A DNA stretch of 64,000 nt. It comes from Chlorobiota bacterium. GTDB lineage: Bacteria > Bacteroidota > Ignavibacteria > Kapaibacteriales > NICIL-2. Position 1 is the first letter of the stretch; every line of letters begins with the position of its first letter. The position numbers were made by a program, and so were the translations under genes. Below are positions 1 to 64,000 of this stretch, one piece after another. The notes below the pieces were generated by a model that was not told where the DNA came from, ran no database searches, and saw only the letters and a program-made list of their open reading frames with translations. The DNA lies in contig JAOAGY010000019.1 of the NCBI GenBank assembly GCA_026415505.1, positions 7,485 through 71,484 on the forward strand, written 5' to 3'.

Positions 1-1412
1 CATATCCGGTCGTGTTGTATCCATTCGAGGTAGAGCGCGCCGACGTCTGCGAACCTGGTTTGTTTCCACCAGACCCGACGCTCGAACGGGCTGCATCGGT
101 ACTTCGCATCCGTCTGCGCTCACCGAAAGCACCCTTCGCCCAATTTGCTCCATCGCGACTGCGGTTCTACCTGGGCGCCAATAGATCGTTCGCCTACGAA
201 TTGTACGAATTACTCCACACACAACTTCTCGATGTCGGTGTCATTTCTGGTTCGACATCATCGGTGACATGGCTCGGCATCAATAACCTGAGCGAAGTGG
301 GGTTCGGTGAGGACGAGTCGCTGCTCCCATCGCATGGGATTCACATGCAGTACCGTTTGCTTCAGGAATACTTCGCATTGCCGGAAAAATTCCTGTTCGT
401 TGACATCGCACACCTCGATCGCGCCAATCTCGACACCAACGAGCTGGACATTCTCCTGCCACTACACACAGTCCCGTCCGAACACCGCCTGATCACCAGC
501 GATTCGTTCGCGCTCAACTGCACACCGGTCGTCAACCTCTTCCCGAAGATCAGCGAACCAATCTCCGTCGATCATCGCCATGTACAATACCGCCTACTGC
601 CGGACGCGCGACGCGATTTACTGACGGAAGTACATTCGATCCAGATGGTTTCCGGTTCCATGGAGCCTGAAAACGAGCTGGAAGTTCTTCGCCCGTACTT
701 TTCGCTACAACATGGTACGTTCGTCCATTCATCCGACCGTGTGTATTGGTACGCTCGCCGCATGCCGACGTTGCGAAAAGACAAACCCGGCACCGAGGTG
801 TACCTTTCGTTCGTTGATCGGGAATTCCGACCCGCAGCACCTGCCAGTGGCGTCGTTTTTGCACACATTCTCTGCACGAACCGGCACCTGGCGCACAATC
901 TGCCGGAGCGATCGGTGCTCAAGCCGGATATTCCAGGCATTCCGCTTCGGCGCGTCGAGCTCATCCATCAACCGACATCTCAGCTCGATCCGCCGTTGGG
1001 CGGTTCGATTCGGTGGCGCGTCATCTCGCATCTGTCGCTCAACTACCTCTCGTTGACAAACCCGGCGACTGCACTGCCGATACTGCACGAAATGCTCCGC
1101 CTCTACAACGTCGGGAATGCTGCATATCTCGACCGTCAAATCGAGGGCATCGTCGAAGTCAACGTCCGTCCCGTCGTTCGCCGGGTCGGCGACGTTCGAT
1201 CTTTTGGGTATCTGCGCGGTGTCGAAATAGGATTACGCTTCAACGAGGACCTCTTTGCCGGCAGCAGCGCACTGTTGCTTGGGCGTGTATTGCGGGAGTT
1301 TTACCGCCTCTATGAGCAGGTCAATTCGTTTACGACCGTTACTGTCAGTGGTGTTCGACGACAGAGCACATGGAAAGAGTGGCAGCCAGAACTTTCGCAG
1401 TTTTTGGAATGA
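1..1412 (+). CDS. tssF: T6SS baseplate subunit TssF, 5'-truncated by the window edge
   Basis: Frame is open back to position 3. T6SS-i TssF motifs RLRFYL, LLQEYFALPEKFLFVD, LNCTPVVNLF, WRVISHLSLNYLSL. Followed by tssG and clpV. Confidence 0.95.
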   Translation, partial: YPVVLYPFEVERADVCEPGLFPPDPTLERAASVLRIRLRSPKAPFAQFAPSRLRFYLGANRSFAYELYELLHTQLLDVGVISGSTSSVTWLGINNLSEVGFGEDESLLPSHGIHMQYRLLQEYFALPEKFLFVDIAHLDRANLDTNELDILLPLHTVPSEHRLITSDSFALNCTPVVNLFPKISEPISVDHRHVQYRLLPDARRDLLTEVHSIQMVSGSMEPENELEVLRPYFSLQHGTFVHSSDRVYWYARRMPTLRKDKPGTEVYLSFVDREFRPAAPASGVVFAHILCTNRHLAHNLPERSVLKPDIPGIPLRRVELIHQPTSQLDPPLGGSIRWRVISHLSLNYLSLTNPATALPILHEMLRLYNVGNAAYLDRQIEGIVEVNVRPVVRRVGDVRSFGYLRGVEIGLRFNEDLFAGSSALLLGRVLREFYRLYEQVNSFTTVTVSGVRRQSTWKEWQPELSQFLE

Positions 1413-2449
1413 AACCGCTTCGCATACGCCATCGACCGATCGAAGAAGAGCTCCGGCGTGAGCCACAGTCCTTCGAACTCCATCAGGCACTCCGCATTCT
1501 CGAACGCATGCGAGGTGGTACACTAATGCCCGGTGAAACGACACTGTTCGATCGAGAGTGCGTCCGTTTTTCATCACGCGTCAGCAAGGGTTTTCCCCCC
1601 TCGGTCATTGCGGGGTTAGAGAGAAATGCTTCCCCGTCAGAACCGCCAACGTTGACTGTCAACCATCTCGGTTTGGCTGGTGCGCATGGTGTTCTACCAG
1701 AATTCGTCACCGACGAAATTCTCCGCCAACGCAAAACGGGCGAATCACCGCTGCAAGATTTTCTCGATATCTTCAACCATCGGCTCGTTGCATTGCACGC
1801 ACGGGTGCGACGTACCTATCGTCCGACGTACATCAACGTACCACCCGAACGCTCGCCTCTGGCGCGCATCGTGTTCTCCTTGATCGGACTCGGTTTGCCA
1901 GTTGGGCGGAATGCCATGCAGATTGCCGATCGTGAGCTGATCCCCTTTGCGGGGCTGCTGGTCGGTACTCGACGGTCAGTATCAGCAATCGAAGCTATGT
2001 TATCCGAATACACCGGCTGCCGCACGAAGGTCGTTCCCTTTCGTCCCGCCTGGCTGCCTCTGGACCGCCAGACAACGACGCGTATCGGGCATACCGGACG
2101 AAATGCGACACTCGGACAGAATGCGATCTGCGGCATCCGAGCATACAACCCTCTCGATGGATACACCGTTCGCATCGGACCCTGCTCGGCAGCTCGGTTC
2201 GCAGCACTCAAGCCGGGAGGTTCCGAGCACGCAGCGCTGCGCGACCTGATTCGCTTTCTCTTCCACGATGCCGGAACAGTCGAACTGCAGCTCCAGCTCG
2301 AACGCGATGCTGCTCGTCCGGCTCGGATTGGTCGCAGCGTCGAACTGGGGCGCACTGCATGGTTAGCGCCGCACCGTCTCGATCCTGATTCGCCGCATCG
2401 CTTCATCGCAATTGTCCTGGTGTATCGCTGGGACGCCGACCGCCCGTAA
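1409..2449 (+). CDS. tssG: T6SS baseplate subunit TssG
   Basis: ATG at 1409 overlaps the tssF stop (ATGA). Motifs FELHQALRILE, NHLGLAGAHGVLP, DFLDIFNHRL. Confidence 0.93.
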   Translation: MKPLRIRHRPIEEELRREPQSFELHQALRILERMRGGTLMPGETTLFDRECVRFSSRVSKGFPPSVIAGLERNASPSEPPTLTVNHLGLAGAHGVLPEFVTDEILRQRKTGESPLQDFLDIFNHRLVALHARVRRTYRPTYINVPPERSPLARIVFSLIGLGLPVGRNAMQIADRELIPFAGLLVGTRRSVSAIEAMLSEYTGCRTKVVPFRPAWLPLDRQTTTRIGHTGRNATLGQNAICGIRAYNPLDGYTVRIGPCSAARFAALKPGGSEHAALRDLIRFLFHDAGTVELQLQLERDAARPARIGRSVELGRTAWLAPHRLDPDSPHRFIAIVLVYRWDADRP

Positions 2450-2485
2450 CTGTAAAGATTTGTCGAACCACTTCGAACCCTTACA

Positions 2486-5176
2486 ATGGACTCCAACATT
2501 CGCCTGCTGGTCGAACAACTGAACTCGACGTGCCGTCGGGCGCTCGAACAAGCCGCTCAACTCTGCGTCAAGCAAACCCATTATGCCGTAGATATCGAGC
2601 ATTACCTGTTTGCTTTGCTCGAAATGCCTAATACCGATATAGCCGTCATTCTCGACGCATTCCGCATACCGCTTGCGGAAGTCAAAACCAATGTCCTCGG
2701 CGCTCTCGGAAAGCTCAAAGGCGGCAACACACGTACACCGAGTATCTCGAATCATCTTGTCGAGCTGCTCGATCAAGCCCGAAAAATCGTACTGAGTTTG
2801 GGTATGGACAGCATCCGTTCCGGTGCGGTGCTGATGGCACTCTACCGCAGCGACGCATTGCGAACGACGATGGTCGAGATCAGCCCGGCATTGGCGTTCA
2901 TCCAACGGGATGTGCTCTGGCAACAATTACGCGACCTCCTCGAGCGTTCCTATGAAGACCGTCCGGACGCACCACAAGCGGCACCACCTCAGTCCAGCGA
3001 CGGCGGCATTCTCGCCAGCGAATCGCCAGCCGCTCCTCGATCGAACAAGGCACTCGATTCATATACCACCGACCTAACCGCTCAAGCACGTTCTGGCGCG
3101 CTCGACCCTATCGTCGGTCGGGATGCCGAGATCCGTCTGACGATAGACATTTTGACTCGTCGCAGGCAAAACAACCCCATTTTGACCGGTGAGCCGGGCG
3201 TCGGCAAGACAGCAGTCGTCGAAGGATTAGCGCAAAAGATCGCTCGTGGCGATGTACCACCGATGCTACGCGACGTGCGACTGCTCTCGCTCGACATGGG
3301 CTTGCTCCAAGCTGGTGCGAGCATGAAAGGCGAATTCGAAAACCGGCTCAAGCAAGTCATCCAAGAAGTGAAATCATCACCGCAGCCGATCATTCTGTTC
3401 ATTGACGAAGCACATACGCTCATCGGCGCAGGCGGTGCTGCCGGACAGAACGATGCAGCGAACCTTCTCAAACCGGCGCTCGCACGCGGCGAGTTGCGAA
3501 CGATAGCAGCCACGACATGGGCGGAGTACAAGGCATACTTCGAAAAGGACCCTGCTCTGACGCGCCGTTTCCAAGTCGTCAAAATCGAAGAGCCGTCCGT
3601 CGAGAGCGCAATCAATATGCTGCGAGGGATGGTCGAAAAATTCGAGTATCATCACAAGGTGCGCATCCTCGACGACGCGGTCACTCACGCAGTCACGCTC
3701 TCGCATCGTTACTTGCCCGAACGGAAGCTTCCCGACAAGGCACTGTCGGTTCTCGACACAGCCTGCGCGCGGGTAGCGATCACGCAAACATCCGTGCCTG
3801 CTCGACTCGAAGCACTCGACGCCGAAAAAGAATTTCTCGAAAAAGAGCTTGCCTCGCTCGAACGCGAGCACCGTTTGGTACCCCGGCATGCCGAACGCAT
3901 CGAACAATTGCGTGCACTGCTCGACAGCAATCGTCACGAGGCTGCTCTCACAAGCCAGCGATGGGAACGAGAAAAAGAACTCGTCGAGCGGATCGCAGCG
4001 GTTCTGACCCTCATCGAAAGTGCTTCTTCCGATGACGATCTCGGAGCAAAAGCTGCCCAGACAGAAGAGTACAATCGCTTGTCCGCAGAACTCCGCCTGC
4101 TCCAAGCCGACGAGGCGCTCGTGCAACCCTTCGTCGATAGCTACACGATCGCACGTGTCATTTCCGACTGGACGGGTATCCCGGTAGGAAAAATGCTCGC
4201 CGACAATGTTGCTTCGGTTCACCTGCTCGAAGATGCGCTCACCAGACGCATCAAGGGACAGCCGCATGCCATCAGCGCGATCTGTAAACGCATGCGCACC
4301 GCGATGGCTGGACTGAGCGATCCGAACAAACCGACAGCAGTTTTTCTGCTGGTCGGTCCCAGCGGTGTCGGTAAAACCGAAACAGCAATCGCGCTGGCGG
4401 AGGCATTCTTCGGTGGCGAGAAGAATCTCACGGTGATCGCCATGAGCGAATACCAAGAAGCACACACCGTCTCTCTGCTCAAAGGTGCCCCCCCGGGCTA
4501 TGTCGGCTACGGCAAAGGCGGCGTGCTCACCGAAGCAGTCCGGCGCAATCCGTATTCGGTCGTCCTCCTTGACGAGGTCGAAAAGGCTCACCCCGATGTA
4601 TTGGAAATTTTCTACCAAGTCTTCGACAAAGGCATGCTCGAAGACAGCGAAGGCGTAGAGGTCAACTTCAAAAACACGGTAATCTTCCTGACATCGAACC
4701 TGGCAACGGAAACGATCGTCAAGCTCCACACTCGATCGGGTGGTGCAATCGAGATGGAAGAACTTATCGAGGCAATTCGCCCAGAATTGCAGGCGCACTT
4801 CAAACCTGCACTCTTAGGACGCATGGTCGTTGTGCCGTATTATCCACTCGGACAAGCCGAGCTGGCGGAAATTGTCCGACTGAAGATGGCACGCATCCAG
4901 CGATTGTACCGCGAGCGGTACAACGCACCGCTCCACGTCACCGATGGCATTATCGAAGAGATCGCTCGTCGCTGCACCGACCCCGACTCGGGCGCACGCA
5001 ACATAGACAACATTTTGACGCACACAGTCCTTCCCGAACTGTCACAATGCATTCTCGACCGGCTCGCAGCCAAAGAACCTATCGGCGAGATGGTGCTCGA
5101 CATCGGTCAGGACGGGCAGTTTGTCTATCGGACAGGTGACATGATGGCAATCGCCGATCCCCAGCAATACACCTAA
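2486..5176 (+). CDS. tssH: T6SS AAA+ ATPase TssH/ClpV
   Basis: RRRQNNPILTGEPGVGKT, DMGLLQAGASMKGEFENRL and a second Walker A GPSGVGKT, which are ClpV signatures. Lies inside the T6SS locus. Confidence 0.96.
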   Translation: MDSNIRLLVEQLNSTCRRALEQAAQLCVKQTHYAVDIEHYLFALLEMPNTDIAVILDAFRIPLAEVKTNVLGALGKLKGGNTRTPSISNHLVELLDQARKIVLSLGMDSIRSGAVLMALYRSDALRTTMVEISPALAFIQRDVLWQQLRDLLERSYEDRPDAPQAAPPQSSDGGILASESPAAPRSNKALDSYTTDLTAQARSGALDPIVGRDAEIRLTIDILTRRRQNNPILTGEPGVGKTAVVEGLAQKIARGDVPPMLRDVRLLSLDMGLLQAGASMKGEFENRLKQVIQEVKSSPQPIILFIDEAHTLIGAGGAAGQNDAANLLKPALARGELRTIAATTWAEYKAYFEKDPALTRRFQVVKIEEPSVESAINMLRGMVEKFEYHHKVRILDDAVTHAVTLSHRYLPERKLPDKALSVLDTACARVAITQTSVPARLEALDAEKEFLEKELASLEREHRLVPRHAERIEQLRALLDSNRHEAALTSQRWEREKELVERIAAVLTLIESASSDDDLGAKAAQTEEYNRLSAELRLLQADEALVQPFVDSYTIARVISDWTGIPVGKMLADNVASVHLLEDALTRRIKGQPHAISAICKRMRTAMAGLSDPNKPTAVFLLVGPSGVGKTETAIALAEAFFGGEKNLTVIAMSEYQEAHTVSLLKGAPPGYVGYGKGGVLTEAVRRNPYSVVLLDEVEKAHPDVLEIFYQVFDKGMLEDSEGVEVNFKNTVIFLTSNLATETIVKLHTRSGGAIEMEELIEAIRPELQAHFKPALLGRMVVVPYYPLGQAELAEIVRLKMARIQRLYRERYNAPLHVTDGIIEEIARRCTDPDSGARNIDNILTHTVLPELSQCILDRLAAKEPIGEMVLDIGQDGQFVYRTGDMMAIADPQQYT

Positions 5177-5212
5177 CGCAGCAAGAGAAATTCACCATAT
5201 CCGGTTGCCGCA

Positions 5213-7186
5213 ATGGCTGTCACAGTTCCTACGTTCATCCAAATCGAGTGCGCCCCACTCGAAGGAATCCCGACGACATTTGTTTCCTTCGAAGGCACTG
5301 AATACGTTTCGCGACTTTTCGAATACGAGTTGGTACTCCAGTGCGGACGCTACGATCTCGATCCGGCAAAATTCGTCGAGCAACCCATCGTTGTGCGTTT
5401 GTCGCAACAGGCGCTACCGTCGCAAACCCGCCACTGGCGCTCGTTCGTCGGCGTGATCGCAGCATGCCAGTTCGCTACCGACAGCAACGGCATTCTTTTC
5501 CTCCGTATCAAGATTGTTCCTGCACTCGCCCGACTGTCGTTCGCCAAGAACTCACGCATTTTCAAGGAAGCGAGCGTTCCCGAGATCGTCGAAGAGGTGC
5601 TCAAAGTTGCGGGCTTCAGCAGCGGTAGCGACTTTCGCTTCCAGCTCAAAGGCAGCTACAGGAGTCGCCCCTATTGTGTGCAGTACAACGAAAGCGATTT
5701 CGATTTTATCTCGCGCTTGCTGGAAGACGAGGGCATCTTTTACTACTTCGAGCACGACGGCAGTCGCTGTACGGTACACTTCTGCGACACTGTGCAAAGT
5801 TGCGACTATTACCCGACGTTCCAAACAATGCGCTTTCAGATTGCCAAACATCACGATTCAACGAGGCTTGTCTGGCAGCTACCTGTTCTCGAAAGCGAGT
5901 GCCATCGGTTTGCGTGGAACGAACGTCACGTACCATCTGCCACAGCGGTCGGTAACTACAACCACGAAACAGCAAATACCGTCATAAATTTGGCAAGGCT
6001 CAATAAGGGTGTACCAATCTCTGGTGCCGAGATATACGAAGCACCCGTTGCTGTCGAAACACGCGATGTCGCATATCAGACAGCCAATATCCGCGCAGAG
6101 GAGTGGGAATCACGATCGGCGCTCGTCACCGGCGAAAGCACAATCCGTGCGCTCACCGCCGGTTACTTGGTTGATCTAAGCGAGCATGATACCACGTCGT
6201 TCAACCAGACGTACTTTTTGACCGAGGTTCAGCACCGCTGCACTCAAACAGAGTATTCGAACAGCTTCTGCGCACAACCGAGCACCCATCCGTATCGTCC
6301 GGCGCGGCGGACCCCGAAGCCGCGCATTCATGGCTACTTGGTTGGCCGAGTCGTCGGACCGCCCGGCAGCAACGAAGAAATCCATACCAACGAGCATGGC
6401 TGGGTCAAAGTCAAGTTCCCGTGGTCGAAGCCTGGCAACAAAGACGATGCGAACTCTGTTTTTGTCCCTGTTGCCCAATTGTGGGCGGGCAATGGCTACG
6501 GGACGATGTTCATTCCACGCGTCGGCATGGAAGCAGTTGTCGCGTTTCTCGACGGTGACCCTGATCGCCCCGTTGTCATCGGTACGATTTTCAACCCCGC
6601 CGAACCGACTCCGTACGAGCAACCACCCAATCAAAGCGTCAGTACGATTTTGACCCGCTCGACGCCCAATGGCGATGCTGGCAATGAGCTTCGTTTCACC
6701 GACACCAAAAACAGAGAAGAAGTCTATCTCCACGCCCAAAAGGATTGGAACACTCTCGTCGAGAACAATCGAACCACGACGATAAAGCACGACGAAACAC
6801 TCACCGTCAAAAACAAACGCACCGAGACGATCGAAAACGACAATAGCGAGACGTACAAAGCAAACATGACGGTCGAGGTCCAAAAAGACTACACGCTCAC
6901 CATCCACGGAAACTTGAAAATCGCCGTCACGGGCAATATCACAATCGAGACGAATCAGAATCTCGAAGTCAAGGCTCTCCAAAATGCCAAGATGGAGGCG
7001 GGACAAAACCTTGCTCTCAAAGGTAACACAGGCGTCAGCGCCGAATCACTGGCGAGCATGGATCTCAAAGGCATCAACATCAACGTCAACGCCCAAGCAT
7101 CGCTCAAGCAGTCGGGCACCGCACAAGCCGAGCTGAGTTCGGCGGGGCAAACAGCCGTCCGTGGCAGCATCGTGATGATCAACTGA
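5213..7186 (+). CDS. vgrG: T6SS spike protein VgrG, with no C-terminal effector extension
   Basis: YCVQYNESDFDFISRLLEDEGIFYYFEH, GWVKVKFPW, FIPRVGMEAVVAFLDGDPDRP, NELRFTD, YLHAQKDWN, then a beta-helix tail. Confidence 0.96.
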   Translation: MAVTVPTFIQIECAPLEGIPTTFVSFEGTEYVSRLFEYELVLQCGRYDLDPAKFVEQPIVVRLSQQALPSQTRHWRSFVGVIAACQFATDSNGILFLRIKIVPALARLSFAKNSRIFKEASVPEIVEEVLKVAGFSSGSDFRFQLKGSYRSRPYCVQYNESDFDFISRLLEDEGIFYYFEHDGSRCTVHFCDTVQSCDYYPTFQTMRFQIAKHHDSTRLVWQLPVLESECHRFAWNERHVPSATAVGNYNHETANTVINLARLNKGVPISGAEIYEAPVAVETRDVAYQTANIRAEEWESRSALVTGESTIRALTAGYLVDLSEHDTTSFNQTYFLTEVQHRCTQTEYSNSFCAQPSTHPYRPARRTPKPRIHGYLVGRVVGPPGSNEEIHTNEHGWVKVKFPWSKPGNKDDANSVFVPVAQLWAGNGYGTMFIPRVGMEAVVAFLDGDPDRPVVIGTIFNPAEPTPYEQPPNQSVSTILTRSTPNGDAGNELRFTDTKNREEVYLHAQKDWNTLVENNRTTTIKHDETLTVKNKRTETIENDNSETYKANMTVEVQKDYTLTIHGNLKIAVTGNITIETNQNLEVKALQNAKMEAGQNLALKGNTGVSAESLASMDLKGININVNAQASLKQSGTAQAELSSAGQTAVRGSIVMIN

Positions 7187-7198
7187 TGCACACTGCCG

Positions 7199-7837
7199 AT
7201 GGAGCACCTGCAGCGAGCGACATATCCGGATGGCTCCGTCCAAGCGGAAATCAAATGCAGCGACGGGATTCCGCACGGCGAGGCGAACTATTACCACCCC
7301 AACGGGCGACTGCGACTGCGGATGTCGTACCGAAATGGGATCCCCGATGGGGTGGCTGAGGTTTTCGATGAAGATGGTCAGCTCGTCCATCGAATGCAGT
7401 ACGTCGGCGGTGTGCTGGACGGCACTGCTGAGACATTCGCTGCCGGACGGTTGGTGCAACGTGCACAGTATCGCAACGGAAAGTTGCACGGCACACTCGA
7501 AAGCTTCGCACCATCAGGTAAACTGGTCATGAGCGCCGAATATCGAGCAGGTGTCCTCCATGGCGAGCGCCGCTTGTACTCCGACGCCGAACGAATTCTG
7601 CGCTTGGAACACTACGCCGACGGTATGCTCGACGGCGAAACGCTCGTGTACGACGAGCAGGGTGCCATCTCAGAACGACTCTCGTTCAAGCAAGACAAAC
7701 TCGACGGCGTGTGCACACGCTACGACCGCTTGGGCAACATCGTCGAACAAACACGCTACAGCAATGGAGTGCCAGTACCTGTCGACACCCCGTCGGCAGC
7801 AACACACACACAACCAGGAATCTGGGTCGAGCGATAA
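7199..7837 (+). CDS. MORN-variant repeat (YwqK-like) protein
   Basis: About 8 repeats of the type YxNGxLHG..xYxxxGxL. No signal peptide seen. Confidence 0.85.
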   Translation: MEHLQRATYPDGSVQAEIKCSDGIPHGEANYYHPNGRLRLRMSYRNGIPDGVAEVFDEDGQLVHRMQYVGGVLDGTAETFAAGRLVQRAQYRNGKLHGTLESFAPSGKLVMSAEYRAGVLHGERRLYSDAERILRLEHYADGMLDGETLVYDEQGAISERLSFKQDKLDGVCTRYDRLGNIVEQTRYSNGVPVPVDTPSAATHTQPGIWVER

Positions 7838-7947
7838 CGAGCGTTCCTGAATGCTCCTTTCTGCAACGCGGCATGTTGCAATTGCTCTACTTCCAGTACA
7901 ATGGGTCGTATGATCGTAGTTATCGGTATCACAATCTTCGATGCGCG

Positions 7948-8241
7948 ATGCTCCCTGCAGCACGAGTGACAGATATGCACGTGTGCCCTATGATTGATCC
8001 AGGTCCGAACCCTCACGTCGGTGGTCCTATCACAGGTCCGGGGACACCAACCGTTCTCATCGGCGGCATGCCAGCAGCAGCAGCCGGTGATTTGTGTACC
8101 TGTGCAGGCACTCCCGACACGGTTGTCAAAGGTTCGACAACGGTATTGATCGGTGGCAAACCTGCTGTTCGTATGGGTGACCTGACTGCACATGGCGGTA
8201 CCGTCGTGGCTGGCTGTCCGACGGTCATGATCGGCGGCTAA
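7948..8241 (+). CDS. PAAR spike-tip protein, 97 aa
   Basis: MLPAARVTDMHVCPM...PAAAAGD...PAVRMGDLTAHGG...GCPTVMIGG. Start reassigned to ATG 7948; the 7711 start in the ORF track is an upstream extension. Confidence 0.95.
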   Translation: MLPAARVTDMHVCPMIDPGPNPHVGGPITGPGTPTVLIGGMPAAAAGDLCTCAGTPDTVVKGSTTVLIGGKPAVRMGDLTAHGGTVVAGCPTVMIGG

Positions 8242-8294
8242 GTTTGCTGATGCCGAATATTCACGAACGAGGGTATCACTTCGGCACGTTCAAC

Positions 8295-8537
8295 ATGCAA
8301 AAGCGACGTCCGACACTGTTTTCTCGCACAGTGCACACCGGCAAGCGCAGCTATTTTGTGGACGTCGAACAAGTGCGCACTGGAGAAAGGATCGTCTTTC
8401 TCATCGAGTCCCACGGCAAACATCAGACACGGTACCGTGTGCTGATACTTGAGGAAGATTTGCCGCGCCTCGTCGAGGCACTGGATGCTGCCGCGCAATT
8501 TTTGGCGGCGCAACCGAATCGACCGCCCAAGCGCTGA
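8295..8537 (+). CDS. DUF3276 / PUR-like nucleic-acid-binding protein
   Basis: LFSRTVHTGKRSYFVDV...LIESH...RVLILEED resembles the PUR-repeat family. Start reassigned to ATG 8295. Confidence 0.7.
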   Translation: MQKRRPTLFSRTVHTGKRSYFVDVEQVRTGERIVFLIESHGKHQTRYRVLILEEDLPRLVEALDAAAQFLAAQPNRPPKR

Positions 8538-8551
8538 ACAATCGCCGCTCC

Positions 8552-9046
8552 TTACCACGCCCAGCCGAGCGAGGCACCGCCGTAGGGCGCTACGATGACG
8601 TCGCCGCTGCTGCGCAGCAGCAACAACGGCGTCAGCGACAGTCGCAGCACAAAGCCGCCATCGAACGGCTGCAAGCGGTAGCCGAGCGTCAGCGGCACAT
8701 AAAATCGCGGCGTGTGCGCATCGTCCGACGTGCTGTAACCGCCAAGCGTCAACGACATCGCGAACATGCCCAGTCCGGCACCGGCTTCGAGATGATGCGT
8801 TCCGTCGGGATTGGTCAGCACGTAGCCTTGGGCAAACAGCCAGTACGCACGCGTGCCGAATGCGGGATATCCGCCGATGCGCATGCCATATTGCTCGTCG
8901 AGGCGGCGATCGTAGTTGAACGAAAACAGTATCCCCGCGCCCAGTGCTTCGAAATACGCGGCATCCTGAGCCAGAGTTTTCGAAGCATCCGCTGGCGGTG
9001 CTGCCACGGCAGCCACCGAAAGTGCGAGCAAAAGTATCGGTCGCAT
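8552..9046 (-). CDS. Secreted or small outer-membrane beta-barrel-like hypothetical protein
   Basis: Signal peptide MRPILLLALSVAAVAA, AYFEALGAGILFSFNYDR motif, alternating beta-strand pattern, aromatic C-terminus GASLGWAW. Confidence 0.65.
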   Translation of the reverse strand: MRPILLLALSVAAVAAPPADASKTLAQDAAYFEALGAGILFSFNYDRRLDEQYGMRIGGYPAFGTRAYWLFAQGYVLTNPDGTHHLEAGAGLGMFAMSLTLGGYSTSDDAHTPRFYVPLTLGYRLQPFDGGFVLRLSLTPLLLLRSSGDVIVAPYGGASLGWAW

Positions 9047-9212
9047 CGCATATCGCCCCGATTGTTCGACAGGCGAAAATACTTCGGGCGCCGAGCCGCA
9101 CCGGTACTCGAACGTAGCCGAAAGTCGCAGCCGATTCGTCTTCGAACGCAGAGAAGAATTCTCGCTCGCGTCGTAACTTATCGCTCGGTCGTTCAACTGT
9201 TGGAGAATTGCG

Positions 9213-11258
9213 ATGCCGGAATTGGACACGATCACGCTCTCGCCCCCGACTGTCAACGGTCACCGTATCAGCGGATCGCGCGCTGCGGCATACGAGGCGC
9301 TCCGTGCCGAGTACGAGCGTTTGCTCAGCCAGCTCGACTCCGACGTTCGGTCGCTCCTCGAACGCTGGCGGGAAGAGATGGAAGCGTATCGCGGCGAAGA
9401 ATACGTGTACACCGTCCGCGGACGCGAAATACGTGTGCGCAATCACGTCGAGTCACTCTCGCATCTGAAAATCCCGAAGATCGCCACGCCGCGTTTCAAC
9501 GATTGGGGCGACATCGTGCGCTGGGCGATGCAAGAAAACTTCCCCGGCAAGTTTCCGTACACTGCCGGCGTCTATCCCTTCAAGCGTCAAACGGAAGACC
9601 CCACGCGCATGTTCGCCGGCGAAGGCGGTCCGGAGCGCACCAACAAACGATTCCACTACCTGTCCTACGGCATGCCGGCAGCGCGGCTTTCGACCGCGTT
9701 CGATTCGGTCACGCTCTACGGCGAAGACCCCGACCGACGCCCGGACATTTACGGCAAGATCGGCAATTCCGGCGTGAGCGTGGCGACCGTTGACGATGCG
9801 AAAAAGCTCTACTCCGGCTTCGATCTCTGCGCACCGACGACGTCGGTTTCGATGACCATCAACGGACCGGCGCCGATGATTCTGGCGTTTTTCCTCAATG
9901 CCGCCATCGATCAAGAGTGCGAAAAGTACATCCGCGAGCAAGGCTTGACCGAAGCGATCGAGCGCCGCATCGAGGAAATCTATCGCCGGCTCGACCTGCC
10001 GCGTCCGGTCTATCGCAACATCGCGACCGGAGCACCGGCGGGCGAACTTCCCGAGGGTCACAATGGCTTGGGCTTGCTGCTTCTCGGTGTCAGCGGGAGC
10101 GAAGTGCTTCCGCCGGACGTCTATGCCGAGTGCAAGCGGCGTGCGCTCGAGCAAGTGCGCGGCACTGTCCAAGCGGACATTCTCAAGGAAGATCAAGCGC
10201 AGAACACGTGTATTTTCTCGACGGAATTCGCGCTCCGCATGATGGGCGACGTGCAGGAATACTTCATCGCCAATCGCGTGCGCAATTTCTACTCGGTTTC
10301 GATTTCGGGTTATCACATCGCCGAAGCCGGCGCCAATCCGATCACGCAATTGGCGTTCACGCTCGCCAACGGCTTTACCTACGTCGAGTACTACCTCTCG
10401 CGCGGCATGCACATCGACGATTTTGCACCGAACCTGTCGTTTTTCTTCTCCAACGGTCTCGATCCCGAATACTCGGTCATCGGTCGTGTGGCGCGGCGTA
10501 TCTGGGCGAAAGCGATCAAGTACAAATACGGCGGCAACGAGCGCTCGCAAATGCTCAAGTATCACATCCAAACGTCGGGGCGCTCGCTGCACGCACAAGA
10601 GATCGCCTTCAACGACATTCGCACCACGCTGCAAGCGCTCTATGCGATCTACGACAACTGCAACTCGCTCCACACGAACGCCTACGACGAAGCCATCACG
10701 ACGCCGACGGAAGAATCCGTTCGTCGTGCTGTCGCCATTCAACTGATCATCAACAAGGAACTGGGTCTGGCGAAAAACGAAAACCCGCTGCAAGGCTCGT
10801 TCATCATCGAGGAGCTGACCGACTTGGTCGAAGAGGCGGTTTATGGAGAGTTCCAGCGACTCAACGAACGAGGCGGCGTGCTCGGCGCGATGGAGCTGAT
10901 GTACCAGCGCAACAAGATTCAGGAAGAGTCGCTCTACTACGAATCGCTCAAGCACAGCGGACAGCTACCGATCGTCGGCGTCAATACGTTTTTGTCGAAA
11001 GACGGCTCGCCGACGATCGTGCCCGAGCAGGTCATCCGTTCGACGACCGAGGAAAAAGAACAGCAAATCGCCAATCTCGAAGCGTTCAAGCGTCGCAATG
11101 CCGAGCGCTCGGAAGCAGCGCTGAAGCGTTTGAAAGACACCGCCCGCCGCGGCGAGAACATCTTTGCCACGCTGATGGACGTGTGCACTGTCTGCTCGCT
11201 CGGTCAGATGACGCATGCACTCTACCAGGTCGGCGGACAGTATCGGCGGAATGTGTAG
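9213..11258 (+). CDS. Methylmalonyl-CoA mutase family protein, IcmF-type mutase domain only
   Basis: [65 protein letters not shown]. In-frame TAA at 9174-9176, so no upstream B12-binding or GTPase domains. Confidence 0.9.
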
Positions 11259-11335
11259 GCTCGATATTCGGCGATCGGTACATCCTCTTCGAACTCGCGA
11301 TCGATCTCGACACGTTTTTTGTGTGACTGTCTTTC

Positions 11336-12676
11336 GTGACTACGACAGATTCGCTTTTTTCTTCGGCACCTGACGCACCGCGACCGCCGCTGGCTGCACG
11401 GCTGCGTCCGCAAACGCTCGACCAGATCGTCGGTCAGGAACACGTGCTCGGTCCGGATACGCCGCTGCGCCGCGCGATCGAACGCGATGCGGTGCCCTCG
11501 CTCATCCTGTGGGGTCCGCCGGGGAGCGGAAAAACGACCCTCGCACACGTGATCGCTCGTGCGACGCGCGCACACTTCGTCGCGCTCAGCGCTGTCAGTG
11601 CCGGCGTCAGCCAGTTGCGTGCGGTCGTCGCCGATGCGACCGAACGCCGGCGTCGCGCAGGTCGACGCACGATCGTATTCATCGACGAGATTCATCGCTG
11701 GAGCAAAAGCCAACAAGACGCTGTGCTGCCGGCGGTCGAAGATGGCACGATCACGCTCATCGGCGCGACGACGGAAAATCCTTCGTTCGAGGTCAATGCA
11801 GCCTTGCTCTCGCGAACGCGCGTCGTCGTACTGCGCCCGCTCCAGCCGGAGCATCTCGAGAAAATCCTCGATCGCGCATTGACCAGCAACGAAGGGCTTG
11901 CCTTGCTCGGCGTCCAGCTCACCGACCAGGCGCGCGCTCATCTGATCGCGATCGCCGATGGCGACGCACGCCGTATGCTGAACACGCTCGAACTGGCTGC
12001 AGAGTCGGCTGAACCGAATGCCGATGGATTTCGGCTGCTCGATCTCGATGCCGTCGAACAAGCTGCACAGCAGCGCTGGTTGCTCTACGATCGCGCCGGC
12101 GAGGAGCACTACAACATCGTTTCGGCGCTGCACAAGTCCATCCGCGATTCCGATCCCGACGGCGCGCTCTACTGGCTCGGTCGTATGCTCGAAGCAGGCG
12201 AGGACCCGCTCTACATCGCACGCCGTCTGATTCGCATCGCCAGTGAAGACGTCGGTTTGGCTGATCCTCGTGCGCTCTCGCTCTGCATGGCAGCACAGCA
12301 GGCGATCCACTTTGTCGGCATGCCCGAAGGCAATCTCGCGCTCGCACAGGCTGCCGTGTATTTGGCGCTCGCACCGAAAAGCAATGCACTCTATGTCGCC
12401 TACCGTGCCGTGCAAGAAGACATCGCACGCACACGCAACGAACCGGTACCACTCCATCTGCGGAACGCACCGACACACCTGATGAAACAACTCGGCTACG
12501 GCGCTGGCTACAAATACGCTCACGACTTCCCCGATGCACTCGTCGCGCAGCACCACTTGCCGCCGTCGCTGGCAGGCAAGCGCTATTACGTGCCGACCGA
12601 TCGCGGATTCGAGGCGGAGCTTCGGCGGAGAATGGAAGAGTGGGAACGCCGTCGGCAGGAAAACTCCGGCGGTTGA
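11336..12676 (+). CDS. rarA: Replication-associated recombination protein A
   Basis: PLAARLRP, LWGPPGSGKTT, DEIHR, GATTENP, SALHKSIRDSDPD, YKYAHD. Confidence 0.95.
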   Translation: MTTTDSLFSSAPDAPRPPLAARLRPQTLDQIVGQEHVLGPDTPLRRAIERDAVPSLILWGPPGSGKTTLAHVIARATRAHFVALSAVSAGVSQLRAVVADATERRRRAGRRTIVFIDEIHRWSKSQQDAVLPAVEDGTITLIGATTENPSFEVNAALLSRTRVVVLRPLQPEHLEKILDRALTSNEGLALLGVQLTDQARAHLIAIADGDARRMLNTLELAAESAEPNADGFRLLDLDAVEQAAQQRWLLYDRAGEEHYNIVSALHKSIRDSDPDGALYWLGRMLEAGEDPLYIARRLIRIASEDVGLADPRALSLCMAAQQAIHFVGMPEGNLALAQAAVYLALAPKSNALYVAYRAVQEDIARTRNEPVPLHLRNAPTHLMKQLGYGAGYKYAHDFPDALVAQHHLPPSLAGKRYYVPTDRGFEAELRRRMEEWERRRQENSGG

Positions 12677-12682
12677 AATGCG

Positions 12683-13804
12683 CTATCGGACGACGAACGT
12701 CGGATCGAGTCGCTCGGCACCGCGCCACAGCTCGAAATGCACAAAAGCACCGCTGAGCGTTTCGCCGCTCGTGCCGATCGTTTGTCCCGCACTGACGCGG
12801 CTTCCCGCACGAACGCTGGCTTTGTCGAGATTGCCGTACACCGTCCGCACACCGTTCCCATGGTCGATGATGACGACAGTGTTCATCGCGGGCAACCACT
12901 GAACGGAAACGACCGTTCCGGCTGCTGCAGCGCGCACTGGCGAGCCGACCGGAACGGCAATGTCGATACCGGTATTGAACGCCTTGGCGCCGGTCGCTGG
13001 ATGGCGGTACTCGCCGTAGCCGCGCAGAATCGCTCCTCGCACAGGTGCCGACAGCGAGGGCAGTTTCCCCACCGGTGCAGGTGCGGATTTTCGTTCGCTC
13101 CGTGCGAGCCGTTCGATGCTGCGCGCGATCGTTGCAGCGCTTTTGCGCAATTGTTGCAATTCGCGTTCGATGGCATGGCGGTCGCGCCGGAACTTGTCGA
13201 GAAGCTGCGTTCGCAATGCGAGCAAGCGTTCCAATCGTTGCTGCTCGCGCTGTTGCTGATGTGCCAGGAGGGTGCGTGCGGCGCGATACTGTTGGAGTTT
13301 GTCGAGCGCACTGCCGGTGCTGTCGTGGGCGCGTTTGAGGGTGCGTGCGCGCTGTTCGAGTCTGCGCAGAGCCGTTCCGATGATCGCTGTATCGAGCGCG
13401 TCGTCGTCGCTGTCGGCAGCGGCAAGAACGAGCGCCAGTCGTCTGATGCGATCCAGCTCGTAATCGAGCGCCGATCCGTAGCCGTGGCGAGTGCGCAATA
13501 GCTGCTGCTGCCGACGATCCAGCTCGGCGATTTCGTCTTCGAGCATGCACACGTACCGGCGTTGGCGCTCTAATAGCTGCTGAAGCTCGGCAATTGTCCG
13601 CTGGGTGGCTCGCTCTTTTTGCACCAGTGCGGTCAGTGCACGTTCGCGTTGCTGGATGCTCCGTTGCAATTCGACGAGCTGGCGTTGTCGCGCAGTCAAC
13701 CCACGCTCGCCGTCGCTTCGGGCAGCCGAGGACTTTCGTTTCTGCGCAGGAGCCAAAGCGACTGCCACTGCGAGCAACACTGCAACGGCGGCACGCGCGA
13801 TCAT
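12683..13804 (-). CDS. EnvC-like murein hydrolase activator, coiled coil plus degenerate M23 domain
   Basis: Signal peptide, long coiled coil, GIDIAVPVGSPVRAAAAG, IIDHGNG, VHFELW. Confidence 0.85.
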   Translation of the reverse strand: MIARAAVAVLLAVAVALAPAQKRKSSAARSDGERGLTARQRQLVELQRSIQQRERALTALVQKERATQRTIAELQQLLERQRRYVCMLEDEIAELDRRQQQLLRTRHGYGSALDYELDRIRRLALVLAAADSDDDALDTAIIGTALRRLEQRARTLKRAHDSTGSALDKLQQYRAARTLLAHQQQREQQRLERLLALRTQLLDKFRRDRHAIERELQQLRKSAATIARSIERLARSERKSAPAPVGKLPSLSAPVRGAILRGYGEYRHPATGAKAFNTGIDIAVPVGSPVRAAAAGTVVSVQWLPAMNTVVIIDHGNGVRTVYGNLDKASVRAGSRVSAGQTIGTSGETLSGAFVHFELWRGAERLDPTFVVR

Positions 13805-13807
13805 GGC

Positions 13808-15076
13808 TCAGAACTCGTCGGTCGGAACACGTTCGATCTGCGCACCGAGCCGGCGGAGCCGTTCTTCCATGCGTTCGTAACCACGGTCGAGGTGGTAAAT
13901 GCGGAGCACGTCGGTGCGCCCGTCGGCAACCAGTCCAGCGAGCACGAGCGATGCGCTCGCCCGAAGATCGCTCGACATGACCGTCGCGCCGAGCAATCGC
14001 GCATTGCCGGTAACGATGGCGGTATTGTCGACGACTTCGATTTCGGCACCGAGTCGCCGCAACTCGGGCACGTAGCCGAAGCGTGTCGGGTAGATCGTGT
14101 CGGTGACGCGCGAGCTACCATCGGCGGTGAGCATCAGCGCTGCCCATTGCGCCTGGACGTCGGTGGGAAAGCCGGGATAGGGCGCCGTCGTGATGTTCGT
14201 CGGCTCGAGCTCTCCATCGCAGCGGAGTTGAATCGTCGTGCCATCGACGTCGAGCGTGCAGCCGATTTCTTCGAGCTTGTCGAGCACTGCGCCGAGGTGG
14301 TACGGATTGACGTCGGTCAGTCTGATCGCGCCGCGCGTCATTGCTGCGGCGATGAGAAATGTCGCCGCTTCGATGCGGTCCGGGATGTTTTCGACTGTCG
14401 GCACCGGCTGGAGCGCAGGCACACCTTCGATGCGCAGCGTCGAAGTGCCGATGCCCTCGATGCGTGCACCCATCGCCACGAGCATCCGAGCAAGAGCAGT
14501 GACTTCCGGTTCCATCGCGGCGTTGGTGATGATCGTTTCCCCTTCTGCAAGCGAGGCAGCGTAGAGGATGTTCACCGTCGCGCCGACGGATGGGACGTCC
14601 AGATGGATTGCCGCGCCACGCAGTCGTTCGGCGCGTGCATTGATGTAGCCGTGCTCGATGCCGATGTCGGCTCCGAGCTTTTCCATACCTTTCAAGTGCA
14701 AATCCACCGGACGCGGACCGAAGGCACAACCGCCCGGCAGCGACACGCGAGCTTGTCCGTAGCGTGCCAATAGCGGACCGAGCACGTAGATCGAGGCACG
14801 CATTTTTTTGACGTGCTCATACGGCGCCTCGAATCGCTCGATCGTGCGCGTATCCACGAACAGTTCGCCGGAAGTGTCCAGCTCGATATGTGCGCCGAGC
14901 GTGGACATCAGGCGCGACATCGTCCAGACGTCGCGTAAATTCGGTGTGCGTCGAATGCGGTATATGCCCGGCGCCAACAGCGTCGCCGGTATCAGCGCCA
15001 GAACGGCATTTTTGGAGCCAGCGACCGCGACCGTACCGCGCAACGAGCGGCCGCCTTCGATAACGAACTTGTCCAT
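13808..15076 (-). CDS. murA: UDP-N-acetylglucosamine 1-carboxyvinyltransferase
   Basis: GSKNA, MRAS, LPGGCAFGPRPVDLH, PGFPTDVQAQ, DLRASASL, HLDRGYE. Confidence 0.97.
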   Translation of the reverse strand: MDKFVIEGGRSLRGTVAVAGSKNAVLALIPATLLAPGIYRIRRTPNLRDVWTMSRLMSTLGAHIELDTSGELFVDTRTIERFEAPYEHVKKMRASIYVLGPLLARYGQARVSLPGGCAFGPRPVDLHLKGMEKLGADIGIEHGYINARAERLRGAAIHLDVPSVGATVNILYAASLAEGETIITNAAMEPEVTALARMLVAMGARIEGIGTSTLRIEGVPALQPVPTVENIPDRIEAATFLIAAAMTRGAIRLTDVNPYHLGAVLDKLEEIGCTLDVDGTTIQLRCDGELEPTNITTAPYPGFPTDVQAQWAALMLTADGSSRVTDTIYPTRFGYVPELRRLGAEIEVVDNTAIVTGNARLLGATVMSSDLRASASLVLAGLVADGRTDVLRIYHLDRGYERMEERLRRLGAQIERVPTDEF

Positions 15077-15135
15077 CGCATGATCGGTGTGTACCGCACG
15101 AAATTACGGTCGCTCTTTTCTCGACGGAGGAAACG

Positions 15136-15684
15136 ATGCACCCGAATTGGTTCGTAGCCCTTCACGCGGCGACCGACGATCCGTTGGAGCTTCCCCCGCT
15201 GGCAGACGGCATGCGACCGCTGCATCCGGACGACTACCACGTGACGGTTGCGTTCTTCGGTGCATTGCCCGCCGATCCGACCGACCGACTGGCAGCGATG
15301 ATCGAGGAAATGCGGCGTCCGCCTCTGGAAGCCGTCGCCGATCGAGCGCTGCTGCTGCCGCGTCCAACGCATGCGAGCGTGGTGGCGTTGCACTTGCAGG
15401 GCGATGCTCTCACCGACTACATCGCCACGTGGCGCGATCGGCTGCGTGCTGCGGTGGGGCTGCAACCGGAAGCGCGGTCGGTCTTGCCGCACATGACGGT
15501 CGTGCGAATGACTCCCACACGCGATCGAAACCGCATCGAACAGCGCCTGCACTGGGCTGCACAGCTTCAGCGACGGTTGCCGCTGCGCTTTCGATTGACA
15601 TCGGTCGGTCTTTACACCTGGCGCGAGCGACCGCTGTCACACCAGCCGCGTTACAAAGCGACGCTGTGCATTGCATTCGATTGA
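15136..15684 (+). CDS. thpR: RNA 2',3'-cyclic phosphodiesterase (2H phosphoesterase)
   Basis: Two HxT motifs (HVTVAF and HMTVVR) and an N-terminal FVAL. Confidence 0.8.
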   Translation: MHPNWFVALHAATDDPLELPPLADGMRPLHPDDYHVTVAFFGALPADPTDRLAAMIEEMRRPPLEAVADRALLLPRPTHASVVALHLQGDALTDYIATWRDRLRAAVGLQPEARSVLPHMTVVRMTPTRDRNRIEQRLHWAAQLQRRLPLRFRLTSVGLYTWRERPLSHQPRYKATLCIAFD

Positions 15685-15965
15685 CGTGCAGTGGTTATTT
15701 TCGATGTGTGGTTGGAGCGAGCGCAGTGCGATGCGCCGTCGCAGCGACATCCGACGGTGGATTTGCCGGTGTGGCACGGACAGCTCCTACCGTCCACGCG
15801 AAAACAAGCAGCTCCCACCAGGCAGCCATCCATCCCGATGCCGCGGAAGCGACAGAGCGCGGTCGGACGAGTCGGTTTCGGTGCCGGCGCAAAGCAGCCT
15901 TCATGTTGCAAGGTAGCACACTGTCTGGCTCGACGGGCGGACGTTTTTCGATTTTGTGACGCACG

Positions 15966-17414
15966 ATGAGCAAGCTTCGACTCGAACGCTACATCGAATC
16001 GCTCGACGACAGCGAAAAAGCTGCCGTTGCGCAAGCGGTCGAGGCGCAGCATCGCCCCACGCTCAGCGCGCTCTGGCGACTGTGCACCGAGCTGCTCGCA
16101 AGCCGAACGTCCATCAAACCGAACAAGGAAGCCATCTTCGAGCGCATCTTCGGCGAGCCGTACAGCAAGGAAAACGACTACCGTCTGCGCCACGAATACC
16201 GCCTGCTGGTCAGCACGATCGAACACGTTCTCGCCGAACGACACGCACGCGAAAAACTCGTCAGCGACCGACTCTTCGCCGACGAGCTCTTGCTCGAAGC
16301 CCTTGCCCAGCGCAACTTGTGGGCTGAGTTCGACGACACGCTCGCCGATGCGCTCGATCGTGCCGCCCGCCAGCACGACTATCACCGCACGCTCCGGCTC
16401 CAACTGCAGGCGATCGCAGCGACGCTGCGCAAAGGAATGTGGTCACACGAACGAATGCTCGACACGATCGCCTGGATCGATCGTGCCGTCGAGACGCTCA
16501 ACCGGCTCGGTGTCACCGAATACGAGCATCTGGCAGCGCTCCGCACAGCGACCGAGCACATGCTCGATGCCGAAGACATTGCCTATCAGCCGATGCCGCC
16601 GCTCGATCTCGAGCAAACGACGGAGCTTCAGCAATACTATCGCCTCAAGCGCTTGGCGGTACGTTACACTGGTTCGCAGCGATTGGAAGCAGCACAGGCA
16701 TGCGCCGAGCTGATCGAGCGCATCGCGACCGAACCGGGCACACCGCTTTTTGCCGAGCGCATCTCTGCAGTGGGAACGCTCGGTGTTCTGCTGATGATCG
16801 CCGCCGGCGATTATGCCGGCTCCGCGGCGGTCAGCCGGCGTGCACTCGAACTGGCAGAACAGCATGGCGACCGGACGATCGTTCCGCTGCTGGCGTACAA
16901 CTACTGCAGTGCGTTGATGAAAGCCGGCTGCTGGCAACAGGTGCTCGATTTCCTCGGCAGCAATCCGACATTGCTCGACGATCGGCGTGTCGGCTTTCGC
17001 TTTGCGCTTCTGCGTTCGTATGCATTTGTCTTTCTCGGCGATGCAGTCGGAGCGCTGCGGTCGTTGCCAAAGGCATCGCGTCGCTATCCCACCGGCGAGT
17101 ATCACTACGCGTGGTATCTCTACGCCATCATCGCATTCGTGCGCGGCGATCTCGACGATGCGCTCCGCGAAATCAAAAACTTGCGGAAGCACTTTGTGCG
17201 GCAGAAACTCCGTTCGTCGCTGGCGACCGATTACGCGCTCGTCGGCGTGCTGGGGAAGTTCTTCGCTGCGACGATGTATTCCTCGCCGCACCGCCGTGCC
17301 CGCGTTCGCCGATGGATCGAAGAGTCGCTCGACCGCATCGCTGCAACGACGCCGCACTATCGCGACTACCTGCCGGTGATCTGGCTTCGTCGTCAGCTCG
17401 ATCAGCTCAACTGA
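15966..17414 (+). CDS. Conserved hypothetical alpha-helical (TPR-like) protein
   Basis: 482-aa helical ORF with host-like codon usage. N-terminal YIESLDDSEK and KEAIFERIFG resemble a Bacteroidota-type family of unknown function. Confidence 0.6.
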   Translation: MSKLRLERYIESLDDSEKAAVAQAVEAQHRPTLSALWRLCTELLASRTSIKPNKEAIFERIFGEPYSKENDYRLRHEYRLLVSTIEHVLAERHAREKLVSDRLFADELLLEALAQRNLWAEFDDTLADALDRAARQHDYHRTLRLQLQAIAATLRKGMWSHERMLDTIAWIDRAVETLNRLGVTEYEHLAALRTATEHMLDAEDIAYQPMPPLDLEQTTELQQYYRLKRLAVRYTGSQRLEAAQACAELIERIATEPGTPLFAERISAVGTLGVLLMIAAGDYAGSAAVSRRALELAEQHGDRTIVPLLAYNYCSALMKAGCWQQVLDFLGSNPTLLDDRRVGFRFALLRSYAFVFLGDAVGALRSLPKASRRYPTGEYHYAWYLYAIIAFVRGDLDDALREIKNLRKHFVRQKLRSSLATDYALVGVLGKFFAATMYSSPHRRARVRRWIEESLDRIAATTPHYRDYLPVIWLRRQLDQLN

Positions 17415-18105
17415 GCATTTGCATCAGCTTGCGCTTGACGACAGGCAAAATGGTTTCGGTGTAGGGGAAATCCAAGTCTGTCTCGCATGAAAACGTCGCT
17501 GGATTCGGCAGATCGGGATACTGCTCGATGAGCCGATGTTTGATCGTTTCGGGTGCCGACCACACGCCGCGATGCGACAGCGAGAGCACTTCGACGGTTC
17601 GGAGCATCCGGTAGCTGTTGCCATGCTCGACCAGCTGCGATGTCGCATAGCGGAGAACGTGCAGAGTGCACGTGCGATGTTCGGGAACGAGAACGTAGCC
17701 TTCGCCGGTGTACATCGGCACCAGTCCGACGCTGGCAATCGTGATGTTGTCCTCGACGAAATCGAACAGTGCGGCACCCTCTTCGATCGCAGCCGCAATC
17801 AATGGCATTGCCCACCGAATCAGGTCGAACATTTGTTCGAGCGGCTGTACCGACGCCACCGCTTCGTCACCGACACTTTCGGCAGGTGGAAGGATGTGCG
17901 GCGACTGGTGGGCGTGGAAGTGCTCGTGTTCCTGCACGATCCGTTCCAGTGCACGGTAGAGTGCGATCAACTCTTGCAGTTCCGGGTAGAGTCGGTTGCG
18001 ACGGAACCGCGCCGTGCATTCGCCGATCGCCGAGCAGATTTCGTACTGGCGACGTTCCATGTCGTCGAACGGACGAGTGAAGAGTTCCAACGACAGCGTT
18101 GCCAT
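17407..18105 (-). CDS. Conserved hypothetical protein (Bacteroidota/Chlorobi type)
   Basis: MATLSLELF...RNRLYPELQELI and FSCETDLDFPYTETILPVVKRKL. Start reassigned to ATG 18105. Confidence 0.65.
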   Translation of the reverse strand: MATLSLELFTRPFDDMERRQYEICSAIGECTARFRRNRLYPELQELIALYRALERIVQEHEHFHAHQSPHILPPAESVGDEAVASVQPLEQMFDLIRWAMPLIAAAIEEGAALFDFVEDNITIASVGLVPMYTGEGYVLVPEHRTCTLHVLRYATSQLVEHGNSYRMLRTVEVLSLSHRGVWSAPETIKHRLIEQYPDLPNPATFSCETDLDFPYTETILPVVKRKLMQMLS

Positions 18106-18244
18106 GGCTCCATCACCGTAGCACGTTGAACATGTCTTCACACACAAACATATCGGCACATCATGCGTACTTCAATAGCAGTAGCACGGGCTGTTTGCTG
18201 CTACATACGACGCGATGCCGTAACACGCTCGGCACGACGAGCGC

Positions 18245-18272
18245 AATGAGTGTCACTCAATGAGTGTCACTC
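18245..18272. repeat. Tandem duplication of a 14-bp unit AATGAGTGTCACTC, each containing a (T)GAGTG-T-CACTC(A) palindrome
   Basis: Read directly at 18245-18258 and 18259-18272. Confidence 0.85.
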
Positions 18273-18305
18273 TAAGGGTGTTTTGCAGGGTCTTTTTCTT
18301 TTGCC

Positions 18306-18486
18306 TGTCACCCCGAACTTGTTTCGGGGTCTCTCTGTCCTCCTTGTGTCACCCTGAGCTTGTCTCAGGGTCTCTGAGATGCTGAAACAAGTTCAGCATG
18401 ACAAGTGGTGGTACGATGAGATGCTGAAACAAGTTCAGCATGACAAGTGGTGGTACGATGAGATGCTGAAACGAGTTCAGCATGAC
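18306..18486. repeat. Cluster of five REP-like palindromes (TGTCA-stem-loop-TCT family)
   Basis: Forward copies at 18306-18332 and 18347-18373. Reverse copies GAGATGCTGAAACAAGTTCAGCATGAC at 18376, 18418 and 18460, forming a 42-bp tandem unit. Confidence 0.88.
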
Positions 18487-18608
18487 GAGCAGAAAGCAAT
18501 GCGATGCAGAGGGACTGACCGCACCCCACCGGTGGTCGTGTATATTCGCGCCCGACAGTGTTTTTTGCCTCGTGTCGCGCGCAAGTACTTCTCCCTGCAA
18601 GACAACGA

Positions 18609-19739
18609 ATGCTCTACGAATTGCTCCTGTGGATTGACCGCACGTTCGGTCCGCCCGGATTCGGCGTGTTCCGGTACGTCACGTTTCGTTCTGCTGCGGC
18701 AGCGATCACAGCGCTGATGATTAGCTTCGTGGTCGGACCGCGCATCATCGCGGCTCTTCGCCGGCGTCAGATCGGCGAACGAGCCAAAGCAGAACTCGCC
18801 ACAACTGGCAATCACGCATCGAAAACCGGCACGCCGACAATGGGTGGGTTGATTGTCCTCCTCTCGGTCGTTCTGCCGACGATCCTTTGGGCGAACATCG
18901 GCAATGCATTCGTTTGGACGATCGTGGTGGTGACGGTCTGGCTCGGTGGGGTCGGTTTCCTCGACGATTACTTGAAGGTCGTTCGCAAGCTGCCGAAAGG
19001 TTTGATCGCACGGTACAAACTCGTCGGGCAGGTCGCTATCGGTTTGCTCGTCGGTTGCGCGATTTACTTTTTCCCCGAATGGTACAGTGCCTCGTATGCA
19101 GCGGTCAAGACACTGACGACGGTTCCGTTTGCCAAGCACGTCAACTTCGATTGGGGCATTGTGTACGTGCCGATGGTCGTGTTCGTGTTGACGGCGACGT
19201 CGAACGCGGTCAATCTCACTGACGGTCTCGATGGGCTTGCGATCGGAACGGTCGGCATTGCAGCACTGGCGCTGGCGCTCATTGCCTACGTCAGCGGCAA
19301 TGCGGTGTTCGCGCAGTATCTGACCATCATGCATCTTCGCGGCGCCGACGAGCTGACGATCTTCGCTGCAGCGATGGTCGGTGCGTCGCTCGGTTTCCTC
19401 TGGTTCAACGCCTATCCTGCGCAAGTGTTCATGGGCGACACTGGTTCGCTGGCGCTCGGTGGGGCGATTGGTGGATTGTGCGTGCTCATCAAGAAAGAGT
19501 TTTTGCTGCCAATTCTCGGCGGTGTGTTTTTCGCCGAGACGCTCTCGGTGATCGTGCAAGTGGCGTACTTCAAGTACACCAAGCGCCGCTACGGCGAGGG
19601 ACGGCGAATCTTTCGGATGGCACCGCTGCACCATCACTTCGAGCGCTGCGGCTGGCACGAAGCGAAAGTCGTCACGCGCTTTTACATCGTCGCGATCATT
19701 TTGGCGATAGTGACGATGGCAACGTTCAAGGTTCGATAA
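18609..19739 (+). CDS. mraY: Phospho-N-acetylmuramoyl-pentapeptide transferase
   Basis: [57 protein letters not shown]. Start at ATG 18609. Confidence 0.97.
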
Positions 19740-19756
19740 TCGCTACGGAGCTCGAT

Positions 19757-21298
19757 ATGGATCGCATCGCACAGTTGGAAGAGTATCGCCGCCTTGCCAT
19801 GCTCGGTGGTGGCGAAGACCGCATCGCCGAACAGCACCGCAAAGGCAAACTCACTGCACGCGAGCGGCTCGACGCGCTGCTCGATCCCGGCTCGTTCGAA
19901 GAGTTCGACATGTTCGTCCGGCATCGGTCGAGCGGTTTCGGACTCGAGCGCAATCGTCCGTTCGGCGATGGCGTCGTCACCGGTGTCGGCACGATCGGCG
20001 GGCGCACGGTGTGCGTGTTCTCGCAGGATTTCACGGTCTTCGGTGGTTCGCTCAGCGAAGCGCATGCAGAAAAGATTTGCAAGGTGATGGATCTTGCGCT
20101 CAAGATCGGCGCTCCGATCGTCGGCATCAACGATTCGGGCGGGGCGCGCATCCAAGAAGGCGTCGTTTCGCTCGGCGGGTATGCCGACATTTTCTTGCGC
20201 AACACGCTCGCCAGCGGCGTCGTACCGCAGATTTCCGTCATCATGGGTCCGTGCGCTGGCGGTGCTGTGTACTCGCCGGCGATCACCGATTTCATCTTCA
20301 TGGTGCGCGGCACATCGTACATGTTCGTTACCGGTCCGAACGTGGTCAAGACGGTCACGCACGAAGACGTCACCTTCGACGAACTCGGCGGCGCCGATAC
20401 TCATGCGACCAAGTCGGGCGTCGCGCATTTTGTTTTCGACGACGAGATCGAGACGCTGCTGGCGGTGCGGAAGCTGCTGTCGTTTCTGCCGTCGTCGAAC
20501 TGGTCACCGGTGCCGCGCATTTCGACGACCGACAGTCCCGATCGGCTCTGTCCACGGCTCGACCGCATCGTTCCTGCCGATCCCGCCCAACCCTACGACA
20601 TGAAGGAAGTCATCGTCGAGGTCGTCGATGAAGGCGACTTCTTCGAGGTGCAGTCCGAGTACGCACCGAACATCATCGTCGGCTTTGCGACGCTCGGTGG
20701 CATGCCTGTCGGCATCGTCGCCAATCAACCGAATGCATTGGCTGGCGTGCTCGACATCAACAGCTCGGTCAAGGCGGCGCGCTTCGTTCGCTTCTGCGAT
20801 TGTTTCAACATTCCGCTCGTGGTGTTCGTGGATGTTCCTGGCTTTTTGCCGGGTACCGATCAAGAGTGGAACGGCATCATCCGTCACGGTGCGAAGCTCC
20901 TCTATGCGTTCTGCGAAGCGACGGTGCCGAAGATGACCGTCATCACGCGCAAAGCCTACGGCGGCGCATACGACGTGATGAACTCCAAGCACATTCGCGG
21001 CGATTACAACCTGGCGTGGGTCACAGCCGAGATCGCTGTCATGGGTGCAAAAGGTGCTGTCGAGATTCTCTTCCGCAAGGAGCTCGAACGTGCAGAGAAC
21101 AAGGATGAACGCATGCGACAACTCGAGCGCGAATACAACGAACAGTTCGCGCATCCGTACCGTGCAGCCGAGCGTGGATACGTCGACGATGTGATCGTTC
21201 CGAGTCACACGCGCATGCGACTTGTCCGAGCACTCGAGCGACTGGCGCCGAAACGCGATGCGAATCCACCGAAGAAACACGGGAACATTCCGTTGTAG
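19757..21298 (+). CDS. pccB: Acyl-CoA (propionyl-CoA) carboxylase beta / carboxyltransferase subunit
   Basis: [56 protein letters not shown]. Start at ATG 19757. Confidence 0.95.
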
Positions 21299-21408
21299 CA
21301 CGACTTCGTCGCTACGCGACATCGCGACACGCGATCGCCCGCAAAACAAGGAACCATGCGGCTTTCAGGGCATCGTTGTCCATCGCACGATGCACGACTC
21401 GATCGACG

Positions 21409-21432
21409 CGTGCGAAAAAATTTTTTCGCACG
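21409..21432. promoter_or_regulatory. Perfect 24-bp palindrome CGTGCGAAAAAATTTTTTCGCACG upstream of a promoter
   Basis: Read directly. Centre is about 24 bp upstream of the -35 at 21445. Confidence 0.6.
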
Positions 21433-21444
21433 TGCAAATTTCTC

Positions 21445-21473
21445 TTGTAAAATCGCTTTCGGTTTTGTAGTAT
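21445..21473 (+). promoter_or_regulatory. Sigma70-type promoter of the histone-like gene
   Basis: TTGTAA (21445-21450), 17-bp spacer ending in TG, TAGTAT (21468-21473). Confidence 0.65.
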
Positions 21474-21517
21474 TGCGATGCATTTTGTTTGTACCACTTT
21501 AGTACAAAGAGGTCGCT

Positions 21518-21685
21518 ATGGCAACTGCCAAGAAGGCGGCTGCGAAGAAGGCGCCGGCAAAGAAAGCCGCAGCCAAGAAGGCACCGGCGAAGAAAGCGCC
21601 AGCCAAGAAGGCGGCTGCGAAGAAGGCGCCGGCAAAGAAAGCCGCAGCCAAGAAAGCAGCGCCAGCGAAGAAAGCTGCAAAGTAA
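21518..21685 (+). CDS. 55-aa histone H1-like (Lys/Ala/Pro-repeat) protein, absent from the ORF track
   Basis: Translated by hand: MATAKKAAAKKAPAKKAAAKKAPAKKAPAKKAAAKKAPAKKAAAKKAAPAKKAAK*. RBS AGAGG upstream. Third codon positions vary between repeats while the amino acids are kept. Confidence 0.9.
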   Translation: MATAKKAAAKKAPAKKAAAKKAPAKKAPAKKAAAKKAPAKKAAAKKAAPAKKAAK

Positions 21686-21713
21686 CCTCTCGCTGGCAAG
21701 GCTTCTTCTCCGC

Positions 21714-21741
21714 GAAGGCTCTCACCACCGTGAGAGCCTTC
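21714..21741 (+). terminator. 12-bp stem-loop after the histone-like gene (terminator or mRNA stabiliser)
   Basis: GAAGGCTCTCAC-CACC-GTGAGAGCCTTC. No clear U-tract. Confidence 0.55.
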
Positions 21742-21773
21742 AGCGTCCATAAGGGACACACCGCATTCCTTCG

Positions 21774-22616
21774 ATGAACGATCCCGCAATCGTCCGCTCC
21801 GTCGGCACGATGCTCGATGCGCACGATGTCGCGACAGTCGAGCAACTCGTCGAGCGCATCACAGCACTGCTGGCGACCGATCCTGAGCGGCTGATGAACA
21901 TCCTCTACCGCCTCGACGTCAGCGAAGACCGCATCGGCGAGATTTTCCGCCGCACACCGCTCGACCGCATCGCTGCTGCCATCGCACAGGCGATGATCGA
22001 ACGCATTGCCGAGAAACTCGCCACACGCCAGCGCTACGCTCGCTCGCGACAGTTCGACGTTCGTCTTCGTTCCTACACACCCGACGACGCCGAGCAGCTC
22101 TACGACGCAGTGATCGAATCGTTCGAGGAATTGTCGCGTTGGCTGGCATGGTGTCGAAAGGGATACTCGCTCGCCGACGCGCAGGCGTGGTGCCAGTGGG
22201 CAGCCGAAAGCTTCGCAGCAGGCGAGGCATATCACTTCGTCGTCGAAGCTCTGCGCGTCGAGAGCATCGAGTTTGCAGGCGGATGCTCTCTGACGCCGAC
22301 CACCGATCGCGCCAACAATGTCGTTCAACTCGGATACTGGACGCGTTCGACGCTCGCCGGTTGCGGCGTCGCCACGAAAGCAGCATCGGCGGCTGTCGCA
22401 TACGCTTTCGATCGCCTCGCAGCCGAGCGCGTCGAGATACTCATCGCCACCGGCAACAAAGCCAGCCAGCGTGTCGCCGAAAAGATCGGTGCGCAGCGCG
22501 AAGGCGTCATGCGGAGCCGTTTGGCTGTCGGCGATCGACGGCACGATGCGTTCGTGTACGGCATTCTCCGCAGCCAGTGGATCGAGCGCCGCAGTGGCGA
22601 GCATCGAGCGCCGTGA
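21774..22616 (+). CDS. RimJ/RimL-type GNAT N-acetyltransferase with an extra N-terminal helical domain
   Basis: QLGYWTRSTLAGCGVATKA, GNKASQRVAEKIGAQREG. N-terminal LMNILYRLDVSE domain. Confidence 0.85.
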   Translation: MNDPAIVRSVGTMLDAHDVATVEQLVERITALLATDPERLMNILYRLDVSEDRIGEIFRRTPLDRIAAAIAQAMIERIAEKLATRQRYARSRQFDVRLRSYTPDDAEQLYDAVIESFEELSRWLAWCRKGYSLADAQAWCQWAAESFAAGEAYHFVVEALRVESIEFAGGCSLTPTTDRANNVVQLGYWTRSTLAGCGVATKAASAAVAYAFDRLAAERVEILIATGNKASQRVAEKIGAQREGVMRSRLAVGDRRHDAFVYGILRSQWIERRSGEHRAP

Positions 22617-22652
22617 CGCTATTTTCGTACGTGGAACAACGGCCTCCTACCG

Positions 22653-23522
22653 ATGGCAAAAACCAACGAGCGTTACTTCGTTTTCGGTGAACTGCCTTCC
22701 CTTGTCGAAACAGTGAGGATGCTCGATGAAAACGGCGAATCGTTCCTCATCTTCGATCGGTCGCCGGATGAGTACGAGCTTTTTTACTCTCGACCCCAGC
22801 AACTGGAATCTCGACCACCATTCGAACCAGCAGCACCCGAGCTGGAACCATACAGAGATCGCATCGTTCGCCGTGTTGACGACATCCCCGACGACCAGCT
22901 CCCAACGGTCATCATCGATGTGTCGCTCCAATCCCTAAACGATCAATCGAACATCCTGTGGGACCTGCTCGAACGAGCAACGAACGACGTGCTCATTCTT
23001 GCTTCGACGCTGTCGTACACTGCCACCGAAGTCGCTCGCTGGTTCACCGACGATTCGACCGTCGTCGGTTTCAACGGCATGCCGGGCTGGACGTCGCTCG
23101 AGGCGATCGAGATTGCGCCAGCCTTGGGGTGCCCGAACGCAGCACTCGATCGGGCGCAAAGCATATTTGCAGCATGGGATTTTCGGACAGAGGTCGTCGA
23201 GGACCGTGTCGGATTGGTCGTGCCGCGAATTTTGGCGATGTTGTTCAACGAAGCGGCTTATGCAGTGATGGAAAACGTTGCATCACCGAGCGACATCGAT
23301 ACTGCGGTCAAGCTCGGTGTCAACTATCCGCACGGCTTGCTCGAGTGGGCTGATGCATTCGGTTTAGAGCGCATTGTAGCTATCCTCGACGCGCTCTACG
23401 CTGAATACGGCGATCCGCGCTACAATGCTTGCCCATTGCTCCGGCAATACGTCCGCGCTCACTGGACAGGCAAAGAGAGCGGACGCGGATTCTTCGAGCA
23501 CGACACCGTCGAACGGGCGTGA
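22653..23522 (+). CDS. 3-hydroxyacyl-CoA dehydrogenase family protein with a degenerate N-terminal NAD-binding domain
   Basis: PRILAMLFNEAA, DIDTAVKLGVNYPHGLLEWADAFG, GKESGRGFF. No GxGxxG. Confidence 0.8.
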   Translation: MAKTNERYFVFGELPSLVETVRMLDENGESFLIFDRSPDEYELFYSRPQQLESRPPFEPAAPELEPYRDRIVRRVDDIPDDQLPTVIIDVSLQSLNDQSNILWDLLERATNDVLILASTLSYTATEVARWFTDDSTVVGFNGMPGWTSLEAIEIAPALGCPNAALDRAQSIFAAWDFRTEVVEDRVGLVVPRILAMLFNEAAYAVMENVASPSDIDTAVKLGVNYPHGLLEWADAFGLERIVAILDALYAEYGDPRYNACPLLRQYVRAHWTGKESGRGFFEHDTVERA

Positions 23523-23524
23523 GA

Positions 23525-23980
23525 ATGCGTCCGCGTATTGCGCTCTTCGATGCAGCACTCGGCGACGGTATCGAATCGTTCGCCTCGCTCTTTGCCGCCG
23601 GTTGGACGTGCATGGTTGTCTCCCCAGACAATTGCGATACGCTGCAATCGCTGCCGGTCATCGTACCGACAACAAAGGGTCAGTCGTGCTGCGGTAGTCG
23701 CTACTGCATTCGCGATGCAGTCGTCTCCCGCCTCCCCGATCGCGCCGTCGTCGTGGCAATTATCCTGCGCCCTGAGCTACAGTGCCTGGCTGAGTGCGCC
23801 GACACAATTTTTGCCTGCGATGCCGTCGCGCGATGGTGTCATCAACGCAGCATCCCGGCTCGAGGTGTGAAGACAATCGCTGGATTGCGCGAGTGTGTGG
23901 AGACCTACCTGCAGAAAGGTATTTTTTCGACACGACATCGTGCCCAGCTGTATCGTCAACACTTAGCGGAGGTCGAATGA
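23525..23980 (+). CDS. Hypothetical protein, translationally coupled to the histidine kinase
   Basis: ATG at 23525 lies just after the upstream stop. The stop overlaps the kinase ATG (ATGA). Confidence 0.5.
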   Translation: MRPRIALFDAALGDGIESFASLFAAGWTCMVVSPDNCDTLQSLPVIVPTTKGQSCCGSRYCIRDAVVSRLPDRAVVVAIILRPELQCLAECADTIFACDAVARWCHQRSIPARGVKTIAGLRECVETYLQKGIFSTRHRAQLYRQHLAEVE

Positions 23981-25494
23981 AGCGCTCGATTTCTCTCGGC
24001 ACGATCGGTTTGGCAATAGCAATCGTATTCGGCGCGATAGCACCGATCGCCGCACAAGAGTATGTCACGATTCTGCGTTCGTTCAGCGTCAATGGGCAAC
24101 CTGTCGCGGAGCGGTTGTGGAAAGAAGGAATCGAAATTCGACCCGAAGATTACATCGAGCTGATACCGGCAGTTCGAAGTACCACAGGCGACACCATCGC
24201 GGCAATCAGTTACGTGATCGAAATCGCCAGTGACGAAGTCAAACACCAGCGAACGATCATCGAACCACGCATCGAATACAAGGGGCTACCATCGGGCAGT
24301 TATACTCTCCGCATCCAAGCTCAACTCGACAAGGGTTCGGCAGCAGCGCCGCTGTTGCTACGCTTTCGCGTCGGCTCGCAGCTCTCGATCGCAGACCGAC
24401 ACGACGCGCCGACACCGACCGATACAGCAACAGCAGCACCGCAGGGTGTGTTTCCACTCCGCTTGTGGATTGTGCTCGCCTTGGCAACGAGCATCATCAG
24501 TTTGGTGTTGGCAGGACTGCTGCTCAAGCACCGACGTCGAACACGTCTCACGACGCAAGACTTCGATCGCCTTCGCGCTGAACTCGATGCTACGCGCAAA
24601 CGTGCCGAGCAATTCGAACAGCAATGTGCAGCGCTCGAACGCGAACTCAACGATGTCCGTGCATCGCTTGCCGAACGTCTGGCACAAGCCGAACACCACA
24701 ACTCGCAATTGAACCAGCAGAATCGCTTCCTCCGTGAACAGGTCGAACGGCTCCGAGCTGCCAAACAGCGACTCGAAGAGTTGCAGTCGGAAAAAGATAT
24801 GCTTTTCGGCATGATCATCCACGACATCAAGAACCCCCTCCTGGTCATCGAGAACTTGGTGCAACTACTTCGTAACTACGACTCGAACTCGATCGAAACA
24901 CAACAAATTCTCAACGACCTGGCTGAGACAACCAGCCGAATCGTGGCGCTCTCACAACAGGTCTCGCGTCTTCTGGCGATCGAGCGCAGCGATGGTTCCC
25001 CCATCGAATTCCAGAACGCCGATCTTGCTGAAATACTTCGCTCGGTTATCCATCGCAACGCCTATTTAGCTCGACGCAAGAACATTCAAATTCTCGAAGA
25101 ATTGCCCCAGAGTCTTCCAGCCGAATGCGATCCCCAACGCATCGAAGAAGTGTTCGACAACATCCTCAGCAACGCCATCAAGTATTCGCATGCTGATTCG
25201 CTTGTGTTCGTCCGTGCACAGAAAGGCGACACCCACCACACAATCGAGATACAAGATCACGGCGTCGGCATGACTAATGAAGATATCCAACGCTTGTTCG
25301 AGCGCGGTGCGGTACTCAGCAGCACTCCGACTGCCGGCGAACCGTCGAGCGGCATCGGACTATGGATCGTGCGCCGTTTGGTCGAACGTCATCACGGCAG
25401 TATCTCGGTGCAAAGCACAAAGGGAGAAGGAACGACGGTGACAATCTCGCTCCCCATCACTCAGCCGTCACAAGAGCTGGTCAACGGTTCATAA
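23977..25494 (+). CDS. Membrane sensor histidine kinase (Ig-like sensor, TM, coiled coil, HisKA, HATPase)
   Basis: H-box IIHDIKNPL, N-box NILSNAIKYS, DHGVGM, SGIGLWIV, STKGEGTT. Confidence 0.92.
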   Translation: MKRSISLGTIGLAIAIVFGAIAPIAAQEYVTILRSFSVNGQPVAERLWKEGIEIRPEDYIELIPAVRSTTGDTIAAISYVIEIASDEVKHQRTIIEPRIEYKGLPSGSYTLRIQAQLDKGSAAAPLLLRFRVGSQLSIADRHDAPTPTDTATAAPQGVFPLRLWIVLALATSIISLVLAGLLLKHRRRTRLTTQDFDRLRAELDATRKRAEQFEQQCAALERELNDVRASLAERLAQAEHHNSQLNQQNRFLREQVERLRAAKQRLEELQSEKDMLFGMIIHDIKNPLLVIENLVQLLRNYDSNSIETQQILNDLAETTSRIVALSQQVSRLLAIERSDGSPIEFQNADLAEILRSVIHRNAYLARRKNIQILEELPQSLPAECDPQRIEEVFDNILSNAIKYSHADSLVFVRAQKGDTHHTIEIQDHGVGMTNEDIQRLFERGAVLSSTPTAGEPSSGIGLWIVRRLVERHHGSISVQSTKGEGTTVTISLPITQPSQELVNGS

Positions 25495-25546
25495 GCTGCG
25501 CCGGCTCCAGGAAAAGAGCTGGCAACGCCCACAGCGAAGGGGACTG

Positions 25547-26890
25547 CTACGCCTGTTGCCAGCCTTTCGTGTCGAGATACTTCGTGTCGAACGTGCCGGC
25601 GATGAAATCGGGATTGTCCATCATCGCCCGATGGAAGGGAATCGTCGTGCAGATACCCTCGACGACGAACTCGTCGAGTGCACGACGCATTTTGGCGATC
25701 GCTTCCTGGCGTGTCGGTGCGAACGTGATGAGCTTGGCGATCATCGAGTCGTAATACGGAGGAATCGTGTAGCCTTGGTAAATGTGGGAATCTATCCGCA
25801 CACCGTGCCCACCGGGAAAATGGAGCGATGTTATCTGCCCTGGCGAGGGTCGCCAACCTTTGGTGGGGTCTTCGGCATTGATACGGCATTCGATCGCATG
25901 CATCATCGGTTCGTGCTCCCGGAAACTGAGTCGCTCACCCATCGCCACGAGCAGTTGCTCTTTGATCAGATCGACACCGAGCGACTGTTCGGTAACGGGA
26001 TGCTCCACCTGGATGCGCGTGTTCATCTCCATGAAGTAGAAGTTGCGATGCTTGTCCACCAAAAACTCGATCGTGCCGGCACCGATGTAGCCGACGGCAG
26101 CCGCACCGCGTTTTGCTGCTTCACCCATGCGCGCACGAAGCTCCGGCGTCATGATCGGCGACGGCGCCTCCTCGATGAGCTTTTGGTGACGGCGCTGAAT
26201 CGAGCATTCCCGTTCGTTGAGATGCACGACGTTGCCGTGCGTGTCGCCGAACACCTGAAACTCGATGTGTCGCGGTTCTTCGAGGAACTTTTCGATGTAC
26301 ACGTCGGGATTGCCGAACGCAGCGTCGGCTTCGTTGCGCGCGGTGACGAACGCTTGCTCCAGCTCGCGCTCGCTCTCGACGTAGCGCATCCCCTTGCCGC
26401 CGCCACCGGCGACTGCTTTGAGCATTACCGGATAGCCGATCTCGGCAGCGATCGCCATGGCTTCTTTGAGACTCGACACGACGCCCTCGCTGCCAGGAAT
26501 GACCGGTACGCCAGCAGCACGCATCGTTTCTTTGGCGACCGACTTGTTCCCCATGGCTGCGATTTGTTCCGGCGTCGGTCCGATGAACGTGATGCTGTGA
26601 TCGCGACAAATTTCAGCGAACGTTTCGTTCTCCGCCAAAAAACCGTAGCCCGGATGAATCGCATCGGCGTTGGTAACTTCTGCAGCAGCGATGATGTGCG
26701 GAATCTTCAGGTACGACTCCTTGCTCGGCGGTGGACCGATGCACACGGCTTCATCGGCAAAGCGGACGTGGAGCGAGGTTTCGTCGGCTTTCGAATAGAC
26801 GGCAACGGTTTTGATCCCCAGCTCCTTGCATGCGCGAATGATCCGGAGCGCAATTTCACCGCGATTGGCTATGAGCACTTTTCGGAACAT
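25547..26890 (-). CDS. accC: Biotin carboxylase
   Basis: [57 protein letters not shown]. Confidence 0.97.
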
Positions 26891-26923
26891 CGCTTCGTTT
26901 CAGTGGTGACACCAATCGGCGGG

Positions 26924-27415
26924 CTAATCGAGCGCGATCTCGAACAGGGGCTGATTGTACTCGACCGGCTGCCCGTTCTCGACCAAAATCTTGACCACAG
27001 TGCCGCTGACGTCGCTTTCGATCTCGTTCATGAGCTTCATCGCTTCGACGATGCAGAGGGTTTGCCCCGGAACGACGCGATCGCCTACTTTGACGAACGG
27101 ATCGGCATCCGGCGCCGGCGCACGGTAGAACGTCCCTACGATCGGCGAAACGATCGTGTGCGTCTTCTGGCTGCTCACTGGTGGCGATGGCGCGGACTTC
27201 TCCGCTGGCGTCTCGACCGGTGTTGCCGGCTGCGGCGCTGGCGCTGGTGCAGCGATCGGTTGCGGCATCGCCATCGGCTGCAACATCACCGGTTGCGAGC
27301 TGTTGCCGGTGTGTCGTGCCAGATGTACCGTTACCCCCTCCTCTTCGATGGTCAGCTCGGTCAGCGTGGATTCGTCGAACAGTTTCAGCAAGCGACGAAG
27401 GTAGTTCAGATCCAT
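26924..27415 (-). CDS. accB: Biotin carboxyl carrier protein
   Basis: SPIVGTFY and EAMKLMNEI biotinylation motif. Start at ATG 27415. Confidence 0.96.
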
Positions 27416-27455
27416 CGCAGTCGGGCGAAGGTGAAACCGAATGCAAGATACGACG

Positions 27456-28019
27456 CTACTCCTTGACGCGCTCGATGTATTCCCCCGTGCGGGTATCGAC
27501 GCGCACAAGATCGCCGGTGTTGACGAACAGCGGAACGTCGATCGTCGCCCCCGTTTCCAGGCGTGCCGGTTTGAGTACGTTCGACGTCGTGTCGCCTTTG
27601 AATCCCGGCTCGGTGTATTCGACGCGCAAGTTCACGTGCGGCGGAAGTTCGACCGACAGCACCGTATCCCCTTCGAACATGAGTTCGACGTCCTGCCCTT
27701 CCTTCAAGAATCGCGCCGCATCGCCGACGACGGCACCATCGACGGGAATTTGCTCGTAAGTTTCCTGTTCCATGAACACGTACACTTCCCCATCGCGGTA
27801 GAGAAATTGATACGGTCGGCGCTCGACGCGCACGAGTTCGATTTCTTCGCCCGAACGGAAACGGTTTTCGAGAAGTTTGCCGCTGCGCACCACACGCATT
27901 TTGACTTGATAGAACGCCCGCAAATTGCCCGGCGTCCGGTGCTCCGATTCGAGAACCTGACAGAGTTCGCCATTGAAACGGATAAAAACACCCGGGCGCA
28001 GGTCCGATGTCGTTGCCAT
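27456..28019 (-). CDS. efp: Elongation factor P
   Basis: [29 protein letters not shown]. Start at ATG 28019. Confidence 0.96.
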
Positions 28020-28098
28020 AGATTCGATCGAGACGATGTAGAACAAAGTTGCACAAAAAACGCGGCTGGTCGTCGGCTCGCCGCGCTGATCGAAGGCG

Positions 28099-28169
28099 AG
28101 GTCCCGGGCGGAATCGAACCGCCGTACGAGGTTTTGCAGACCTCTGCATAGCCACTATGCTACGGGACC
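28099..28169 (-). tRNA. tRNA-Cys (GCA)
   Basis: Minus strand GGTCCCG...AGAGG-TCTGCAAA-ACCTC...GGCGG-TTCGATT-CCGCC-CGGGACC-T. U discriminator, no encoded CCA. Confidence 0.95.
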
Positions 28170-28212
28170 GGCGGGTGCAAAAATACGGCGCTGAGCAGCG
28201 AGCGACCCGCAC

Positions 28213-29268
28213 TCACTGGAGAAAGCCGTTTTCCTCGTCGGCAATCGGCGCGAACTGATTGTCCACGTAGGGACAGGCGACCCAATGAGTCTGGCTGTGC
28301 TGTTCGAGCGTCGGCGTAAAATGCGCGCACTCGGCTCGTGCGATCGGGCAGCGAGTCCGGAAACTACATCCGCTCGGTTTGTTGATCGGTGTCGGGATAT
28401 CCCCTTCGAGCACGATACGTTTTTTGCCGCGCTTGCGTGGGTCGCTGACGGGCACGGCACTGATGAGCGCTTGTGTGTAGGGATGCTTCGGCGAAAAGTA
28501 CACTTCGTCGCGGGTGCCGATCTCGACGATGTTGCCCAAGTACATGACCGCGATGCGATGCGAGATGTGATAGACCACCGACAGGTCGTGCGCGATGAAC
28601 AGATACGCCATGCCGAATTCCTGCCGCAGGTCTTCCATGAGATTGATCACCTGCGCCTGGACCGATACGTCGAGCGCCGAAACCGGTTCGTCGCAGATGA
28701 TCAGATCGGGATTTGTCGCCAGCGCACGTGCGATGCCGATGCGCTGACGCTGACCGCCGGAGAACTCGTGCGGATAGCGTTCGGCGTACTCGGGCTGCAA
28801 GCCGACTTTTTCGAGCAGCCATTCGACACGTGCGTTTCGCTCGCGGAGACTCATTCGCGGCTCGTGCAAGTCGAGCGGTTCGCGCACGATCTCGCGCACC
28901 GATAGCCGGCTGTTGAGCGACGAGTACGGGTCCTGAAAGATCATCGCGATGCGTCGGCGGTACGGCATCATCTTTCGGGTCGAAAGGTGCAGCAAATCCA
29001 CCGGCTCGCCGTCGGCAGGATAGTACACGACCGATCCCGACACATGCACGTCCGGCGATACATGCCGCAACACGTTGACGATCGCACGACCGACGGTCGT
29101 TTTGCCGCAGCCGGACTCGCCGACAAGTCCGAGCGTTTCGCCACGCTCGATCGAGAACGAAACACCATCGACGGCTTTGATCTCCGCCACGCGGCGCTGC
29201 AACACGCCGGCATAGACGGGAAAATGAACGTGCAAGTCGCGAACGTCGAGGAGAAGCGATTGACTCAT
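28213..29268 (-). CDS. oppF: Peptide ABC transporter ATP-binding protein (OppF-like)
   Basis: [34 protein letters not shown]-terminal CSFRTRC. Start at ATG 29268. Confidence 0.9.
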
Positions 29269-30302
29269 GCTGTTTCCGCCAGTGGTTGTCCATCGAGAAT
29301 GCGCGGCTGAGCGAGCGTCGTCTCGACCAAATGGCAGCGCACGAAATGATCGGGTGTGATTTCGACCAAAGGTGGCTCTTCGGTATGGCACCGCTCGATA
29401 GCGACCGAGCAGCGCGTGCAGAATTTGCAGCCGCGCGGCAGATTGAGAATGCTCGGCACGTTGCCGGGTATCGCCACGAGCCGTTTGCCGCGGTATTCGG
29501 GCAAGTCCGGTCGCGGGATGGATTGAAGCAAGCCTTTCGTGTACGGATGCAGCGGATTGCCGAACAACTCGAAGACGTCGGCGATTTCCTGCACCTTGCC
29601 GCCGTACATGACCATGACGCGATGGCACGTTTCGGCGACGACCGCCAAGTTGTGCGTGATCAGGACGATCGCGGCGTCTTTGCGCTGCTCTTTCAGTTCG
29701 ATCATCAGTTCGAGAATCTGCGCTTGGATCGTCACATCGAGCGCCGTCGTTGGTTCGTCGGCAATGAGGATGCTCGGATTGCACGCCAACGCCATCGCGA
29801 TCATTACACGTTGCCGCATCCCGCCGGAGAACTGATGCGGATAGTCGTTCAAGCGTTTTTCGGCATCGGGGATTCCGACGAGCGTCAGCAGTTCCGCTGC
29901 ACGGTAGCGAGCGTCGTCTTCCGATATGCCTTCGTGTGCTTGAAGCACTTCGGCGATCTGCATGCCGATGGTGAACACCGGATTGAGCGAGGTCATCGGC
30001 TCCTGGAAAATCATCGCGATCTCTTTGCCGCGGACGCGGTACATCTGGCTGTAATCGAGCCCGACCAGGTCGGTGCCTTTGTAGAGTATCTCGCCACCGA
30101 CGATGCGTCCCGGCGGATCGGGAATGAGCTTCATGATCGAAAGTGCCGTGACCGATTTGCCCGAACCCGATTCGCCGACGATACCGAAGACTTCGCCGGG
30201 ATAGACGTCGAAGCTGACGCCGTCGACGGCTCGCGCCCAGCGTCCCTCGATGTTGAAGTACGTTCGCAGATCGCGTACTCGCAGCAACGGTTCTCGTTCC
30301 AT
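29265..30302 (-). CDS. oppD: Peptide ABC transporter ATP-binding protein (OppD-like)
   Basis: [29 protein letters not shown]. Confidence 0.9.
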
Positions 30303-30345
30303 TCGGTCGTTCTGAGTTAGTTCGACGAACTCGGTGCGACGACCC

Positions 30346-31503
30346 TCACCGCAATCGGCTGAATGTTTTCGGGTCGAACGCTTCGCGGATCGCTTCGCCG
30401 ATGAACACCACCAGCATCAGCGTCACAAAGAGTGCTCCCAGCGGTACGAGCACGAGCCACCAATAACCGCTGGTGAGATTTTCCATGCCGATCGAGACCA
30501 TTTCGCCCCAGCTCGGTGTCGGTGGCGCCAGCCCGAAGCCGAGAAAATCCAAACTGACCAGTGCTCCGATGTCACCGACGATCGCAAACGGGAAGAACGT
30601 GATGATCGGCACGAGCGAATTCGGCAAAATGTGTTTGAGCAGAATCTTTCGCGTCGGCACACCGATCGAGATTGCTGCCGCCGTGTAGTCGCGCGTCTTT
30701 TCGCGATAAAACTGCGCCCGCATCTGCTGTGCAATGCCGAGCCACGAGAAAATCACCAGCAGCAGCACCAGCACGAAAAAGCTCGGTCGGACGATCGAGA
30801 CGACGATGATGATCAAGAACAAAAACGGCAGCGATCCCCAAATCTCCATGAAGCGTTGCATGAGCAAATCGAACCATCGCCCGAAATAGCCCATCAGCGC
30901 GCCGAGCGGGACGCCGATCAAATACGACAGCGACGCCACCAACAACGCGAACGAAAACGAAATCTGGAAACCGTATGCCATGCGAGCCAGCACGTCCCGA
31001 CCGCGATCGTCCGTGCCGAAAAGATGCATATCGCCGAACATATCGCGCGACAGTGGCGGCATGAACGGTTCGTTGCCTTCGACCGAAATATCCTCGATCG
31101 GACCGAACGGATAGGGCGGCATGATGACGTAGTTGCCTTTGCCTTCGGCTTCGTACTGGCGTTTGAGCGCGCGGTAGTTGCACTCGCTTTTGTTGCCGAC
31201 TTGCCCTAACTCTTCGCCCGAAATGAACGGCGTTCCGCCGAGTTGACCGACGATCGGCAGATCGAGCAAATCGCGAAAGGCGGGGAAATACGTCTGTCCG
31301 TTGTAGTGAACCACCAGCGCACGGTTGTTGACCAGCAGCGGCAAGAAAAACGACACAAGGTACGCTCCCACAAGGATGAGCATCGAATAGTAGCCGCGTT
31401 TGAACGAGCGGAACTTGCGCCACCGCCGTTGCTGGATCGAGAGAATTTCCTCCCCCGACGCGCTGTTCGAGGGTGTTGCAGCAAGTGTTTCGGTTTCTGC
31501 CAT
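30346..31503 (-). CDS. Peptide ABC transporter permease (OppC/YejE-like)
   Basis: HLFGTDDRGRDV, HILPNS, LDFLGFG, PSWG. Confidence 0.9.
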   Translation of the reverse strand: MAETETLAATPSNSASGEEILSIQQRRWRKFRSFKRGYYSMLILVGAYLVSFFLPLLVNNRALVVHYNGQTYFPAFRDLLDLPIVGQLGGTPFISGEELGQVGNKSECNYRALKRQYEAEGKGNYVIMPPYPFGPIEDISVEGNEPFMPPLSRDMFGDMHLFGTDDRGRDVLARMAYGFQISFSFALLVASLSYLIGVPLGALMGYFGRWFDLLMQRFMEIWGSLPFLFLIIIVVSIVRPSFFVLVLLLVIFSWLGIAQQMRAQFYREKTRDYTAAAISIGVPTRKILLKHILPNSLVPIITFFPFAIVGDIGALVSLDFLGFGLAPPTPSWGEMVSIGMENLTSGYWWLVLVPLGALFVTLMLVVFIGEAIREAFDPKTFSRLR

Positions 31504-31515
31504 GGTCACAGCCTC

Positions 31516-32751
31516 CTACTTGAAGCGAATGCGTGGATCGACGATCGCCAGCGCCAGGTCCGACAGTATCGAACCGATGAGCGTAACGACGACACTGATG
31601 ACCGTGAAAGCGAACACGATCGGATAATCGCGCGCGACGAGTGCTTCGAACGAGAGCTGCCCGATGCCCTGGATGTCGAAAACGCGTTCGATCAGATACG
31701 AACCGGCAAAAAAGACGCCGATGACATAGCCGATGTTCGCCGTGATCGGGATGATCGAATTGCGCATGGCATGGAGCCAGATGACGCGCTGTTCGCGCAG
31801 ACCTTTGGCGAAAGCCGTGCGGATGTAATCGCTCGACAGCGTATCGAGCAGCGAGTTTTTCATCAGCATCGTCAGCACCGCGAAGCTACCGGCGGTGTAC
31901 GCCAGCGTCGGTAGCACGAAGTGATAGGCGCGATCCCAGATTTTTTCGAGCAGGTTCATTTCGGCATACAGCGGGTCCTCGAACCCTCCGAGCGGGAAGA
32001 TCGGCAAGAAGCGGTCGGTCGCCAAGAGCACCAGCAACACCGCACCGATCGCCCAGCCGGGAATCGAGTACGTGATGAACACTGCGCTCGATGTCGCAAA
32101 GTCGAACGGTGTGTTGTGGCGCAGTGCTTTCTGCACGCCCAAGTAGATGCTGATGGCGTAGCTGAGCACGAAGCTGATGATGCCGAATTGCACCGAAACA
32201 GGAAGCCGCTCTGCGATCAACTCCATGACCGGTTTGCGGAAGCGATACGAGCGCCCGAAATCGCCTGTCAATATGCCGCTGTACGCTTCGAGGTAGACGC
32301 GGTAGCGCGTCGCGCCCGTTTCTTCGTCGCGTTCGGCGCGCCATTTCCACTCGCCGATCGGTTTGGATGGATCGTCGGCATCGCGCAGGACGAAGCTTTT
32401 TCCATCGGGTACAAGGACGAGCCGCTGATTTTCTCCCACCAAGCGCGGCTTGCCCGGTTCGATGCGGTAGGATTTGGCTTCGCGCTTCATCACACCGAGC
32501 CAGATGAGATAGCGTTGCCAGATGGGTTTGTCGAAACCGTAGAAGCGCTTGAGTTCCTCGATGGCATCTTTCGGGAGCGCTTGTTCGCCGACCAGTCCCG
32601 CGCCACCTGTTTCAGCGCCGCGCTTGAGCGCCTGAATTTGCTGCTCGAGCGGTCCACCCGGCGCGAGTTGCACCACCAAGAACACGACGAATGTGCTGCC
32701 GAGAAATGTCGGGATCGTCAGTAAAATCCGGCGTATGAAATACTCGACCAT
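31516..32751 (-). CDS. Peptide ABC transporter permease (OppB/YejB-like)
   Basis: YFIRRILL, YGFDKP, GDFGRS, AFAKGL, HAMRNS. Confidence 0.9.
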   Translation of the reverse strand: MVEYFIRRILLTIPTFLGSTFVVFLVVQLAPGGPLEQQIQALKRGAETGGAGLVGEQALPKDAIEELKRFYGFDKPIWQRYLIWLGVMKREAKSYRIEPGKPRLVGENQRLVLVPDGKSFVLRDADDPSKPIGEWKWRAERDEETGATRYRVYLEAYSGILTGDFGRSYRFRKPVMELIAERLPVSVQFGIISFVLSYAISIYLGVQKALRHNTPFDFATSSAVFITYSIPGWAIGAVLLVLLATDRFLPIFPLGGFEDPLYAEMNLLEKIWDRAYHFVLPTLAYTAGSFAVLTMLMKNSLLDTLSSDYIRTAFAKGLREQRVIWLHAMRNSIIPITANIGYVIGVFFAGSYLIERVFDIQGIGQLSFEALVARDYPIVFAFTVISVVVTLIGSILSDLALAIVDPRIRFK

Positions 32752-32784
32752 CGCTTGGCTCGGTGTTGAGTGACACTTCCGTTT

Positions 32785-34758
32785 TCAGAACTGGAATGCG
32801 TACTTGGGATCGCGCTGGGCGAGTTCTTTCCAGTAGCGCACTTCCTGAATGCCCTTCGGTCCGCCGAGGTCTTCGCCGTTTCGCATCGCGCGGCGCAACC
32901 GTTCTGCTTTGTCGGGATCGTACCACCACGTCGCCGCCGCCACCGAGTACACGTAGCTGAGTTGTGTGTAGCGCGGCAACACGTATTCGGGCATGCCGAA
33001 TTTGTCCCAGTACGCGATGCGGATACCGCGTGGATTCCACGAATAGACGTTGAACCACATCGTCGCACAAATGCTGTCGATGGCGCGGATGATGCGCACT
33101 TGGTCGCGGAACGAGAACGCGGTATCGTAGGCAGCGATGAGCGCATCGATGTCTTTGCTTTTGACACCTTGGATGTTGTTGTTGTCGGTTTTGTCTGCCA
33201 GGTCCGATCGCAGCGAGGTCTCCGGATTGGGCACGAGCAAACCCGTGTAGCCGAAGTAGAACAGGCTGAAGTTCCGCGCATCGACGTTCTTGATGAGCGT
33301 GATCCAGTCTTCGTACTTGAGCTGCAGGTCGATTCCCGCTTTGCGCAGCTCTTGTTGATACGGCGTGATGAATCGCGCAACCGGCGGCTGGATGGACATC
33401 TCGATGCGGAAGGGCTGACCGTTCTTGACGCGAATGCCTTCCTCGTTGCGCTTGTTCCAGCCGGCTTCGTCGAGCAAACGATTGGCGAGCTCCGGATTGA
33501 ACGTCACTTTCGGATTGTTCGGGTTGGCGTACACCGTGCCGGGATACTGCGAGTCGTACGGCTCGTACTCGCCGAAGAGCAGCTTCTGCACGATTTGCTC
33601 GCGCGGATACAAGTACGCGAACGCTTTCCGAACACGGATGTCGTCGAAAGGTGGCTTGCGCATGTTGAACGCGATGCCGCCGGTGCCCATCGGTCCATCG
33701 GTATAGACGCGCACACGCCGTATCCAGCCGAGTCGAATCGCATCGCTGGCGGTGTCGCCAAGCCATTTCGGCGTCGTCAGCATGGTGAAGCGGTAGATGT
33801 CGGCTTGCCCCTTCTTGAAACGTTCGTATTCGACGAGCGGATTGTCGGTGACGATCTCGTACACGATGCGATCGAAATTGCCGACGTAGCGCATCATCGG
33901 ATAGTCTTTTGCCCAGTAATCGTCGCGGCGAGTGAGCACGTACCGCTTGCCGAGTTTGACGTCTTGTTCGAGGACGATGTATTCGCCCGAACCGGACGGC
34001 ATGTTGTAGTTGAAGCGATCGAGGAATTCGTCGCCGGTCAAGTTGCCGATCTCGGCGGCACAGAAAATCTGCATCGAGCTAGCAAAGTAGAGCAGGTTGC
34101 GGAAGTTCAGCGTCTTGCAGCGAACGCGCACGAGATACTTGCTGAGCACTTCCGGCTCTTCGAACTTGCTGAAGACCACTTGGAGCGCCGGTTCGAGGAT
34201 GGATTCGTCCATCAACAGTCGCCACGTTGCGCGGACGTCCTCGGCTGTCACCGGCAGACCGTTCGAGAATCGCGCATTCGGGTCAATGCGAAACGTGAAC
34301 GTCATTTTGTCCTCGCTGATTTTCCAATGCGAGGCGAGCGCCGGAACGAACTCCCGCGTGACGGGGTGCGTCGAAAGGAGCGTTTCGTACACGAAGCTGT
34401 TGATTTCGCTGTTGTACACCGTGTTGCTGTTCTGCCCGACGGGACGGAACGTCGCGGGGAACTGGTTCGAGATGATGTGAATCTCGCCGCCCGTTCGTGC
34501 GCGTGGGTCGCCGAAGTACTTCAACTCATCTGGCGAGGGAACGTATGTCGTAAAGCCGAGTTTGTCGGCGATCAGCTCGAAGCCTGCACCGCCGAGCGAA
34601 TCGGGCACCGACGGATCGGCACCGGGCGGGACGTTGTACTTCTTCCACAGGTACGTTTTGCTCGACATGCTCTGCGGCGCGATTGCCCGTTTCTGCGACG
34701 GACAACCAGCGAGCACCATCGCGACCGCCACAGCGACGACACGGAACAGCACTTTCAT
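32785..34758 (-). CDS. Peptide ABC transporter substrate-binding lipoprotein (family 5, YejA/OppA-like)
   Basis: Lipobox VLAGC, YETLL, FSNGLPVTAEDV, PPFDDIRVRKAF. Start at ATG 34758. Confidence 0.88.
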   Translation of the reverse strand: MKVLFRVVAVAVAMVLAGCPSQKRAIAPQSMSSKTYLWKKYNVPPGADPSVPDSLGGAGFELIADKLGFTTYVPSPDELKYFGDPRARTGGEIHIISNQFPATFRPVGQNSNTVYNSEINSFVYETLLSTHPVTREFVPALASHWKISEDKMTFTFRIDPNARFSNGLPVTAEDVRATWRLLMDESILEPALQVVFSKFEEPEVLSKYLVRVRCKTLNFRNLLYFASSMQIFCAAEIGNLTGDEFLDRFNYNMPSGSGEYIVLEQDVKLGKRYVLTRRDDYWAKDYPMMRYVGNFDRIVYEIVTDNPLVEYERFKKGQADIYRFTMLTTPKWLGDTASDAIRLGWIRRVRVYTDGPMGTGGIAFNMRKPPFDDIRVRKAFAYLYPREQIVQKLLFGEYEPYDSQYPGTVYANPNNPKVTFNPELANRLLDEAGWNKRNEEGIRVKNGQPFRIEMSIQPPVARFITPYQQELRKAGIDLQLKYEDWITLIKNVDARNFSLFYFGYTGLLVPNPETSLRSDLADKTDNNNIQGVKSKDIDALIAAYDTAFSFRDQVRIIRAIDSICATMWFNVYSWNPRGIRIAYWDKFGMPEYVLPRYTQLSYVYSVAAATWWYDPDKAERLRRAMRNGEDLGGPKGIQEVRYWKELAQRDPKYAFQF

Positions 34759-34915
34759 TTCAGCGACGAATTGTTCGGTCTGTTTTCGCAGTGTGAAAAT
34801 ATGGAACGCTGCGCCGATTTCGCCGCGCAGTCGAGAAAACAGCGGCACTCGCACGTGAACCTAATTTCGCGCCCGTGCATCGTATCACCGCAAAGTTCCA
34901 CATTCCCGATCGCCG

Positions 34916-35857
34916 ATGATCACATACGATCCCGCCAGTGTACCGCATCCGCAGATGCACGGTATTTTGCTCAGCGGTGTTGCCCCACGTCCGATCGCGT
35001 TCGTTGCATCGCGTTCACCGCAAGGCGACGTCAACTTGGCGCCGTTCAGCTTCTTCAACGCGTTCGCATCGAAGCCGCCGGTCGTCGCCATCGGTCCGGC
35101 AGTGAGTGTGCGCAGCGGCAAAGTCAAAGACACCTGGCGAAACATCCTCGACACGGGCGAATGCACGATCAGCGCCGTAACCTACGGCATGCTCCACCAG
35201 ATGAATCTCGCGGCAGCCGAATATCCTCATGGCACCGATGAATTCGTCAAAGCAGGTTTGACGAAAGTGCCCGCCGAAACAGTCGGCGTTCCCTACGTCG
35301 GCGAATCACCGTTCGCGATGGAGTGTCGCTTGATCCAAAACATCGAGCTGTTTCGAGAAGAAGGCGGCAACGGAAATATCATGCTGCTCCGCGTTCATCG
35401 CATTCACGTCAAAGAGTCCGTTCTCACCGACGGAAAGATCGATCCGCGCAAGATGGACTTGGTCGCACGCATGGGCTATCACTGGTATGCGCGCGTCACA
35501 CCGGAGGTCTGCTTCGAACTGCCGCAACCGGGCGAAAAGCTCGGTATCGGTTTCGATGCACTGCCGGAGCCGATTCGCCGTTCGCCGATTTTGACGGGCA
35601 ACGATCTCGGACTATTGGCATCGGTACTCGAACTACCGGCACGCGATCCGTCGTTTGCCGAGATCGGCTCCAACGCCGACTCCATCGAACACGAACTGAT
35701 CGCGAGCAATCCGCGTGGCGCACTCGATGCAGCACTCCGCACGGGCGACCGTTCGCCGTGGACGCTCCACCGGATCGCGCGAGCATTTTTGGGGCGGGGG
35801 GACCTCATCGGCGCGTGGCAAACGCTGTATCTTGCACATCCGGAGATCGCCCCGTAA
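34916..35857 (+). CDS. Flavin reductase family (DIM6/NTAB) protein
   Basis: VAPRPIAFV, NLAPFSFFN, KDTWRNI, LVARMGYHWY. Confidence 0.9.
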   Translation: MITYDPASVPHPQMHGILLSGVAPRPIAFVASRSPQGDVNLAPFSFFNAFASKPPVVAIGPAVSVRSGKVKDTWRNILDTGECTISAVTYGMLHQMNLAAAEYPHGTDEFVKAGLTKVPAETVGVPYVGESPFAMECRLIQNIELFREEGGNGNIMLLRVHRIHVKESVLTDGKIDPRKMDLVARMGYHWYARVTPEVCFELPQPGEKLGIGFDALPEPIRRSPILTGNDLGLLASVLELPARDPSFAEIGSNADSIEHELIASNPRGALDAALRTGDRSPWTLHRIARAFLGRGDLIGAWQTLYLAHPEIAP

Positions 35858-35914
35858 CCTTTGGGGCACTCGATCGTAAACATCGGCAGTCGTTCACCAA
35901 GAAAGTCCGGCTCT

Positions 35915-36610
35915 ATGCCCCGCAGGCAGTGGCTCGGCGTTGCACTCGTCGCTGTTGGCATCGTGCTCTTGCTCGATGCGCTCGGGATCGTTTCGGGTAT
36001 CGGATGGTTGTTCGATTGGTGGCCACTGCTTTTGATCGCAGTCGGTGTGCGCATGGTGCTGCGTAAACCGGAGAGCCTCACCGGCAGCCTTTTGATCATC
36101 GCGCTCGGTTGTTTGCTGCTGGCAGACAACGTCATCCCCGGTTTCGACTTTTGGGTCGCCGCTGTGCCCGTCCTATTCATCGTGCTGGGCATCGGCATTA
36201 TCCTCCGACCCACTCACCGCCGCATCGGACATCGCACGGTATCGTTCGCCTTCGGCAGCCGCGATCGAACCGTCAGCGACGAATTGATCGAGGTGACCGC
36301 GGTATTCAGCGGTGTGCATCAGGTGATCGTTTCCCAGAACTTCCGTGGCGGCACAGTCCAAGCCATTTTCGGCGGCGTCGAGCTGGACTTCCGCACCGCG
36401 CAGATGGCAGCAATGGAAGCCTCGCTGGACATCGAAACGATTTTCGGTGGCGTCGAAATTCTCGTTCCTCCGCATTGGGCAGTCACCGTCGAAGGAACGC
36501 CGCTTTTCGGTGGCATCGAAAACAGAGCTCGCTCGACCGCACCGAACGGTGACACGCCCGTTCTCCGCATCCGTGCAAATGCTGTTTTCGGCGGCATCGA
36601 GATTCGCTGA
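35915..36610 (+). CDS. LiaF-like cell-envelope stress membrane protein
   Basis: Four TM segments (WWPLLLIAVG) followed by a beta-helix domain AIFGGVELDFR...FGGIEIR. Confidence 0.8.
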   Translation: MPRRQWLGVALVAVGIVLLLDALGIVSGIGWLFDWWPLLLIAVGVRMVLRKPESLTGSLLIIALGCLLLADNVIPGFDFWVAAVPVLFIVLGIGIILRPTHRRIGHRTVSFAFGSRDRTVSDELIEVTAVFSGVHQVIVSQNFRGGTVQAIFGGVELDFRTAQMAAMEASLDIETIFGGVEILVPPHWAVTVEGTPLFGGIENRARSTAPNGDTPVLRIRANAVFGGIEIR

Positions 36611-36675
36611 ATCAAAATTTCGCACGAGCCGTTTCTGCACTCGAACGATGCAGTCCGGATTCCCAGCCAGCGATC

Positions 36676-37248
36676 ATGGCAGGCGATTACACGACGTTCA
36701 GCGACGGCGAATTGTACGGCATGCTCAACGTGCGCGAGCATCGCGAACGTGCATTCGCTGAAATCTACCGTCGCTACGGACAGCGCATCTACGCCTACTG
36801 CCGAAAGATTCTCCTCGATTCGCGCGATGCCGACGACGCTCTCCAGGAAACGTTCCTGAAGTTTCTCGGCAGCGTGCGGCAGGACCGCCAGATGACCAAT
36901 CTGCCGGCATACTTGCTGACGATCGCGCGCAACGTGTGCATGGACATGTTCGAGCAGCGCCGCCCGCACGTCGAGCTGATCGAGGATGTGCACGGCGCTA
37001 CCGACGATCGCTCCGTCGAACGCGACGAAATCAATTCCCTTGTCACGATGGCGCTGGACCTTCTTCCGCAGGAGTGGCGCGAAGCTGTCGTCATGCAGCT
37101 CTACGCAAACATGAGCTACGAGGAAATCTCCGCAGCGATGAACGTACCGGTAACGACGATTCGCAACTGGCTGTGCCGCGGCAAACAGCGGCTGCGCGAA
37201 ATACTGCAGCCCTACTTCGACGAACGCGATGTCGAATCTCCCCAATGA
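36676..37248 (+). CDS. ECF RNA polymerase sigma factor
   Basis: AFAEIYRRY, DDALQETF, WREAVVMQ, MSYEEIS, TIRNWLCRGKQRL. Confidence 0.93.
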   Translation: MAGDYTTFSDGELYGMLNVREHRERAFAEIYRRYGQRIYAYCRKILLDSRDADDALQETFLKFLGSVRQDRQMTNLPAYLLTIARNVCMDMFEQRRPHVELIEDVHGATDDRSVERDEINSLVTMALDLLPQEWREAVVMQLYANMSYEEISAAMNVPVTTIRNWLCRGKQRLREILQPYFDERDVESPQ

Positions 37249-37254
37249 CCGACG

Positions 37255-38430
37255 ATGGACGAGCTGACCTATCGCGACATGATCGACCTCTATCTCGACG
37301 GCGTGCTTCCGAGCGAGCAGCGAAGCGTGCTCTTTTCGGCATTGGCGTCGAGCGAAGAATTGCAAACCGATTTTCATCGTGCACTGGCAATTCGGCTGGC
37401 GAGTTTCCACCATGCGCAGACGCTCATCCCTCCGCCCGAAGTGAGCGCTCGCATTCTCGCTGCTGCAGCTCCTGCAGCAGAAGGTATCGTCGTGCGATTG
37501 CGGCGATTGACCCGAACGGCGACATTCCGCACAGCACTGGCGACAGCAGCAGCACTGACGGTCGGCTTTTTTGTCGGACGCATCAGCGCACCGGAGAGCG
37601 TTCCATCGCCGCTTCTGCCGACAACGACCGCGGCATCCTCGATGCAGAAAGCCAGCTCTTCGCCGCCGCAACCGCCAATCGCTCCGAAGGCGGCAATTGC
37701 GCAACACCCACGGCAGACAATCGTACCGGCACCGATCGCAAGCGACTCTGCAACGGACAATGGCAGCACTGAGGAATCTCCGCTCGTCTCCATCGAACAT
37801 GCCGACGCAGCAGCACCGACGAACATTCCGCTACCGGCACGGCAGAACATCTTCGTTCACACAATCGCGGCACCGAGCGCAGCGCCGACTCGCCGAACCG
37901 ATGCGCTCGATCTGCTCCTTGCCGAATCTCCCTCGTCGGAGCTTGCCCTCAGCGTTCGTCGCACCAGCACGATTCTCCTGCGTCAACAACCACTGGTGCG
38001 GCTGAACTCGTCGTCTCCGCTGGAAAACACGATTGTTTCGATCGAATACCGCGAGCGCAACGTCGGTGTGTTCGCCCAAGCAGGCTTCGAGCAGTTTCCC
38101 ATCTACGAGGTCGGTTACAACCCGGACGGTACGCAGTCGCTGACACTTCACCAGCAACTGTGGTGGGTCGGTGGCGGTTTGCGGGCATACCTGCCGCTGG
38201 GCGACGACAATCTTTTGTTACGCTCGATCCGTCCAGTCGCGGCGATCATGCTCGGCACCAGTGCGTATGGCGTGCTCGGCAGAGCCGAACTCGGCGTCGT
38301 GTGGGAACCATTGCCCCATGTCGGCGTGCAGTGGCTGCTGGAAGGAATGGTGCACTCGCACGGTGTCGGCACAAACTGGGAACACGCAGAAAAACTCGGC
38401 GGAAGCATCGGCTTAGTCTTCCGCTTCTGA
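37255..38430 (+). CDS. Putative anti-sigma factor with a TM segment, a P/A-rich linker and a C-terminal beta-barrel-like domain
   Basis: Follows the ECF gene. N-terminal MIDLYLDGVL, TM ALATAAALTVGFFVG, C-terminal GGSIGLVFRF. Confidence 0.6.
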   Translation: MDELTYRDMIDLYLDGVLPSEQRSVLFSALASSEELQTDFHRALAIRLASFHHAQTLIPPPEVSARILAAAAPAAEGIVVRLRRLTRTATFRTALATAAALTVGFFVGRISAPESVPSPLLPTTTAASSMQKASSSPPQPPIAPKAAIAQHPRQTIVPAPIASDSATDNGSTEESPLVSIEHADAAAPTNIPLPARQNIFVHTIAAPSAAPTRRTDALDLLLAESPSSELALSVRRTSTILLRQQPLVRLNSSSPLENTIVSIEYRERNVGVFAQAGFEQFPIYEVGYNPDGTQSLTLHQQLWWVGGGLRAYLPLGDDNLLLRSIRPVAAIMLGTSAYGVLGRAELGVVWEPLPHVGVQWLLEGMVHSHGVGTNWEHAEKLGGSIGLVFRF

Positions 38431-40050
38431 CGTGTTGAACGGCGCCCGCGGTTCAACGAACACTACCCACTCGCGGAGCAGGTCCACCACACCGGCTCCG
38501 CTTCTTTTCGGCTTGCGCAAGTACTTCCGCTGCGTCCACGAAACCGGCACATAGCTGGCATTCCGCGCAGCCGAGTAATACGCCACGATCGCCGCTGCGT
38601 ACTCAATCACCTCGGAGGGCGGAAGCTGGCGCGTGCGAAGCGGAACGATGCCGTGCGCTCCTTCGACACCCCGCGCATGGAGCCAGACGTCGTGCGGACG
38701 AGCGACGCGGAACGTCAGCTCGTCGTTGCTGCGGGCATCCTTGCCGACCAGCAGCACGTAGCCCTGCGGCAATGCGAATTGTCGAAAGCGCGAGCGCAGT
38801 TTCTCCGGCAGTGCTTCCGCAACGCGCGCAGCTCGCTGGGGAAACAGCTCTCCCTCGATCGCTGCGACGGCATCGATTGTTTCGGCGCGTGCGAGATTTG
38901 CCAATGCAGCGACCAGCACCGTATGGCGACGGGCGATGTCTTCTTTGCGACGACGAGCATATTCGGCACCGCGACGAATTTTTCGCGCTGCGGCAAAATA
39001 TCGCTCGGCATTTTCGATGACCGTTCGTGCTGGATCGAGCGGGATCGTTTCTTCCGAACCATCCCAACCGGCAATGGTCAGTTCCGTCAGTCCCCGGCGA
39101 TGGCGATCGGGATGTGCGATCAATAGCTGTCCCCAGCGGTCGTAGCGCTCGGCATCGGGGGCACTGGCGATGTCGCGCTCGATCGCAGCGAGCGTTCGCT
39201 GGACACGCTCCAATTCAGCGCGGATGCGGCGCTCGAGGCGTTGCCGCTCGCGTTGGAGCGACCATTGCCGCCATATCGTTCGGACGCGACGGCGAATTCC
39301 CTCTTCGACGCTCGGCACGCGCTCGATTTCCCACTCGCCGTCGAGCACGGAATCGAGCAGAAAAAGCTCTTCATCGCCACGACGTGCGACGACCGGCGTC
39401 GGATTGCAGATCAATTGCTGACGGTAAGCGAGCGCTCGAGCGATGATGTGCGTTTGCCGGTCACTGCCGATACTGCCCCACGTGCGGGAGCATTCGATGC
39501 CGATCGCATTGCACAGCCGCACAGCATACGGCTCGGCAAGCAGAATGCGGCTGCGCTGGAGAACCTCGACGACCGTCGCATCGCGGGGGCACTCCATCGG
39601 TTCGGGAAGGTGCGACTGTGGCAATTGCAACTGCGCGCCGACACTGACGCCCGGCGTCTGCCGAACAGTGGCGACGACAAGTCCGGACGCTCGCTCGCAC
39701 ACGATGGTATTTGCCCGTGCACCAGGAATGGCGACGAACACCACAAGCCACCGATCGAGCGTGAGCGTGAGGATGCGTTCGGCGTCGGCGATAGCGAGTG
39801 TTTCGATCGGCGACAGCTCGATCATCGGAAAAATTCGTTCGCGGTTGCGGGGTGGATTGGCACGTTGAACGTAGATGGTTCCGAGCGGTGGCTGCAGAGC
39901 ATGCACAAGTTGTAGCGTTCCTGCCGGCGTTTCGATGTGCATGCCGATCTCGCCATCGCTGCTGCGATAACATTCGACGACGGCTGCGCGGTCGAGCTGC
40001 GGGCGAAGTTCTTCGACCAATGCCGCCAGTGTCGTCCAGTGCCGAATCAT
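38413..40050 (-). CDS. NFACT (FbpA/RqcH-like) family protein
   Basis: IPLDPARTVIENAERYF, LLVGKDARSNDELT, DVWLHARGVEGAHGI, AAAIVAYYS. Start at ATG 40050. Confidence 0.88.
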   Translation of the reverse strand: MIRHWTTLAALVEELRPQLDRAAVVECYRSSDGEIGMHIETPAGTLQLVHALQPPLGTIYVQRANPPRNRERIFPMIELSPIETLAIADAERILTLTLDRWLVVFVAIPGARANTIVCERASGLVVATVRQTPGVSVGAQLQLPQSHLPEPMECPRDATVVEVLQRSRILLAEPYAVRLCNAIGIECSRTWGSIGSDRQTHIIARALAYRQQLICNPTPVVARRGDEELFLLDSVLDGEWEIERVPSVEEGIRRRVRTIWRQWSLQRERQRLERRIRAELERVQRTLAAIERDIASAPDAERYDRWGQLLIAHPDRHRRGLTELTIAGWDGSEETIPLDPARTVIENAERYFAAARKIRRGAEYARRRKEDIARRHTVLVAALANLARAETIDAVAAIEGELFPQRAARVAEALPEKLRSRFRQFALPQGYVLLVGKDARSNDELTFRVARPHDVWLHARGVEGAHGIVPLRTRQLPPSEVIEYAAAIVAYYSAARNASYVPVSWTQRKYLRKPKRSGAGVVDLLREWVVFVEPRAPFNTSEAED

Positions 40051-42863
40051 CGCTTGTCGGACTTGGGGCGTTGCTCGGTCGCTGTTCGGCATTGCATCGT
40101 CGCGAGCATACGACGGAGTTCGTCCGCCAAGGCAGCGTCACTTTCGCGATCGAGCATCGCGGCAAGCTTGCAGCGAAGCGGCGAACCAGCCAGCGCGCGG
40201 TAGAACGTCGCTCGCACCGACGGCGAGGACCGCGCTACGGTTCGCTCCAGCTCTTGCCACTGCGAGGCAAACGTTGCACTCGTCGAATCGAGCATTGCAG
40301 CACACAGCACGATCGAACGGCGCATGGCATCGCTTGTCGCATCGCGGAGCAGCACAGCCAGCGTCGCTGGATTCCATGCATCGCCGTAACGAAAACCCAG
40401 CACCGCACTGGTACGAACGATCGCTGCCGTGTCGCGCAACATGCGAAGAATGCGGTCGCGCACTGAAAGTCCCTCGACAGCACCCAACGCAGCAGCGACG
40501 CGTGCGCGTACCCACGGATGCTCGTCTTGCATGCGCTGAGCGACGTGCGGAACCAGATGCCGAAACTTGCCCTCGGCTACTTGCTGAAGTGCAGCAGAAC
40601 GAATTCGCCAATCCGGGTGGCGAAAAAATCGCACGAGCGAATCCGCCAACGCCGACATGCGACACTTCCCGATCGCCCACAGACAGAACTGCACCGTGCT
40701 CGGTCGATTCGACCCGAGCGAGTCGGCAATCAGTGCGGTCACCGCTGCCGAATCGGCGTGGTACAGACGCGGCACGATGTCTTCGAGCGCCAAGCGTTCG
40801 CGCGGGAAGATCGTGCCGAGCTTCGAAGCAATCAGCGGAAGCGCTGCCGTTCCACGCTCGACGATCGCTGTTCGCGCCGGTGCGACGTAGTGCTGGTATT
40901 TCTGCGGCGCAGTGCTCGCCAGCACGAACAAGCTGTCGAGCGATCCGGGCAGACTGACCGGCGAACGCTCGCGTTGCGGCGCGGTGTTCTCCCCCTGACG
41001 TGTGGCAGCGAGCGTGTCGTCGAGCGCAATCCCGACGGTGGATTTGATCGTCGTCGTTGCGTTGCCGAACTCGAACGCGTACCGATCGTTGCCGCCGGCA
41101 TCGACGAACACGCCGAGCATCGGCAGTCCGCGGCGCAGATCGGAAAATCCGCGCGTGTTGTCGTCGTTGCGCGCGATGTACGCATCGTCGCCAGCGGCAT
41201 CGAGAAAAATGCTGACAGCGTTCGCATTGCCACCACCGAGCGAAAGCGATTCGACGCAGTAGTTGTCGCTGCCTGCTTCGTCGAACAGCATACCGACGCC
41301 GACGTCGTGACCGCAACCTTGCGAGACACCGCGTGCGACGTACAGATCGTTGCCCTGGCGATCCCAGAGCAATCCATGTGCGAAGTGAATGCCCGCACCT
41401 TGCGCGTACTGGTAGGCGATGTAGCGATCTTCCCCACTGCGATCGTCGAGCATGCCGACACCGAACCAATACGCAGTGCCTTGCCCGTAGATGTCGCTCG
41501 TGTACACGTCGTTACCCGCTCGGTCGGTCAGCAATGCGATACCGCCGCTGGCGATCGGACGATAGCCGAGCGCTGCACCTTGCGTGAACGCCACATAGTG
41601 CGAGTCGTAGCGGAGCACGTCCACGAACGGACTCGACGTCGCGTAATGGTCGTTGCCGGCATCGTCGGCGAGGACTGCGACGCCGCGCGTGCCCGCGAAT
41701 GCTTGACCGTGTGCATACGCCGTGTAGCTATCGTTGCCGCTGCGATCGAGCAGGAGCGCAACGCCGAATACTGCCGCAGCTTGTGTGCAAACTGCGCCGA
41801 TGTACGTATCGTCGCCGCCATCGTCGCGGAGAATACCGACGCCCCACAAACCGCAGCCGAGCGAGAAATTCCCGCCACGCCAGATGTCGTTGCCGCCGAG
41901 ATCGAGCGCGATACCGCAGCCGGCGATACCGGCGCCGAGCGTGTAATCGCTGCCGATGTAGAGATCGTCGCCTCGAAGGTCGATGATCACCTGCACACCG
42001 CGCTGGAAGGCACGCTGTTTGGAGCTTTCCAGATGGTACGTGTCGTTGCCGCCGACGTCGAAGATGAAGGCAAAATCGCCGCGATAGACATCGTCGCCTG
42101 GTCCGCCGATCGCACAACGACCGTAGGGCGTATCCCAGACGATCGTGCGGATGCTGTCGCGGAGGAGCTGCTCGGCGCTGCTCGCTCGCTGAAGAACACC
42201 GGCGAGCTGCCCATACAGCCGAAGCCCTTCGGCAATGAGCACGGATGGATCGGCGAGCAATGCTTCCTCGAAGAACGCCCGCGCGATCGAATCGCCGCGT
42301 AGCTCAGCGGCTTTGAGTTGGTACGGATCGGCGTTTTCGTCGTCTTTCGAAAGCAACCACAGCGAATCGCTCTGCGCAAGAAGCAGCGGATCGCTGCGCA
42401 AAAACCGCCGCACGCTTTCGGTCGCTGCAAGGTACGCCGCGATCGGTCGGAGATACTGCTGCACGATGCTTTGATAGACCAGCGACGTTCGCAGAATGGC
42501 TGAGTCGCGAGGATCGGCGGGATAATGCTCCCACCCCGCCGCTGCAGTCGAAACCAGCGGCACAGTCCATCCGCCGAGTTTGACCAGTTGCTCCATCGCT
42601 TGTTGATTCATGCTAGTGCGGAGCGAATCGGCGATGGCACCGAGCTGCTCGGCAAGTCGCATCATCGCGAGTGGATCGCCGAAGATGCGCTCGACCGGTT
42701 CGAGGCGGTGACGATCGCGCGCGACGAGATCGCTCGGCAATGCAAGGTCGCTCCACCGCATGCCCAGTCGTTCGAGTCCACGCTCGACGAGCGATTGCGC
42801 GGTTTGTCCCATTGCAGCGGCGCCGATCGCGCATGCCAGAACGAGCAGCAAGTGCCATCTCAT
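40047..42863 (-). CDS. Secreted protein with Gly/Asp-rich (GxDxY) repeats and C-terminal HEAT repeats
   Basis: Signal peptide, about 10 D-x-G-N/D-D-x-Y repeats, HEAT repeats (WRIRSAA, PWVRARVAAALG). Confidence 0.7.
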   Translation of the reverse strand: MRWHLLLVLACAIGAAAMGQTAQSLVERGLERLGMRWSDLALPSDLVARDRHRLEPVERIFGDPLAMMRLAEQLGAIADSLRTSMNQQAMEQLVKLGGWTVPLVSTAAAGWEHYPADPRDSAILRTSLVYQSIVQQYLRPIAAYLAATESVRRFLRSDPLLLAQSDSLWLLSKDDENADPYQLKAAELRGDSIARAFFEEALLADPSVLIAEGLRLYGQLAGVLQRASSAEQLLRDSIRTIVWDTPYGRCAIGGPGDDVYRGDFAFIFDVGGNDTYHLESSKQRAFQRGVQVIIDLRGDDLYIGSDYTLGAGIAGCGIALDLGGNDIWRGGNFSLGCGLWGVGILRDDGGDDTYIGAVCTQAAAVFGVALLLDRSGNDSYTAYAHGQAFAGTRGVAVLADDAGNDHYATSSPFVDVLRYDSHYVAFTQGAALGYRPIASGGIALLTDRAGNDVYTSDIYGQGTAYWFGVGMLDDRSGEDRYIAYQYAQGAGIHFAHGLLWDRQGNDLYVARGVSQGCGHDVGVGMLFDEAGSDNYCVESLSLGGGNANAVSIFLDAAGDDAYIARNDDNTRGFSDLRRGLPMLGVFVDAGGNDRYAFEFGNATTTIKSTVGIALDDTLAATRQGENTAPQRERSPVSLPGSLDSLFVLASTAPQKYQHYVAPARTAIVERGTAALPLIASKLGTIFPRERLALEDIVPRLYHADSAAVTALIADSLGSNRPSTVQFCLWAIGKCRMSALADSLVRFFRHPDWRIRSAALQQVAEGKFRHLVPHVAQRMQDEHPWVRARVAAALGAVEGLSVRDRILRMLRDTAAIVRTSAVLGFRYGDAWNPATLAVLLRDATSDAMRRSIVLCAAMLDSTSATFASQWQELERTVARSSPSVRATFYRALAGSPLRCKLAAMLDRESDAALADELRRMLATMQCRTATEQRPKSDKR

Positions 42864-44005
42864 CGCTCACCCTGCGAGGATTGTTGCGGTAAGAGCACCA
42901 CGTGCGCATCGTCCCCCGACCGACCGATCGCATGGAAACGCCAGCGTGGCGCATGGTCGAGCGCGCCGACAGCGAAGCCCTCGAAGATGCGCACGCCGCT
43001 GCCGAGGACGATCGGTGCAACGAATGCATGCAGCTCGTCGAGAACGCCTTCGGCGAGGCAGCGCGCGAGAACGCGACCGCCCCCCTCGACCAGCACCGAA
43101 GTGATGGCGAAATCTTTGCCCAGCATTCGCAGAAGCGCAGGAATCGACAGCAACCCATCGTCGCCAGTCGGGACGCCGACGACCGTCACACCGTTGCGGC
43201 GGAGCTGATCGGCTCTGTGCGACGGAAGATTCTCCAGACTCGTGCACACGATCGTTCGCATGCGATGCTCGTCGCTCAGCACGCGCATGGTCTGCGGCAA
43301 CGACAGATGCGTGTCGAGCACGATACGGCGTGGCATGCGTCCGCGCACCATACGCGGTCCGAGATGCGGATCGTCGCATTCGACGGTTCCGCGTCCGACG
43401 AGCACTGCGTCCACTTCGGCGCGGAGTATGTGCGCACGCCGCCGCGACTCGTCGCCGCTGATCCACTTGGACTGCCCCTGTGCCGTCGCGATACAGCCAT
43501 CGAGCGAGATCGCAGCTTTGCCGATGACATACGGCAGACCGCTCGTGGTGTGCTTGACGAAAAAGCGGTTGAGCCACTGGCACTCTCGCTCCCGCACTCC
43601 GACGACGACCTCGATGCCAGCCTGGCGCAATTGCTCGACGCCGCCGCCGGCTGTCGGATTGGGATCGCGCATTCCGACGACCACTCGCCGAATGCCGCGT
43701 TCCGGATCGAGCGTGCCGTCGTCGCGACGCTTCGTCGCAATGATCGCATCGGTACAGGGCGGTTGTTTGCCGTAATGCGTGCACGGTTCGAGCGTGACGA
43801 CGAGCGTTGCGCCGTCGAGCTGCTCTCGCGCGCTTTGGAGTGCGTGCATTTCAGCGTGCAGTCCGCCGTAGTGATCGTGCCAGCCTTCGGCGACGATGCG
43901 TCCATCGCGCACGATGACGCAGCCAACACGCGGATTGGGACTGACTTTTCCCGTACCGCGGAGCGCAAGCTCGAGCGCTCTCCCCATCGCTTCGTAGTCG
44001 GTCAT
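42860..44005 (-). CDS. ribD: Bifunctional riboflavin biosynthesis deaminase/reductase
   Basis: SPNPRVG, HAE, TLEPCTHYGKQPPC, SLDG, GQSKWIS, VLVEGG. Confidence 0.96.
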   Translation of the reverse strand: MTDYEAMGRALELALRGTGKVSPNPRVGCVIVRDGRIVAEGWHDHYGGLHAEMHALQSAREQLDGATLVVTLEPCTHYGKQPPCTDAIIATKRRDDGTLDPERGIRRVVVGMRDPNPTAGGGVEQLRQAGIEVVVGVRERECQWLNRFFVKHTTSGLPYVIGKAAISLDGCIATAQGQSKWISGDESRRRAHILRAEVDAVLVGRGTVECDDPHLGPRMVRGRMPRRIVLDTHLSLPQTMRVLSDEHRMRTIVCTSLENLPSHRADQLRRNGVTVVGVPTGDDGLLSIPALLRMLGKDFAITSVLVEGGGRVLARCLAEGVLDELHAFVAPIVLGSGVRIFEGFAVGALDHAPRWRFHAIGRSGDDAHVVLLPQQSSQGER

Positions 44006-44838
44006 GGCTTGCCGCCCTTCCAATCGAACGAAATGCTCGCGGTGTAGGGATACGGCTTGGCTACCAGCGAGAGCACCGCTGTGTAGCGACCGGCAGGTAG
44101 GACCGTGCCATTGTCATCGGTACCAGGCCATTCGAATGTGAATCGTTTGATCTCTCCGCGTCTTGGTTGCACAGGCGAGACCTCTTGCAGATACTCGATT
44201 CCCGTATTGCTGCTGAAGCGGAGCCGACCTTCACTGTCGAAAATCTGCACCCGGAGACGTTCGCTGGTTGGGTGATAATCTTCGCCGTAGCCGCGATTGC
44301 GCTTTGCGAGTAGAGCAAATACGATGCTCGTATCGGTTTGGGCATCAATGAACGGCGTTACAGTCACGAACGGAGGGGTCGAGTCTGCCGGCAGCGACAT
44401 GACAGTATCGAACGTTACCGAATAGTTTCGCCGGTCGAGCGTCGCAATTTCGAAGCGACATCTCACCGTGTCGAGCAGAACTCCCAGTGGATTCGACCAC
44501 CGCCCGTATCCTTCGGTGCTGATAGTGTCGAGCTTTTCCCGCAAGCCGGTTGTGCCGTTGACGATCGGGAGTGTAATCGCGGTGTCGTAAGTAGCACGAC
44601 CACGCACCGAGAACACTGCCTGAATACTTTCGATGCCGAACACGAAACGGTGTAGCGGAGAACTGGAATCGCGCAGTGTCCGAAATCGTATCTCCACGTT
44701 GAGCCCGCCGTTGCGAAACTGCACCAGCGTCTGCGGTGTGACAGGCGGAGTTGTCTCCGAAGGTGGGTGTTGTGGAGCTGCCGTACGACAACTCACGAGA
44801 AGTACGGCAACGAGCACTCCGATTGTCGAATCTCGCAT
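44002..44838 (-). CDS. Hypothetical lipoprotein with a C-terminal Ig-like (BsuPI/FlgD-like) domain
   Basis: Lipobox LLVSC, FEWPGTDDNGTVLPAGRYTA. Confidence 0.6.
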   Translation of the reverse strand: MRDSTIGVLVAVLLVSCRTAAPQHPPSETTPPVTPQTLVQFRNGGLNVEIRFRTLRDSSSPLHRFVFGIESIQAVFSVRGRATYDTAITLPIVNGTTGLREKLDTISTEGYGRWSNPLGVLLDTVRCRFEIATLDRRNYSVTFDTVMSLPADSTPPFVTVTPFIDAQTDTSIVFALLAKRNRGYGEDYHPTSERLRVQIFDSEGRLRFSSNTGIEYLQEVSPVQPRRGEIKRFTFEWPGTDDNGTVLPAGRYTAVLSLVAKPYPYTASISFDWKGGKP

Positions 44839-44942
44839 ACGAACGTCTCCAAAAAAACCGGTGACACTGATCAAGCGACGTTTCAAAAATGCAAACGGGA
44901 GCAGACATCGCTGCCCCCGCCGCTCCGATTGCAGGAGAGAGG

Positions 44943-45572
44943 TCACTCTTCGGCTTTCTTGCCTTTTTGGGCGACCAACTCTGGCTCGGTCGGTTGCTGG
45001 ACCACCGGTGTTTCTTCGGCGACACGTTTTGCGATGACAGCAGCGATCGCCACTTCGGGTGCGTGTTTGAAGGTCAAACCGGGGATGGAAAGATCGCCGA
45101 CGTGAACCGATTGACCGATGCGCAAGTGCGAGACGTCAACATCGAGATGCTCGGGCAGGTCCGCTGGCTTGCATACGACGGTCACCTTGTGCATGATTTG
45201 CTCGAGCAAGCCACCCTGCTCGTGCACACCGACCGGCGTACCGACCAACCGAACAGGCACTTCGAACTCGACGGCACGATCGGCACTGATACCGTAAAGG
45301 TCGAAGTGGACGATCGCATCGGTGACCGGATCGAAGGCGACGTCCTTGAGAATGCACTCGTAGCGACGCTCGTGCCCTTCGATTTCCAGTTGCACAACGT
45401 GCGTTTCGCGCGTGTACACCAACGGATGCAACGACAGCGGATGCACAGCGACCGGAATCGGTTGTATCGCTGTCGCGTAGAAAATGCCGGGGACTTTCCC
45501 GCTCCGGCGGAGACGCTTTGCTGCTTGCTTACCGGTCGGTCGGGTCGTTGCTTTCAAAACCAGTTCGCTCAT
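44943..45572 (-). CDS. rplY: 50S ribosomal protein L25 / general stress protein Ctc
   Basis: KRLRRSGKVPGIFY, HFDLY, GGLLEQ. Follows prs. Confidence 0.95.
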   Translation of the reverse strand: MSELVLKATTRPTGKQAAKRLRRSGKVPGIFYATAIQPIPVAVHPLSLHPLVYTRETHVVQLEIEGHERRYECILKDVAFDPVTDAIVHFDLYGISADRAVEFEVPVRLVGTPVGVHEQGGLLEQIMHKVTVVCKPADLPEHLDVDVSHLRIGQSVHVGDLSIPGLTFKHAPEVAIAAVIAKRVAEETPVVQQPTEPELVAQKGKKAEE

Positions 45573-45599
45573 GGAACCAACGCAAAATGTGTGACAACG

Positions 45600-46592
45600 C
45601 TATCGAATGATGTCGAACAGCGACGAGATGGATTCGTTCCGGTGCGTTCGCAAAATTGCCTCTGCCAGCATATCGGCAACCGAGACGACGCGAATTTTCG
45701 GCGATTGCTGGCGGAGCGGTATCGTGTCGGTCACGTACACGCGCGCGATGTCGTCGCAGTCCTCGATTGCCTCCAGTGCATGTCCGGAAAACACTGCATG
45801 CGTGCATGCTCCGACGATCGTGCGTGCGCCGTGCGCTTTGAGCGTCCGCGCACAGGTGACGAACGTTCCGCCGGTATCGACCAGATCGTCGACGATGACG
45901 ACGTCTTTGCCTTCGACGTCGCCGATGACGGTCATGACTTCGCTGACGTTCGGTGCCGGTCGGCGTTTGTCGACCAAAACCAGATCGGCATGGAGTCGCT
46001 TGGCATACGCACGCGCTGTTTTCGCACCGCCGACGTCCGGCGACGCAACGGCGAGATTGTCCAGCGGCTCTTCCTCCAGTACCGGAAGCAACACCCGCGA
46101 TGCGTACAGGTGATCGAGCGGAATGTCGAAAAAGCCCTGCAACTGTGGCGTGTGCAAGTCGATCGTGATGATGCGATCGGCGCCTGCAACTGTCAGCAGA
46201 TTCGCAACGAGTTTGGCGGTGATCGAAACGCGCGGCTGGTCTTTCCGATCTTGCCGCGCATAACCGAAGTACGGGATCACTGCCGTGATGCGCGATGCCG
46301 ATGCTCGGCGTGCCGCATCGATCAAGATCAGCAGCTCCATCAAATTGTCCGCCGGAGCGTAGGTGGATTGCACGATGAACAGGTCCACCCCGCGGATGTT
46401 TTCTTCGTACTTGACCCAGATTTCGCCGTCGCTGAAATTGCGGATCGTCACATCGGCGAGCTCCAATCCCGCAGATCGTGCCACCCGCTGGGCGAGATCG
46501 CGATGAGAACGTCCGGAGACGATTTTGATCTCCGACGGAACGATTCCTTCCTGAAGCGGATGCAACGACGATGCGAGCGACGGCTGACTCAT
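45600..46592 (-). CDS. prs: Ribose-phosphate pyrophosphokinase
   Basis: FSDGE, PYFGYARQDRK, SPDVGG, VDDLVDTGGT. Confidence 0.96.
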   Translation of the reverse strand: MSQPSLASSLHPLQEGIVPSEIKIVSGRSHRDLAQRVARSAGLELADVTIRNFSDGEIWVKYEENIRGVDLFIVQSTYAPADNLMELLILIDAARRASASRITAVIPYFGYARQDRKDQPRVSITAKLVANLLTVAGADRIITIDLHTPQLQGFFDIPLDHLYASRVLLPVLEEEPLDNLAVASPDVGGAKTARAYAKRLHADLVLVDKRRPAPNVSEVMTVIGDVEGKDVVIVDDLVDTGGTFVTCARTLKAHGARTIVGACTHAVFSGHALEAIEDCDDIARVYVTDTIPLRQQSPKIRVVSVADMLAEAILRTHRNESISSLFDIIR

Positions 46593-46638
46593 GGGCGTGC
46601 GGTCGGGAGACTTTGCTCGCTGGCACTGCCAGCATGTG

Positions 46639-46710
46639 CTGGGGCGGCTGGATTCGAACCAACGAATGGCGGATCCAAAGTCCGCTGCCTTGCCACTTGG
46701 CGACGCCCCA
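46639..46710 (-). tRNA. tRNA-Gln (TTG)
   Basis: TGGGGCG...GCGGA-CTTTGGA-TCCGC...GGTTCGAATCC...CGCCCCA-G. Conserved tRNA-Gln-prs-rplY context. Confidence 0.95.
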
Positions 46711-46785
46711 ACTCGCCTGTACCCACAAATGGCACAGCGTTTCGGAGCGCAAATATACGGCACCGAACACCACAGAACTTCCGCG

Positions 46786-47667
46786 CTACCGAGCGAGCTG
46801 TTGCGCGCGATCTGCTCCATCGGTGCCGAGCAGTGCCGCCATGAGCAAGCGGTACCGCTGGCGAAGCTCCTCGTTGCGATCCATTGCGGCAAGATGTCGC
46901 TCGATCGTCGGGACATCGCCGCGCGCAGCAGGTCCGGTACGCGCTATCGGCTCACCCCGTGTCAACGCCGCCACGGCGCTGTCGAACGTCGCACGCAGAA
47001 TCGGCGGCAGAAACAGCGACGCTGGAATCCCCGCTGCTTCTGCGACCTGCTCTGCCAGCGCGATCGCTTCGGTCGTCACGTTCGAGGCGAGCACTGCCGC
47101 AGCGTGGTAAAGCGCTTTGCGACGCTCGTCGGTCGGTCCGAGCAGATACGGCGTACCACCGACCATCCGAACCAGCGATTCGATTCGAGTGTAGCTTTGC
47201 GGATCGCCCTCGATTCCCCACACTGCGCCGTAGAGCCACGCCGGATCGGGTTCCGGTATCATCGTGAACGGATGCGCCGACGCAACGTGCGCACCGAACG
47301 ACGACACCGGTGCAAGCACCGACGCCGTCAACGCACCGGACACGTGCACAACCGTCTTGCCGGCGAGCTGATCGGCGAAGCGACGAGCGAGCGTTACCGC
47401 TATTTCGCCGATTGCGCGATCGGCGACCGCGACGACGACCAACTCGGGCAGGACCGCGACCTCCGCAAGCGAACCGACGATCGGAACGGTTTTCTCCGCA
47501 TGTCGCAACTGCACGCGCCGCCACGGCGAACGAACGACGATCCACGCCACGTGCGGCATCAATGCTCGCGCGAGCGCGCCGCCGACGCGACCGCCGCCGA
47601 CGATACCGACACGAAACGGAAGTTTCCCGAGCGCTGGCGCTTGCTGCACCGATTCGAGCGACGACAC
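46786..47667 (-). CDS. Rossmann-like / DUF2520 oxidoreductase
   Basis: GIVGGGRVG, VHVSGA, SAHP, YHAAAVLASN, TGPAARGD. Confidence 0.85.
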   Translation of the reverse strand: MSSLESVQQAPALGKLPFRVGIVGGGRVGGALARALMPHVAWIVVRSPWRRVQLRHAEKTVPIVGSLAEVAVLPELVVVAVADRAIGEIAVTLARRFADQLAGKTVVHVSGALTASVLAPVSSFGAHVASAHPFTMIPEPDPAWLYGAVWGIEGDPQSYTRIESLVRMVGGTPYLLGPTDERRKALYHAAAVLASNVTTEAIALAEQVAEAAGIPASLFLPPILRATFDSAVAALTRGEPIARTGPAARGDVPTIERHLAAMDRNEELRQRYRLLMAALLGTDGADRAQQLAR

Positions 47668-47673
47668 GGCGGG

Positions 47674-49128
47674 CTACTCCTCCAGTGGTACGATGTCGTA
47701 ACCGTCGCTGCGGTCGCGAACCTGATAACCTTCGGCAGCGATGCGCTGACGAAGCTGATCGGCAAGAGCGAAGTTGCGCTCCAACCGTGCCTGCCACCGC
47801 TGGCGCGCGAGCTGCTCGATGTGCGCCGGTATCTGCAGCGGCGGACGCTCTCCGATGTGCCACACAGCGACGACATCGTTCAGCTCGGCGAAAAAGTCCA
47901 AAAGCGATCGCTGCGTCGGACGATCGAGTTCCGATGCCGGATGATCGCCGATGAACGTAAAAAGCGACGCCAGCGCCTTCGGCGTGTGCAGATTGTCGGC
48001 AAGATGACCGAACACCTCGCGGCGCAACGCCTCGACGTCGCACGTGCGTTGCCCGTGCTGCTCCGAGAGCTGGTAGATGTAGTCCTGCACCCGACGTCGT
48101 GCACGACGCGCAGCAGCGACGCCATCGAATGTGAAGTTGTACACCGACTGATAGTGCGCACCGAGCATCGCGTATCGCACGTCGAGCGGATCGAGTCCGC
48201 GTGCGATCAGGTCGTCGAGCGTGAAGAAATTGCCGAGCGATTTGCTCATCTTCTCGCCCTCGACTTCGAGGAATTCGTTGTGCACCCAAAACCGCGCTGT
48301 TTCGGAGCCGTAGCCGGCAGCACTCTGGGCGATTTCGTCTTCGTGATGCGGGAATCGCAAGTCCACACCGCCGGTGTGAATGTCGAACGGCAAGCCGAGC
48401 AATTCGTGTCCCATCGCCGAGCATTCGATGTGCCAGCCGGGACGACCGGGCAACACGCGACCATCGAGCTCGAAATCCCACCACGGCTCGCCCTCTTTGC
48501 GAGCTTTCCAGAGCACGAAATCGGAGACTTCCTCGCGCTGGTATTGATCGGCGTCGATACGAGCGCCTGCGACGAAATGCTCCAAGTCCACAGCGAACAG
48601 CAGCCCGTAGGGATGGCGCTCGATCCAGCGCGACAGGTCGAAATACACGCTTCCCTCGGCGACGTATGCAAAGCCATTGCGCCAAATGCGGCGAATCAGC
48701 TCCATCATCGCCGGGATGTATTCGGTCGCACGCGGCATGGCAAGCAAATGCTCGCGACGGATGCCGATTGCTTCGATGTCGCGCAAGAAAACCTGCTCGT
48801 AGTAGCGCGTCAGGCGACGCAAGTTCTCGAGCGGATCGCTCGTCTGCTCGCCCATGACATCGGATTTCCAGGCGGGACTGCCCGGCTGACTATCGCGAAT
48901 GGTTTTGTCGTCGATGTCGGTGATGTTCATCACCCACCGAACACGATAGCCGCCGACCGTGCGCAACACTCGCTGGAGAAGGTCCGCACAGAGAAACGCG
49001 CGGAGATTGCCGATGTGCACGTGATTGTACACCGTCGGACCGCACGAATACATGCGCACCGTCTGCGGTTCGATCGGTTCGAAACGCTCGATGCTTCGCG
49101 ACAGCGTGTTGTAGAGCCGTATGTCCAT
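47674..49128 (-). CDS. cysS: Cysteine--tRNA ligase
   Basis: CGPTVY, HIGN, GRPGWHIECS, HTGGVDLRFPHHE, KMSKS. Start at ATG 49128. Confidence 0.97.
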   Translation of the reverse strand: MDIRLYNTLSRSIERFEPIEPQTVRMYSCGPTVYNHVHIGNLRAFLCADLLQRVLRTVGGYRVRWVMNITDIDDKTIRDSQPGSPAWKSDVMGEQTSDPLENLRRLTRYYEQVFLRDIEAIGIRREHLLAMPRATEYIPAMMELIRRIWRNGFAYVAEGSVYFDLSRWIERHPYGLLFAVDLEHFVAGARIDADQYQREEVSDFVLWKARKEGEPWWDFELDGRVLPGRPGWHIECSAMGHELLGLPFDIHTGGVDLRFPHHEDEIAQSAAGYGSETARFWVHNEFLEVEGEKMSKSLGNFFTLDDLIARGLDPLDVRYAMLGAHYQSVYNFTFDGVAAARRARRRVQDYIYQLSEQHGQRTCDVEALRREVFGHLADNLHTPKALASLFTFIGDHPASELDRPTQRSLLDFFAELNDVVAVWHIGERPPLQIPAHIEQLARQRWQARLERNFALADQLRQRIAAEGYQVRDRSDGYDIVPLEE

Positions 49129-49133
49129 AGCGC

Positions 49134-51296
49134 TCAGGGTCGAGTCAGTGAGCTGGCAGAACCGACGTAGCGAAAATCGATTTGACGACGTGAAAGGTGC
49201 ACTTCTTCGATCCGAACACGAACGCGCCCGCCGAGTTGAAAAATCTGCCCGTGATGCCGCCCGACGAGTGCATAGCGATGCTCGTCGAACACGTACCGAT
49301 CGCGCGGCAGCCAACGCACCGGACACAGTCCTTCGGCGTAAATGTCGTCGCACATGACGAAGACGCCGAAATCGGTCACGCCGGTGATCGTGCCGTCGAA
49401 TTCAGCGCCTTCGTGTTTGCGCGCCAGCAGCACTTGCGCGACCTTTTGCGATGCGCGTTCTGCTTCGACGGCGGTGCGCTCGCGCTCGGAACAGTGCGCA
49501 GCGATCGGTTCGAGTTCGTCGCGCAGCTGAGCCACCCGCTGAGGCGACGGTTTGCCGCGCGCGTACTCTTTGAGCAATCGGTGCACGACCAAATCCGGAT
49601 AGCGCCGGATCGGCGAGGTAAAATGCGTGTAGTCGCTGAAGCCCAAGCCGTAGTGCCCGATGTTTTCCGGCGAGTAGTGCGCTTTCGCCATCGAGCGGAG
49701 CAACACCATGTTGACGACTGCAGCTTCGGGACGATCGGCGACCTGCGCCAAAATGCGATTGATCTCGCGTGCGGAGAGCTGTCCGCGATGCGGCGGCACT
49801 TCCAGTCCGAGCGAACGAACGAACGCGACCGCCATGCGGAGCTTTTCGGCATCCGGTTCGTCGTGGACGCGGTAGAGAAACGGTAATCCGCCGCGAATCC
49901 GCCACTGCTTGCCGAGCATCGTGACGTGCTCGGTCACGCAACGATTGGCAGCGAGCATGCATTCTTCGACCAGTTGCGTGGCACGAGTGGAGCCTTTCAG
50001 ATACGCGCGCACGGGCTGCGCCATCTCGTCGAGTTCGAAGCGGAGTTCGAGCGTCGAAAAATCAATGCCGCCGCTTTCGAATCGCCGCTGGCGGAGACGC
50101 CGCGCCAATGCATCGAGCTCGGCGAGCAGTCCGGCATGATCGCCCCTGCCGGTAGCGAGGATGCCCTCGACTTCCTCGTAGGTGAATCGCCGCTTGCTCC
50201 GGATCGTGCTCTCGGTGATGCGATAGCCGAGGCGCTTCCCATCGGGCGTGAATTCCATCAGCACCGAATAGGCACAGCGATCGCGATCGGGCACGAGCGA
50301 ACAAACGTCCGTCGAGAGAATGTCCGGCAACATTGGCACGACGCCGTCCACCAGATACACGCTCGTGGCACGATCGAGCGCCTCGCGGTCGAGCGGCGAA
50401 TCCGGCGGTACGTATGCGCTCACGTCGGCAATGTGGACGCCGAGTACGACGTTGCCGTTGGGCAACGTTTCAAGCGAGAGTGCATCGTCGAAGTCTTTGG
50501 CATCAGGCGGATCGATGGTGACGATTTCCCACGCGCGGAAATCCTCGCGTCTGCCCGAGGTCATCGGCGACGACGCCGTCGAACGAGCGACAGCGACCGC
50601 CGGCGGTGGATACGACCGCGGCAGACGAAACTCGCGATAGACGCTTTCGAATTCCGAACGGACGCTGCCGGCGCGACCGACGATCTCGACGATTTCCGCT
50701 TCGGGATTGTGATGCGGCGATGTCCAGCGGACGAAGCGCCCGATTACTTTGTCGCCGGGTTTTGCGCCACCGAGCCGATCGGCAGCGACGAGAAAATCGA
50801 ACGGATAGACTTCGTCGTCCGGCACCAGGAAAAAGAAGCTGCCGTCGAAATCGAGCTTACCGGGGATCGGCGTGCCGCTACGCTCGACGATACGGACGAC
50901 TTCACCGCGCGGCTGTTTGCGTGGCGGCGTCGGCAGCAAGCGTACTTCGACGCGATCGCCGTGGAGCGCTGTGCCGCTGTCGCGACGACGGATCGCAATG
51001 CGCGGCAGTTTCGGATCGCCTGTTTCGACGTAGCTGGCGCCATCGCGTTCGACGACGAAGCGTCCGATGGAAGACGAATGTTCGGTGCCTGCCAGGGCGA
51101 ACCGTCGCCGTCGCGTTCGCACGAGCACGCCTTCTTCGACGAGCTGGAGGACAGTCTCACGAAGTCGCTCGTAGTCGTCCGACTCGCTGGACACGCCGAG
51201 CGCTCGTGCGATGTCGTGCAAGAGCAGGGGCTCGCCTCGCTGGGCGAAAAGCTGGAGGATATGAGAGCGTAAGTGCTGCGGCGATTTCCGATTCAT
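49134..51296 (-). CDS. rnr: Ribonuclease R
   Basis: TIDPPDAKDFDDA, EECMLAAN, YTHFTSPIRRYPDL, C-terminal S1 domain. Confidence 0.95.
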   Translation of the reverse strand: MNRKSPQHLRSHILQLFAQRGEPLLLHDIARALGVSSESDDYERLRETVLQLVEEGVLVRTRRRRFALAGTEHSSSIGRFVVERDGASYVETGDPKLPRIAIRRRDSGTALHGDRVEVRLLPTPPRKQPRGEVVRIVERSGTPIPGKLDFDGSFFFLVPDDEVYPFDFLVAADRLGGAKPGDKVIGRFVRWTSPHHNPEAEIVEIVGRAGSVRSEFESVYREFRLPRSYPPPAVAVARSTASSPMTSGRREDFRAWEIVTIDPPDAKDFDDALSLETLPNGNVVLGVHIADVSAYVPPDSPLDREALDRATSVYLVDGVVPMLPDILSTDVCSLVPDRDRCAYSVLMEFTPDGKRLGYRITESTIRSKRRFTYEEVEGILATGRGDHAGLLAELDALARRLRQRRFESGGIDFSTLELRFELDEMAQPVRAYLKGSTRATQLVEECMLAANRCVTEHVTMLGKQWRIRGGLPFLYRVHDEPDAEKLRMAVAFVRSLGLEVPPHRGQLSAREINRILAQVADRPEAAVVNMVLLRSMAKAHYSPENIGHYGLGFSDYTHFTSPIRRYPDLVVHRLLKEYARGKPSPQRVAQLRDELEPIAAHCSERERTAVEAERASQKVAQVLLARKHEGAEFDGTITGVTDFGVFVMCDDIYAEGLCPVRWLPRDRYVFDEHRYALVGRHHGQIFQLGGRVRVRIEEVHLSRRQIDFRYVGSASSLTRP

Positions 51297-51314
51297 CCAG
51301 AGAACGTGACTCGA

Positions 51315-53414
51315 TTAGCTGTAGGGAACGACCACGTTGCTTCGCCGCAACGCTTGTTGTAATGCTGCTGCAGCGTGATCGAGGAGAGTGCGTGGTGTGT
51401 CGCTGACGGCTGCCCGCGCGATTCCGACGCTGACGGTGACCACCACCGTTCGCCCTTCGAGTGTCTGCGGAGTGCCGGCAATTTTTTTGCGGATATGTTC
51501 GACCAATACGTGCGCTTTGTCGGCATCGCTACCGGCGAGGATGATGCCGAGCACGGTGCTGTCGAGTCGTCCCACGACGTGATACGGTTTGACGACGGAA
51601 CGAACAAGCGACGCGATACGTTCGATGAGCTGTTCGCATGCCAGCGGCTGCTGTTCGAGCGCCTTGTAGCGATCGAGCTGCATGAGCGCAACACACAAAT
51701 GTTGTCCCGTATCGCGCGCACGCTCGAGCTCTTCTGCCAATCGTCGCTCGAATGCACCGATGTTGTACGTCTCGGTCGCATCGTCGAGGAGCGCTTGGTG
51801 GCGGACGCGATCCCGCAGGAACAATTGTGCGATGAACATGCCGGCATGCTCGCCGATGATTTCCAGTGCGGCGATGTCTTGGTGACTGGTGCGTCCCTGT
51901 GTCGTTTCGATAAAGAGCGCACCATAATTTTCACTCGACGTGCGCAAGGGCACAGCGACAAAATAGCCGTCGTCTCTGCGTTGCTCGATCGCCGAGTAGC
52001 GTTTGCCCGGCGTTTGGCAATGCTGGCAATGAACGATGGTGCCGTCGAGCAATGTCGCCGCAATTGCGCTGCCGTCGAGTTCGATCGGCGTACCGACCGG
52101 TGGCATCCCATCGCCAGTAACGGCGACCAACTCCCAGCGATCGTGTTCAGGCGAGAACAGAACGACGCCGGCTGCTCGTGCTTCGACGACGGTTGTCGCA
52201 GCGCTCACCAGAGACTGCGCGATGTCGCCGATCGTACAATCGCTGCGCTGAAGGAGCCGGCGGAAATGCACGATCGTTTCCAGTGTCCGGGCATTCTGCT
52301 GGAGATCGTACTTGGCAGTATAGCTTTGGACCAGCATCGAAATCAAGCGACCGCACTGACCGAGAACACCCACTGTCTGCTCGTCGTAGGCATCGTCGTC
52401 GGCTGAGTCAACCGTCAGCACACCGACCACCACTTTGTTCAGAAATACAGGAACACCGGCGAACGAGCGTGTGCCTGTCGCTTGGAAATAGTACGGAAGC
52501 AAATCGCACTCGGCGCTTTGCTGGATGTCGCAGACAATTTGCGCCTGTCCATCGCGGGCAATAACCGAGATGATGTCTTCGCCGAGTGGATACTTGCGCT
52601 GCGTGCGGAGGGAATCGGCAACGTCGCTGATGCTCGCTTCCAAGACGAGTTCAGAACGATCGGCGTTGTACCAAAAAAATGTCGCCGTCCGTGCGCTCAT
52701 TGTCGAGCGCAGAATGTGCATGATGCCCTTGAGTATGTGCGTGAACTCGCGACGCGGCTCAGCCAAGTCGTCTTCGAACGAATCGTCCATGAGCGTCGCC
52801 AACGACAGCGCCACATGCCTGACACGAGGCATGGCGGGACGTTCGGAGTCTGGAGTGTTACGCTCATCGGATGTGGCGGGCGCATTCTGTTCCGCTACGA
52901 CAGACCGAGATGCCGGCACTCGTCGTTTGACGCGCACCGACGAGAAGTCGTCGCCGCGTTCATCGCTGACAGCGTGGACAGCCGGTCGGTCGGATCGAGC
53001 TTCCGTCGTTAGCTTGTCCTGAGGAGAGGACGTCGTATTATGACCGTTTCGGGTGTTTTCTGCAATAGGCTCGCTGCGACGCTCTTGCTGGTGTTCTCCG
53101 CTGAAAGTTTCAGCGAAGTCGTCGAACACAATTCGTGTCGTACCGTTCGGATCGGTGCGAACTCGTTTTGTCAATTCGACCGATTGTGAAACGTTCGGGC
53201 GTGACCAGGCGACTTTTTCTCGCTTCCGCGATTGTATGTTGAGCAACAAAAACACACCCGACAGCAGCACCACACACGCGCCGATGAGACGAATCGGAAC
53301 TTCCTCGAGAAACACCAGCGCAAACAGCCCCACAGCGATACTGACGATGTACACCGCATCGGTAGGAGTCAGGTATCGAGTCCATTGAAACGCTGTGCTC
53401 TGGCGAGCATTCAT
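51315..53414 (-). CDS. Membrane-anchored GAF-GAF-GGDEF-like protein with a degenerate active site
   Basis: Two N-terminal TM helices, two GAF-like domains, DDATETYN...QLDRYK, and GRLDSTVL in place of GGDEF. Confidence 0.75.
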   Translation of the reverse strand: MNARQSTAFQWTRYLTPTDAVYIVSIAVGLFALVFLEEVPIRLIGACVVLLSGVFLLLNIQSRKREKVAWSRPNVSQSVELTKRVRTDPNGTTRIVFDDFAETFSGEHQQERRSEPIAENTRNGHNTTSSPQDKLTTEARSDRPAVHAVSDERGDDFSSVRVKRRVPASRSVVAEQNAPATSDERNTPDSERPAMPRVRHVALSLATLMDDSFEDDLAEPRREFTHILKGIMHILRSTMSARTATFFWYNADRSELVLEASISDVADSLRTQRKYPLGEDIISVIARDGQAQIVCDIQQSAECDLLPYYFQATGTRSFAGVPVFLNKVVVGVLTVDSADDDAYDEQTVGVLGQCGRLISMLVQSYTAKYDLQQNARTLETIVHFRRLLQRSDCTIGDIAQSLVSAATTVVEARAAGVVLFSPEHDRWELVAVTGDGMPPVGTPIELDGSAIAATLLDGTIVHCQHCQTPGKRYSAIEQRRDDGYFVAVPLRTSSENYGALFIETTQGRTSHQDIAALEIIGEHAGMFIAQLFLRDRVRHQALLDDATETYNIGAFERRLAEELERARDTGQHLCVALMQLDRYKALEQQPLACEQLIERIASLVRSVVKPYHVVGRLDSTVLGIILAGSDADKAHVLVEHIRKKIAGTPQTLEGRTVVVTVSVGIARAAVSDTPRTLLDHAAAALQQALRRSNVVVPYS

Positions 53415-53510
53415 GCGTCGAAAAAAGTCGTCGTGGCACGGTCGTATGCCCGCTCGTCGGGCGCATCGGTACTGCTGCGACGCAAATATACGCTGTGGTG
53501 TATCGAGGCA

Positions 53511-54539
53511 CTATCGCGCGCCAGTACCAGTAGTCGAGCGTACCCAGCGCACGGCAAAGTCCGACGACGAGCGTTTCCACTGGCGCGCACGTTGTCGCAC
53601 CCCCCTCCGATCGGTCGCTTCAACCATCAATTCGTACTCGCTCGTATTGCTCCGACGCAGCATCACACCATGACGTCGAGAGAGAATGCTCGATGCCGAA
53701 CCACGAACAGTACCGGTACGAATCGTGATCGGCATCTTTGCTGCCCCCGGCACAAGGTGGATGCTCCCATCGAGCGTCGCCGCGATGACCAGGAGTGAAT
53801 CATCCCCCCGTCGCTGGATGCCTTGCAAGCGGTAGCGCGCCGTCGTACTCGCAGCAAAAACAGGTGACATCTCCTGCTCGGCAGTCCGCGTCCACGCACG
53901 GGACGAATCGAGCGGCGCATCGGGCAACAGCAAAAATTGCTGTACGAGAACATATCTGTAGAGTTCGCTTTTGAGTTCCTGATCGATGATCTGTCGCTGC
54001 TCGGTAGCGAGCGAATCGGCATGGCTGCCGAGCAACTTTCGCACGATGGCGCCGACGCCACTGATCTCCTCGACAGTGCCGTTCGGTGCAATCGTCGCGC
54101 GGATTTCCTCGCCGATAGCTGCCTTGAAAATTTCGAGCCGTGGATCGTCACTCGATGAATCGGTCGAACGATACCGCATCGTTTTGGCTTGGCTCGAATC
54201 GCGCTCCCAATCGCGTTGCTCGATTGTGACCGAGTCGTATCGCATGCGTAATTCGATATGCCCTGTCGGTGCGATGCGCTCGATCGTTTCGGTGAAAAAC
54301 AGCTCGGTTCGCGTGCGTCCGTGCAGAGAGTCGGAATCGAATGCGTCGTCTTGACGCATGCTGCAGACCAGGACAGTTCCCGCCGTCGGTGCATACCGAA
54401 GTCGAATCGTATCGCGCGGGGCGATCGGTTCGAGCGCACCGGTGACAGCGAGCGTATCGAGTTGCTCCGGCGAGTGCGCTGTTTTATCGCCACAGCCGAT
54501 GAGCACAACAAGGAGAGCGATCGAAAAAGCGTATCTCAC
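53511..54539 (-). CDS. Hypothetical lipoprotein (DUF6263-like)
   Basis: GTG start with a GAGG RBS, lipobox LIGC, LRMRYDSV and ATIAPNGTV motifs. Confidence 0.6.
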   Translation of the reverse strand: MRYAFSIALLVVLIGCGDKTAHSPEQLDTLAVTGALEPIAPRDTIRLRYAPTAGTVLVCSMRQDDAFDSDSLHGRTRTELFFTETIERIAPTGHIELRMRYDSVTIEQRDWERDSSQAKTMRYRSTDSSSDDPRLEIFKAAIGEEIRATIAPNGTVEEISGVGAIVRKLLGSHADSLATEQRQIIDQELKSELYRYVLVQQFLLLPDAPLDSSRAWTRTAEQEMSPVFAASTTARYRLQGIQRRGDDSLLVIAATLDGSIHLVPGAAKMPITIRTGTVRGSASSILSRRHGVMLRRSNTSEYELMVEATDRRGVRQRARQWKRSSSDFAVRWVRSTTGTGAR

Positions 54540-54546
54540 ATGAACC

Positions 54547-55515
54547 TCAATAGTCGTACTGCCCCCGCAATTTCCAGTGATAGCGAGAGCGAATTTTCTG
54601 CGTGAACACTTCGTTGCGCACTTTGCAGCGTACGTCGGCAGTGAGCATCGTTTCGGCGGATTCGACAAAACCTGCTTTGTGCAGCTCGACCGTGTGGGTG
54701 CACGTGCCGCTGCCACCGACGATCTCGACGAAGCGCTGGATGTTGTACAGCTTGAGCCGTTCGAGCGTGGGCTGGAGGCTGTCGCACTGCGTTTGCAAGA
54801 CGAAGACTGGACCGCGTTGCTCGACGATGCGCGTTCGTGCATCAGCCTGTCGAAACTCGATTCCGTCGGCAAGTATCGTGAACGGCTTTTTCCAAACCGA
54901 ATCGAGTGTCACGCGTCCGTTCGGCAACGCACCTTTCTGCGGATCGGCGTAGTGCGCAAGCACCGGCAGACTGATGTTCCGCAGCCACACGAATTGCTGG
55001 AGCGAGTCGAAATTGGGGACGTCGCCACCTTCGGCGATATAGTTGCGCAGCCAGTCGAGCATTTCACCTTCGACCTTGGCGACATCCCAGTACGGCGAGT
55101 AGTACATCTGGAACTGCCGATTGAGCGGAACGACCGCGGCAACGAAATCGGGGAATTGCAGCGGCATCTGATCGTTTGGTTTGTAGCTGAGCGTATTGCC
55201 ACCGCTCGAAAAGCTGTAGCGGAGCGAATCGATCGTCACCTGCACGCTCGTCAAGCCATCGCGCGGCGCTTCGACTGCTTCGAGCGACAGGTAGTAGGTC
55301 ACCGTGCGCGTGTAGTCGAGCGTCGAACTATCGCTGTAAATGCGCTGAACAGCCGTCGTATCGGTGAAAACATACTCGAAAAGCCGCTCGACGGGAAAGC
55401 GCAAGAAAAGCGCAACGGTCTCTTTCGGTTTTTCACCGGTCGTACCGCCGCGCACACCCTCTTGTGCGAGCGCGACGCACGCGACTGCGACCAGCAACGC
55501 AAGCGATCGAATCAT
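54547..55515 (-). CDS. Secreted hypothetical protein, probable distant paralog of the neighbouring gene
   Basis: Signal peptide MIRSLALLVAVACVALA. VQVTIDSL and YYSPYWDV motifs occupy positions similar to those in the neighbour. Confidence 0.55.
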   Translation of the reverse strand: MIRSLALLVAVACVALAQEGVRGGTTGEKPKETVALFLRFPVERLFEYVFTDTTAVQRIYSDSSTLDYTRTVTYYLSLEAVEAPRDGLTSVQVTIDSLRYSFSSGGNTLSYKPNDQMPLQFPDFVAAVVPLNRQFQMYYSPYWDVAKVEGEMLDWLRNYIAEGGDVPNFDSLQQFVWLRNISLPVLAHYADPQKGALPNGRVTLDSVWKKPFTILADGIEFRQADARTRIVEQRGPVFVLQTQCDSLQPTLERLKLYNIQRFVEIVGGSGTCTHTVELHKAGFVESAETMLTADVRCKVRNEVFTQKIRSRYHWKLRGQYDY

Positions 55516-55568
55516 CGTCGAAGTGGCAATGCTATGGACAACTGCTGCAAATATGCACCTGCGAGTCG

Positions 55569-56108
55569 TCATGACGTCTGCCGTGCGATGAACAATGCCC
55601 ATGCTGCCAGCGTCATGCCGTCCCATATTGTGCCATCGGCGATGTGCTGGCGCAGTTGACTCTCGGTCAGCAGCAGGGGTTGGGTTTCTTCGATCGGATC
55701 GTTCGACTTGGCAGCAGGCACCAGCCCGCGTGCGATGAAGACACTGCAACGTTCGTCGGTGACGCCGTTCATCGGGTTGAAATCGCCGATGTGCTCCACC
55801 AGCGACGCTGCAAAGCCTGCTTCTTCCTGCAACTCGCGCAGTGCGTGATCGCGGGCACTGGTTCCATCGGGCACGCCGCCGCCGGGAAATTCGATGCTTT
55901 CGCGTTGCCACAAGTAGCGGAACTGGCGGACCAGTACCAAGCGCCCGTCGTCGGCAATCGGGACGACCATCACCGAGCCGTGCGTGTGGACGTAGTGGTA
56001 CGGGTGCTCGCTGCCGTCGCGGAGGCGATAGGTATCGAGCCAGTATTCCCAGTACGGGTTTTCAGCCACACGCTGGCTCGTGATGCGACGGAGCGGGAAT
56101 ATGTCCAT
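55569..56108 (-). CDS. NUDIX hydrolase (ADP-ribose pyrophosphatase-like)
   Basis: LVRQFRY and the Nudix box EFPGG...ALRELQEEAG. Confidence 0.9.
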   Translation of the reverse strand: MDIFPLRRITSQRVAENPYWEYWLDTYRLRDGSEHPYHYVHTHGSVMVVPIADDGRLVLVRQFRYLWQRESIEFPGGGVPDGTSARDHALRELQEEAGFAASLVEHIGDFNPMNGVTDERCSVFIARGLVPAAKSNDPIEETQPLLLTESQLRQHIADGTIWDGMTLAAWALFIARQTS

Positions 56109-56116
56109 ACGTGCGC

Positions 56117-56536
56117 TTAGCCGACCAATTCGGATTCAGCGAAGAAGAAGGCGATCTCGGTGCGAGCATTTTCGGGCGAATCGGAGCCATGGATGGCATT
56201 CTCGCCTTTCGAGCGGGCGAAACGTTTGCGGATCGTACCCTCGGCTGCTTCGGCTGGATCGGTCGCACCGATGAGCGTGCGGAAATCGGCGACGGCATTG
56301 TCCTTTTCGAGCACCATCGGGATGACCGGACCGCTGCTCATAAAGCGCACCAGTTCTGCATAGAACGGTCGCTCGCGGTGCACGGCATAGAATGCGCCGG
56401 CTTGTTCGGCGGTCATCCGAACGAGCTTCATGCCGACGATGCGGAAACCTGCGTTTTGGATCTGCGCGATGATCTCGCCGGCGACACCAGCGCCGACGGC
56501 ATCGGGCTTGATGATTGCCAGAGTGCGTTCTGCCAT
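56117..56536 (-). CDS. ndk: Nucleoside diphosphate kinase
   Basis: [25 protein letters not shown]. Confidence 0.97.
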
Positions 56537-56539
56537 GTG

Positions 56540-57541
56540 TTACTTTTTCGGTTGGTTCGACTTTCGTGTGGTGGATGCTTTTTTCGGGGTCGCTTTCGAT
56601 GAAGTTTTCTTTGCGGGTGTTTTTGCGGGAGTCTTTTTCGGTGCAGCGCCGAGAACGTCAGCGACCGTGCGTCCGATGTGCGCCGGCGACTCGACGACAT
56701 GCACGCCGGCACGACGGAGCGCAGCGAGCTTAGCATCGGCTGTGCCTTTGCCGCCACTGATGATCGCGCCGGCATGTCCCATGCGGCGCCCGGGCGGTGC
56801 AGTGCGTCCTGCGATGTACGCAACGACGGGCTTGCGCACGTGTGCAGCGATGTATTCGGCTGCTTCTTCTTCGGCGGTACCGCCGATTTCACCGATGAGC
56901 ACGATCGCTTCGGTTTGCCGATCGGCATTGAACAGCTCCAACGCATCGACAAAGCGCGTCCCGACGATCGGGTCGCCACCGATACCGATGCACGTGCTCT
57001 GTCCGATGCCGAGCGAGGTCAATTGCCAGACGGCTTCGTAGGTGAGCGTTCCCGAACGCGAGACGACACCGACCGGACCGGGCGTTGCAATGAAACCGGG
57101 CATGATGCCGATTTTGCATTCGCCGGGCGTGAGCAAGCCGGGACAGTTCGGTCCGACCAGCCGCGAACGCGAGCCACGAAGCGCTGCCCACACGGTGCGC
57201 ATGTCGCGAACCGGTATGCCTTCGGTGATGGCGACAATGAGGGGCACTTCTGCTTCGATCGCTTCGAGTATGGCATCGGCTGCCATCGGTGCGGGAACGA
57301 AAATGCACGTCGCATCGGCACCTGTTTCGGCAACCGCTTGGCGGACAGTGTCGAAGACGGGAACCTCGCGCCCGAACTGATCGCTACCTTTGCCGGCATA
57401 GGGCATGCCGCCTTTGCCGGGAGTGACACCGCCGACGACATTGGTGCCGTAGGCAATCATCTGGGCGGTGTGAAACGTGCCTTCCGAGCCTGTGATGCCT
57501 TGCACGATGAGCCGTGTCCGGCTATTGCAGAGGATGCTCAT
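56540..57541 (-). CDS. sucD: Succinyl-CoA synthetase alpha subunit with a Lys/Ala/Pro-rich tail
   Basis: [35 protein letters not shown]. Start at ATG 57541. Confidence 0.96.
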
Positions 57542-57614
57542 AGAAACGCCGAAAAGTCGTGTGTGACTGTCAACAGGCTGCAAAGTTACGGCATCGGCTT
57601 CTCCGCAAGACAAA

Positions 57615-57642
57615 CGGCGCACCGCTCGACAGCAGTGCGCCG
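57615..57642 (-). terminator. Cassette-boundary terminator hairpin H1
   Basis: Minus strand CGGCGCAC-T-GCT-GTCG-AGC-G-GTGCGCCG followed by TTTGTCTT. The 33 bp at 57610-57642 are identical to 59349-59381. Confidence 0.75.
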
Positions 57643-57668
57643 CTGCTTTCGTTTTTGTCGGGGGTCAC

Positions 57669-58406
57669 CTATTTGCTCGATGCAGGAAGAACAAATGTGC
57701 TCGAAAGTCCCTGACGCTCCGACAACGACATTACTTCCCAGTAATAGCGACCTGGCTCGACCGGCGGTAATTGCAAACGAACGATATGCTCGCCAGCAGT
57801 CGTAAGAGTTGTCGTTTCGGTTTTGATAACTCGCTCGGATTCGTCCGACGATCGCTCGAAGACACGAACGGTTACATCCATCGGCTTTTTGACCCGACAG
57901 TGCAGATCGAGCGATGCTGCTTCGCCATTCCAGTGTGCGAAGACAGTATCGAAAACGAATGCGTAACGACGAAGCTTCGAACGTGTCCGGAAATCAAGAC
58001 CAGCCGGCAATTCAATCGAAGGAAGAATCACTTCTACCGAATCACTCGAACAGCCGCGTTGGACCGTTGCCATGACGTTCCCATCGGCATCAGTCACCTG
58101 TACACTCCAACCGTTCGAGCCTGATTGGCAAACGACCGGTGCAAACGACGCCGTTGCCCAACCAGAAACATATCCTATCGTTCGCTTGCCAGTCATGCCG
58201 ATCGGTCCCTCGCAAATCGATCCATCGCATTCATGGACGACTTCCCAGTCGTGCTTGCCATCACCATTACGATCCTCGATGACACGCCATCCCCACCCGC
58301 CATTCGGTCCAGGGCACTGCCAATAGCTATACAATGGATCGGCAGCCTTCCCATAAAGACTCAGCGCAGCAAGTACCATCGTGACTGCAACTATCGTCGT
58401 TTTCAT
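57669..58406 (-). CDS. Secreted Cys-rich protein with a DRNGDG loop and a C-terminal Ig/CTD-like domain (paralog P1)
   Basis: GGAGG RBS 7 nt before ATG 58406. Signal peptide. N-domain aligns with 58423-59121. Confidence 0.75.
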   Translation of the reverse strand: MKTTIVAVTMVLAALSLYGKAADPLYSYWQCPGPNGGWGWRVIEDRNGDGKHDWEVVHECDGSICEGPIGMTGKRTIGYVSGWATASFAPVVCQSGSNGWSVQVTDADGNVMATVQRGCSSDSVEVILPSIELPAGLDFRTRSKLRRYAFVFDTVFAHWNGEAASLDLHCRVKKPMDVTVRVFERSSDESERVIKTETTTLTTAGEHIVRLQLPPVEPGRYYWEVMSLSERQGLSSTFVLPASSK

Positions 58407-58422
58407 GACCATTCCTCCGTCG

Positions 58423-59121
58423 TTAGCGAGACAGAACAAACGGGATAAACTGCGCATTCGATTTGTGTCGAACGACTGCAATATAAATGCCATCTGGCAA
58501 ATTGCTCGGCAGCTCAATTGTCAGCCGTTCATTGCCTGGACTCGACCAGACGCTTTGATGCACACTCTGCCCAGTGGATGAATAAACTTCGATACTCACT
58601 CGACCATCGAAATCGCCGGTAATTGTCACTGTGCCCATTGTTGGGTTGGGAGAAACTCTCGCCACCGATACATCGCCAGGGATGTGGCTGATGAGCCCCG
58701 AGGCATAAACGATTTGTGGGAGTGAGTCTCCACAGGTTTGGATTACCGACCCAAGCAGTAACGAATCCTGTGTGTACAAGTCAACCCGCCAGAGCCATCG
58801 CCCATTCTCACACCGTGAGGAGGTAAAATCCACTCTGAATGGTTGTTCGGCAATTGTCCCAATGGGATGTGCTACCATTTGAATTGGCTGCGAGCAGAGC
58901 GACCCATCGCATCCTCTGACTGTGATCCAGTCATACTGACCATCACAGTTGCGGTCTTCCCTTACTGACCATGCAACACTGCCGTTCGAACATGTAATGG
59001 TTGTAAACTGCGGAGGAAGACAATCCTTCTGCATATCGCAGATATTGTGGGCAGGGTTGTCTCCTGCGTATGCCTGTACCAGACACGCAAGGACACAGAG
59101 AAGAAGCGGGATAGTGTTCAT
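58423..59121 (-). CDS. Secreted Cys-rich protein with a T9SS type-A sorting tail (paralog P2)
   Basis: Signal peptide. CTD-like SPNPTMGTVTI...IEVYSSTGQSV...LPDGIYIAVV. Confidence 0.8.
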   Translation of the reverse strand: MNTIPLLLCVLACLVQAYAGDNPAHNICDMQKDCLPPQFTTITCSNGSVAWSVREDRNCDGQYDWITVRGCDGSLCSQPIQMVAHPIGTIAEQPFRVDFTSSRCENGRWLWRVDLYTQDSLLLGSVIQTCGDSLPQIVYASGLISHIPGDVSVARVSPNPTMGTVTITGDFDGRVSIEVYSSTGQSVHQSVWSSPGNERLTIELPSNLPDGIYIAVVRHKSNAQFIPFVLSR

Positions 59122-59158
59122 GTTTACCTCACTATTGTTTGTACACTCTTTCCACCGT

Positions 59159-59395
59159 CCCTGCTGGCGCGGCAGGTGTTATCCCACGTGCAGTGGAATG
59201 TCGGCGATGCGCCGCGCATCTCATCCCCGTACATCCACTGCAGCCAGACAACACTCCAGGGGAATAGGTGGCACTGCGAATGTAAAAAAAAAAAAAAATT
59301 AATTCTCAATGAATTTTTCGCCTCTTGCAAAAAAATTTTTTCTCGATAACAAACGGCGCACCGCTCGACAGCAGTGCGCCGTCGCTGGGTGTGTT
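59159..59395 (-). repeat. Cassette head, copy A: terminator H2, AT-tract, promoter with T15, structured leader
   Basis: Collinear with 63161-63395. Identical 30-mer TTAATTCTCAATGAATTTTTCGCCTCTTGC. H2 at 59354-59381. Confidence 0.92.
59279..59309 (-). promoter_or_regulatory. Putative sigma70 promoter with a poly(T)15 spacer (19 bp)
   Basis: TTGAGA (59309-59304), ATTAA plus T14, TACATT (59284-59279). Confidence 0.55.
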
Positions 59396-59436
59396 GTCGG
59401 AGAACATACCAGGAGTAGCGATCGCTCAGCTTTTCC

Positions 59437-60915
59437 CTACGGCTGTACAAGAAGCGGCAGCGTAATAATGCGCTCGCCATTGTTGAGTCGCAAGAAGTAC
59501 ATTCCTGGTGGCAGTTCAGGAAGCTGTGCCGAATACGTCCCCGCCTGGTGCCACCGATCGCATATGATCGCTACCTGCCTCCCTCCAAGGTCGAACAACG
59601 ACAGACGAACTGTACTCGGTGTTTCGATACTGTAGCGGATGGTATGCCCCGACGTTACAAACGTTGCCGTTTCCTCGATGGGCAAGGCTACCGAAGTAGT
59701 AGTTGTATCGATAATCCACGATGCAATGTAATTGACTCGAACATTAGCAGCACCGGCATTGGTAAATCCACCACCGACGTAGAGCCGATGACCATCATTC
59801 GAAAGCGTGGTCACGCGTCCATTGACACCCGATTCGAGTGTATCCCATTTGTTTTGATCGAAATCATACACAGCAATATTCCGTGCGGGTATCGTTCCTG
59901 CTTGATCGAAACTCCCACCGACGTACAGACGACGCCGCTGCTTGTCGAGATTCATCGAGAAGACCGCATAGTACTTGACTTGTGACGTCGCAGTATCGCG
60001 CCACACACCACCGCCGAGAGTACTCCATTGTTGCCGACGAGTGTCGTAAATGAGCAAGCCGCGCGCCTCTATTTGCCCGAAACGATCGAACTGTCCCCCG
60101 ATGATGAGACTGTCCCCTACACCAACAATCGCATTTGCAAGGACTGCATCGTCAGCAGAGCTGACCTTGAAATGTGCGCCGGGCACGCTGTCCCACTGCT
60201 GGGATTGGCTATCGTACCGAGCAATGCCTACAGCCCGCTTGCCATCAACGTGTGTAAACGCGCCAATAGCGTAGAGAGACTCCCCGACTTTGGCGACCGC
60301 ATCCACAGATGCTCCACCGAAGAGCGAATCGTCGAGCTGTTCGAATCTCCCCAATCCTTGCCATTTGCGCGTTTGCAGATTGTACTTGGCAAGACCCGAT
60401 GCAGCGACATTTTCTATGCTATCGAATGAACCACAGACGTAGAGATCGTCACCATCTCGATAAAGGTTGAACACGCCTTGTAAACCTCCGCTGATGTTGC
60501 TTGCAAAGCACTCCCACTCTTGCGTTCGGGTATTCCATGCAGCAAGAGATTGGCACGGATTGTTACCAGCGTTTTCGAATAAACCACCGACGACAAGCAG
60601 TGTATCGCCATCGCGCACAATAGGTAGAATCGCGTGAACATTCCCATCAACCCCCGCACCGAGCGCGTACCACCGCCGGTCGGTCCAGTTCCATCGTGCG
60701 ATCATCGAGGTATTCATTCCCCCAGCACGAGTAAATATGCCCCCGACATAGAGGTTCTCTCCCATCGGTACGATAGAGTAAATCAGAGGAACCGGGGAAT
60801 AGAGACCGCTACCCAATGCTTGCCAGCGTGTCGTGGGTTGTGCAGTGGCAAGCACAACCACCAACGCGGTAATGGAAAACAATGCGATTATGTTGCGAAT
60901 CGTTGCCATCGTCAT
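59437..60915 (-). CDS. Secreted beta-propeller protein with a T9SS type-A sorting tail
   Basis: Repeats of WxxLGxG...LYVGGxFxxAG...IAxW. CTD-like SLFDLGGRQV...LPPGMYFLRL. Confidence 0.82.
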   Translation of the reverse strand: MTMATIRNIIALFSITALVVVLATAQPTTRWQALGSGLYSPVPLIYSIVPMGENLYVGGIFTRAGGMNTSMIARWNWTDRRWYALGAGVDGNVHAILPIVRDGDTLLVVGGLFENAGNNPCQSLAAWNTRTQEWECFASNISGGLQGVFNLYRDGDDLYVCGSFDSIENVAASGLAKYNLQTRKWQGLGRFEQLDDSLFGGASVDAVAKVGESLYAIGAFTHVDGKRAVGIARYDSQSQQWDSVPGAHFKVSSADDAVLANAIVGVGDSLIIGGQFDRFGQIEARGLLIYDTRRQQWSTLGGGVWRDTATSQVKYYAVFSMNLDKQRRRLYVGGSFDQAGTIPARNIAVYDFDQNKWDTLESGVNGRVTTLSNDGHRLYVGGGFTNAGAANVRVNYIASWIIDTTTTSVALPIEETATFVTSGHTIRYSIETPSTVRLSLFDLGGRQVAIICDRWHQAGTYSAQLPELPPGMYFLRLNNGERIITLPLLVQP

Positions 60916-62723
60916 TTGTCGTGATGTGAGACATCATGCAAGGAAAAGTACACAAGTGATGTTTCGAGAGAAGACTGGTATAGACCTGCAATCTTTTTAC
61001 GTGATGCATCGTACGCAATATCGATAAAACCTTGCCCGAGATATTGTCGTGGTAATTGCACTTCAGCGACCAGTGTCGCTGTTCCAAGATCATATTGCTG
61101 TAGAATCCAGTATCCACGTTCGGGCATGTCAAGAGGGAAGCCAAGTTCTTTCACTTTCCAAAGTACGAACACGCTCGACGGTGTTAGAATTACTCGTTGT
61201 ACCCTCGCACCTGCAGAATCGAGGAGATACTCAACCTCACGGGCTTTCGGAACAGCCGTTCGCCGCGACAATCTGTTGGTGTCCAACATTCCAGCATTCC
61301 AATAGTGTTTGAGCTTAATTGTGCGCCCATCACTGAGTTGAACTTCTGGTACGAGCCACTGCACCCAGCCACATAATCCATTTGTTTGATCACAACTAAG
61401 ATGCTCTGCCCCATGAACGGCTAACCCCAGTCCATGCTTTTTACCGATCGCCTCATCGAGTACACCCAGCGTAGAATCACGGAACATGCCGGTGGCTAGA
61501 TTAAATGCTCCATAAAGTGGAGCATACGTGTAAAACGAATCAGCAATAGGATTCTCAAACGGGTTCCGAGCCAACAATGTATCTGACCCCATAGCCAGAT
61601 ACCCTCGACGGAAGGGTAAATAGAAATTCTCTTTCCCAAGCACAAAACCACTCCCAGGATGAAATGTCCCTTCGGCACAATAGTCACCAGTGCAATAGGT
61701 GCGAGTCATTGGCTGAAATTCAGCAATTTGCACAATCTTTTGGAATGGAGGTTCGTACGCAAGAATGTAGTAGCACTTGTCTATGCCAATATTCTCTGCG
61801 CTGAAATGCCTAACATACGCGCTAATCTGAATTGTCCACAATAGTGAGTCTTGAAATTGCGGTTGACACAAGTTACCTACGAGATACCTCTTGATAGCCT
61901 TGTATTCGCTATCGATAAGAAACCACGTGCGTCCCCGTGATGCAGCTGGATTGGCTACAATGTGGGCAGCCTGTGAACCCTTAGAGACATCAAATACTCG
62001 AATCCCTTGCGTGTAAAAATCCAGTGCTGCAAACCACCTACCATCGGATGAGAAAACTGGTGAGAACAATTGACCAGTCATAGTTGTACTGTCATCTTGT
62101 AAACGGACACGACTCACCATTTCGACAATAGGACATGATACTTCTGGTGTACCAACAGAGATCGCATGAAACTGCTTTCTCACTGTTTGGAGATACCCTC
62201 GGGGCAGCAATGGCGAATTCGTAGCATTGAGTGAATCCATAAAGTAGCTGAGTTTATCACCTGTCGGTGCATGGTTCACCTGTGCCCACCACCACAGAGT
62301 ACCTGTAGAATCCCATACTGTCATCCATGGGAGCGATGGCTCCCACGCATTTATGGGCTTGAGTAGAACACCTGTGGTATCAATTACTACACGGCACTTC
62401 CACTGATTGGCACGGACGTATGCATAATCCGCATAGTAACGCTTTCCACGGACGATTGCGCTAACAGAACCCGAGAATTTAGCCTTCTGCAAATCCTCAC
62501 TCAGCTTTCCAATCAGTGCTTCTCCCCAGAAAAACGAGCGAGGTGCTGAAACGATAAAGATGACGTGAAACCGCGCCTTATTGTTTTGCTGGCGGATAAA
62601 CTCATGGATAACACTCGAACGCCCGGCGAACCGGAAGATGCTTGTTTTCTCTACGTACTCGTCCTCACTTTGGCTGAGAACAACCATTACACATCCCAGA
62701 AATATTGCAATGAATCGTTTCAT
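60912..62723 (-). CDS. Secreted protein with a thioredoxin-like N-domain (no CxxC) and a beta-propeller-like C-domain
   Basis: 603-aa AT-richer ORF with a signal peptide. Stop overlaps the next ATG (ATGA). Fold assignment is by sequence pattern only. Confidence 0.6.
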   Translation of the reverse strand: MKRFIAIFLGCVMVVLSQSEDEYVEKTSIFRFAGRSSVIHEFIRQQNNKARFHVIFIVSAPRSFFWGEALIGKLSEDLQKAKFSGSVSAIVRGKRYYADYAYVRANQWKCRVVIDTTGVLLKPINAWEPSLPWMTVWDSTGTLWWWAQVNHAPTGDKLSYFMDSLNATNSPLLPRGYLQTVRKQFHAISVGTPEVSCPIVEMVSRVRLQDDSTTMTGQLFSPVFSSDGRWFAALDFYTQGIRVFDVSKGSQAAHIVANPAASRGRTWFLIDSEYKAIKRYLVGNLCQPQFQDSLLWTIQISAYVRHFSAENIGIDKCYYILAYEPPFQKIVQIAEFQPMTRTYCTGDYCAEGTFHPGSGFVLGKENFYLPFRRGYLAMGSDTLLARNPFENPIADSFYTYAPLYGAFNLATGMFRDSTLGVLDEAIGKKHGLGLAVHGAEHLSCDQTNGLCGWVQWLVPEVQLSDGRTIKLKHYWNAGMLDTNRLSRRTAVPKAREVEYLLDSAGARVQRVILTPSSVFVLWKVKELGFPLDMPERGYWILQQYDLGTATLVAEVQLPRQYLGQGFIDIAYDASRKKIAGLYQSSLETSLVYFSLHDVSHHDK

Positions 62724-62765
62724 TGGACTCTCCGCAGATCTAAGCCGTCTTTCACAAAGAAATAC

Positions 62766-62801
62766 GGTACTGCAGGGCCGCCGCTATAGCCCTGCAGTAC
62801 C
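62766..62801 (-). terminator. 13-bp perfect hairpin between the small Cys-rich gene and its partner (attenuator or stabiliser)
   Basis: GGTACTGCAGGGC-10 nt-GCCCTGCAGTACC, followed on the minus strand by GTATTTCTTTG. Confidence 0.7.
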
Positions 62802-62813
62802 AACTCTGGCGAT

Positions 62814-63146
62814 TCAGGGAAGCAGAACATAGGCTTCCGTTCCTTCTTGGTTAGTCCCGGTGAAGATGCACTCCGACTGGAACGATTGCGAGCCAAAGTC
62901 GAAGAGATACAAATCGTCTGGGAATGGACTACCAACTCGGACGCCCACTTGGATTTCTGCACATTTGTGAGTGCAATTCCCTTCACACCAAACCCGCCCA
63001 TTTTCGTAGTGTCCTTCGCAGCCATAGAGAGTAATTTTTCCCTTGTCAATCCCCAGAGCGTACACCTGACTCACGCTCAGCAATGCCCCTGCCAAGAGTG
63101 CTTTCGCAAGGAATCTCATCGGGATGCTCCACAGTTTGTTGAACAT
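62814..63146 (-). CDS. 110-aa secreted Cys-rich protein
   Basis: GGGAGGG RBS 9 nt before ATG 63146. Signal peptide ending VYA. Five Cys in the mature part. Confidence 0.75.
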   Translation of the reverse strand: MFNKLWSIPMRFLAKALLAGALLSVSQVYALGIDKGKITLYGCEGHYENGRVWCEGNCTHKCAEIQVGVRVGSPFPDDLYLFDFGSQSFQSECIFTGTNQEGTEAYVLLP

Positions 63147-63160
63147 GCTTTTATTCCCTC

Positions 63161-63395
63161 CCCGGCTGGCGCGGCTTGTGTCGCGCTCATCGCAGCAGAC
63201 CTCGAGAAACGCCGCGCCCCTTGTCTCTCCGCCAACTGCAACGACGCAACACAACAGCCGGGAAGAAGCGGCACGACAAAAGTAAAAAAAAAAAAATTAA
63301 TTCTCAATGAATTTTTCGCCTCTTGCAAAAAATTTTTTTACCCAGACAAAGAGCGGCGCACCGCATCGCTGCAGTGCGCCGTCGCTGGGTGTGTT
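63161..63395 (-). repeat. Cassette head, copy B: terminator H3, AT-tract, promoter with T13, structured leader
   Basis: Collinear with 59159-59395. H3 at 63354-63381 shows a compensatory GCT/AGC to GCA/TGC change and a GCGA (GNRA) loop on the minus strand. Confidence 0.92.
63279..63307 (-). promoter_or_regulatory. Putative sigma70 promoter with a poly(T)13 spacer (17 bp)
   Basis: TTGAGA (63307-63302), ATTAA plus T12, TACTTT (63284-63279). Confidence 0.55.
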
Positions 63396-63405
63396 TGTTG
63401 CCGGA

Positions 63406-64000
63406 TTATCGAGCTTCGGAGCGTAGTGCCAAGTGTTGCAAATCAGCCAGAGTCAGCCGCCGCCCGCCCAAGAATCGCTTGCGGTAGTACGTGCTTTCCA
63501 GCGAGGATATTGTCACACCATACCGAGAGCTCGCGTGAGCGAAAAGGTTGTCGCCCAAGTAAATCCCCACGTGCGACACCCACGCATGACTGCGCGTGTG
63601 GAAGAAAATCAAATCGCCGAACCGAAGCTCCTCGGCTCGCTCGATGGGCTGACCGTAGGCGAATTGTTCCTGCGCAGTACGCGGTAGCAGTGCTCCCGCA
63701 CAGGCTCGGAACAGAGCCTGCATGAACGCCGAACAATCGATACCATCGGCGCTGCTTCCCCCGAAGCGATAGGGACGACCGAGCCACTCCATGACGAAGT
63801 CCATCACTTTCCGCTGCGACAGCCCCGATGGCAACTCCTCCCCATCGAGATACGCCATCCACAGCGCGCGTATCGTCGCGATGTCCACCTGAACGTCGTC
63901 TTCGCGGGCGACTTCCTCGGCGTCGTCACCGTCGAGAACGTTCGTAGCGGCGCTGTCGCGCAATCCCGCCAGTTGTTGCAACGTCGGCGATGCCTGCGAC
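63406..64000 (-). CDS. NlpC/P60 family peptidase, 5'-truncated by the window edge
   Basis: WLGRPYRFGG, GIDCSAF, LPRTA, GDLIFF, SHVGIY, FAHAS. Frame is open to the window end. Confidence 0.93.
   Translation of the reverse strand, partial: SQASPTLQQLAGLRDSAATNVLDGDDAEEVAREDDVQVDIATIRALWMAYLDGEELPSGLSQRKVMDFVMEWLGRPYRFGGSSADGIDCSAFMQALFRACAGALLPRTAQEQFAYGQPIERAEELRFGDLIFFHTRSHAWVSHVGIYLGDNLFAHASSRYGVTISSLESTYYRKRFLGGRRLTLADLQHLALRSEAR

Follow-up and report, generated by a model that had tools for sequence, protein, structure and literature searches.

Two operons for exported proteins preceded by a shared promoter-leader module with a candidate cis-regulatory RNA in an uncultured Kapabacteria-type bacterium

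We analysed a 64-kb stretch of DNA (64,000 nucleotides, referred to as the window) from an uncultured hot-spring bacterium of the Kapabacteria type. Read on the minus strand, the locus described here has the order NlpC/P60, operon A, operon B and sucD, with all cargo genes on one strand. The 5.8-kb interval between NlpC/P60 and sucD is a low-GC island of genes for exported proteins. GC content drops from about 0.60 to 0.45-0.55 across 57.6-63.4 kb and GC3 is 0.44-0.54 in the cargo genes versus 0.66-0.74 in flanking genes, in agreement with the initial annotation, which had called the cargo AT-richer by eye. The upstream flank is an NlpC/P60 peptidase gene (63406-63981, minus strand; Pfam PF00877, E = 1.4e-28), whose open reading frame continues toward the window end (homologs have 248-252 amino acids) and which shares 75-87% identity with its positional counterparts in relatives. 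The downstream flank is sucD, encoding the succinyl-CoA ligase alpha subunit (56540-57541, minus strand; identified by Pfam), with 89-92% identity to Kapabacteria relatives.

Operon A consists of three genes on the minus strand. The first, s110 (62814-63119), encodes a small secreted Cys-rich protein with homologs of 100-103 amino acids and with no Pfam or NCBIfam family; its likely true start is MRFLAK... (101 amino acids), and a GGAG is found 8 nt before that ATG. Between s110 and u603 the hairpin scan identified a hairpin followed by a T-rich tail (62765-62802, minus strand), likely an attenuator or partial terminator. It is kept, with a changed stem and a GGCGGCGG-type loop, in six of eight other intergenic regions compared, and the hairpin or its loop is missing in locus L090 and in the duplicated operon (A') of locus L093. 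The second gene, u603 (60912-62723), encodes an exported protein for which an AF2 model (mean pLDDT 81.8) predicts an N-terminal thioredoxin-like alpha/beta domain, with no CxxC, and a beta-propeller. The u603 family has only 31 matches among 1.84 billion representatives, and fold search returned generic propeller matches only, among them NHLRC2 (Trx-like plus NHL). The third gene, kelch492 (59437-60915), encodes a Kelch/Rax2-type beta-propeller (Pfam PF12768, E = 6.9e-39) with a C-terminal sorting domain (CTD) of the type IX secretion system (T9SS; TIGR04183, 27.5 bits versus a cut-off of 23). No such T9SS CTD was found in s110 or u603.

Operon B encodes two paralogs, also on the minus strand. 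The c232 protein (58423-59121) has a Cys-rich beta-sandwich domain that contains an EDRNxDGxYDW motif and, after it, a T9SS sorting domain (PF18962, 30.9 bits versus a cut-off of 27; TIGR04183, 28.6 versus 23); the C-terminal domain of its AF2 model matches the T9SS substrate CTD 8glk_D (TM 0.78), and a search with c232 gave one homolog only. Its paralog c282 (57669-58412) has the same N-terminal domain and a different C-terminus that is CTD-like by alignment only; an alignment (A7) contains 27 invariant columns, including the Cys residues and the DRxxDG motif. Fold searches gave only generic propeller and beta-sandwich matches, and the window's own kelch492 and ndk had no record in the contig index searched. 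At least two of the cargo proteins, c232 and kelch492, are predicted from their sorting domains to be handled by the type IX secretion system, and hydrophobic N-termini resembling signal peptides were recognized by eye in all five, so that the earlier claim that all cargo is exported holds.

A hairpin, termed H, with the motif GGCGCACTGC-N6-GCGGTGCGCC occurs three times on the minus strand, compared to about 0.02 occurrences expected by chance. We found the copies where they had been claimed, at 57616-57641 (H1, motif match), 59355-59380 (H2, motif match) and 63355-63380 (H3, hairpin scan and motif). The 33 identical bases of H1 and H2 form a 33-bp direct repeat that brackets promoter, leader and operon B. 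With its stem of 10-12 bp and its position directly after the stop codons of NlpC/P60, kelch492 and c282, hairpin H is likely the terminator of the respective upstream unit, that is, of the NlpC/P60 gene (H3), operon A (H2) and operon B (H1). Only H3 passed the T-run rule of the hairpin scan; the tails read GTTTGT or CTCTTTGT, and the U-tract (GUUUGU) is weak. In the closest relative, L098, operon A is also preceded by a hairpin with the loop AGCGAT, as in H3.

Each operon is preceded by a copy of a common head. A 32-nt core of the head is exactly repeated at 59299-59330 and 63297-63328 (minus strand; 0 expected by chance). Of the head of roughly 235 bp that the initial annotation placed twice at a distance of exactly 4000 bp, the two copies and the 4000-nt start-to-start spacing of the hairpins stand; the head is not uniform, and the promoter cores are 3998 nt apart because the T-runs are T15 and T13. 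The exact spacing of 4000 is meaningless in itself. Between the two window heads, identity is 85% across 5' flank, hairpin and promoter, including a 56-nt block at 98%, and only 55-60% in the leader part.

Both heads carry a predicted promoter of the Bacteroidota/Chlorobi RpoD type, TTG-N20/22-TAnnTTyG, with putative start sites; the published Bacteroidetes/Chlorobi RpoD consensus is TTG-N17-23-TAnnTTTG (10.1101/172254). Specifically, pattern matching identified TTG-N20-TACTTTTG for operon A (63277-63307), where a T13 run at 63284-63296 makes up most of the spacer, TTG-N22-TACATTCG for operon B (59277-59309; T15 at 59284-59298), with a -7 box matching the consensus at seven of eight positions, and TTG-N22-TAACTTTG for sucD (57581-57613), all on the minus strand. 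These are the only matches to the motif on this strand within 57.4-63.5 kb, and the GTAACTTTGCAG box upstream of sucD is conserved in all relatives examined. A search of RNA runs found none that contains this DNA. The T-run of orthologous heads has a length of T13 in L098, T12 in L086 and T8 in L090 and is entirely missing in those relatives that carry a sigma-like gene. The promoters of the two heads, in which a T13 or T15 run separates TTG from TAnnTTTG, resemble phase-variable promoters with poly-T or poly-C spacers that drive fimbrial or outer-membrane protein genes; unlike in those, the tract variation seen here (T8-T15) is between copies and species, with only contigs compared.

Downstream of the promoter, the head continues into a rod-shaped leader RNA of about 125 nt, which was detected on the minus strand at 63151-63283 (copy A; covariance model R1, 79.4 bits, E = 2.5e-22) and at 59149-59281 (copy B; 70.4 bits, E = 1.9e-19). 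Both the apical loop of the rod (GYGCGGCG) and a 3' bulge complementary to it (GCCGCRC) are conserved. Minimum free energies of copies A and B are -63.8 kcal/mol (z = -3.2) and -62.6 kcal/mol (z = -3.6), respectively. One long hairpin (-51 to -70 kcal/mol) was obtained with ViennaRNA for nine of nine copies folded, and a shuffle test with seven copies yielded z = -2.0 to -4.2. Owing to 3-9 G-U pairs, the fold of the sense strand exceeds that of the antisense strand in stability by 10-23 kcal/mol. A rod is found upstream of A or B in every lineage with a recovered upstream region, and a rod 3' end lies at the contig starts of L091, L097, L099 and L100. Model R1 recovered two copies on which it had not been trained (L092, 100.5 bits; L098, 71.9 bits); the rest of the 64-kb window and the distant relatives L001-L006 yielded no convincing match. 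Screening of window positions 57400-63500 and of L093 positions 4500-10000 with the 4227 models of Rfam 15 gave nothing above noise. Downstream of the rod, copy A has a TGTTCAAC box (63138-63145, minus strand), the counterpart of a (G)TTGTTTCAC box in most heads; a TGTTYMAC box before the ribosome-binding site occurs in copy A and in most heads of relatives and is weak or absent in copy B.

In a sequence-only alignment 77.7% of the cells were paired, versus 37-53% with slid partners. Changes on both sides were found in 29 of 47 rod pairs, and the observed score was reached by none of 500 shuffles, in a set of nine non-independent sequences (L092 is close to L093, and L084-B to L094) from which the tested structure was itself derived. 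In the loop-bulge helix, pairing reaches 95% and two pairs are compensated. These compensatory changes argue for a structured leader RNA with a conserved secondary structure, and we consider it a new candidate cis-regulatory RNA motif with good support. This leader is the most interesting part of the locus. It would add a cis-regulatory RNA from uncultured thermophilic Kapabacteria, a lineage in which gene control is almost undescribed, and the motif is tied to secreted or T9SS proteins, whose evolution has by far outpaced that of the neighbouring proteins.

Similar to Rfam 'Cis-reg' leaders from Bacteroidota/Chlorobi, the rod is situated between the promoter and the first gene of an operon, has its structure kept by compensatory changes and the sequence of its unpaired loop and bulge conserved, and is repeated before functionally linked operons. 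Unlike those leaders, it is a single long rod with no multi-stem junction, it neither visibly masks a ribosome-binding site nor forms a terminator, and its known occurrences are confined to a single locus in one narrow Kapabacteria group. Three simple modes of action were considered and rejected, namely a leader peptide (the ATG is not conserved, and by eye the conserved GCCGC block lies in differing frames), an intrinsic terminator or attenuator (no U-run follows the rod) and masking of the ribosome-binding site (in nearly all copies the GGAG follows the rod at a distance of 20-40 nt).

The two most conserved blocks of the rod are mutual reverse complements and change together in the same lineages, as co-evolving half-sites would, and a regulator-like gene adjoins the head in four relatives. 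The rod might accordingly act as DNA, with a transcription factor, perhaps the sigma-like protein, binding GYGCGGC and GCCGCRC as inverted operator half-sites, and a palindrome that is incidental or a binding aid. However, the 29 covarying rod pairs lie outside these motifs, the better sense fold through G-U pairs is unexplained by binding to double-stranded DNA, and the half-sites are about 45 nt apart, which together make this a very unlikely account.

Comparison with twelve related loci from about nine Kapabacteria lineages, with gene maps obtained by tblastn (one match carries the source name 'Candidatus Kapaibacterium sp.'), revealed that operon A (Cys-rich s110, Trx-like/propeller protein and Kelch protein with T9SS tail) is present in every relative and operon B (two Cys-rich beta-sandwich paralogs) in some relatives only. 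As the initial annotation had claimed, the units are modular in order and content. Whereas the window has A followed by B, L084 has B followed by A (NlpC, sigma-like gene on the opposite strand, B, A, sucD), L092 and L093 have B-A' followed by A and L094 has A alone, in these three cases next to a sigma-like gene on the opposite strand, L086 has A followed by DUF429 and L090 has A only; L096 and L099 carry A in a different neighbourhood. The junctions between arrangements fall at head copies. The check that had been proposed, comparing the interval between NlpC/P60 and sucD across relatives, has therefore returned different sets and orders as well as an empty site for B, which is the A-alone arrangement. 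Identical content and order in all relatives with no empty site, which the initial annotation had named as refuting its reading, is not what the relatives show.

Operon A is ancestral at the NlpC/P60-sucD site, and the cargo seen in about nine lineages amounts to two sets and one paralogous duplicate (A'), for which reason the proposed loading of different cargo into a standard expression frame found no support. The rearrangements lie between species-level or deeper lineages, and the cargo proteins are only 35-64% identical across lineages; u603 is 64% identical between two genomes in which sucD is 98% identical. The nearest relatives among species genomes by sucD (L001 and L002, 72%) keep sucD-ndk and downstream genes, in L002 including a nudix gene, have no cargo, and are too distant to inform on the locus.

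The leaders cluster by genome and not by cargo. Identity between the A and B copies is 99% in L093, 89% in L092, 60% in the window and 59% in L084, and copies in different lineages, close relatives excepted, are 42-71% identical. In L093 the two heads hardly differ over some 240 nt, which could in principle confuse short-read assembly; the contrast between the window and L084 is independent of that. Furthermore, the L094 head tracks the B-head of L084 as far as the 3' end of the rod (mostly 72-100% identity in stretches of 25 columns), and past this point the cargo is operon A in L094 versus B in L084. From the differences in order and content at heads together with the homogenisation within genomes we infer homologous recombination and gene conversion between heads. 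Comparable 100-250-nt direct repeats kept near-identical by gene conversion, and serving as crossover points for deletion, duplication and reordering, are found where repeated regulatory regions evolve in concert (rRNA operons, duplicated promoters, paralogous surface-protein loci). Unlike at those loci, the repeat described here is a promoter-leader module before two unrelated operons and not a repeated gene.

A purely regulatory duplication, in which the head was copied once and the differences among relatives are unrelated indels in a variable region with no head-to-head recombination, would fit the presence of operon A at the same site in most relatives, the depth of the lineages with their divergent cargo, and the Logan contigs, in which minor variants are dropped and no within-population variant was seen. 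It does not fit the homogenised leaders in at least two lineages (99% and 89%, against 42-71% between lineages), the switch between L094 and L084 exactly at the rod end, or the bracketing of B by identical 33-bp hairpin copies in the window, and we regard it as unlikely. Two artefacts were discarded: an 822-nt deletion joint inside u603 that appeared at 80% likeness was gone at 95%, and a contig break at 62524-62553 was a Nextera adapter branch.

The locus had initially been likened to an integron or shufflon. Integrons are characterized by an adjacent intI gene (CALIN have none nearby and keep attC sites) and by mostly promoterless single-ORF cassettes, and shufflons by short inverted repeats, an Rci-type recombinase and segments that are inverted within a gene. 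The likeness to a shufflon fails, since all repeats here are direct, the genes lie on one strand and six relatives have no recombinase within 10 kb. In an integron- or CALIN-like array the rods would be attC-type single-stranded sites for a recombinase encoded elsewhere that captures and shuffles cassettes. The resemblance is considerable: as in integrons and CALIN (PMC4889954), tandem units of the same orientation are separated by imperfect palindromes of about 125 nt, which keep their structure while their sequence drifts, fold better on one strand and are homogenised within a genome, like the attC sites of sedentary integrons, and unit order and content vary between relatives. Moreover, attC clusters without a nearby integrase are known (PMC4889954).

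Nevertheless, the R'' (RYYYAAC) and R' (GTTRRRY) boxes were absent on both strands near either end of all twelve copies, the R and L boxes of integrons being missing, and Pfam lists of called genes for 10 kb on either side contained no recombinase family, integrase included, in six relatives (L084, L086, L090, L092, L093 and L094). The conserved sequence is in the apical loop and bulge and not at the hairpin base, the units are operons of two to three genes with their own promoter-like sites, and the repertoire is closed at two cargo sets in about nine lineages. An integron-type array is highly improbable on these grounds, and the head is most likely a conserved regulatory module and not the recombination site of a dedicated system. 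Of the suggested growth by insertion or recombination at a terminator-promoter unit, the junctions at heads remain, and the dedicated cassette system falls with the missing attC boxes. Repeated structured palindromes between units on the same strand can be regulatory leaders, and tests for attC boxes and integrase separate the two kinds of array cleanly.

As a long imperfect palindrome that is intergenic and probably transcribed, the rod also resembles ERIC- and MITE-type repeats, and the head or rod might be a MITE- or REP-like element, small, mobile and non-autonomous, that landed upstream of the operons by chance. This is barely credible, given that every copy found precedes operon A or operon B, with orthologous placement across about nine lineages, and that terminal inverted repeats with target duplications were not observed. 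The head core had no exact match in 185,579 species genomes, and a 20-mer search of JGI metagenomes returned three chance matches with dissimilar flanks. In the source metagenome (run X1) no further genomic context for head or hairpin was seen beyond the three known copies, since every loose end was one of these or adapter.

Considering all of the above, twin operons under one shared head, reshuffled by ordinary recombination between the head and hairpin repeats, are the probable explanation of the locus as judged from sequence comparison. Two independent operons of rapidly evolving exported proteins would each be driven by one copy of the head and ended by one copy of hairpin H, and the shared head would place A and B under the same control. 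The leader would most likely act post-transcriptionally, by stabilising the 5' end or by switching between the rod and the loop-bulge helix in response to a protein or to temperature. Heads and hairpins being direct repeats, homologous recombination and gene conversion between them may have moved, duplicated, deleted and homogenised units in different lineages. The locus would then be a natural example of operons that are reordered, duplicated and lost via common promoter-leader modules. A more far-reaching version, which we consider rather unlikely, is a new class of RNA switch that alternates between rod and loop-bulge helix in response to temperature or a protein and coordinates T9SS surface proteins, with its copies as crossover points that make the operons portable. 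If true, this would amount to a cassette system free of recombinases, with operons portable between positions and lineages.

The sigma-like gene of the relatives is divergently oriented, contains an ECF-type region 4 and adjoins the first head in L084, L092, L093 and L094. All its matches are below curated cut-offs, its N-terminal half is Cys-rich and unlike region 2, and no anti-sigma gene was evident. The gene is missing at the locus in the window, L086 and L090, and a tblastn search of the 64-kb window found no homolog (best E = 0.06). The position of an ECF-type gene next to the first head in four relatives recalls ECF sigma regulons of envelope and T9SS proteins; unlike in these, the locus in the window has no such gene adjacent to its heads. 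The Cys-rich ECF-sigma-like protein encoded beside the rod in relatives is one possible protein trigger for an RNA switch.

The most valuable product of this analysis is a well-supported candidate for a new RNA motif, a rod-shaped leader of about 125 nt recognised by sequence comparison. Protein searches and contig look-ups retrieved twelve loci related to this one, representing about nine lineages (one homologous protein carries the source name 'Candidatus Kapaibacterium sp.'), and in every lineage with a recovered upstream region this element precedes operon A (s110-u603-kelch492) or operon B (c232-c282). Nine of nine copies fold as a single long hairpin with -51 to -70 kcal/mol, and comparison with shuffles gave z-scores of -2.0 to -4.2 for the seven copies tested. 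In each leader the apical loop (GYGCGGCG) and a 7-nt bulge on the 3' side (GCCGCRC) are conserved. These two motifs could be DNA half-sites. Folding favours the sense over the antisense strand by 10-23 kcal/mol and involves 3-9 G-U pairs, which points to selection on the leader as RNA. In a MAFFT alignment built without structure, 77.7% of cells pair, as compared to 37-53% with slid partners, 29 of 47 pairs have changed on both sides, and none of 500 shuffles reached the observed covariation score. Loop and bulge are themselves complementary (95% paired, two compensated pairs, also in the RNAalifold consensus), and as this pairing crosses the rod helix it would require an alternative conformer or a pseudoknot. 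A covariance model of the leader, R1, retrieved copies on which it had not been trained (100.5 bits in L092 and 71.9 bits in L098) as well as partial rod copies at contig starts, and had no matches in the distant relatives; Rfam gave no match to the leader. Elsewhere in the window only two 16-bit R1 matches were detected, at 40862-40944 (-) and 49954-50039 (+) with E about 0.03, which are probably noise.

On the minus strand the gene order is NlpC/P60, hairpin H3, head A, s110-u603-kelch492, hairpin H2, head B, c232-c282, hairpin H1, sucD, ndk and nudix, where each head comprises a putative promoter and the leader. The initial annotation had described hairpins, heads and a compositional island from the sequence, and this observation was confirmed. 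The pattern GGCGCACTGC-N6-GCGGTGCGCC, with a chance expectation of about 0.02 matches, occurs three times as claimed, at 57616-57641 (H1), 59355-59380 (H2) and 63355-63380 (H3), all on the minus strand, and H1 and H2 have 33 identical bases in common. The head was thought to be a unit of about 235 bp present twice at a distance of exactly 4000 bp. There are indeed two copies, which can be aligned from about 59395/63395 as far as the start codons, but identity along them is uneven: it is 85% over the 5' flank, hairpin and promoter (98% in a 56-nt block) and just 55-60% over the leader part. A 32-nt core is exactly conserved at 59299-59330 and 63297-63328 (minus). The spacing is 4000 or 3998, since the two T-runs are T15 and T13, and the round figure is meaningless. 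Among the relatives, hairpin H and the 32-nt core are confined to the clade of the window and L098, while the leader is distributed more widely. The Logan contig of L098, the closest relative, begins exactly at the 5' flank of an H3-type hairpin (CACACCCGGCGAC..., L098:1-20), as expected if this segment were repeated in that genome too.

The Bacteroidetes/Chlorobi RpoD consensus TTG-N17-23-TAnnTTyG, as quoted in 10.1101/172254, has exactly three matches on the minus strand between 57.4 and 63.5 kb, namely head A, head B and the sucD promoter. The T-run forms the promoter spacer and measures T13 and T15 in the window, T13 in L098, T12 in L086 and T8 in L090. Relatives that carry a sigma-like gene have a promoter without T-run, and their CATKGRRAWTGG block corresponds to CATTGAGAAT of the window. 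A (G)TTGTTTCAC box lies downstream of the rod in most heads. The likeliest start of s110 is at 63119 (minus). Between s110 and u603 (62765-62802, minus) there is also a strong hairpin whose tail is T-rich. It occurs at the same position in six of eight other intergenic regions compared (L084, L086, L093, L094, L096 and L098), with changed stems that covary completely and a GGCGGCGG-type loop; the hairpin or its loop is missing in L090 and in the paralogous s110'-u603' copy of L093. The loop resembles GCGGCG in the apical loop of the leader, and both may represent a common protein- or RNA-binding motif.

Mapping of the related loci by tblastn revealed different arrangements of the two operons. 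The window has the order NlpC, A, B, sucD, while L084 has NlpC, the sigma-like gene (-), B, A, sucD. In L092 and L093 NlpC is followed by the sigma-like gene (-), B with a tandem s110'-u603' paralog, and A, with sucD next in L093 and the contig of L092 ending inside A. L094 and L095 contain NlpC, the sigma-like gene (-), A and sucD; L086-L089 contain NlpC, A, a DUF429 gene and sucD; L090 and L091 contain NlpC, A and sucD. In L096, L097 and L099 operon A is followed by unrelated genes, and the short contig of L098 holds head A and operon A. Comparing the interval across relatives, as had been proposed, therefore uncovered differing sets and orders, including sites without B such as L090 and L094. 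From these arrangements, operon A is the ancestral state at the NlpC-sucD site. Three lineage groups have operon B, positioned on either side of A, and one has the tandem s110-u603 paralog. Operon A also occurs outside the NlpC-sucD site, since in one lineage (L096:1-5200, L099:1-5200) two small unknown genes and one large helicase gene, in place of sucD, come after it; both contigs start within the rod leader.

Several features bear on how the units were rearranged. Leaders cluster by genome and not by cargo: A- and B-leaders are 99% identical in L093, 89% in L092, 60% in the window and 59% in L084, and copies from different lineages, close relatives excepted, are only 42-71% identical. The two L093 heads are near-identical across about 240 nt. 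The L094 head tracks the B-head of L084 as far as the rod's 3' end, with mostly 72-100% identity in each 25 columns, after which the cargo is that of A, a pattern expected from a head-to-head crossover deleting or adding B together with one head. In the window, promoter, leader and B are flanked by the 33-bp identical H2 and H1, and H2 itself is a mosaic with an H3-like 5' flank and promoter and an H1-like loop and 3' tail. The contrast between A/B and B/A order is independent of long repeats; the two L084 heads share only 59% identity, and no exact repeat in the window is longer than about 50 nt.

The idea of a modular cassette locus holds in so far as the units are modular and were reshuffled at the heads in relatives, but it errs in proposing a dedicated, open-ended capture system, the cargo set being closed. 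The suggested likeness to integrons or shufflons was not borne out. With reference to the integron and CALIN definitions (PMC4889954), no integrase was found within 10 kb in six relatives and no R boxes of attC in 12 of 12 rods, and each unit, unlike an integron cassette, has a promoter-like site of its own, while the cargo is closed; membership in either class was therefore rejected, as was that in shufflons because the repeats here are direct. Closest in kind are structured leader RNAs, of which this would be a new motif, and concerted evolution with rearrangement via repeated regulatory regions. In X1, the hot-spring metagenome run of origin, which contains 99% of the window's sampled words, Logan contigs end at the repeats, and no third context was found because all loose ends at head or hairpin represent the three known copies or adapter. 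The head was absent from 185,579 species genomes and from JGI metagenomes except for chance 20-mers. A contig break at 62524-62553 traces to a Nextera adapter branch, while a seeming deletion within u603 is spurious.

A divergent gene of 210-216 aa adjoins the first head in four relatives (L084:9072-9722 (-), L094:2317-2949, L093:4641-5273 and L092:7117-7764). At the C-terminus its product matches ECF sigma region 4, with all matches below curated cut-offs, and the N-terminal half is Cys-rich. The gene does not occupy this position in the window, L086 or L090, and no homolog was found within the 64-kb window. By inference only, its product is a candidate for a factor acting on the heads in trans.

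As claimed initially, the cargo is AT-richer than its flanks: GC falls from about 0.60 to 0.45-0.55 in the interval, and GC3 is 0.44-0.54 as compared to 0.66-0.74. Cargo GC is about 0.5 irrespective of host GC, and cargo GC3 stays at about 0.45-0.55 in genomes of differing GC (window 57669-63119 compared with L086 and L093), so that the contrast to the flanks is greatest in the window. Identity to the window proteins is 75-95% for flanks versus 35-61% for cargo; between L084 and L094 sucD is 98% identical and u603 only 64%. This fast divergence at steady GC3 is suggestive of diversifying selection or of alleles being exchanged between lineages. In L084:12340-15504 the u603 and kelch homologs are each broken across two frames, and in L093:5627-6340 gene calling divides the c232 homolog into two ORFs of 111 aa; in both cases the alternatives are pseudogenes and assembly/sequencing errors.

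Export of all cargo proteins, also proposed before, agrees with signal-peptide-like N-terminal segments in five of five (by eye) and with a T9SS sorting domain above curated cut-offs in c232 and kelch492. The C-terminal domain of c232 matches a T9SS substrate CTD, and c232 and c282 have a beta-sandwich domain in common that is Cys-rich and carries an EDRNxDGxYDW motif. The structure model of u603 (pLDDT 81.8) has a thioredoxin-like alpha/beta domain at the N-terminus, which lacks CxxC, and then a beta-propeller, with fold matches to generic propellers only, including NHLRC2, and the family has 31 matches among 1.84 billion representatives. By appearance the cargo may be surface or secreted binding proteins. 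The neighboring sucD of the window has a C-terminal tail of about 35 aa that is rich in Lys/Pro/Ala/Thr (56540-56650, minus), with relatives aligning only to about residue 297.

What the first reader, a model, noticed from the sequence alone, without database searches (positions are those of the whole stretch)
59279..63307. Homopolymer tracts between -35 and -10: candidate phase-variable promoters in different states
Seen: TTGAGA-ATTAA-T13-ACTTT (63307-63279) gives 17-bp spacing to TACTTT. TTGAGA-ATTAA-T15-ACATT (59309-59279) gives 19-bp spacing to TACATT. Established: slipped-strand changes in promoter spacer homopolymers switch surface-protein expression (Mycoplasma hyorhinis vlp, Neisseria porA). 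Inference: each cassette toggles independently, with T13 ON and T15 low or OFF. An alternative reading is TTGCAA-17bp-GAGAAT with the tract at the start site (reiterative transcription). Homopolymer length is also prone to sequencing error.
Basis: partly seen in the sequence, partly recalled or inferred. Interest (0 to 1): 0.8.

Follow-up and report, generated by a model that had tools for sequence, protein, structure and literature searches.

The report
Variable poly-T tracts in cassette promoters
Two secreted-protein gene cassettes of a hot-spring Kapabacteria-type bacterium start with near-identical promoters holding a 13- or 15-base run of T, and this run varies from 8 to 15 bases among related strains, so it is probably a mutation-prone expression dial, though switching is not shown.

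Summary
T13 (63296-63284) and T15 (59298-59284), both on the minus strand, are the only homopolymers longer than 7 nt in the 64-kb window. They sit in a 56-nt module that is otherwise identical in the two copies.

The promoter reading needs correcting. The organism is Kapabacteria-like (Bacteroidota). The last T of each tract starts a Bacteroidota -7 box, TAnnTTTG. The same box precedes sucD and both tRNA genes in the window. A TTG lies 20 nt (copy A) or 22 nt (copy B) upstream of the box. A covariation-supported leader RNA begins 12 nt after the box.

Related assemblies have a pure T tract at the same place, with 8, 9, 12, 13 or 14 T. Within one allele, assemblies differ by one base: T8/T9, T13/T14, and T14/T15 for copy B.

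The tract is therefore a conserved, length-unstable promoter part. I rate slippage-driven tuning or switching of secreted and T9SS protein cassettes at about 0.5. It is unproven: no raw reads, no TSS data and no expression data were available. The specific claim "T13 ON, T15 OFF" is not supported. If true, this is a new member of a known kind, in an unusual lineage and promoter type.

The parts
63354..63381 (-). Terminator-like hairpin CGGCGCACTGC-AGCGAT-GCGGTGCGCCG after the NlpC/P60 gene. It is the first of three copies that bound the cassettes.
   Evidence: (family D1). Relatives with an empty site carry a single copy.
63327..63339 (-). A7T6 block at the upstream edge of promoter module A.
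   Evidence: A similar A6T6 lies upstream of another strong promoter at 21413-21476.
63299..63313 (-). Short palindrome AATTC-ATTGA-GAATT. It contains the -33-like TTG (63307-63305) and is a possible operator.
   Evidence: Read from the sequence. Conserved in L010, L025 and L026. Function not tested.
63284..63296 (-). T13 tract of cassette A.
   Evidence: Logan contig of X1 also gives 13.
63277..63284 (-). -7 box TACTTTTG, a perfect TAnnTTTG. It shares its first T with the tract.
63147..63272 (-). Structured 5' leader of cassette A. Helix 1 pairs 63264-63255 with 63168-63159. The inner helix pairs GCGCGGC (about 63217-63211) with GCCGCGC (63175-63169). The predicted TSS lies at about 63272-63269.
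   Evidence: 97% of cells paired and 10 compensatory pairs. The TSS position is inferred.
59437..63146 (-). Cassette A genes. A1 is a 110-aa Cys-rich secreted protein (63146-62814). A2 is a 603-aa secreted protein of unknown family (62723-60912). A3 is a 492-aa Kelch propeller with a T9SS tail (60915-59437).
59354..59381 (-). Second copy of the terminator-like hairpin.
59329..59341 (-). A6T7 block of promoter module B.
59284..59298 (-). T15 tract of cassette B. The Logan contig of X1 gives T14.
59277..59284 (-). -7 box TACATTCG, which matches 5 of the 6 specified positions of TAnnTTTG. The TTG at 59309-59307 gives a spacer of N22.
59122..59272 (-). Structured 5' leader of cassette B, with the same fold as leader A.
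57669..59121 (-). Cassette B genes. B1 is 232 aa with a T9SS sorting domain (59121-58423). B2 is a 245-aa paralogue (58406-57669).
57615..57642 (-). Third copy of the hairpin. It is followed by the sucD -7 box TAACTTTG at 57588-57581.

Best explanation
Each tract is the spacer of a Bacteroidota-type housekeeping promoter, built as -33 TTG, then 8 nt plus the T tract, then the -7 box TAnnTTTG. The promoter drives a structured-leader mRNA for a cassette of secreted or T9SS-exported proteins. The cassettes sit in a hypervariable islet between the NlpC/P60 and sucD genes.

The tract gains and loses bases by replication slippage. This changes the distance and the helical phase between the upstream elements (TTG, a small palindrome, an AnTn block) and the -7 box, and so retunes or shuts off the promoter separately for each cassette. 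The behaviour would be that of a contingency-locus rheostat or switch.

Shown here:
- The position of the tract relative to the -7 box.
- Conservation of the tract across deep divergence.
- Length change between and within alleles.
- The secreted nature of the cargo.
- That the organism uses TAnnTTTG boxes.

Inferred:
- The TSS.
- That tract length affects transcription.
- That changes are frequent and reversible within a clone.
For: 1. The tracts are extreme outliers. Nothing else in the 64-kb window exceeds 7 nt. In about 250 kb of related loci, every run of 8 or more lies in this islet's regulatory DNA.

2. The promoter type is supported. TAnnTTTG lies 8 nt upstream of tRNA-Cys, 39 nt upstream of tRNA-Gln and 39 nt upstream of the sucD ATG. 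Relatives are named Candidatus Kapabacteria. The published consensus is TTG-N17-23-TANNTTTG for Flavobacterium, and the sister group Chlorobi uses a similar form (PMC2483708).

3. Seven tract alleles were found, six with known flanks: TACTTTTG, TACATTCG, TACGTTTG, TAGGTTTG (twice, in different modules) and TAAGTTTG. All six keep TA and TTTG, except TTCG in copy B, while the 'nn' positions vary.

4. A leader RNA fold with strong covariation begins 12 nt after the box. Of its cells, 97% are paired against 31-52% in slid controls, and 10 of 20 pairs carry compensatory changes that 0 of 500 shuffles reach. This fixes where transcription must start.

5. Tract length census:
- Window copy A: T13.
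- Window copy B: T15 in the window, T14 in the Logan contig of X1.
- L010-type allele: T13 in five runs, T14 in X13.
- X14-type allele: T9 in X14/L026, L025, X18 and X19; T8 in X6, X10 and X11.
- L004-type allele: T12 in five assemblies.
- L029-type allele: T8 in two assemblies.

6. Promoter modules I and II have unalignable flanks, and their A2 proteins are only 44% identical. Both still keep a pure T tract abutting the -7 box. That argues for selection on the tract.

7. Copies A and B are identical over 56 nt but differ in tract length. The tract therefore mutates faster than its flanks.

8. The cargo fits a contingency locus: signal peptides and T9SS tails, and a cassette count of 0, 1, 2 or more among strains.
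Against: - No raw reads were available, so heterogeneity within a population is unproven. One-base differences between assemblies could be PCR stutter or assembler error. A Nextera adapter was seen in X1.
- Consensus length is stable within an allele across many samples: T13 five times and T12 five times. Classical phase-variable loci differ more between isolates.
- The -33 TTG is poorly conserved at other promoters of this genome. Only 3 of 13 TAnnTTTG sites have a TTG at 15-24 nt. Spacer length may therefore matter less here.
- No allele sits at the N19 spacing that I recall (from memory of Chen et al. 2007, not checked) as optimal in Flavobacterium.
- The T9 allele, with an N16 spacer, still carries three intact genes. 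It is unlikely to be permanently off.
- No TSS or RNA data exist for this locus.
Confidence: 0.5

Rival explanations
1. The tract is a static promoter element. The poly-T run is a rigid, easily melted, AT-rich spacer or UP-like element that makes a strong constitutive promoter in a 58% GC thermophile. Its length drifts neutrally by slippage, with little effect on expression.
For: - The -33 element is weak genome-wide.
- Lengths from 8 to 15 all coexist with intact cassettes.
- Consensus length is stable within allele lineages.
- Another strong promoter in the window also uses A/T blocks.
Against: - If AT-richness were all that mattered, T-to-A changes would be tolerated. Yet every allele has a pure T run.
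- Observed lengths fall into two groups, T8-9 and T12-15, with no T10 or T11. With only seven lineages this is weak evidence.
- The short allele L029/L030 carries a nonsense codon in A2.
Confidence: 0.35
2. One reading: the promoter is TTGCAA-17-GAGAAT, transcription starts inside the T tract, and reiterative (UTP-sensitive) transcription controls expression.
For: TTGCAA at 63328-63323 and GAGAAT at 63305-63300 are 17 bp apart. T runs at start sites do support reiterative transcription in E. coli pyrBI, codBA and upp (established knowledge).
Against: - GAGAAT is not a Bacteroidota -7 box.
- In module II (L004, L029) the tract follows TTGCAA directly, with no upstream promoter.
- The conserved TAnnTTTG downstream of the tract would be left unexplained.
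- The cargo is unrelated to pyrimidine metabolism.
Confidence: 0.05
3. One reading: a sigma-70 promoter with -35 TTGAGA and -10 TACTTT or TACATT, where 17 bp is ON and 19 bp is OFF.
For: The geometry is as described.
Against: - The -10 matches at only 3 of 6 positions, and the sigma-70 scan calls nothing there.
- The phylum uses -33/-7 promoters.
- The orthologous T9 allele would have a 13-bp spacer yet keeps intact genes.
Confidence: 0.05
4. The length difference is a sequencing or assembly artefact and the tracts have no biological variability.
For: Copy B is T15 in the window but T14 in Logan contigs of the same sample. The library was Nextera with PCR.
Against: The four-base difference between T9 and T13 on 96%-identical flanks is reproduced in independent JGI and Logan assemblies and in several runs. 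T12 versus T8 in module II is reproduced in 5 and 2 assemblies.
Confidence: 0.05

Closest known systems
Helicobacter pylori sabA promoter T tract (Goodwin et al. 2008, PMC2715451; rheostat model of Aberg et al. 2014, the latter from memory)
   Same: A poly-T run of about 13-18 nt next to core promoter elements of an outer-surface protein gene. Its length varies among strains and is proposed to tune expression through promoter geometry.
   Different: In H. pylori the tract lies beside the -35 of a sigma-70-type promoter in a host-adapted pathogen, and the effect has been tested. Here the tract abuts the -7 box of a -33/-7 promoter in a free-living thermophile, and nothing has been tested.
Promoter-spacer homopolymer phase variation: Neisseria porA and opc, Mycoplasma hyorhinis vlp, Bordetella fim (reviewed in PMC11868660, PMC1891110)
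   Same: A homopolymer lies between two promoter elements, surface proteins are the cargo, and several cassettes each have their own tract.
   Different: Those spacers are tuned around 17 bp for sigma-70, and switching rates have been measured. Here the spacers are 15-22 nt under a different sigma specificity, and reversibility is unknown.
Bacteroidota -33/-7 promoter: TTTG ... TAnnTTTG in Bacteroides fragilis, TTG-N17-23-TANNTTTG in Flavobacterium (quoted in PMC2483708 and bioRxiv 10.1101/172254)
   Same: A perfect TAnnTTTG box with a TTG 20-22 nt upstream, and the same box at the tRNA and sucD genes of this genome.
   Different: Published examples have mixed-sequence spacers. I found no report of a long homopolymer spacer, or of SSR-based variation, in this phylum.

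Membership tests
SSR-mediated promoter phase variation (contingency locus) | A homopolymer long enough for slippage (about 8 nt or more) | tested here: met
   T13 and T15 in the window. Relatives have T8-T14.
SSR-mediated promoter phase variation (contingency locus) | The tract lies between or against core promoter elements | tested here: met
   The tract ends in the first T of TAnnTTTG, and a TTG lies 8-9 nt before the tract, in both module lineages. The TSS itself has not been mapped.
SSR-mediated promoter phase variation (contingency locus) | Length polymorphism among close relatives with otherwise identical flanks | tested here: met
   T8 versus T9, T13 versus T14 and T14 versus T15 within single alleles. 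T9 versus T13 on flanks that are 96% identical.
SSR-mediated promoter phase variation (contingency locus) | Length heterogeneity within a clonal population, at high and reversible frequency | not testable with these tools
   Only assembled contigs of the runs were served. No raw reads were available.
SSR-mediated promoter phase variation (contingency locus) | Expression changes with tract length | not testable with these tools
   No RNA runs hold the locus.
Bacteroidota sigma-A -33/-7 promoter | A -7 box TAnnTTTG | tested here: met
   Copy A is perfect. Copy B matches 5 of the 6 specified positions. Relatives are perfect.
Bacteroidota sigma-A -33/-7 promoter | A -33 TTG or TTTG 17-23 nt upstream | tested here: met
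   N20 for copy A and N22 or N21 for copy B. The short alleles give N15-16, which is outside the range.
Bacteroidota sigma-A -33/-7 promoter | The host uses this promoter type | tested here: met
   The same box lies upstream of both tRNA genes and of sucD. Relatives are named Kapabacteria or Bacteroidota.
   TACTTT and TACATT match at 3 of 6 positions, and the scan reports no site at either tract.
Reiterative-transcription control (pyrBI, codBA, upp type) | A TSS inside the T run, served by a promoter upstream of it | tested here: inconclusive
   A candidate upstream promoter exists only in module I. It is absent in module II. No TSS data are available.

The most novel reading that the evidence does not exclude
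The NlpC/P60-sucD islet of hot-spring Kapabacteria is a true contingency locus in a free-living thermophile. Each secreted-protein cassette would carry its own slippage switch, toggling between a short state (T8-9, spacer N15-16, off or low) and a long state (T12-15, spacer N20-22, on) of a -33/-7 promoter. In sister lineages the same cassettes and the same leader RNA are instead placed under a divergent sigma-region-4-like regulator that carries its own poly-C tract (13, 15 or 20 C). On this reading the locus evolved two different repeat-based stochastic controls.
Probability: 0.25. Interest if true: 0.7.

Novelty: new member of a known kind. Interest (0 to 1): 0.55.

Why it matters
Repeat-driven promoter switching is known almost only from host-adapted pathogens with sigma-70 promoters. 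A conserved, length-unstable T tract fused to the Bacteroidota -7 box would extend the principle in two ways. It would show it in a different promoter architecture and in a non-host ecology, where phage or neighbour pressure in mats would replace immune pressure.

The setting is favourable: a free-living hot-spring bacterium, with cassettes of secreted or T9SS proteins that come and go between strains. The locus also gives a compact natural series (T8, 9, 12, 13, 14, 15) for testing how spacer length acts on sigma-A of this phylum.

Tried and rejected
I could not search the rest of the genome for further module copies or for mutS/mutL.
- Exact 24-mer scans of genome contigs and metagenome contigs found nothing.
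- Exact-protein look-ups of B1 and A2 found nothing.
- An Rfam scan of 57000-64000 gave only chance-level hits.
- No RNA runs hold the locus.
- Folding the promoter module as single-stranded DNA gave no significant structure (z = -1.3). I therefore dropped a hairpin or terminator reading of the tract.
- A2 has no Pfam or PDB sequence relative.
- Chen et al. 2007 (PMC1951883), on spacer-length effects in Flavobacterium, is not held. The 'N19 optimum' is from memory only.
- Literature searches for SSR promoter variation in Bacteroidota or thermophiles returned nothing relevant.
Full report
**Observation**

These are the only homopolymers longer than 7 nt in the 64-kb window. The flanking 32-mer occurs exactly twice, with 0 expected in shuffles.

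The two copies belong to a larger repeated module:
- a GC-rich terminator-like hairpin (also called);
- an A7T6 or A6T7 block;
- GCAAGAGGCGAAAAATTCA;
- TTGAGAATTAA;
- the T tract;
- AC(T/A)TT(T/C)G.

Over 56 nt the copies are identical except for tract length and a one-base shift of the A/T boundary. The downstream leaders are only about 70% identical.

**Context**

The hairpin occurs three times, at about 63.37, 59.37 and 57.63 kb. It brackets two cassettes inside an islet of lower GC content, 50-53% against 58-63% elsewhere. The islet lies between an NlpC/P60 gene and sucD.

- Cassette A encodes a 110-aa Cys-rich secreted protein, a 603-aa secreted protein with no Pfam or PDB relative, and a Kelch propeller with a T9SS tail.
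- Cassette B encodes two paralogous Cys-rich proteins. One has a Por_Secre_tail domain.

A2 has only about ten homologue clusters, all from hot-spring Kapabacteria or Bacteroidota. All sit in the same NlpC/P60-sucD gap.

The gap is hypervariable among relatives about 94-95% identical to the window:
- X4 and X5 have an empty site with a single hairpin.
- X14 and X18 have cassette A only.
- Candidatus Kapabacteria KatS3mg040 has more cassettes.

**What kind of promoter**

The sigma-70 scan calls nothing at either tract. TACTTT matches TATAAT at only 3 of 6 positions.

The last T of tract A plus the next 7 nt reads TACTTTTG, a perfect Bacteroidota -7 box (TAnnTTTG). Copy B reads TACATTCG. The window has only 13 TAnnTTTG sites. 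One lies 8 nt upstream of tRNA-Cys, one 39 nt upstream of tRNA-Gln and one 39 nt upstream of the sucD ATG. The organism therefore uses this box.

The published consensus is TTG-N17-23-TANNTTTG for Flavobacterium, with the sister group Chlorobi using a similar form (bioRxiv 10.1101/172254; PMC2483708). Here a TTG lies 20 nt (A) and 22 nt (B) upstream of the box. With the Logan tract length, B would be 21 nt.

A third AT-rich promoter in the window, at 21413-21476, has the same layout: A6T6, then N18, TTG, N20, TAGTATTG.

**Comparative test**

Real sequences of orthologous promoters were recovered.

Module lineage I:
- L010 reads ...TTGAGAATTCA-T13-ACGTTTG.
- L025 (JGI) and L026 (the X14 contig) read ...TTGAGAATTCA-T9-AGGTTTG. 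This matches what I had reconstructed from the difference tables.

Module lineage II has unalignable flanks, and its A2 protein is only 44% identical:
- L004-L007 and L009 read CTCTTGCAAAGTCGC-T12-G-TAAGTTTG.
- L029 and L030 read CTCTTGCAAAGTCGC-T8-AGGTTTG.

In every allele the tract is pure T and runs into a TAnnTTTG box. The box's 'nn' positions vary (CT, CA, CG, GG, AG) while TA and TTTG are kept.

**Leader RNA**

The nine available cassette leaders share an RNA fold with strong covariation:
- 97.2% of cells are paired, against 31-52% when the partners are slid.
- 10 of 20 pairs carry compensatory changes, a value that 0 of 500 shuffles reach.

The 5' arm of the fold begins 12 nt after the box. 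This places the transcription start in that gap and leaves the tract upstream of the transcript.

**Tract-length census (assembly consensus)**

| Allele | Length | Assemblies |
|---|---|---|
| Window copy A | T13 | window; Logan contig of X1 |
| Window copy B | T15 / T14 | window / Logan contig of X1 |
| Minor X1 unitig, different downstream sequence | T14 | X1 |
| L010-type | T13 | X6, X10, X11, X16/L010, X17 |
| L010-type | T14 | X13 |
| X14-type | T9 | X14/L026, L025, X18, X19 |
| X14-type | T8 | X6, X10, X11 |
| Module II, L004-type | T12 | five assemblies |
| Module II, L029-type | T8 | two assemblies |

Three points follow:
- Length differs by 4-5 nt between alleles whose flanks are 93-96% identical.
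- Length differs by 1 nt within three alleles.
- The TTG-to-box spacers fall into two groups, N15-16 and N20-22. No T10 or T11 was seen, but there are only seven lineages.

The short module II allele has an in-frame TAG at codon 280 of A2 in both assemblies. The T9 allele keeps all three genes intact.

**Interpretation**

I take three things as established. The tract is a conserved, functional part of a -33/-7 promoter. It is the fastest-changing part of that promoter. It controls secreted or T9SS cargo in a strain-variable islet.

The rest is inference. Length changes would retune or switch transcription by altering the spacing and helical phase between the upstream elements and the -7 box. 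Those upstream elements are the TTG, the AATTC-N5-GAATT palindrome and the AnTn block. I give this 0.5.

The main rival (0.35) is a static AT-rich spacer whose length drifts neutrally. Its support is as follows:
- The -33 TTG is rarely present at other TAnnTTTG sites here.
- Consensus lengths are stable within alleles.
- Both short and long alleles carry intact genes.

Both spacers lie in the permissive range, and copy B also has a weaker box. The reiterative-transcription alternative is unlikely, because module II has no promoter upstream of the tract.

**Limits**

- The run data were served only as assembled contigs, which drop minor variants. A Nextera adapter in X1 warns of PCR stutter.
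- No RNA data hold the locus.
- The shared 49-nt unitig in X1 has depth 181, against 57 + 69 for the two known copies. Small unitigs of depth 7-18 hint at further copies or strain variants, which I could not resolve.

**Novelty**

Homopolymer promoter variation is a known kind (H. pylori sabA, Neisseria porA and opc, Mycoplasma vlp). I found no report of it in Bacteroidota, in -33/-7 promoters or in thermophiles. I file this as a new member of a known kind, with function unproven.

Noticed in passing
window 63147-63272 (-) and 59122-59272 (-); also L001:2440-2630, L001:6440-6625, L002:3130-3295, L004:6435-6600, L010:118-270, L013:2440-2625, L018:2430-2615: All cassette leaders share a structured RNA. 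An outer 10-bp helix encloses a GYGCGGC/GCCGCRC helix. Of the cells, 97% are paired, and 10 of 20 pairs have compensatory changes that 0 of 500 shuffles reach. There is no Rfam match. The fold is present whichever promoter type drives the cassette, so it is a separate layer of control. In copy A the 3' arm overlaps a GGAGG-like stretch 10 nt before the ATG.
   Followed up: partly
L001:1667-1681, L002:2344-2356, L013:1742-1761, L014/L015:1654-1666, L023:637-651: In relatives that lack the T tract, a divergent 210-aa regulator gene with a sigma-70 region-4-like domain lies next to the cassettes. The gene carries a poly-C run of 13, 15 or 20 (G on the locus + strand) just after the HTH domain. 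Frameshifts change only the last 10-37 residues. It is a second variable homopolymer at the same islet, and its function is unknown.
   Followed up: partly
L001:2350-2400, L001:6353-6410, L017:2714-2722, L018:2349-2356, L002:3030-3090, L013:2395-2450: Regulator-linked loci use a different shared promoter region, AnTn-CGGCAGCRTGTCACAATTTGCCGATTTC..TACATGGG. It has no TAnnTTTG box. Its T run is T6, T8 or T9 in different strains. L013 has a CRP-like palindrome, TGTGACAGTGTCACA.
   Followed up: no
window 57600-63400: The islet between NlpC/P60 and sucD varies in content among strains: an empty site in X4 and X5, cassette A only in X14 and X18, and A plus B in the window. Each cassette is bounded by the same hairpin, which suggests gain and loss by recombination at the hairpin and promoter repeats.
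   Followed up: partly
L029:5164-6993 and L030:3559-5388: The A2 orthologue behind the short (T8) module II promoter has an in-frame TAG at codon 280 in two independent assemblies. This may be decay of a silent cassette.
   Followed up: partly
window 62765-62802 (-): A 15-bp GC-rich hairpin with a T-rich tail lies between A1 and A2. It is a possible internal attenuator or terminator that would uncouple the small Cys-rich protein from the downstream genes.
   Followed up: no
window 21413-21476 (+): This is the only other strongly AT-rich intergenic stretch in the window. It has an A6T6 palindrome, then TTG, N20 and TAGTATTG. It has the same promoter layout as the cassette modules, without a long tract.
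   Followed up: partly
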